20,000 nt of DNA, taken from the IMG/VR virus record IMGVR_UViG_3300048597_000249; one strand, given 5' to 3'. The DNA comes from an uncultured virus (IMG/VR IMGVR_UViG_3300048597_000249). Lineage: Duplodnaviria > Heunggongvirae > Uroviricota > Caudoviricetes. The notes below the pieces were generated by a model. The model had not been told where the DNA came from and made no database searches. It saw only the letters and a list, made by a program, of their open reading frames with translations. Within the stretch, counting starts at the first letter, position 1. Every line of letters starts with the position of its first letter. The position numbers were made by a program, and so were the translations under genes. Below, piece by piece: positions 1 to 20,000 of this stretch.

Positions 1-26
1 ATAATAATTCAGATTTATACGATGAG

Positions 27-596
27 TTGGTTAGCAAAATCAAGTTACATCATCCGCATTACTATATTGAAAATTTTGATGATCACGAAAAAAAGACTGT
101 TAGTAGTTATGATACGACCAAGTTAGATGTAAAAATATGGTTAAATGAGGGTTCGTCTAAAACTATAACAAAAACGGATTTTATTGAAAAATTAAATAAG
201 GATACTTATCGTATTCAGGATAGTCGTTTTTATATTTCGTTTGACGAAATCCCCAAAGCTAAACTTATATTATCTAATAAAGATCCAGTTAATCCAGATG
301 CTTATAAACAAGGTGAAATTGAGCGTATTATTGAAAAAGAGTGTGACGCAATTAAAGAACTTTTGTTAGAGAAGAATCGTAAATATGGAAATAGTGCGTT
401 GTCGCCATTAAGGATTTTTTCTAAAGCGGATTGTATTGAACAGATTAATGTACGAATTGATGATAAATTAAGTCGTATTAAAAATGCACAGGATGATGAA
501 GATGAAGATGTTGAAAAAGATTTAATCGGTTATATGATTTTAAAACGTGTTGCCAAAAGATTAAATAAAGATGACGGAATTATGGTTCGTCTGTAA
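27..596 (+). CDS. Protein with C-terminal DUF1599-like (nucleotide-modification-associated) domain; probably 5'-truncated by the window
   Basis: Motif ELLLEKNRKYGNSA...VRIDDKLSRIKN...DLIGY resembles DUF1599 phage proteins. The frame is open back to base 3, so the true start may lie upstream. Confidence 0.65.
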   Translation: MVSKIKLHHPHYYIENFDDHEKKTVSSYDTTKLDVKIWLNEGSSKTITKTDFIEKLNKDTYRIQDSRFYISFDEIPKAKLILSNKDPVNPDAYKQGEIERIIEKECDAIKELLLEKNRKYGNSALSPLRIFSKADCIEQINVRIDDKLSRIKNAQDDEDEDVEKDLIGYMILKRVAKRLNKDDGIMVRL

Positions 597-599
597 ATT

Positions 600-902
600 A
601 TGTTTTTATCTGATATCGCCAATTTTTCAATCACATACAGAAGGAAGGTTTTTCCCAAGTATAATTCTCCAATAGATTCTGACCGACCTGGTAAGAAGAA
701 GATGGTATTGGCGAAAGATGGAGATAAAGTTAAATTACTCCATTTTGGTCACGAGAAATATCAGGATTATCGAACCCACAAAGATAAAAAGCGTAGGGCG
801 AACTATTTAGCACGTAGCGGGGGGATTAAGGATAAAAATGGTAATTTAACAGCAAATAATAAGCTCTCAAGCAACTTTTGGAGTAGATCCACTCTCTGGT
901 AA
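600..902 (+). CDS. Basic DUF5754-like protein
   Basis: KKKMV...LHFGHEKYQDYRTHKDKKRRANYLAR...NFWSRSTLW resembles a family seen in large DNA viruses and phages. Confidence 0.6.
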   Translation: MFLSDIANFSITYRRKVFPKYNSPIDSDRPGKKKMVLAKDGDKVKLLHFGHEKYQDYRTHKDKKRRANYLARSGGIKDKNGNLTANNKLSSNFWSRSTLW

Positions 903-1643
903 CATAATTTCCTCACACAAGTAACCTTTATAGTTTTTCATTTTTCCTTTAGCAAGTTTTGCTAAACAACTTACATCTAGGTTATCGTGTTGTTTACAAA
1001 ACCAATTTAAACCGATAACACAAAATTGAATTTCATCTGGTGTTGTTATTAGATATCTTTTTGACGAATTGATACTTTGTTTTTCACGATGCTCTTTTGT
1101 TACAGCTGCTTGCATTATTTTGATAATTTCTTTATTTCGCTTTTTATACTTTTCTGTTGTTGTTTTATTGATTCTAGGTTCAACTTTTTTACCGTCTATA
1201 CTAATAATACGCCAACCTTTACAAGAGCATCTTTCGCCTCGTGCTACTTTATAAAAGTCTGTAAAATCTATATTATGCTTTTTACAAAATTCAACTACTT
1301 TGTTTGTTTTGATAATTAACCCACTATCGTTAATTACCTCATATAGTTTGCTAGGTCTATTACCAGTAGGATATGTTACTTTCTTGCTCATATTTAATGG
1401 TGGTTGAAAAGTGTCAATATAAGACTGTTCTAATTTCAACAATTCTACATGTGTTTTTGCGCTATCTATAATACGAAACAAATATTTATCAGGATATTGA
1501 TTAAAGACATTTTGTAGATATTTGTTAACATGTTTGTTTTTGTTTAACTGATTTAAATGTGTGGATTCTCGTTGTTTAATATGTTTTGTGCTACCAATAT
1601 AGAAATAATTTGTATCTAAAAATTCAATAAGATAAATAAACAT
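867..1643 (-). CDS. Free-standing GIY-YIG homing endonuclease
   Basis: N-terminal FIY-x9-YIGST, downstream R (QREST-H) and E-Q...LN motifs; two C-terminal repeats (FCKKHN..KG..KGW and FCKQHD..KG..KGY) like endonuclease DNA-binding modules. Confidence 0.85.
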   Translation of the reverse strand: MFIYLIEFLDTNYFYIGSTKHIKQRESTHLNQLNKNKHVNKYLQNVFNQYPDKYLFRIIDSAKTHVELLKLEQSYIDTFQPPLNMSKKVTYPTGNRPSKLYEVINDSGLIIKTNKVVEFCKKHNIDFTDFYKVARGERCSCKGWRIISIDGKKVEPRINKTTTEKYKKRNKEIIKIMQAAVTKEHREKQSINSSKRYLITTPDEIQFCVIGLNWFCKQHDNLDVSCLAKLAKGKMKNYKGYLCEEIMLPESGSTPKVA

Positions 1644-1721
1644 TCTTTAATAAAATAATACGTAATTGTATTATAATATTTATAATTTCTAATTAGGTTA
1701 GAAAAATTTTATGGTGATGTA

Positions 1722-1751
1722 TTGACAGTTTTTTAAATTTTGGTTTACTAT
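1722..1751 (+). promoter_or_regulatory. Sigma70-type promoter
   Basis: TTGACA (1722-1727), 18-bp spacer, TACTAT (1746-1751). Predicted start near 1758, just before the structured RNA. Confidence 0.7.
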
Positions 1752-1759
1752 AGTTACAA

Positions 1760-1941
1760 CCTAGTCTGGCTTGGTAGCCACAAGTTGAAACGGAACTTGC
1801 AACCGAAAAGGAAACTATAACGTTCAGTTGAAACCAAAAATTTGCGAATCCACCGAGCAGCCTCGCGAGTGGTTGTCAGGGAAGGGCGTTTCATTTGGTT
1901 TCTTAATATAGTTATTAGGGGTTCAATTCCCCTGACTAGGA
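1760..1941 (+). ncRNA. tRNA-like structured RNA with large internal domain (182 nt)
   Basis: 7-bp closing stem CCTAGTC (1760-1766)/GACTAGG (1934-1940) plus A1941; T-arm AGGGG-TTCAATT-CCCCT (1917-1933); several nested helices; non-coding, GC-richer gap behind a promoter. Confidence 0.75.
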
Positions 1942-1961
1942 CTTAGATTATTATGTAAAAT

Positions 1962-2159
1962 ATGCAAAATTTTAATTATCGTGATTTATTAAAAAAATAT
2001 ATCGAACATGTAGGAGAAGAAGAAGGAATTACTTTTCTTGGAGATAGTCGTAAAAATAGTAATATATTTAGCGAAGAAGAATGGGAAGAACTTAAAGAAC
2101 TAGAATATGAAAGTGCTGTAGATTTTGGACATATTAAAGATGATGATGAGAAACCCTGA
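1962..2159 (+). CDS. Small acidic hypothetical phage protein
   Basis: ATG ORF packed with the next gene. Confidence 0.65.
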   Translation: MQNFNYRDLLKKYIEHVGEEEGITFLGDSRKNSNIFSEEEWEELKELEYESAVDFGHIKDDDEKP

Positions 2160-2322
2160 CAGAATTGAACCGATTTTAAATGAGTTGAAAACGTTGTGGT
2201 TAAAATATCCTGATTTACGCTTAGGGCAACTTATTTCGTTATGTAATCGAGATGTTTTTAACATTGGGGATGTTGAATTAATTACAATTTTAAAAAATAA
2301 ACTAAATGTTAACGACAAATAA
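2146..2322 (+). CDS. Small conserved phage protein (RDP.RI...W...PDLRLGQL type)
   Basis: MRNPDRIEPILNELKTLWLKYPDLRLGQL motif; start placed at the last of three tandem ATGs (2140-2148). Confidence 0.7.
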   Translation: MRNPDRIEPILNELKTLWLKYPDLRLGQLISLCNRDVFNIGDVELITILKNKLNVNDK

Positions 2323-2567
2323 TTCTGGCGATATTTGCGGATGTTTACCTGGTGGTATCCTAGGTTTTGCGAGTAATAGCACTGAAAAATGGTTTGATAT
2401 TTGGTGAGATTATTTTTATTTTTCAATAGCATCGAGAGAACCTTTTTCAAAAGAAAATGAAAAAGAATATGTTCATAGTTATCTGTATTTGTTAAATCCG
2501 TTTGGGATACAGTTAACAAAAATTATTTATTATGGTAAGTTCATTATTCTTGTGGAGTTAGATAGTT

Positions 2568-2861
2568 ATGCCAGTAGCCGATAAAGTTAATAGTATTGTT
2601 GAGTTGTTAAATCGTGCGTTTAAAAAAGACCCTGCGGTTAATTTAGTTTTAATTAACGACGATTATTTGTATGAAGGAATTGTGCGTGAAGCATTAATGT
2701 CGGTGTTTGGATATTCGGTGCAAAAAGCACGTGAGTTAATGATGGCGGCGCATCAGTTTGGTAGTAGTATTATCTGGAGTGGAGAACGTGGTAAAGCAGA
2801 AGAATATGCTGTGATTTTGCGAATTCGATATGGTATTACAACTGAGATTGTAGATGATTAA
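2568..2861 (+). CDS. clpS: ClpS-like Clp protease adaptor
   Basis: VNLVLINDDY...VREALMSVFGYSVQKARELMMAAHQFGSSIIWSGERGKAEEY follows the ClpS consensus (V.L.NDD, A..lM..aH..G, AE). GGAG upstream. Confidence 0.85.
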   Translation: MPVADKVNSIVELLNRAFKKDPAVNLVLINDDYLYEGIVREALMSVFGYSVQKARELMMAAHQFGSSIIWSGERGKAEEYAVILRIRYGITTEIVDD

Positions 2862-3150
2862 ATACGATTTAGAAATATTTTACATAAAAAATGAAGAAGA
2901 AAAATCAGTATTAAAACTTTTTGATTGTGATATCGAGCATCAAAATTTAATTAGTCTATATGGTGAAAAAGTTAAAAAAATATTATTTGTCTACAAACCA
3001 CCAACTTATCGCGTAAATTCTTATAAATATGAAGAATATCAAACTAGCGACTATGATTTAGATTATGTTGAGTTATACGGGGATGCTGTAACTTTAAAAA
3101 ATATTATAGATGAGTTAATAAAGGAAAATGACGAGTACAATAGACAATGA
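2854..3150 (+). CDS. Hypothetical protein
   Basis: ORF overlapping both neighbours in operon style. Confidence 0.6.
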   Translation: MIKYDLEIFYIKNEEEKSVLKLFDCDIEHQNLISLYGEKVKKILFVYKPPTYRVNSYKYEEYQTSDYDLDYVELYGDAVTLKNIIDELIKENDEYNRQ

Positions 3151-3313
3151 TATTTTTTCCAATAACGAAGTCACCACTTGTATTGGATATTTTGGGACAA
3201 CTTGTAAACATTTAAAATTCCGTAAGCAAGGATTAGTTCCAGTTTGTGGTAAATATAAAGTAGACTTGGATGTTGGTGCAAAACGTTGTAGGGAGTGTTT
3301 AAAAAATGAGTAA
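3128..3313 (+). CDS. Small Cys-rich hypothetical protein
   Basis: AAGGA upstream; five Cys including RCRECL. Confidence 0.6.
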   Translation: MTSTIDNDIFSNNEVTTCIGYFGTTCKHLKFRKQGLVPVCGKYKVDLDVGAKRCRECLKNE

Positions 3314-3551
3314 TTATTACGCTATGAAACAATATATTATTGGTGATAATCACTGCAAAGAATATCGGTATGTTGTGACTGACTGGAATATAACAGTTGA
3401 TTGTCCAGGTGTCGAAATTGAATATCAAGAATTTGAAGATAAACAATGGGTAACAAAAAATAATATTTCGATGGGGGAAAAACCGTTTGATTTACTAGTT
3501 GAAGTTTTAAATGAGATTAAAAATTCTGAGTTAACAAAAGAAGATTATTAA
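3306..3551 (+). CDS. Hypothetical protein
   Basis: GGGAG upstream; coupled to previous ORF. Confidence 0.65.
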   Translation: MSNYYAMKQYIIGDNHCKEYRYVVTDWNITVDCPGVEIEYQEFEDKQWVTKNNISMGEKPFDLLVEVLNEIKNSELTKEDY

Positions 3552-3557
3552 AATGGG
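3516..3557 (+). repeat. 42-bp direct repeat, copy 1
   Basis: attaaaaattctgagTtaacaaaagaagattaTtaaaatggg; 2 mismatches to 3800-3841. Confidence 0.9.
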
Positions 3558-3804
3558 CATTAAATTAGCAAAAATTCTAGTTGAAGTTATTGACGATAGT
3601 TATTTGCGTGAAGACTATTCTGGTCGTGGTATGTTTGGTAAAACTACAGCCGGTTTTGTCGTGGATAATTTAGCTGATACTATGTCTGCGATCATTAATT
3701 GTGCAGATGTTTTTATTGATATTGAAGATGGGGATGTTTACCCTATGTTTGGAGATGTTCGTTTAAAAATTGACAACATGGGTAAAGGATATATTATTTA
3801 TTAA
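3553..3804 (+). CDS. Conserved phage hypothetical protein (YSGRGM motif)
   Basis: REDYSGRGMFGKTTAGFVV...DNMGKGYIIY is a motif I recognise from small phage proteins of unknown function. Confidence 0.7.
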   Translation: MGIKLAKILVEVIDDSYLREDYSGRGMFGKTTAGFVVDNLADTMSAIINCADVFIDIEDGDVYPMFGDVRLKIDNMGKGYIIY

Positions 3805-3841
3805 AAATTCTGAGCTAACAAAAGAAGATTACTAAAATGGG
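3800..3841 (+). repeat. 42-bp direct repeat, copy 2
   Basis: attaaaaattctgagCtaacaaaagaagattaCtaaaatggg. Confidence 0.9.
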
Positions 3842-4043
3842 TATTATTTATAAAAAACTATACTGTCCTTATTGCAATCATCCGCATAATGATGAAGATA
3901 AGGTAGTTGATGTTTTGGGCGAAGATTTGCAAACAACTATTCAGAAAAATTTTGGCAAACAACCTCATCGAAAACATTATTGCTATAGTTGTGAAAAAAT
4001 ATTCATAGATCCTAACAACGAAAAATCAATTTCTAAACATTAA
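3837..4043 (+). CDS. Small putative zinc-binding protein
   Basis: CPYC..H.H and H..H.CYSC motifs. Confidence 0.65.
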   Translation: MGIIYKKLYCPYCNHPHNDEDKVVDVLGEDLQTTIQKNFGKQPHRKHYCYSCEKIFIDPNNEKSISKH

Positions 4044-4047
4044 AATT

Positions 4048-4209
4048 ATGAACACAATTGTTACAGATACAACGCTTAAAGTTAAACGAGTTAATAAAGA
4101 AGCTGTTATTCCCAGTTATGCGCATGATGGAGATGCTGGGTTAGATTTGTCGAGTATGGTGTCTGTGACGCTTAATCCTGGTGAACAGAAAATGATAGTT
4201 AGTGTTTGA
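4048..4209 (+). pseudogene. dut: Truncated dUTPase N-terminal fragment (53 aa), absent from ORF track
   Basis: Translates MNTIVTDTTLKVKRVNKEAVIPSYAHDGDAGLDLSSMVSVTLNPGEQKMIVSV*; contains motif 1 (AGLDL) and stops before motif 2. Confidence 0.85.
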
Positions 4210-4218
4210 AAAAAAAAA

Positions 4219-5634
4219 ATGAATGTTAAAAATAACAAAGTTGCTGTAACATGTATTGTTTGTAATGCGGTCAATCATGTATGTTTATCACGATCTAGAA
4301 AATACAAGACATGTTCTATGGCGTGTCGAGTTAAGTTATACAGTCCAAATTTATCTAATATAGTAGAAAAAACTTGTGAAATATGTGGTAAAGTAGAGCA
4401 TTTACCACCTTCGCGCGCTAAAGTTTATAAAACTTGCTCATTGTCGTGTCGAAATAAACTTATTAGTATCAAGTTGACCAAAGAAAAAATAGTAAAAGTA
4501 TGCTCGATATGTGGCAAAGAATTTATGCAAAAACTAAGCGATGTTGGACGAATAAAACATTGTTCTAAAGAATGTAGTTATAAAAGTTTAAAAGAAAGAT
4601 ATATAGGTGTGAACAATCCTGCTTGTAAGTATAAAACTATAGACCATAATTATTTTAAAAATGTTAATAGCGAGTTTAAAGCTTATTTGCTAGGTTGGAT
4701 ATGTAGCGATGGTCATGTTAGTAAAAATAATGTGAAGATAGCAATTAGAGATTACGATTATCAGCTATTAAACACCTTGCGTCAAGTTATATGTAAAGAT
4801 TTACCGATCAAGTATTATAATCCGACTAAATCTGTGAGTTTGACAATTTGTTCAAAAACCTGGGTTAACGATATATGCAATCTTTTACAAATAAAACCTG
4901 GTAAAAAATCAGCAGTTGTAAAATTTCCAGAGTTAGAAAATGATTTTTTAAAATGGTCTTTTTTGCGAGGTGTTTTTGACGGTGATGGGTCTATTATGTC
5001 ATCCAAAATGGGGAGCACCTATCCAAAATGTAACATTACAAGCAATTCCCATGACCTTCTAAAAAGTATTGAAAATTTTGCGAATACAAATTGTTATGTT
5101 TCATATAAGCATAATTTTATAAATTTTAATGGCGAATACGCTATGGTATTTTTAAATAAACTTTATGCAAATTCTAATTATCGCCTCTCTCGTAAGTATA
5201 ATACTTATTTAGATTGGGTTTGTTGGGAGCCTGGTGTATTTGGTCATAAAAGTTATAAAGAAGATGCGATAAGATTTGTTAAAACTCGCAGGCATAGTAT
5301 TATACCAACATGCGCAGAACACGGTTATAAGATTTATGCGACAGATAATTTCGAAGTTGTTTATAACAATGTTGTTAGTTATAATATTGGTATTCGTGCT
5401 GTACCACATGGTAAATTCTGGTATGATTTCGAGTTAGATAAAGATTTATATAACAGAGGTTATCGTTTATTGGAGCCATTCGTACCGATAGGTGCTACAA
5501 ACCATTCAACTATAAACCTCTTACTCAAAACCGATGGTGTAAATTGTGAAAATATTAAAACACCATTTATAATTGGTGAGTTAGTTAAAAAAGAAATTGT
5601 TCGCCCAAGAATTGTTGAAGTAAATACCTTATAA
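4219..5634 (+). CDS. LAGLIDADG endonuclease with N-terminal zinc-finger repeats and C-terminal degenerate dUTPase-like domain
   Basis: Three CxxC...CS..C repeats; double motif AYLLGWICSDG and FLRGVFDGDG; last ~120 aa follow dUTPase layout without catalytic motifs. Confidence 0.85.
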   Translation: MNVKNNKVAVTCIVCNAVNHVCLSRSRKYKTCSMACRVKLYSPNLSNIVEKTCEICGKVEHLPPSRAKVYKTCSLSCRNKLISIKLTKEKIVKVCSICGKEFMQKLSDVGRIKHCSKECSYKSLKERYIGVNNPACKYKTIDHNYFKNVNSEFKAYLLGWICSDGHVSKNNVKIAIRDYDYQLLNTLRQVICKDLPIKYYNPTKSVSLTICSKTWVNDICNLLQIKPGKKSAVVKFPELENDFLKWSFLRGVFDGDGSIMSSKMGSTYPKCNITSNSHDLLKSIENFANTNCYVSYKHNFINFNGEYAMVFLNKLYANSNYRLSRKYNTYLDWVCWEPGVFGHKSYKEDAIRFVKTRRHSIIPTCAEHGYKIYATDNFEVVYNNVVSYNIGIRAVPHGKFWYDFELDKDLYNRGYRLLEPFVPIGATNHSTINLLLKTDGVNCENIKTPFIIGELVKKEIVRPRIVEVNTL

Positions 5635-5641
5635 TTACCGA

Positions 5642-6079
5642 GTGAAAGATATGAAATTTGAAATAAAGTTATTAAACCCCAAAGCTCGTACACCTAAATA
5701 CGCACACAAAACAGATGCCGGTTGTGATCTTTATTGTTTGGACGATGTGATTTTAGAACCAGGTGTGGTTAAAATTGTTCCTACGGGTATCGCAGTAAAT
5801 ATCCCAGAAGGATATGAAGGACAAATACGTTCTCGCAGTAGTGTAGCTACTAAAAAAACAATTATCATACCAAATGCTCCTGCGACTATTGATTCAGGTT
5901 TTTGCGGAGAAATTTGTGTTGCGTTGTTAAATCTAGGTAATCATACTCAAGGTTTTTCTGCTGGTGATCGGATTGCTCAGTTAATATTTTCACCAATTGT
6001 TTATGCTGAATTTATCGAAGTAGAGGAGTTAGATGATACAGAACGTGGTGAAAATGGCTTTGGGAGTAGTGGCAAATGA
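5642..6079 (+). CDS. dut: Trimeric dUTPase
   Basis: All five motifs: AGCDL, RSRSS, TIDSGFCGEI, GDRIAQL, RGENGFGSSG. Confidence 0.96.
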   Translation: MKDMKFEIKLLNPKARTPKYAHKTDAGCDLYCLDDVILEPGVVKIVPTGIAVNIPEGYEGQIRSRSSVATKKTIIIPNAPATIDSGFCGEICVALLNLGNHTQGFSAGDRIAQLIFSPIVYAEFIEVEELDDTERGENGFGSSGK

Positions 6080-6360
6080 ATGAGCTATTGATTTCTGTTT
6101 TGCAAAAAATTCCAAATGACGCTGTGCCAATTATTACAAAAACAGCTAAAAATGTTGTTGTACATAACGACTATTTCTTTGGGGATGTTGCATATTCAGA
6201 AGAACTTGGTTATCGAGTAGAGTGGTATATTGGTGACAAACATATAGTTTTATACATGTTTGAAACAACAAATTTTTACGATGTATTAAGTTTTGATTAT
6301 CGGCTTTCAAAATTTAATGTTTCGTTTGATTTAGAAGAATTCGTAAAATTATTTAATTAA
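6076..6360 (+). CDS. Hypothetical protein
   Basis: ATGA overlap with dut stop; GGGAG upstream. Confidence 0.7.
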   Translation: MNELLISVLQKIPNDAVPIITKTAKNVVVHNDYFFGDVAYSEELGYRVEWYIGDKHIVLYMFETTNFYDVLSFDYRLSKFNVSFDLEEFVKLFN

Positions 6361-6362
6361 TT

Positions 6363-6620
6363 ATGATTGGATACGATGATTTAGAAATTGATTTGCGCTA
6401 TGTTGTTGTTAAACCTAGTGTGAATGGCGAATTTCAAATTGGCGATCATATTAAACTACTTCCTGATGGTGCTGTTTTAAATTTAGAAGCCGGCGGTTGG
6501 ATTGATATGCCATATTTGTCACAAGCTACTGAAGGTATGGTTGTCGAAATCGATAAAGAATGGTTAAGTGAAGAAAAAGAAAAGTTAAAACAACGATTAA
6601 AAGAATTAGAAAATGTATAA
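6363..6620 (+). CDS. Hypothetical protein
   Basis: ATG 2 nt after the previous stop. Confidence 0.7.
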   Translation: MIGYDDLEIDLRYVVVKPSVNGEFQIGDHIKLLPDGAVLNLEAGGWIDMPYLSQATEGMVVEIDKEWLSEEKEKLKQRLKELENV

Positions 6621-6658
6621 ATTTAGTTAATTATTTGTTTTATTTATTGGAGATTTTT

Positions 6659-6745
6659 ATGGAAAGTGCAGTTATTGTTGGTGTATTAGCTTTTTGTTTG
6701 ATTCCTGTTATTGTGATTATTGCAGTTGGATGGAAAAATGTTTAA
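6659..6745 (+). CDS. Small single-pass membrane protein (28 aa), absent from ORF track
   Basis: GGAG upstream; MESAVIVGVLAFCLIPVIVIIAVGWKNV; stop overlaps next start. Confidence 0.55.
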   Translation: MESAVIVGVLAFCLIPVIVIIAVGWKNV

Positions 6746-7043
6746 AGCTTTTGTTAATGGTTTACGCCGAGTATTAGATATTGGTGGTGTTGTCAAAGAT
6801 TCTCGTGTTGAAAAAATTCGGCGTAAATATGGATTTGACAGTCCACCTAAATTTAAAACAATTAAGCAAGCTATGATTGCTGACCAAAAAGCGCTAGAAA
6901 GCGATTGGAACGCAGTAAGTGACGATTTGCGCAAAGTAGTACCAGCAGAATACTTTTCCGAAAAATGGATTGATAGTTTACCAGAATGGACACCACATAT
7001 TGTAATAGACTATGAAAGAATAGCAGATGACGACAATATTTAA
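6738..7043 (+). CDS. Hypothetical protein
   Basis: ATG at 6738 (MFKAF) preferred over TTG at 6720. Confidence 0.6.
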   Translation: MFKAFVNGLRRVLDIGGVVKDSRVEKIRRKYGFDSPPKFKTIKQAMIADQKALESDWNAVSDDLRKVVPAEYFSEKWIDSLPEWTPHIVIDYERIADDDNI

Positions 7044-7073
7044 TTTTTTTTTTTTCAGCTAACACGATAACAA

Positions 7074-7259
7074 ATGATTAATTTAAACGACGAAGAAAGA
7101 GATTGGTTACAAGTTAGTGTATTACGTTTGATTGCTGCATCACACGGATTCAAGTTGACCAAAGATGATGTAGAAATTCTAAAACTATCAGATAACCCAC
7201 GAATGAAAAATTGGCAACATTTAACGGAAAGTATTATGCAATTGATAGATGAGTTGTGA
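7074..7259 (+). CDS. Hypothetical protein
   Basis: ATG ORF in the + strand run. Confidence 0.6.
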   Translation: MINLNDEERDWLQVSVLRLIAASHGFKLTKDDVEILKLSDNPRMKNWQHLTESIMQLIDEL

Positions 7260-7303
7260 TATTATAAAATTGTATAATTTGATACAGAATCAAGGTTCGC
7301 CAA

Positions 7304-7681
7304 ATGAATAAAATAATTGAAAAGAAATTGCGGTTATCAAATTGTTCTAAGTTGCAGAAAAATAAAAAGTTAAAAACAAACGAAAAAGTATTGTTGAAAA
7401 ATAAAAATAAAAATAAAACAGTTGATGTTATTTTAAATAATTTGTACAGTTTCATATTAAAAAGTGATGATGCAATATGTTCGTCAGAATCACATTTACG
7501 AGAAGCAGTTTATCAATATGTAGCAAACTTGTCACCAAATGACCATCTTTTCAACCAAGATGATTTATTTTGCGACATGAAGAAAAGTGTTGTTACGGAA
7601 GCAGTTACTGAACGTTATTTGTTGGGTTTGGATATTGCGCCGCATTTGCAACAATATATTAACGTTGATTATTTGAAGTAG
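7304..7681 (+). CDS. Hypothetical protein with Lys-rich N-terminus
   Basis: TATAAT at 7273-7278 and AAGGT upstream; N-terminus paralogous to 8267-8389. Confidence 0.65.
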   Translation: MNKIIEKKLRLSNCSKLQKNKKLKTNEKVLLKNKNKNKTVDVILNNLYSFILKSDDAICSSESHLREAVYQYVANLSPNDHLFNQDDLFCDMKKSVVTEAVTERYLLGLDIAPHLQQYINVDYLK

Positions 7682-7804
7682 TATGAGTAAAATATTTGCG
7701 CCATATATTTATTTTTTCAAATATCGAGATGGATTAAATTATTAAAGATATGTTAGATATAGAAGTTGATGGCGATCCTATAGTAAATATTAGTTTTTAA
7801 AAAT

Positions 7805-8230
7805 ATGAACGAGCAACAAGTGGTTATACAAAATGATAATACAAAAAAGTATTTAGCAGTAAATAAAAAAGAATTAACATTATTTTGGATAGATGATATA
7901 TGGTCAGCTATGGTAATTGATAAAAAAGATGCTCGTCGTATTTGCGACACTCTTAGCTCAGATATTTTTGGTTGTTATGACGATATAAAATTAATCAAAA
8001 AAAGTGAAAAGTATGTTGTTTATTATAAGAAAAAATATGACAATGGCGTTTACTATAACACTTTTTTAGAAAACAAATCGAACAAAAACTCAGATATAAC
8101 TTGGACAACCACACTTAATAACGCTATGGTTTTTACGTATGAGGACGCTGTTAAAACCTCAGAAACATTTGAGAAAATTACTAAATTACCAATGATTTAC
8201 ACCAAGAAAGATATTTTAGATATTTTTTAA
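7805..8230 (+). CDS. Hypothetical protein with internal duplication
   Basis: FWIDDIWSAMVIDKKDA versus TWTTTLNNAMVFTYEDA. Confidence 0.65.
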   Translation: MNEQQVVIQNDNTKKYLAVNKKELTLFWIDDIWSAMVIDKKDARRICDTLSSDIFGCYDDIKLIKKSEKYVVYYKKKYDNGVYYNTFLENKSNKNSDITWTTTLNNAMVFTYEDAVKTSETFEKITKLPMIYTKKDILDIF

Positions 8231-8232
8231 TT

Positions 8233-8241
8233 TGGTATAAT
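8233..8241 (+). promoter_or_regulatory. Extended -10 promoter
   Basis: TGGTATAAT in the gap before the 8267 ORF and the tRNA. Confidence 0.5.
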
Positions 8242-8266
8242 TAGATACGGAAATAAAGGTAAAAAT

Positions 8267-8389
8267 ATGAATAAAATTATTGAGAGTAAGTTGCGTAAAG
8301 TGACCAATAACAAACTAGCGAAAGATAAGTTAAAAAAGAAAAATGAAGTAGTGTTATTAAAACAAAATTTGTGTTTAGTTGAGAAATAA
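8267..8389 (+). CDS. Small basic protein (40 aa), paralog of the 7304 N-terminus; absent from ORF track
   Basis: MNKIIESKLRKVTNNKLAKDKLKKKNEVVLLKQNLCLVEK; AAGGT upstream. Confidence 0.55.
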   Translation: MNKIIESKLRKVTNNKLAKDKLKKKNEVVLLKQNLCLVEK

Positions 8390-8396
8390 TAACTAA

Positions 8397-8469
8397 GCGC
8401 TGTTGGCCGAGTGGTTGAGGCAACGAACTCATAATTCGTCTTAGACAGGTTCGACTCCTGTACGGCGCA
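8397..8469 (+). tRNA. tRNA with CAT anticodon (elongator Met or Ile2)
   Basis: Acceptor GCGCTGT/ACGGCGC+A, D-arm GCC..TGG..GGC, anticodon arm ACGAA-CTCATAA-TTCGT, T-arm ACAGG-TTCGACT-CCTGT. No encoded CCA. G1-C72 pair argues against initiator. Confidence 0.93.
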
Positions 8470-8678
8470 TGTTAATCATAGCGTTGTTAATTTTTAAAAA
8501 TATGTTGAATAAAATTAAGCACAGAGTATTGTTTTTAGATCGAATATCATATTGTCCAATTTGTAGTGAAGATTTGTGCGGCGAACCGTTTTGTAGTAAA
8601 CACGGTGATGTTAGTGGTCAACCTTTGTGGAAATATACTTGGTTGTTTAAGTTAATACCAAGTTGGTTGAAAAAATAA
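8469..8678 (+). CDS. Small zinc-ribbon-like protein; true start probably ATG 8502
   Basis: YCPIC...FCSKHG; the annotated start overlaps the tRNA end. Confidence 0.55.
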   Translation: MLIIALLIFKNMLNKIKHRVLFLDRISYCPICSEDLCGEPFCSKHGDVSGQPLWKYTWLFKLIPSWLKK

Positions 8679-8691
8679 ATAATTAATAAAA

Positions 8692-9351
8692 ATGAAAGTT
8701 AAATTTATTAGTGTTACTAAACCAGAAATTGAAATCGACGGTAAACCATTAACACCAGAAGGTTTAATTGCATATTGCGCCAGGGTAAGTTCGCCGAATC
8801 AAGAAAATCCTGACTATGAAAAATTGTTGCGATACTGTATGCGAGAAGGACATTGGTCAATTTTTGAAATGGTCGATATGACTGTAGAAATTACGACTAC
8901 TCGTGCTATTGCGCCGCAACTACTACGTCACAAATCGTTTTCCTGGCAAGAATTTAGTTTAAGGTACTCTGAAGCGTTAGATTACGAACCATGTGAAGCA
9001 CGTCGTCAAGATTTAAAAAATCGCCAAAATTCTATTGATGATTTAGTTGATGAGGTTAAGGATTGGTTTACGGACACGCAATTGGAAACCTGGGATGTTG
9101 CCTATGAAAATTATCAGCAAGCATTAAAATTTGGCATTGCCAAGGAATGCGCCCGGATGTTGTTACCGTTGAACACAGTAACCAAGTTGTATATGAAAGG
9201 TTCTGTTAGATCTTGGGTACATTATTTTCAAGTACGTTGTGATGATGCGACACAGAAAGAGCATCGGGATATTGCTTGTGCTATTCGTGATGATATTTTT
9301 TCAACCAAATTTCCAACTATTTATAATATTTTGATGAATAGTGATGTTTGA
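8692..9351 (+). CDS. thyX: FAD-dependent thymidylate synthase
   Basis: [21 protein letters not shown] signature, [15 protein letters not shown]. Confidence 0.96.
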
Positions 9352-9454
9352 GCTTATTGTTTACTATCTGATTGGTTTTATATTTGGGTTTCTTTATGGT
9401 GTGTCACGAAAATAATTAACAAAATATAATAGAAATAATTTATATTAAATAACA

Positions 9455-9784
9455 ATGTTGGAGTTAACTTTAAATCAACAATTTGACTATCGTGTTATCT
9501 CAGATAGCGCAACACGATTATCTAATGAGCAATTACTAGAACAACTTAAACAAGCACATCATCTTTTAAAACAAAAATCTTTTATTTTAGATAACTTTCT
9601 TACAAATAGTTCGTTAGAAATTAAATTTATTGACAAATCTGACCCTACTTATTCTTTCAACCAACATTTAATTTTTCTTGAGTTTGAAAAATATGATAGG
9701 GAGAAATTAATCGACGTATTACTAGGTACGATTAAAACTTTAATGTATACGGAAAATCATATTAAAAGTGTGTTAATCGGTTAA
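9455..9784 (+). CDS. nblA: Tandem two-domain NblA-like phycobilisome degradation adaptor
   Basis: ELTLNQQF...LSNEQLLEQL matches the NblA pattern (eLslEQqF...msreQa...L). Second half (FNQHLIFLEFEKYDREKLIDVLLGTIKTLMYTENHIKSVL) repeats the pattern. Confidence 0.7.
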   Translation: MLELTLNQQFDYRVISDSATRLSNEQLLEQLKQAHHLLKQKSFILDNFLTNSSLEIKFIDKSDPTYSFNQHLIFLEFEKYDREKLIDVLLGTIKTLMYTENHIKSVLIG

Positions 9785-9812
9785 AATAAAACGGTATATT
9801 TTTTACCGTGAG

Positions 9813-10292
9813 ATGAGAATATTATCTATTGACGTTGGTATAGTTAATATAGGTTATGCTATTTTTGAGATCGCCGAAAACGACATAACCTATCTTTCTT
9901 CTGGTTATTTATGCACAAAACATAAATCACAAACAAAAGAAAGGCTCGCAATTATTTATGATTATTTTGCCGATATTATAAAAAACACTGAAATAAAAAC
10001 ATTGATTTATGAACAACCAATATTTAATCGTGGTGCATCTGGCGCAAATGTAGTTAAAGCAGAAGGTATTTTATTATTGTTGGCGGGAATTAATAATTTA
10101 GATTGTTATAGTTATACGCCGAGTTGTATAAAAAAAGCATTAACTAAATTAGGAAAAGCCGATAAAAAAGATGTTGAAAATGGCGTAAATAAATTTCTTA
10201 ATTTACAATTAACTTTTAAAACGGATCATGAAAGTGATGCTTGTGCGATAGGTATTACTCATTTTCTGAAAACTAGCGAGGTGATTGAATAA
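9813..10292 (+). CDS. ruvC: Holliday junction resolvase
   Basis: ILSIDVG..NIGYA, YEQP, YTPSCIKKALT..GKADK, HESDACAIG. Confidence 0.93.
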   Translation: MRILSIDVGIVNIGYAIFEIAENDITYLSSGYLCTKHKSQTKERLAIIYDYFADIIKNTEIKTLIYEQPIFNRGASGANVVKAEGILLLLAGINNLDCYSYTPSCIKKALTKLGKADKKDVENGVNKFLNLQLTFKTDHESDACAIGITHFLKTSEVIE

Positions 10293-10525
10293 TGGTTAAT
10301 GCGGTCAGATGGTATAAGTCCACAAGCGAAGAAACAGCGATTGTACAGGTGTTTGAGAATGGTAGATGGGTTAATGCTCGTAATTCACGTATATACACTG
10401 CTGATGTCGATTTTAGGGGTAGTTTTGGTAATGCATCTGAAGGATTTGCGACTTTCCAAAAAGCGCTTAAACTAGGATATGAAAACAAAGGCTTGTTTAT
10501 TGCCGACGTAATAAAAGAAGATTGA
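10292..10525 (+). CDS. Hypothetical protein
   Basis: TAATG stop/start coupling; GAGGTG upstream. Confidence 0.7.
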   Translation: MVNAVRWYKSTSEETAIVQVFENGRWVNARNSRIYTADVDFRGSFGNASEGFATFQKALKLGYENKGLFIADVIKED

Positions 10526-10620
10526 TATTTTTTCAATCGAGATAAGAATAACTGATACTCCTTGCATTTTTCTGGTATTGTGCAATCATTGTATAAATAG
10601 AGTTGAAAATAAATTTAAAG

Positions 10621-10764
10621 ATGCGTAAACCAAGAATCAAAGCGAATCAAGTTGGTAAGATGAAAAAAGTTATGAAGATGGTGTTTGAAGATGGTAAAAC
10701 TACTGGTGCAAAAGCAAGAAATGCAAAACAGTATTTTGCGGAAGTAATTTTAAATTCTTTATAA
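10621..10764 (+). CDS. Small basic protein (47 aa), absent from ORF track
   Basis: MRKPRIKANQVGKMKKVMKMVFEDGKTTGAKARNAKQYFAEVILNSL; ends 4 nt before the next start. Confidence 0.55.
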   Translation: MRKPRIKANQVGKMKKVMKMVFEDGKTTGAKARNAKQYFAEVILNSL

Positions 10765-10768
10765 ATAA

Positions 10769-10975
10769 ATGGAAAAAGATTATAATTCTAGCGGTATTTT
10801 TTTACCTTTATTGACAACGTTATTTATTGGGTTAAAACTTACTGGGTATATTGATTGGTCATGGTGGTGGGTGTTATCGCCGCTTTGGATACCGTTTGCT
10901 ATTGTGTTAGTTTGTATGGCGATTATTTTTTCAATCTACGTCGTAGTTTATGTAGTTGAAAAATATTTAGCTTAA
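10769..10975 (+). CDS. Small phage membrane protein (LKL.G.I.WSWWWVL.P.W family)
   Basis: GLKLTGYIDWSWWWVLSPLWIP motif; hydrophobic throughout. Confidence 0.8.
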   Translation: MEKDYNSSGIFLPLLTTLFIGLKLTGYIDWSWWWVLSPLWIPFAIVLVCMAIIFSIYVVVYVVEKYLA

Positions 10976-10987
10976 TTATTTTATATG

Positions 10988-11012
10988 GACTCTGTTTTGT
11001 TACAGAGTCTTT
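10988..11012 (+). terminator. Possible intrinsic terminator
   Basis: GACTCTGT-6 nt-ACAGAGTC followed by TTTAATT. Confidence 0.5.
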
Positions 11013-11035
11013 AATTAATTTAGGAATTATCTGAA

Positions 11036-11497
11036 ATGTTAGTTAATAAAAATAGCATTGAAGCTACGTTGCTTGATTTTGCAAGTGTTGGAGAAAATAT
11101 TGAAGATTTTTCGCAAGAAGAAATTGATTTGATTTTTAAGAGAACTTTTGAAGATTTGGCCACATATCATTACCAGTGGGTTTTTAAACAAAACTGTTTA
11201 AAAGTTACAGAAGAACGAGAAAATATTTACAAAATCAATGATGTATTAAATTATTTACAAAGTTTTAATGATACTTTATTGTGTAAACTATCAGTATGTA
11301 GTAAAAAGTTGTCTTCTGGACGTTATATGGTTTTTATTCGAGATTGTAATATTACAACTCCGTTAATCAAAGTAAAAGAATGTTTAGACGATATAAAAGA
11401 CAAATATGGTAATTTAGAAGTATTTTTTAATAAAGGTGATTTAAAATCTTTAAAAATAATTACACTTCCTGTAGAATCTTATTTAACTTTGGTGTAA
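11036..11497 (+). CDS. Hypothetical protein
   Basis: AGGA upstream; 153-aa ORF. Confidence 0.7.
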   Translation: MLVNKNSIEATLLDFASVGENIEDFSQEEIDLIFKRTFEDLATYHYQWVFKQNCLKVTEERENIYKINDVLNYLQSFNDTLLCKLSVCSKKLSSGRYMVFIRDCNITTPLIKVKECLDDIKDKYGNLEVFFNKGDLKSLKIITLPVESYLTLV

Positions 11498-11499
11498 AA

Positions 11500-11844
11500 A
11501 TGTATAACTTAGTTGTTTTAAAAAATAAAATAGGTTACGTTACAAGTGTTTTTGATCGACGTGGTAATGAGATTTGGAACAATGTAAATTACGCCGATTT
11601 GTTAGTAGACGATTTGGCGCAACAACATTTCTCAATCGACAATGTGTTATTTGATGATTGGTCGTTATTTTGTGTACAGCTACTGGCTACATCAAAGTTA
11701 TTTAATAAAGATGTAAAATTGATAAGTATTTCTGATGTACCGCAGGAAGAGTTATTTATTGCTAATGAGTGTATGGGAGTTTATGGAAAAGCGAGATATG
11801 TGCATCGAATGTTTTTGAAAGACAAGAATAAAGTTGCTTGTTAG
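11500..11844 (+). CDS. Hypothetical protein
   Basis: Tightly packed ORF before nrdJ. Confidence 0.7.
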   Translation: MYNLVVLKNKIGYVTSVFDRRGNEIWNNVNYADLLVDDLAQQHFSIDNVLFDDWSLFCVQLLATSKLFNKDVKLISISDVPQEELFIANECMGVYGKARYVHRMFLKDKNKVAC

Positions 11845-11873
11845 AATAAAAATCCTAAATAATTAGTAAGAAT

Positions 11874-14075
11874 ATGATTTTAAAAGATAGTATTCGTCGT
11901 CACTTTGAAAATGTTGCGCCTAAATATATTGAGTGGGATTTTTATAAAAACTATATTGATGTTGAACCGCCATTTGGTCAGTTAGGATTACCTGTATTTT
12001 TGCGCACTTATTCTCGCCATATTCCCTCTGAAAAACGACGAGAGAAATGGATCGAAACGGTACTGCGTAATGTTGAATTTAGTATTGGGTTGGATAATGT
12101 TACATCTTACGCTGAGTTGAAAAAAGAAGCTAAAGAATTGTTTGATTATATTTTCAATCTACGCACTTTCCCTAGTGGTCGTTCATTATGGGTGGCTGGT
12201 AGTCAACAAACACAAGTTGATCCTTCATCAGTTTGGAATTGTACTTTTCGTTCTATTAATAGCATTACTTCTTTTAGTGAAATCTTTTATTGGTTATTAA
12301 TTGGTGCTGGTTGTGGTTTTTCTGTAGAACAAAAATATATTGATTTATTACCATATTTTTATAACGAAAATAAAACTATTTCTCATACTGGCGAAAATGT
12401 TTGGATTAAAAATAATGAAGAAACAGTTTTTGCGTATGATTGTTGTGTTAAAAATTTAACTAATTTGGATTTAACGTTATCTGATTATGAATATCGCCGT
12501 AAAATAAATATTCCTAAAAGTGTTCAAAATATTGTTATTTACGTTGGGGATAGTAAACAAGGATGGTGTAATGCTGTTCGTTTATATTTAACCTTATTAA
12601 CCTATGAGCAAAGTTTAAATATTACGTTTGACTATTCTTGGGTTAGACCAAAAGGTGAACCGTTGAAAGTATTTGGTGGACGTGCTTCAGGATGTAGAAA
12701 TTTAATAGATCTATTTGATCGTATGCACGAAACTATTTCTGCAAATAAACTATCTTCTGTAAATTGTTTGGATTTAGTTTGCATTATTGGTTGCGCTGTT
12801 GTATCAGGAGGGATTCGTAGAACGGCTCTTATTGGTTTAGGTGGTGCAGAAGATGATGAATTTAAAACTGCTAAATATAAATTATGGCAAGATCCTGCAA
12901 AAGCTAAATATACAAAATATCGAGTAATGTCCAATAATTCTATTGCTGAAAAATCAAAAAAACCAGATCGACAAGTCTTTGACGAAATGTTTATCGCGAT
13001 TAAATCGAATGGCGAACCTGGTATTTGGAATGTTGGTAATGCTCAAAAATATGATGAACAAATCATTGGTACTAACCCATGCGGTGAATCAGGTTTACGT
13101 GATAAGCAGTCCTGTAACCTTACGACAAATAATGTATTAGCATTTGTTAAAAAAACTGAAAATGGCGATACTTATTTTGATGAAGAAAATTGGCGCAAAT
13201 CCTTATATTTATCAACTCGTATTGGTAGTCGTGTAACAACTCTTTCTCAATGGCATCCAGAATGGGATAGAGTGCAAAAATCACAACGGTTACTCGGTGT
13301 GTCGATGACTGGTTTAATGGACGCTGTGGATACGCTGGGTTGGGATGAAAAACAATTAGAAAGTTTTTTAATTCGTTCGCAACAATATGTGCGAGATGTT
13401 GCCGATAGTTATCACGAAAGACTAAGTATTGAACGTAGTACTCGTATTACCCTTTTTAAACCAGAAGGAAGTTTAAGTCAGTTACCCACTGTATCCAGTG
13501 GTATTCATCGTGCTTATTCGCCACAATACTTGCGCAGGGTGCGTTTTTCAGCCATTGACCCTTTGGCAAAAGCTTTACTCAATGTTGTTGGTCAAAGTAA
13601 TGTTAAACCCGAAAATGGACAGGGTGAAGATATTATGAACGAACATGTAGATACATGGGTATTCACATTTCCAATTCGGACGAAAGCAAAGATTCGTGCC
13701 ATTGATGAACCTGCAATCACACAATTAGAGCGTTATAAACTTGCGCAAAGTACGTATACCGCTGATGGTCACAATACGTCTGTTACAGTTACAGTAGCCG
13801 AAGACGAGTGGGATGATGTCGCCGATTGGGTATATAAAAATTGGGAATCCATTATTGGAGTAAGTTTTTTACCGAAATACGATCCAGAAAAAGATGTATA
13901 TCCGCAAATGCCATATGAACCGTGTAGTGTTGACAAATACAAAGGACTAAAAAATATTATGCCAACGTTTAGTGAAAATCAACTTATTACATTGATATCC
14001 AAATATGAAGATAATTATGATGAATATCAGATTTTAGAAGATGCTTGTGCTAGCGGTGCTTGTCCACTTCGTTGA
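11874..14075 (+). CDS. nrdJ: Adenosylcobalamin-dependent (class II, monomeric type) ribonucleotide reductase
   Basis: FLRTYSR, PSGRSLW, WNC, GDSKQGW, FGGRASG, VVSGGIRRTA, GTNPCGE, CNL, KPEGSLS, C-terminal CASGACP. Confidence 0.95.
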   Translation: MILKDSIRRHFENVAPKYIEWDFYKNYIDVEPPFGQLGLPVFLRTYSRHIPSEKRREKWIETVLRNVEFSIGLDNVTSYAELKKEAKELFDYIFNLRTFPSGRSLWVAGSQQTQVDPSSVWNCTFRSINSITSFSEIFYWLLIGAGCGFSVEQKYIDLLPYFYNENKTISHTGENVWIKNNEETVFAYDCCVKNLTNLDLTLSDYEYRRKINIPKSVQNIVIYVGDSKQGWCNAVRLYLTLLTYEQSLNITFDYSWVRPKGEPLKVFGGRASGCRNLIDLFDRMHETISANKLSSVNCLDLVCIIGCAVVSGGIRRTALIGLGGAEDDEFKTAKYKLWQDPAKAKYTKYRVMSNNSIAEKSKKPDRQVFDEMFIAIKSNGEPGIWNVGNAQKYDEQIIGTNPCGESGLRDKQSCNLTTNNVLAFVKKTENGDTYFDEENWRKSLYLSTRIGSRVTTLSQWHPEWDRVQKSQRLLGVSMTGLMDAVDTLGWDEKQLESFLIRSQQYVRDVADSYHERLSIERSTRITLFKPEGSLSQLPTVSSGIHRAYSPQYLRRVRFSAIDPLAKALLNVVGQSNVKPENGQGEDIMNEHVDTWVFTFPIRTKAKIRAIDEPAITQLERYKLAQSTYTADGHNTSVTVTVAEDEWDDVADWVYKNWESIIGVSFLPKYDPEKDVYPQMPYEPCSVDKYKGLKNIMPTFSENQLITLISKYEDNYDEYQILEDACASGACPLR

Positions 14076-14164
14076 AATAATATAGTTTCGCCATGTTTTT
14101 GTTAAAGGGGTGTGGCGAACCCCACGTAAGATAAAATTGATTAGTACACGTTAAGAACAAAAAT

Positions 14165-14776
14165 ATGGTTGTTGCAGTAGAGAAAAAACCACGTATTAAA
14201 AATGGTATTTGTGGTAGCGGTGATAAAATGTCTTCCGCATTAATTGAAGGATTGCGCTTACCAAAATCACATAAAGTATTTCAAATTTATGGAGCACAAG
14301 AAAGACTTTGTAATACGTTGTCTCTTTTTAAATGTCGCTATGGTCGTGAGTTAGAGTTTGACGATTTTCGCATTCTAACCTGGTTAATTCGCAATCTAAA
14401 CTGTTTGGGTGGTTTCTGTTATACCAAGGGTACAAACGCCGATTTTGTGTTTCCTGAGTCGTTTTTAGACAAGCTTGAGGAACGTATATTTGATGTTTTT
14501 CAACCTGCCACGACAGATTGTTTAGACTTTCTTATCCAAGACGAAGAATCATTTATTTTAATGGATCGTTGTCGAATTGAAATACGTGATTTAGAACGTG
14601 CTTTTGCTATTTGGTATGAGGTGCTTTACGGTAAACAAGAAGCAAGTGGTTCTATTTTGTTGATGTCGCAAATTTTAAATCGACTAAGTACCTATTTTTT
14701 CAATCTACTACGCTATGAGGGTTTGAAAAAAAATATTAGTGAGAAACCTTGGTCAGGTAAAGTAGAAAGTTTTTAA
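14165..14776 (+). CDS. pduO: PduO-type cob(I)alamin adenosyltransferase-like protein
   Basis: GSGDKMSSALIEGLRLPKS...YG (cf. TGD.G.T.L..G.Rv.K...yG), RIEIRDLER (cf. R...RRAER), LNRLSTYFF.L.R (cf. LNRLSD.lF...R). Confidence 0.8.
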   Translation: MVVAVEKKPRIKNGICGSGDKMSSALIEGLRLPKSHKVFQIYGAQERLCNTLSLFKCRYGRELEFDDFRILTWLIRNLNCLGGFCYTKGTNADFVFPESFLDKLEERIFDVFQPATTDCLDFLIQDEESFILMDRCRIEIRDLERAFAIWYEVLYGKQEASGSILLMSQILNRLSTYFFNLLRYEGLKKNISEKPWSGKVESF

Positions 14777-14797
14777 CATTAATAAACTAGGAATAAG

Positions 14798-14824
14798 AAG
14801 ACATCAATCTGCGATGTCTTTTTT
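14798..14824 (+). terminator. Intrinsic terminator after the pduO-like gene
   Basis: AAGACATC-7 nt-GATGTCTT followed by TTTT. Confidence 0.65.
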
Positions 14825-14854
14825 ATTATTTATGCTAAAATAAATCAACAACAT

Positions 14855-15331
14855 ATGATTAAAACTATGTTCAAAAAATTAAGTTACGAAGATATTGAAA
14901 CTCTTTCTCACAACGACCTAAAAAAAGAAAAAATAGAATGTCAAGTTGCTATTATCGAAACAAAAAATCGTATCGCTAATATTGACGAAGAAACAGACCT
15001 CAACGGCGTATATTTTGACAAATTATCCCGCAAGTTAAATCACCTGAAAAAACTTGCTCTTAAAATGGATATTCGTCTCGCCGAATTTAACGCAATGCGC
15101 AATGTGTCTAAACTAGACAACGACAACGTGCAGGAATATAATAATGTAGTGCGCCATTTAGAAATTGTACAGTTGTTGAAACCAGATTCTAAATACGCTA
15201 TGTTCCATCAAGTTTGCCATGACTTCCTCGATCAAGATACGTGTCAAATGTTAACCCATGAAACAATGCGTCGTTTGTCGATTCTGAAAGAAGAAGTTAA
15301 AGAAAAATATCCTAAACAAAAAGCAAGTTAA
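14855..15331 (+). CDS. Coiled-coil-rich hypothetical protein
   Basis: 158-aa ORF; TGCTAAAAT extended -10-like site at 14833-14841. Confidence 0.7.
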   Translation: MIKTMFKKLSYEDIETLSHNDLKKEKIECQVAIIETKNRIANIDEETDLNGVYFDKLSRKLNHLKKLALKMDIRLAEFNAMRNVSKLDNDNVQEYNNVVRHLEIVQLLKPDSKYAMFHQVCHDFLDQDTCQMLTHETMRRLSILKEEVKEKYPKQKAS

Positions 15332-15336
15332 AAGTT

Positions 15337-15612
15337 ATGAACAATAGAATTTGGAAATACGTGTTGGAAATTACAGATCAACAAACTTTATCGTTACCAG
15401 TTGGTGCAAAAATTTTAAGTGTTCATAACCAAAATAATAATATTTGTTTGTGGGTTATGGTAGATATGTTTAGTCAAGAATATGAGGATCGTATTATTGA
15501 AATGTTTGGAACAGGCCCAGGGTTTTATATCGACGAAAAAGAACGCACCTATATTGGCACAGTTGTTTTAGAAAAATATGTTTGGCACATATTTGAGTTA
15601 AACTTAAGATAA
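15337..15612 (+). CDS. Conserved phage protein (IWKY...GTG...YIGT...VWH family)
   Basis: IWKYVL...LPVGAKILSV..Q...LW..VD...GTG...YIGTV...VWHIFE. Confidence 0.8.
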   Translation: MNNRIWKYVLEITDQQTLSLPVGAKILSVHNQNNNICLWVMVDMFSQEYEDRIIEMFGTGPGFYIDEKERTYIGTVVLEKYVWHIFELNLR

Positions 15613-15628
15613 ATTTCGCCGAATAAAT

Positions 15629-15880
15629 ATGCCGCTAGATAAACAAGATAATGATTTTTTCAAACAAATTGAAAAAGAACTTTGGGATAAAAAATACGAA
15701 AAACTAAAACAATTACAAAATAAAATTACGACTACCATAGAAAAAATAGAATCATTACCGCTAGAAACTGAAAACGCATCCTATTTAAAAAAAGAAATTT
15801 TACCCCATCTCAAAAACGACTACTACAAAACCTATCTCGAATTACAAAAACACGAAAAACCCAAAAACACCAATACATAA
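15629..15880 (+). CDS. Hypothetical protein
   Basis: ATG ORF in the + strand run. Confidence 0.6.
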   Translation: MPLDKQDNDFFKQIEKELWDKKYEKLKQLQNKITTTIEKIESLPLETENASYLKKEILPHLKNDYYKTYLELQKHEKPKNTNT

Positions 15881-15916
15881 ATACTCTAAAATGGAGAAGT
15901 ATAAATCTTCTCCGTT

Positions 15917-16528
15917 ATGGTTATCAAATCTTTTTTCAAACTGACTTTAATTGTTTATGCTGTAGTAATTGGAGTTGGTTATACTGGTTTCACCAAAGCC
16001 GACCAAAATGAAATACGAGTCAAATATTGTAAAAACCCACAATGTACCGAAGTTAGTGATATTTTAACAATTGATGAATTTGCAAAACTAAAACAACTAC
16101 AACCAATTAAAGAAGAATCAAATTTTTACGACATGTTGGGATTGTATCTTACTGCGGCAATCCCAATCATTGGTTTATTATGGTGGATAATAAATATACA
16201 ACAAGATAAAAAAAATTTAGAACAAAATATTAAACAAGAATCTACTTTAGATAATAAATTAGAAAAAATATTAAATAAACAAGAGTTAATTATTACAGAT
16301 TTTGGCGATGAGATTGAAAAATTACATTTTAAATTTGAGCAAATATTACAACAACTAACAGCGTATCAATTAGAAGCAGTTAAAACTGTTTATTCGCAAA
16401 ATGGCAAAATTGAATTACTTATCGAAAATCTGGCGACAACAAAAGCTTTAATCGCCAAAGTAGAGGATATTGAAAACTTTTTGGCAACTAATTATCAATA
16501 TAATGTCCGTCATCAAAAAGCCGATTAG
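15917..16528 (+). CDS. Membrane protein with C-terminal coiled coil
   Basis: Hydrophobic N-terminal segment and second segment LGLYLTAAIPIIGLLWWIINI. Confidence 0.7.
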   Translation: MVIKSFFKLTLIVYAVVIGVGYTGFTKADQNEIRVKYCKNPQCTEVSDILTIDEFAKLKQLQPIKEESNFYDMLGLYLTAAIPIIGLLWWIINIQQDKKNLEQNIKQESTLDNKLEKILNKQELIITDFGDEIEKLHFKFEQILQQLTAYQLEAVKTVYSQNGKIELLIENLATTKALIAKVEDIENFLATNYQYNVRHQKAD

Positions 16529-16560
16529 AATATAAATATATATATTTTCAATCGCGATAA

Positions 16561-17034
16561 ATGAAACTTATTACAGACGATTATATTATTCTTGATAAAA
16601 ATCTTGTCAGTATTTACACAAACATTGAAACATTTATTGATGCCGTTGAAGAAGCTGTGCAAGCTGGATGTTTAAATTGTGACAGTAAACAACAAGCTGA
16701 ATTAAATAATTATCTTTCACTCAAAGCTAGTAATAAAGAATCTGTATTTTTAGGATTCTTTTACACAATTCATCCTGTAGAATACGACCTCGAAATAGCT
16801 TGGACATTGTTAAAAAATAATGAAGATTATCGTACTTTTTTAGATGCACTAGCTGATAATTCAATATTTGATATTAGTAGCGACGAGTGTTTCAACAAGG
16901 TATTTGGCGATAATATAGAGAATATTACAGTGTTTGATACGCCGTATACTCAAGAATTTGCACCAGACGAAGACGATGAATTTGACGTAGAATTAGATTT
17001 GACGGATTCTTTTTTGGATGACGAAGATGAATAA
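16561..17034 (+). CDS. Acidic hypothetical protein
   Basis: Asp/Glu-rich C-terminal tail. Confidence 0.7.
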   Translation: MKLITDDYIILDKNLVSIYTNIETFIDAVEEAVQAGCLNCDSKQQAELNNYLSLKASNKESVFLGFFYTIHPVEYDLEIAWTLLKNNEDYRTFLDALADNSIFDISSDECFNKVFGDNIENITVFDTPYTQEFAPDEDDEFDVELDLTDSFLDDEDE

Positions 17035-17443
17035 CAAGTTTAATATAATTGCTTATACGTTTTTGATGTACATAATTAAACGTCGTGATCCAGAAGGTTT
17101 AATCTATTTTACCGATACGTTAGTTGATTGCACTACTGACGAAGAATTCTGCAATACTATTACCTCTTTTTTCATCGCTAACGCCGAAAATATTACGCCG
17201 GATGATGTGGCATTTTTTGAAATTACCAGCAATGAATTTATAAATACGCAACAATTAAAAAGAAAAAAAACTAAAAAAAAGAAAGAACAAAAAGAAGATG
17301 TGGATATGCGCAAAATTCAAAAAGCAGTGGCTTTGTTTGAAAAAAATGGATTAGAACTAGGTAAAGATTATTCTTTTCGTAATGGTAAAATTCGCATGAC
17401 AAAAGAAAGCCAAGAAAAAATAACCAAACTCCTTGGCAATTAG
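17018..17443 (+). CDS. Hypothetical protein with basic central segment (start may be 17027)
   Basis: KRKKTKKKKEQK segment; overlaps previous stop. Confidence 0.7.
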   Translation: MTKMNNKFNIIAYTFLMYIIKRRDPEGLIYFTDTLVDCTTDEEFCNTITSFFIANAENITPDDVAFFEITSNEFINTQQLKRKKTKKKKEQKEDVDMRKIQKAVALFEKNGLELGKDYSFRNGKIRMTKESQEKITKLLGN

Positions 17444-17460
17444 TACAAAAGTATTCCTAC

Positions 17461-18057
17461 CTAGTTAACTCGATTTAAACCGAACGCCGTAGCAAAGGAA
17501 TCGAAGTCAAGAGAAATAGTGCCCACAATACGGTTATTACCAGCAGAGTAAGAAACTTCGTCGTAACCATTACCGTTGCTATCAGTAGCGTTAGCACCAG
17601 ACATAATTGAAGCATAGATGTCCAAACGAATATTTGCGCTATTGGTACTCCCAACAGGAATAATGCGCAAAATAACAGCAGTAGCATCAACAGTTAACGA
17701 AGCTTCGCCAGTGGTGTTCTCTTTTGTGTCTAGCGCGTTTGTGCTGACAGTTAATGTGGTAGGAGTTGGTTTGGCGGTTACGTAGGTTCCAGACGCAAAA
17801 TCAGTGGTGTCTTCGTCAGTAATAATTACAGAGCCAATTTTAACTTTAGCTAATTCAGGTGCTAAGCCGGTAATTGTAGGAGAACCAGTCGTAAAAGAGA
17901 TGTCAGTTAAGTCAACGGGTGTATTGGAGAGATTGTCGTAACAAATAGGGATTTCAAAATTTGTAACATTTTCAACGAGGGGTTTCGCTATAATATCGGG
18001 AGAAAATGTCGTAGTTCCAACTAATTTAGGACGAGCAACGTTAACGGAAATAGCCAT
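17461..18057 (-). CDS. Probable virion structural protein (198 aa)
   Basis: Start moved to ATG 18057 (MAISVNV); Thr/Ser/Gly-rich, beta-like composition, GC-richer than neighbours. Function is inferred. Confidence 0.6.
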   Translation of the reverse strand: MAISVNVARPKLVGTTTFSPDIIAKPLVENVTNFEIPICYDNLSNTPVDLTDISFTTGSPTITGLAPELAKVKIGSVIITDEDTTDFASGTYVTAKPTPTTLTVSTNALDTKENTTGEASLTVDATAVILRIIPVGSTNSANIRLDIYASIMSGANATDSNGNGYDEVSYSAGNNRIVGTISLDFDSFATAFGLNRVN

Positions 18058-18188
18058 AAATATAATTTCACAATATTGTAATAGTTCTAGTTTATCATGA
18101 ATGATTTGCGAAAAACGGTAGAAGAATACCAGCAAAAGTTAGAGCGAGTTATTAGTGTTACAAATACCCCAGTTGGTGTGTTAGTTAT

Positions 18189-18197
18189 TGGTATAAT
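18189..18197 (+). promoter_or_regulatory. Extended -10 promoter
   Basis: TGGTATAAT in the divergent gap upstream of 18245. Confidence 0.45.
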
Positions 18198-18244
18198 CAA
18201 TAATAAAGTTGTGAGCAAACAGTTTAAAAATTATTTTTAAAACA

Positions 18245-18697
18245 ATGAACAAACAAGATTTTTATAATATGCTTAATGAAAAATATGAAAATCAAATAAT
18301 AATAATTGAGGCTCAAGGTAATGATAATGTGAGTTTATACATTGAAGAAAATAATTATTCTATCAAACACTGGATTGTTGGCGAAATTTTATGTGAAATA
18401 ACAACATATTGCGACGATTATAGTGATAAATGGTATCGTCTTTTTGTCGATTTTATAGCTTTTGTACATACAAAACCTATAAATAGATCTTTAAATAAAG
18501 TGATTAAAGACGAAGAATTTATGTTGTGTTTTAATATGTTTAGAGCTAATGGTTGGTTATTTGATTGGGGAACTAATATTTATCGATGCTGGATTGATTG
18601 GGATAAAACTAACGTTGATTTTTACGATGTCGGTTATAATAATACGTATAAATTGTCCGAAGATTATTTAAAGTATTGTTTAGATTGGTTAAAATAA
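18245..18697 (+). CDS. Hypothetical protein
   Basis: 150-aa ORF convergent with the integrase. Confidence 0.65.
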   Translation: MNKQDFYNMLNEKYENQIIIIEAQGNDNVSLYIEENNYSIKHWIVGEILCEITTYCDDYSDKWYRLFVDFIAFVHTKPINRSLNKVIKDEEFMLCFNMFRANGWLFDWGTNIYRCWIDWDKTNVDFYDVGYNNTYKLSEDYLKYCLDWLK

Positions 18698-19807
18698 ATC
18701 TGGTACTTCTATTTTGTTTATAATACCGGCGTAATGTTCATAAATTGTTTTTATACCAGTTTTACTACCATGAGTTAATGCCGCACATTTAACCACATCT
18801 TTAGTTTGTTCCAAAAAATGTGTAATAAAAGTATGTCTTGTATTATATGGTTTGCGATATTTTATACCGCATTCTTTCAAACAAGGTTTCCAATATTTAC
18901 TACGAAATTCTCTATCGTTTATACAATGCCCATAAAAAGTAAAAACTAAATCTTCTTCGTTATTATTTTTTGGTAATTTATTTAATAACGTTAATAATTT
19001 ATTATTTATCGGAAAACGTCGAACTATATTTTTTTTCGTTGTACCTTTGATACGATTACCGGAAGATCCTTTATTATTGCGAATTAATGTTTCGTAAAAA
19101 TAAATAACGCCATTGTCAAAATCAATATGCTTCCATCGTAAACCTATTGCTTCGCTAGTTCGACAACCTGTTAAAAATAAAAAATGAACGTAATAATAAT
19201 AATCATTTTTACCTGCTCTGTTGGTTTTTAAATTAAACCAATCAATAATTTTATTTACCTCGTCTTTTGTAAACGGTTTTGGTTGTGGTTTATTTTCTTT
19301 TTGTATAGTTACTGTTTTGAATGTATCGTCTATAGTTTTTAAAACGTCAAAATATCGTGCCACACTCGCGCTACTTAATTTGCGTTCTTTTTTCAACCAG
19401 TCTGCAAAAAGTAAAATATCTTGTTTATCGTAAATTTTTTTATCATATTTCAACAAATGCGACAATGTGTTTTTTTCAGTTACCTTTATAGAATTTTGTA
19501 ATTTATTTATACATTTTTGACGCAAATCTATTCTTTTTTCAGTTTCAATATTTTTAATTATTGTTGGTGTTATAGTTGTGTGAATTGCCGTAGGGTTATA
19601 TTTTAAAGTTAACTCTTGGTTATTCGTACAACTAAATGAATTATTAGCAATGTCGACAGAAATACGATCACAAATGCTTTGGGCATATTTTAACGCTATA
19701 GGACTTTCGTACTCTCCCAGTTTCGACATACAAAACCGTTTCCCTTTATGTGAAAAACGAATCATAATCGACCCATGATTGTTTAAGGGTTGTTTAGGTG
19801 CGCTCAT
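18689..19807 (-). CDS. int: Tyrosine integrase with N-terminal arm-binding domain
   Basis: TGCRTSEAIGLRW, PYNTRHTFIT, LTHG, YEHY catalytic motifs; N-terminal IRFSHKGKRF...I..DI resembles DUF3596-type arm domains. Confidence 0.93.
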   Translation of the reverse strand: MSAPKQPLNNHGSIMIRFSHKGKRFCMSKLGEYESPIALKYAQSICDRISVDIANNSFSCTNNQELTLKYNPTAIHTTITPTIIKNIETEKRIDLRQKCINKLQNSIKVTEKNTLSHLLKYDKKIYDKQDILLFADWLKKERKLSSASVARYFDVLKTIDDTFKTVTIQKENKPQPKPFTKDEVNKIIDWFNLKTNRAGKNDYYYYVHFLFLTGCRTSEAIGLRWKHIDFDNGVIYFYETLIRNNKGSSGNRIKGTTKKNIVRRFPINNKLLTLLNKLPKNNNEEDLVFTFYGHCINDREFRSKYWKPCLKECGIKYRKPYNTRHTFITHFLEQTKDVVKCAALTHGSKTGIKTIYEHYAGIINKIEVPDLF

Positions 19808-19809
19808 TT

Positions 19810-19831
19810 TTTACGTCAGTTTTACGTCAGT
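19810..19831. repeat. Tandem 11-bp direct repeat, likely integrase arm-binding sites
   Basis: TTTACGTCAGT twice (19810-19820, 19821-19831) between the int start and the att core. Confidence 0.7.
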
Positions 19832-19876
19832 TGGCGATTTACAACTCGCCGTAAAGCGCATTATACCGTAATTTTA

Positions 19877-19923
19877 CATCGTTGACATCGATGGGGTCAC
19901 TGGTTCGAATCCAGTTACGTCCA
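19877..19923 (+). mobile_element. att core (attP or attR): 3' half of tRNA-Val(GAC)
   Basis: Anticodon arm CATCG-TTGACAT-CGATG, T-arm ACTGG-TTCGAAT-CCAGT, 3' acceptor strand TACGTCC-A; the 5' acceptor strand (GGACGTA) and D-arm are absent; about 70 bp from int. Confidence 0.88.
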
Positions 19924-20000
19924 TTACTTGCTGCACATTCACTGATTATCTGTCACCGTTAACAAATTGAGTGTCGGGCTGACACCCTCTAGCGCTGTCT

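Follow-up and report, generated by a model that had tools for sequence, protein, structure and literature searches.

A promoter-linked, tRNA-like RNA gene with a conserved extra domain in an uncultured tailed phage

The window analysed here, which is the whole stretch of 20,000 nucleotides from an uncultured virus of the Caudoviricetes, carries at 1760-1941 a conserved, promoter-linked and structured RNA gene that combines the top half of a tRNA with a conserved extra domain. By sequence comparison the RNA is a divergent member (67% identity) of an unannotated family of tRNA-like RNAs of the Ma-LMM01 type. This family is new to Rfam and was not found described in the literature searched, which covered titles and the beginnings of abstracts; no paper was found that mentions both Ma-LMM01 and tRNA-like RNA, and a term search of the Ma-LMM01 transcriptome paper (PMC5780444) gave no match for tRNA, non-coding, intergenic, gp162, gp163 or antisense. 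The RNA, its parts and the neighbouring features of the window are the following.

867-1643, minus strand: GIY-YIG homing endonuclease gene, divergent from the RNA (Pfam GIY-YIG, 3.7e-10; PHROG homing endonucleases)
1722-1751, plus strand: sigma-70-type promoter, TTGACA at 1722-1727, an 18-nt spacer and TACTAT at 1746-1751
1760-1941, plus strand: the whole RNA, 182 nt, from acceptor nucleotide 1 to discriminator A1941
1760-1766/1934-1940, plus strand: acceptor stem CCTAGTC/GACTAGG, perfect 7 bp, followed by A1941
1767-1780, plus strand: D-like hairpin, 5 bp, UGGU loop
1781-1799, plus strand: hairpin at the anticodon position, 6 bp, loop GAAACGG, with the invariant U-GAAACG-R-A at 1786-1794
1800-1812, plus strand: single-stranded linker CAACCGAAAAGG(R), invariant
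1813-1819/1907-1913, plus strand: Pa, 7 bp, the outer helix of the insert
1820-1829, plus strand: Pa/Pb junction, where other types carry a hairpin, Px (seen by eye)
1830-1838/1894-1902, plus strand: Pb, 9 bp, nested inside Pa
1839-1856, plus strand: 5' side of the core, AAUUUGCGAAUCCACC(G/A)A, invariant
1857-1876, plus strand: Pc, a variable and covarying hairpin (strands 1857-1862/1871-1876)
1877-1893, plus strand: 3' side of the core, N-AGGGAAGGGCGUUUC-R, invariant, of which 1887-1893 complements 1786-1792
1903-1906, plus strand: UUAA between the 3' strands of Pb and Pa, UUWA across types
1917-1933, plus strand: T arm AGGGG-TTCAATT-CCCCT, stem 1917-1921/1929-1933, 5 bp, loop UUCAAUU
1962-2159, plus strand: first downstream ORF, 65 aa (phrog_21984, unknown function)
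18689-19807: integrase gene, 17 kb from the RNA

The helix coordinates that an earlier note had given for 1760-1941 were all correct when re-checked on the sequence. The tRNA features present comprise the 7-bp acceptor, the discriminator base A73, a T stem of 5 bp carrying a 7-nt UUCRANN loop, and a GG in the D-like loop. At the position of the variable arm lies an insert of about 115 nt, made up of an arm formed by Pa and Pb, an invariant core of about 35 nt and the variable Pc hairpin; the nested helices that the same note had seen there are borne out both by the sequence and by covariation in homologues. The minimum free energy (MFE) of the 182-nt RNA is -60 kcal/mol compared to -44.7 +/- 4.1 for dinucleotide shuffles (z = -3.7), none of the 200 shuffles folding as stably as the RNA itself. 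A search of the window with a covariance model of the family (R1) found one copy only.

Comparison of the window RNA with 50,697 phage records by blastn revealed nine Microcystis phage records, including Ma-LMM01, MaMV-DC, CH01, CH02, DL01, DL02 and DH01, that match window positions 1761-1945 at 66-67% identity (E = 3e-7); the remaining five matches were short chance or T-arm matches. The Ma-LMM01-type matches fall in an intergenic stretch without annotation and their extent is that of the RNA itself, from the 5' end of the acceptor to the 3' end. Motif scans then returned 24 family members among the 120 stretches of viral contigs that contain a 14-mer, and one member among 28 stretches of metagenome contigs (L167, representing a new type, M). 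Scanning 185,579 species genomes gave 16 stretches, of which 14 were chance matches and two were LMM01-type members on phage-like MAG contigs, and a host-encoded counterpart was not found in these genomes at the stringency of the motif. Scans freed of the 5' or 3' motifs added a further type, V (L227/L259), on contigs of up to 90 kb, and a core-independent scan (D-like motif plus T loop) gave no further type, returning otherwise tRNA arrays and chance matches. Contigs of four DNA runs from four studies were also compared with the window; in one run (X1) the RNA is closely related to that of the window, whereas the other three (X2, X3 and X4) carry a fifth type, W2. Among the public sequencing runs listed for window positions 1600-2200 there was no RNA run. 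The five types are therefore W (window and X1), W2 (X2-X4), M (L167), V (L227/L259) and the LMM01 type. A total of 35 distinct full-length sequences was collected, 29 of which entered the model alignment, and each phage record searched holds one full copy. An additional 5' fragment of the RNA, followed by a terminator, was seen in one record (G003). The window RNA shares with its relatives the order of the helices and the invariant blocks GCUUGGUAGC, UGAAACG, CAACCGAAAAGG, AAUUUGCGAAUCCACC, AGGGAAGGGCGUUUC and UUCRAUU, downstream of a sigma-70 promoter.

Six helices (acceptor, D-like, anticodon-like, Pb, Pc and T) are maintained by compensatory changes. All six were predicted by RNAalifold from 16 sequences, with 18 of 42 pairs changed on both sides. 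The 29 sequences that were realigned with R1 represent only about five lineages and their alignment is fitted to the model's own structure; within it, 99.0% of the 1102 pairing cells hold a pair as against 93.7% in shuffles, and 19 of 38 pairs are changed on both sides compared to 4.1 +/- 1.6 in shuffles, with none of the 500 shuffles reaching 19. When the partners were slid by 1-3 columns as a control, just 1-5 double-changed pairs were counted. Within the same alignment double changes affect six of the seven acceptor pairs (C2-G71 alone is invariant), three of six pairs in the anticodon-position stem, where neither the closing U-A pair nor the loop shows any change, all four pairs in the aligned part of Pb, three of five in Pc and two of five in the T stem. 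The D-like helix has one covarying pair out of five (G-C / A-U) and an invariant loop.

Pa is not machine-alignable and was tested through the W2 variant, the 3' strands being taken from the loose ends of X3 and X4. Compared to the window, W2 has three changes in the 5' strand of Pa and five in that of Pb. All seven Pa pairs are kept, with three double changes and one single change to a wobble pair, as are all nine Pb pairs, with four double changes and one single change to a wobble pair (16 of 16 pairs in total, seven of them double-changed). The Pa site of the other types has different sequences that still pair. The earlier note had made its structure depend on compensatory changes in homologues, and these are found in every helix except the pseudoknot.

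Outside the covarying helices about 75 nt are identical across types, namely the D-like loop with the greater part of its stem, U-GAAACG-R-A, CAACCGAAAAGG, AAUUUGCGAAUCCACC(R)A, N-AGGGAAGGGCGUUUC-R, UUWA and the T loop. The linker CAACCGAAAAGG is the same in all types, with a single change in one LMM01-type variant. The segment TGAAACG (1786-1792) in the anticodon-position hairpin is exactly complementary to CGTTTCA (1887-1893) in the core, from which a pseudoknot on the loop had been proposed in the earlier note. The complementarity holds in all types, whereas covariation does not back the pairing; the two segments never vary, and because both partners lie wholly in invariant blocks covariation is silent on whether they pair. 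Five of the six GAAACG/CGUUUC pairs are invariant and the other is broken in one sequence that carries further disruptive changes, and at the seventh pair beside them W and M have U-A where all remaining types have U-G, a pattern compatible with pairing, if weakly. A rough energy sum (the nested fold with 12 bases kept free, plus the duplex), which ignores pseudoknot loop penalties, puts the putative pseudoknot about 2 kcal/mol below the nested MFE in five of five sequences. The nested MFE alternative, in which GCG pairs with CGU and UCC/CC with G runs, is likewise invariant.

The core may also be read as a kink-turn (UCC|ACC|GA ... NA|GGG). The kink-turn consensus has a sheared G(1b)-A(1n) pair and, next to it, A(2b)-G(2n). 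The fit is perfect in Ma-LMM01 and A(1n) is invariant; 1b, however, is A in both V and L151, and 2n varies among G, A, C and U from type to type. A search of the window for antisense targets of the invariant linker and core yielded the RNA itself or chance-level matches only. The loop motif UGAAAC resembles the 3' end of cyanobacterial CRISPR repeats; CRISPR-repeat mimicry was set aside, as the spacing to the preceding hairpin is unfit.

The near-consensus promoter noticed just upstream of the RNA was confirmed (TTGACA-18-TACTAT, 10/12 matches). The acceptor begins 8 nt past its -10 box, and the predicted start lies 0-2 nt before the acceptor. The Ma-LMM01-type promoter (11/12, with a TG extension) and the V-type promoter (12/12) both end 6 nt before the RNA. 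On loose contig ends, TTGACA and a TATTAT-like box can be seen by eye upstream of the X1 relative, as can TATAAT boxes 10-15 nt upstream of the W2 type. The pattern TTGACA-17/18-TAnnnT stands at an equal distance from the RNA in the W, V and LMM01 types, and this conserved host-type promoter should start the transcript at the acceptor stem or within a few nucleotides of it. No promoter passed the scan in L167, where the RNA begins 8 nt past a same-strand ORF and is followed by a 20-bp terminator. The V type has a second 12/12 promoter downstream of the RNA. In the window, the scan found no terminator between the RNA and ORF 1962-2159. An encoded CCA is absent from the 3' end of the RNA in all types; among the tRNA genes of cyanobacteria such an absence is common.

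The genes that flank the RNA differ in every type. The GIY-YIG gene of the window does not accompany it in the other types, relatives of ORF 1962-2159 were not found among viral contigs, and the Ma-LMM01 copy lies between gp162 and a convergent tRNA-Tyr gene, both on the opposite strand. When all ORFs of the window were compared by tblastn with 45 kb of sequence surrounding four further copies, no partner protein proved to be shared. Since the neighbours differ in every type, the RNA is a free-standing, mobile gene and not a leader. In one 12.8-kb stretch (G004), the RNA with about 55 nt on each side forms an island of 91.6% identity, and the share of the stretch that any Fukuivirus record matches is just 2-7%; the V-type phage likewise has just 2-5% of 20 kb in common with Fukuivirus records. 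The RNA gene thus appears to be an accessory cassette that moves between phages.

The window itself is AT-rich (GC 0.30-0.35) and its genes include a dUTPase, ThyX, a RuvC-like protein, a ribonucleotide reductase (RNR), two homing endonucleases and the integrase. Megablast of positions 1-6000 against phages gave no match, blastn of 8301-16300 gave short thymidylate-synthase matches only, and the RNR is nearest to Nodularia phage RNRs at 44.6% identity. As this phage is without a close relative among isolated phages, the RNA family is not confined to the Ma-LMM01 group.

At gathering thresholds, an Rfam search of the window returned nothing but tRNA-Met, and no tRNA match was obtained at 1760-1941 even at E values up to 10. 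ARAGORN agreed, reporting in the window only the tRNA-Met at 8397-8469 and neither a tRNA nor a tmRNA at the RNA. The sole relevant Rfam match at E up to 10 within 1650-2050 was the tmRNA model on the T arm (15.3 bits); the gathering score of this model (RF00023) is 47 bits, compared to 15.3 and 13.3 bits here. Three homologous loci were equally blank in Rfam. A full-length family match, which according to the earlier note would have removed the novelty of the RNA, is therefore absent, and the RNA lies outside Rfam. That it is neither a tmRNA nor a tRNA bearing a group I intron, as had also been argued, is upheld by Rfam, by ARAGORN and by the tests of frame and pair. The alanine identity pair of tmRNA is G3-U70; among the 29 sequences pair 3:70 is U-A in 26, U-G in two and C-G in one, and never G-U. 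The frame that opens at the invariant GCG runs for 20, 36, 6 and 10 codons in the W, M, V and LMM01 types, and its stop in L167 (type M) lies beyond the end of the RNA. It starts with A-N-P-P in all types with codons invariant at all three positions, suggesting a constraint at the level of RNA and not of coding.

Group I introns in tRNAs were rejected as a model because the insert is at the variable arm, not in the anticodon loop, and Intron_gpI gave no match at E up to 10. YrlA and the bacterial Y RNAs were rejected as well. In YrlA the ends form a stem bound by Ro (Rsr), the tRNA-like module is distal and the gene is usually beside rsr. The ends here form an acceptor stem, Rfam had no match for these RNAs at E up to 10, and no PHROG match named Ro/Rsr was obtained among the 23 window ORFs searched.

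The anticodon-position loop GAAACGG has an A at its second position and the preceding U sits in the invariant U-A pair, so a readable 7-nt anticodon loop with U33 is not found. Taken as 7 nt, the loop has A and C at positions 35-36, as in valine tRNAs. With U1786 as U33 it reads GAA-A as in tRNA-Phe, its partner being UUC plus a purine, which resembles a T-box specifier. A35/C36 with A73 are the main determinants of ValRS, and GAA with A73 those of PheRS.

The closest known kinds are phage stable tRNA-like RNAs such as T4 species 1 RNA (rnaC) and mimics of the tmRNA type, and the window RNA belongs to neither. T4 rnaC (139 nt, function unknown) is also a stable phage RNA whose ends pair, whose T arm is of the tRNA type and whose large interior is unlike a tRNA, although the stability of the window RNA is predicted; it lies near the GIY-YIG gene segB in the T4 tRNA/stable-RNA cluster, as the window RNA lies near a GIY-YIG gene. 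T4 rnaC is, however, derived from a tRNA polycistron and has none of the invariant core motifs, whereas the window RNA has its own promoter. Model R1 gives T4 rnaC 11.4 bits on part of its length, below T4 tRNAs (5-22 bits at full length; Ma-LMM01 tRNA-Tyr, 13 bits), and the similarity is limited to generic tRNA parts. tmRNA likewise has an acceptor/T-arm domain, a reduced D region and a large interior with pseudoknot-type pairings, which are predicted here, but it is about 360 nt long, while the window RNA is about 190 nt, lacks G3-U70 and a conserved tag frame, and has a canonical-looking hairpin at the anticodon position.

Resemblances to other systems are looser. The tRNA-like structures of plant RNA viruses (e.g., valine-accepting TYMV) are viral copies of the tRNA top half that engage host tRNA enzymes, placed at the 3' ends of eukaryotic-virus RNA genomes and with a pseudoknot in the acceptor arm; the window RNA, in contrast, has a normal acceptor stem and is encoded by a gene of its own in a DNA phage. 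It may work like T-box Stem I together with a tRNA, in that the arm alongside the anticodon arm would pair a codon-like triplet plus purine with the loop (UUC-R at 1890-1893 faces U-GAA at 1786-1789 in the putative pseudoknot). Unlike in the T-box, both partners are in one molecule and the strand runs with opposite polarity with respect to the elbow, and T-box families gave no Rfam match at E up to 10. Class II tRNAs similarly have an extra helix between the anticodon and T stems, but their arm is about 10-20 nt, compared to about 115 nt with conserved junctions and a reduced D arm in the window RNA.

We tentatively favour the reading, with less than even confidence, that the RNA is a non-decoding tRNA mimic which is matured by host tRNA enzymes and occupies a host factor that reads tRNAs. 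Since RNase P, RNase Z, the CCA-adding enzyme and EF-Tu all recognise the acceptor/T-arm minihelix and the elbow, from general tRNA biology the RNA should mature like a tRNA. The top half would be processed by the host's RNase P, if a short leader is present, and by its RNase Z and CCA-adding enzyme, probably to a stable product of about 185 nt. The arm would then fold back along the anticodon-position hairpin, with its 3' strand CGUUUC-R pairing with the invariant U-GAAACG loop, and the loop sealed in this way would be prevented from decoding. The sealed loop, the invariant core and the tRNA top half could together occupy a host factor that normally reads tRNAs, candidates being a tRNA-directed defence nuclease or toxin, or a factor of translation or of the stringent response, and the RNA would act in trans and early in infection. 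The unreadable loop, its complementarity to an internal segment and the 115-nt arm argue against decoding. The early-type promoters, the mobility and the single copy per genome, which are typical of accessory and often anti-defence genes, are why a trans-acting mimic is ranked first. A plain decoy would not explain about 75 invariant nucleotides beside fully diverged helices, and an A instead of a U at the second position of the 7-nt loop seems odd for a decoy of anticodon nucleases.

A more specific and doubtful proposal is that the RNA is a one-piece copy of a codon-engaged tRNA, in which a tRNA-Phe-like U-GAA-A would be held by an in-cis UUC-purine 'specifier'. The specifier would sit on the variable-arm extension, much as if T-box Stem I had been fused to its own tRNA, and the mimic, with a processable and possibly chargeable CCA end, could engage a machine that inspects codon-bound tRNA, such as the ribosomal A site, RelA or a tRNA-directed immune nuclease. 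We know of no viral RNA in bacteria that mimics a codon-bound tRNA in its decoding state.

Second to the non-decoding mimic we place the possibility, rather improbable in our estimate, that the tRNA body is a scaffold for maturation and stability and that function resides in the invariant core and linkers without any tRNA mimicry. The core and linkers would then act as a binding site for a protein or small molecule, or as a catalyst. This ranking follows from the invariant nucleotides, which a scaffold explains at least as well as a mimic does: about 75 nt stayed fixed while the sequences of the acceptor, Pa, Pb, Pc and T stem diverged, and the acceptor is free in sequence save for C2-G71 and A73, with no identity set kept there. 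Against it, known aptamer and ribozyme families give no match at E up to 10, and the D-like, T and anticodon-position loops are themselves invariant, suggesting that the tRNA-like parts are under sequence selection too. It is unlikely that the RNA is chargeable, that is, that it receives CCA, is aminoacylated and either takes an unusual route into the ribosome or gives up its amino acid to a reaction other than translation. The canonical acceptor/T-arm minihelix, the invariant A73 and the valine-like (A35/C36) or Phe-like (GAA-A, with U1786 as U33) readings of the loop would suit such a role, but neither register is canonical (the 7-nt reading has no U33 and the other needs a 9-nt loop), the loop bases complement an invariant internal segment, the D arm is cut to a 4-nt loop and a variable arm of about 115 nt is without precedent in decoding tRNAs.

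Control in cis is very unlikely. A riboswitch- or T-box-like leader of an operon starting at 1962 could share a transcript with ORF 1962-2159, given that no terminator separates them in the window, but the types have no downstream gene in common, the flanking genes of Ma-LMM01 are on the opposite strand with the convergent tRNA-Tyr following, the terminator after the RNA in L167 is strong and V has a separate 12/12 promoter. Phage attP sites often carry tRNA 3' halves and the window encodes an integrase, so that a decayed tRNA gene or an attachment site without RNA function could be imagined; it is highly improbable, as the integrase is 17 kb away, the whole length is conserved together with the promoter and the 5' half, and compensatory changes indicate selection on RNA pairing. 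Least probable of all is a role in ribosome rescue as a small RNA akin to tmRNA. The alignment of the Rfam tmRNA model to the T arm (15.3 bits) and the A-N-P-P start at the invariant GCG in all types point that way, but the score is far under 47 bits, ARAGORN is negative, 3:70 is never G-U and the frame has 6-36 codons, running past the RNA end in L167.

Phage-encoded tRNAs and RNA mimics are coming to be seen as means of countering bacterial immunity directed at tRNAs, and the known cases are working tRNAs or repeat mimics. The RNA described here is mobile, promoter-driven and strongly conserved; it has the shape of a tRNA but cannot serve as an ordinary one, and it is carried by viruses of bloom-forming Microcystis, an ecologically important and defence-rich host, and by the unrelated AT-rich phage of the window. 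What the window adds is a divergent type in an unrelated phage, which supplies the compensatory changes that settle the secondary structure and narrows the functional part to the invariant loop, linker and core, so that the RNA is ready for probing, pull-down and infection experiments.

The surroundings of the RNA in the window carry two genes of the homing-endonuclease type, one of which adjoins the RNA itself, and the window also holds an integrase gene and one canonical tRNA gene:

867-1643, minus strand: GIY-YIG homing-endonuclease-type gene, adjoining the RNA.
4219-5634, plus strand: LAGLIDADG protein of 471 aa, homing-endonuclease-type.
8397-8469, plus strand: phage tRNA-Met (CAT) gene, 57.3 bits.
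18689-19807, minus strand: tyrosine integrase gene (phrog_1, 3.3e-35).

The GIY-YIG and LAGLIDADG genes fall within 5 kb, and this region has the appearance of an insertion hotspot for mobile elements. The tRNA-Met gene was the only canonical tRNA detected by ARAGORN and Rfam across the whole window. Because a tyrosine integrase is encoded, the phage may, judging by gene content, be temperate.

Downstream of the RNA, comparison of the run X1 contigs with the window showed that in the X1 relative 266 different letters replace 34 nt of positions 2096-2131, a replacement that falls inside the first downstream ORF (1962-2159, plus strand) or just past its end. Two further features were found at loci outside the window:

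L167 (type M locus, metagenome contig) 1337-1381, minus strand: 20-bp hairpin with perfect pairing and a U-rich tail after it, z -7.25.
L381 (phage record G003) 2241-2391, minus strand: second, partial copy of the family RNA, 32.3 bits.

Situated 33 nt downstream from the RNA, the L167 hairpin probably terminates transcription in both directions, given that the neighbouring gene runs convergently towards it. The partial copy in L381, 1.1 kb away from the full RNA, keeps approximately 37 nt from the RNA's 5' end, after which comes unrelated sequence that carries a terminator-like hairpin and a U run. This copy looks like a remnant of recombination. In the LMM01-type copies L032 and L146 and in five others with the L032 sequence (L037, L128, L130, L147 and L158), the final 8 nt differ and leave the acceptor 3' strand unpaired, which corresponds to the unpaired cells in the helix-pairing count of 29 sequences. 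These copies either are decayed or mark a breakpoint of recombination within the gene.

Two other LMM01-type copies (L191 and L192), detected in the species-genome motif scan, are on contigs binned to a Crocinitomicaceae MAG and an Acidimicrobium MAG, most likely mis-binned phage contigs. The V-type phage (G002, L382 approximately 14000-14364) shares a serine/threonine kinase gene segment with the Ma-LMM01-group phages at 78-85% identity and has little in common with them beyond it, a sequence pattern which suggests that phages of one host exchange genes.
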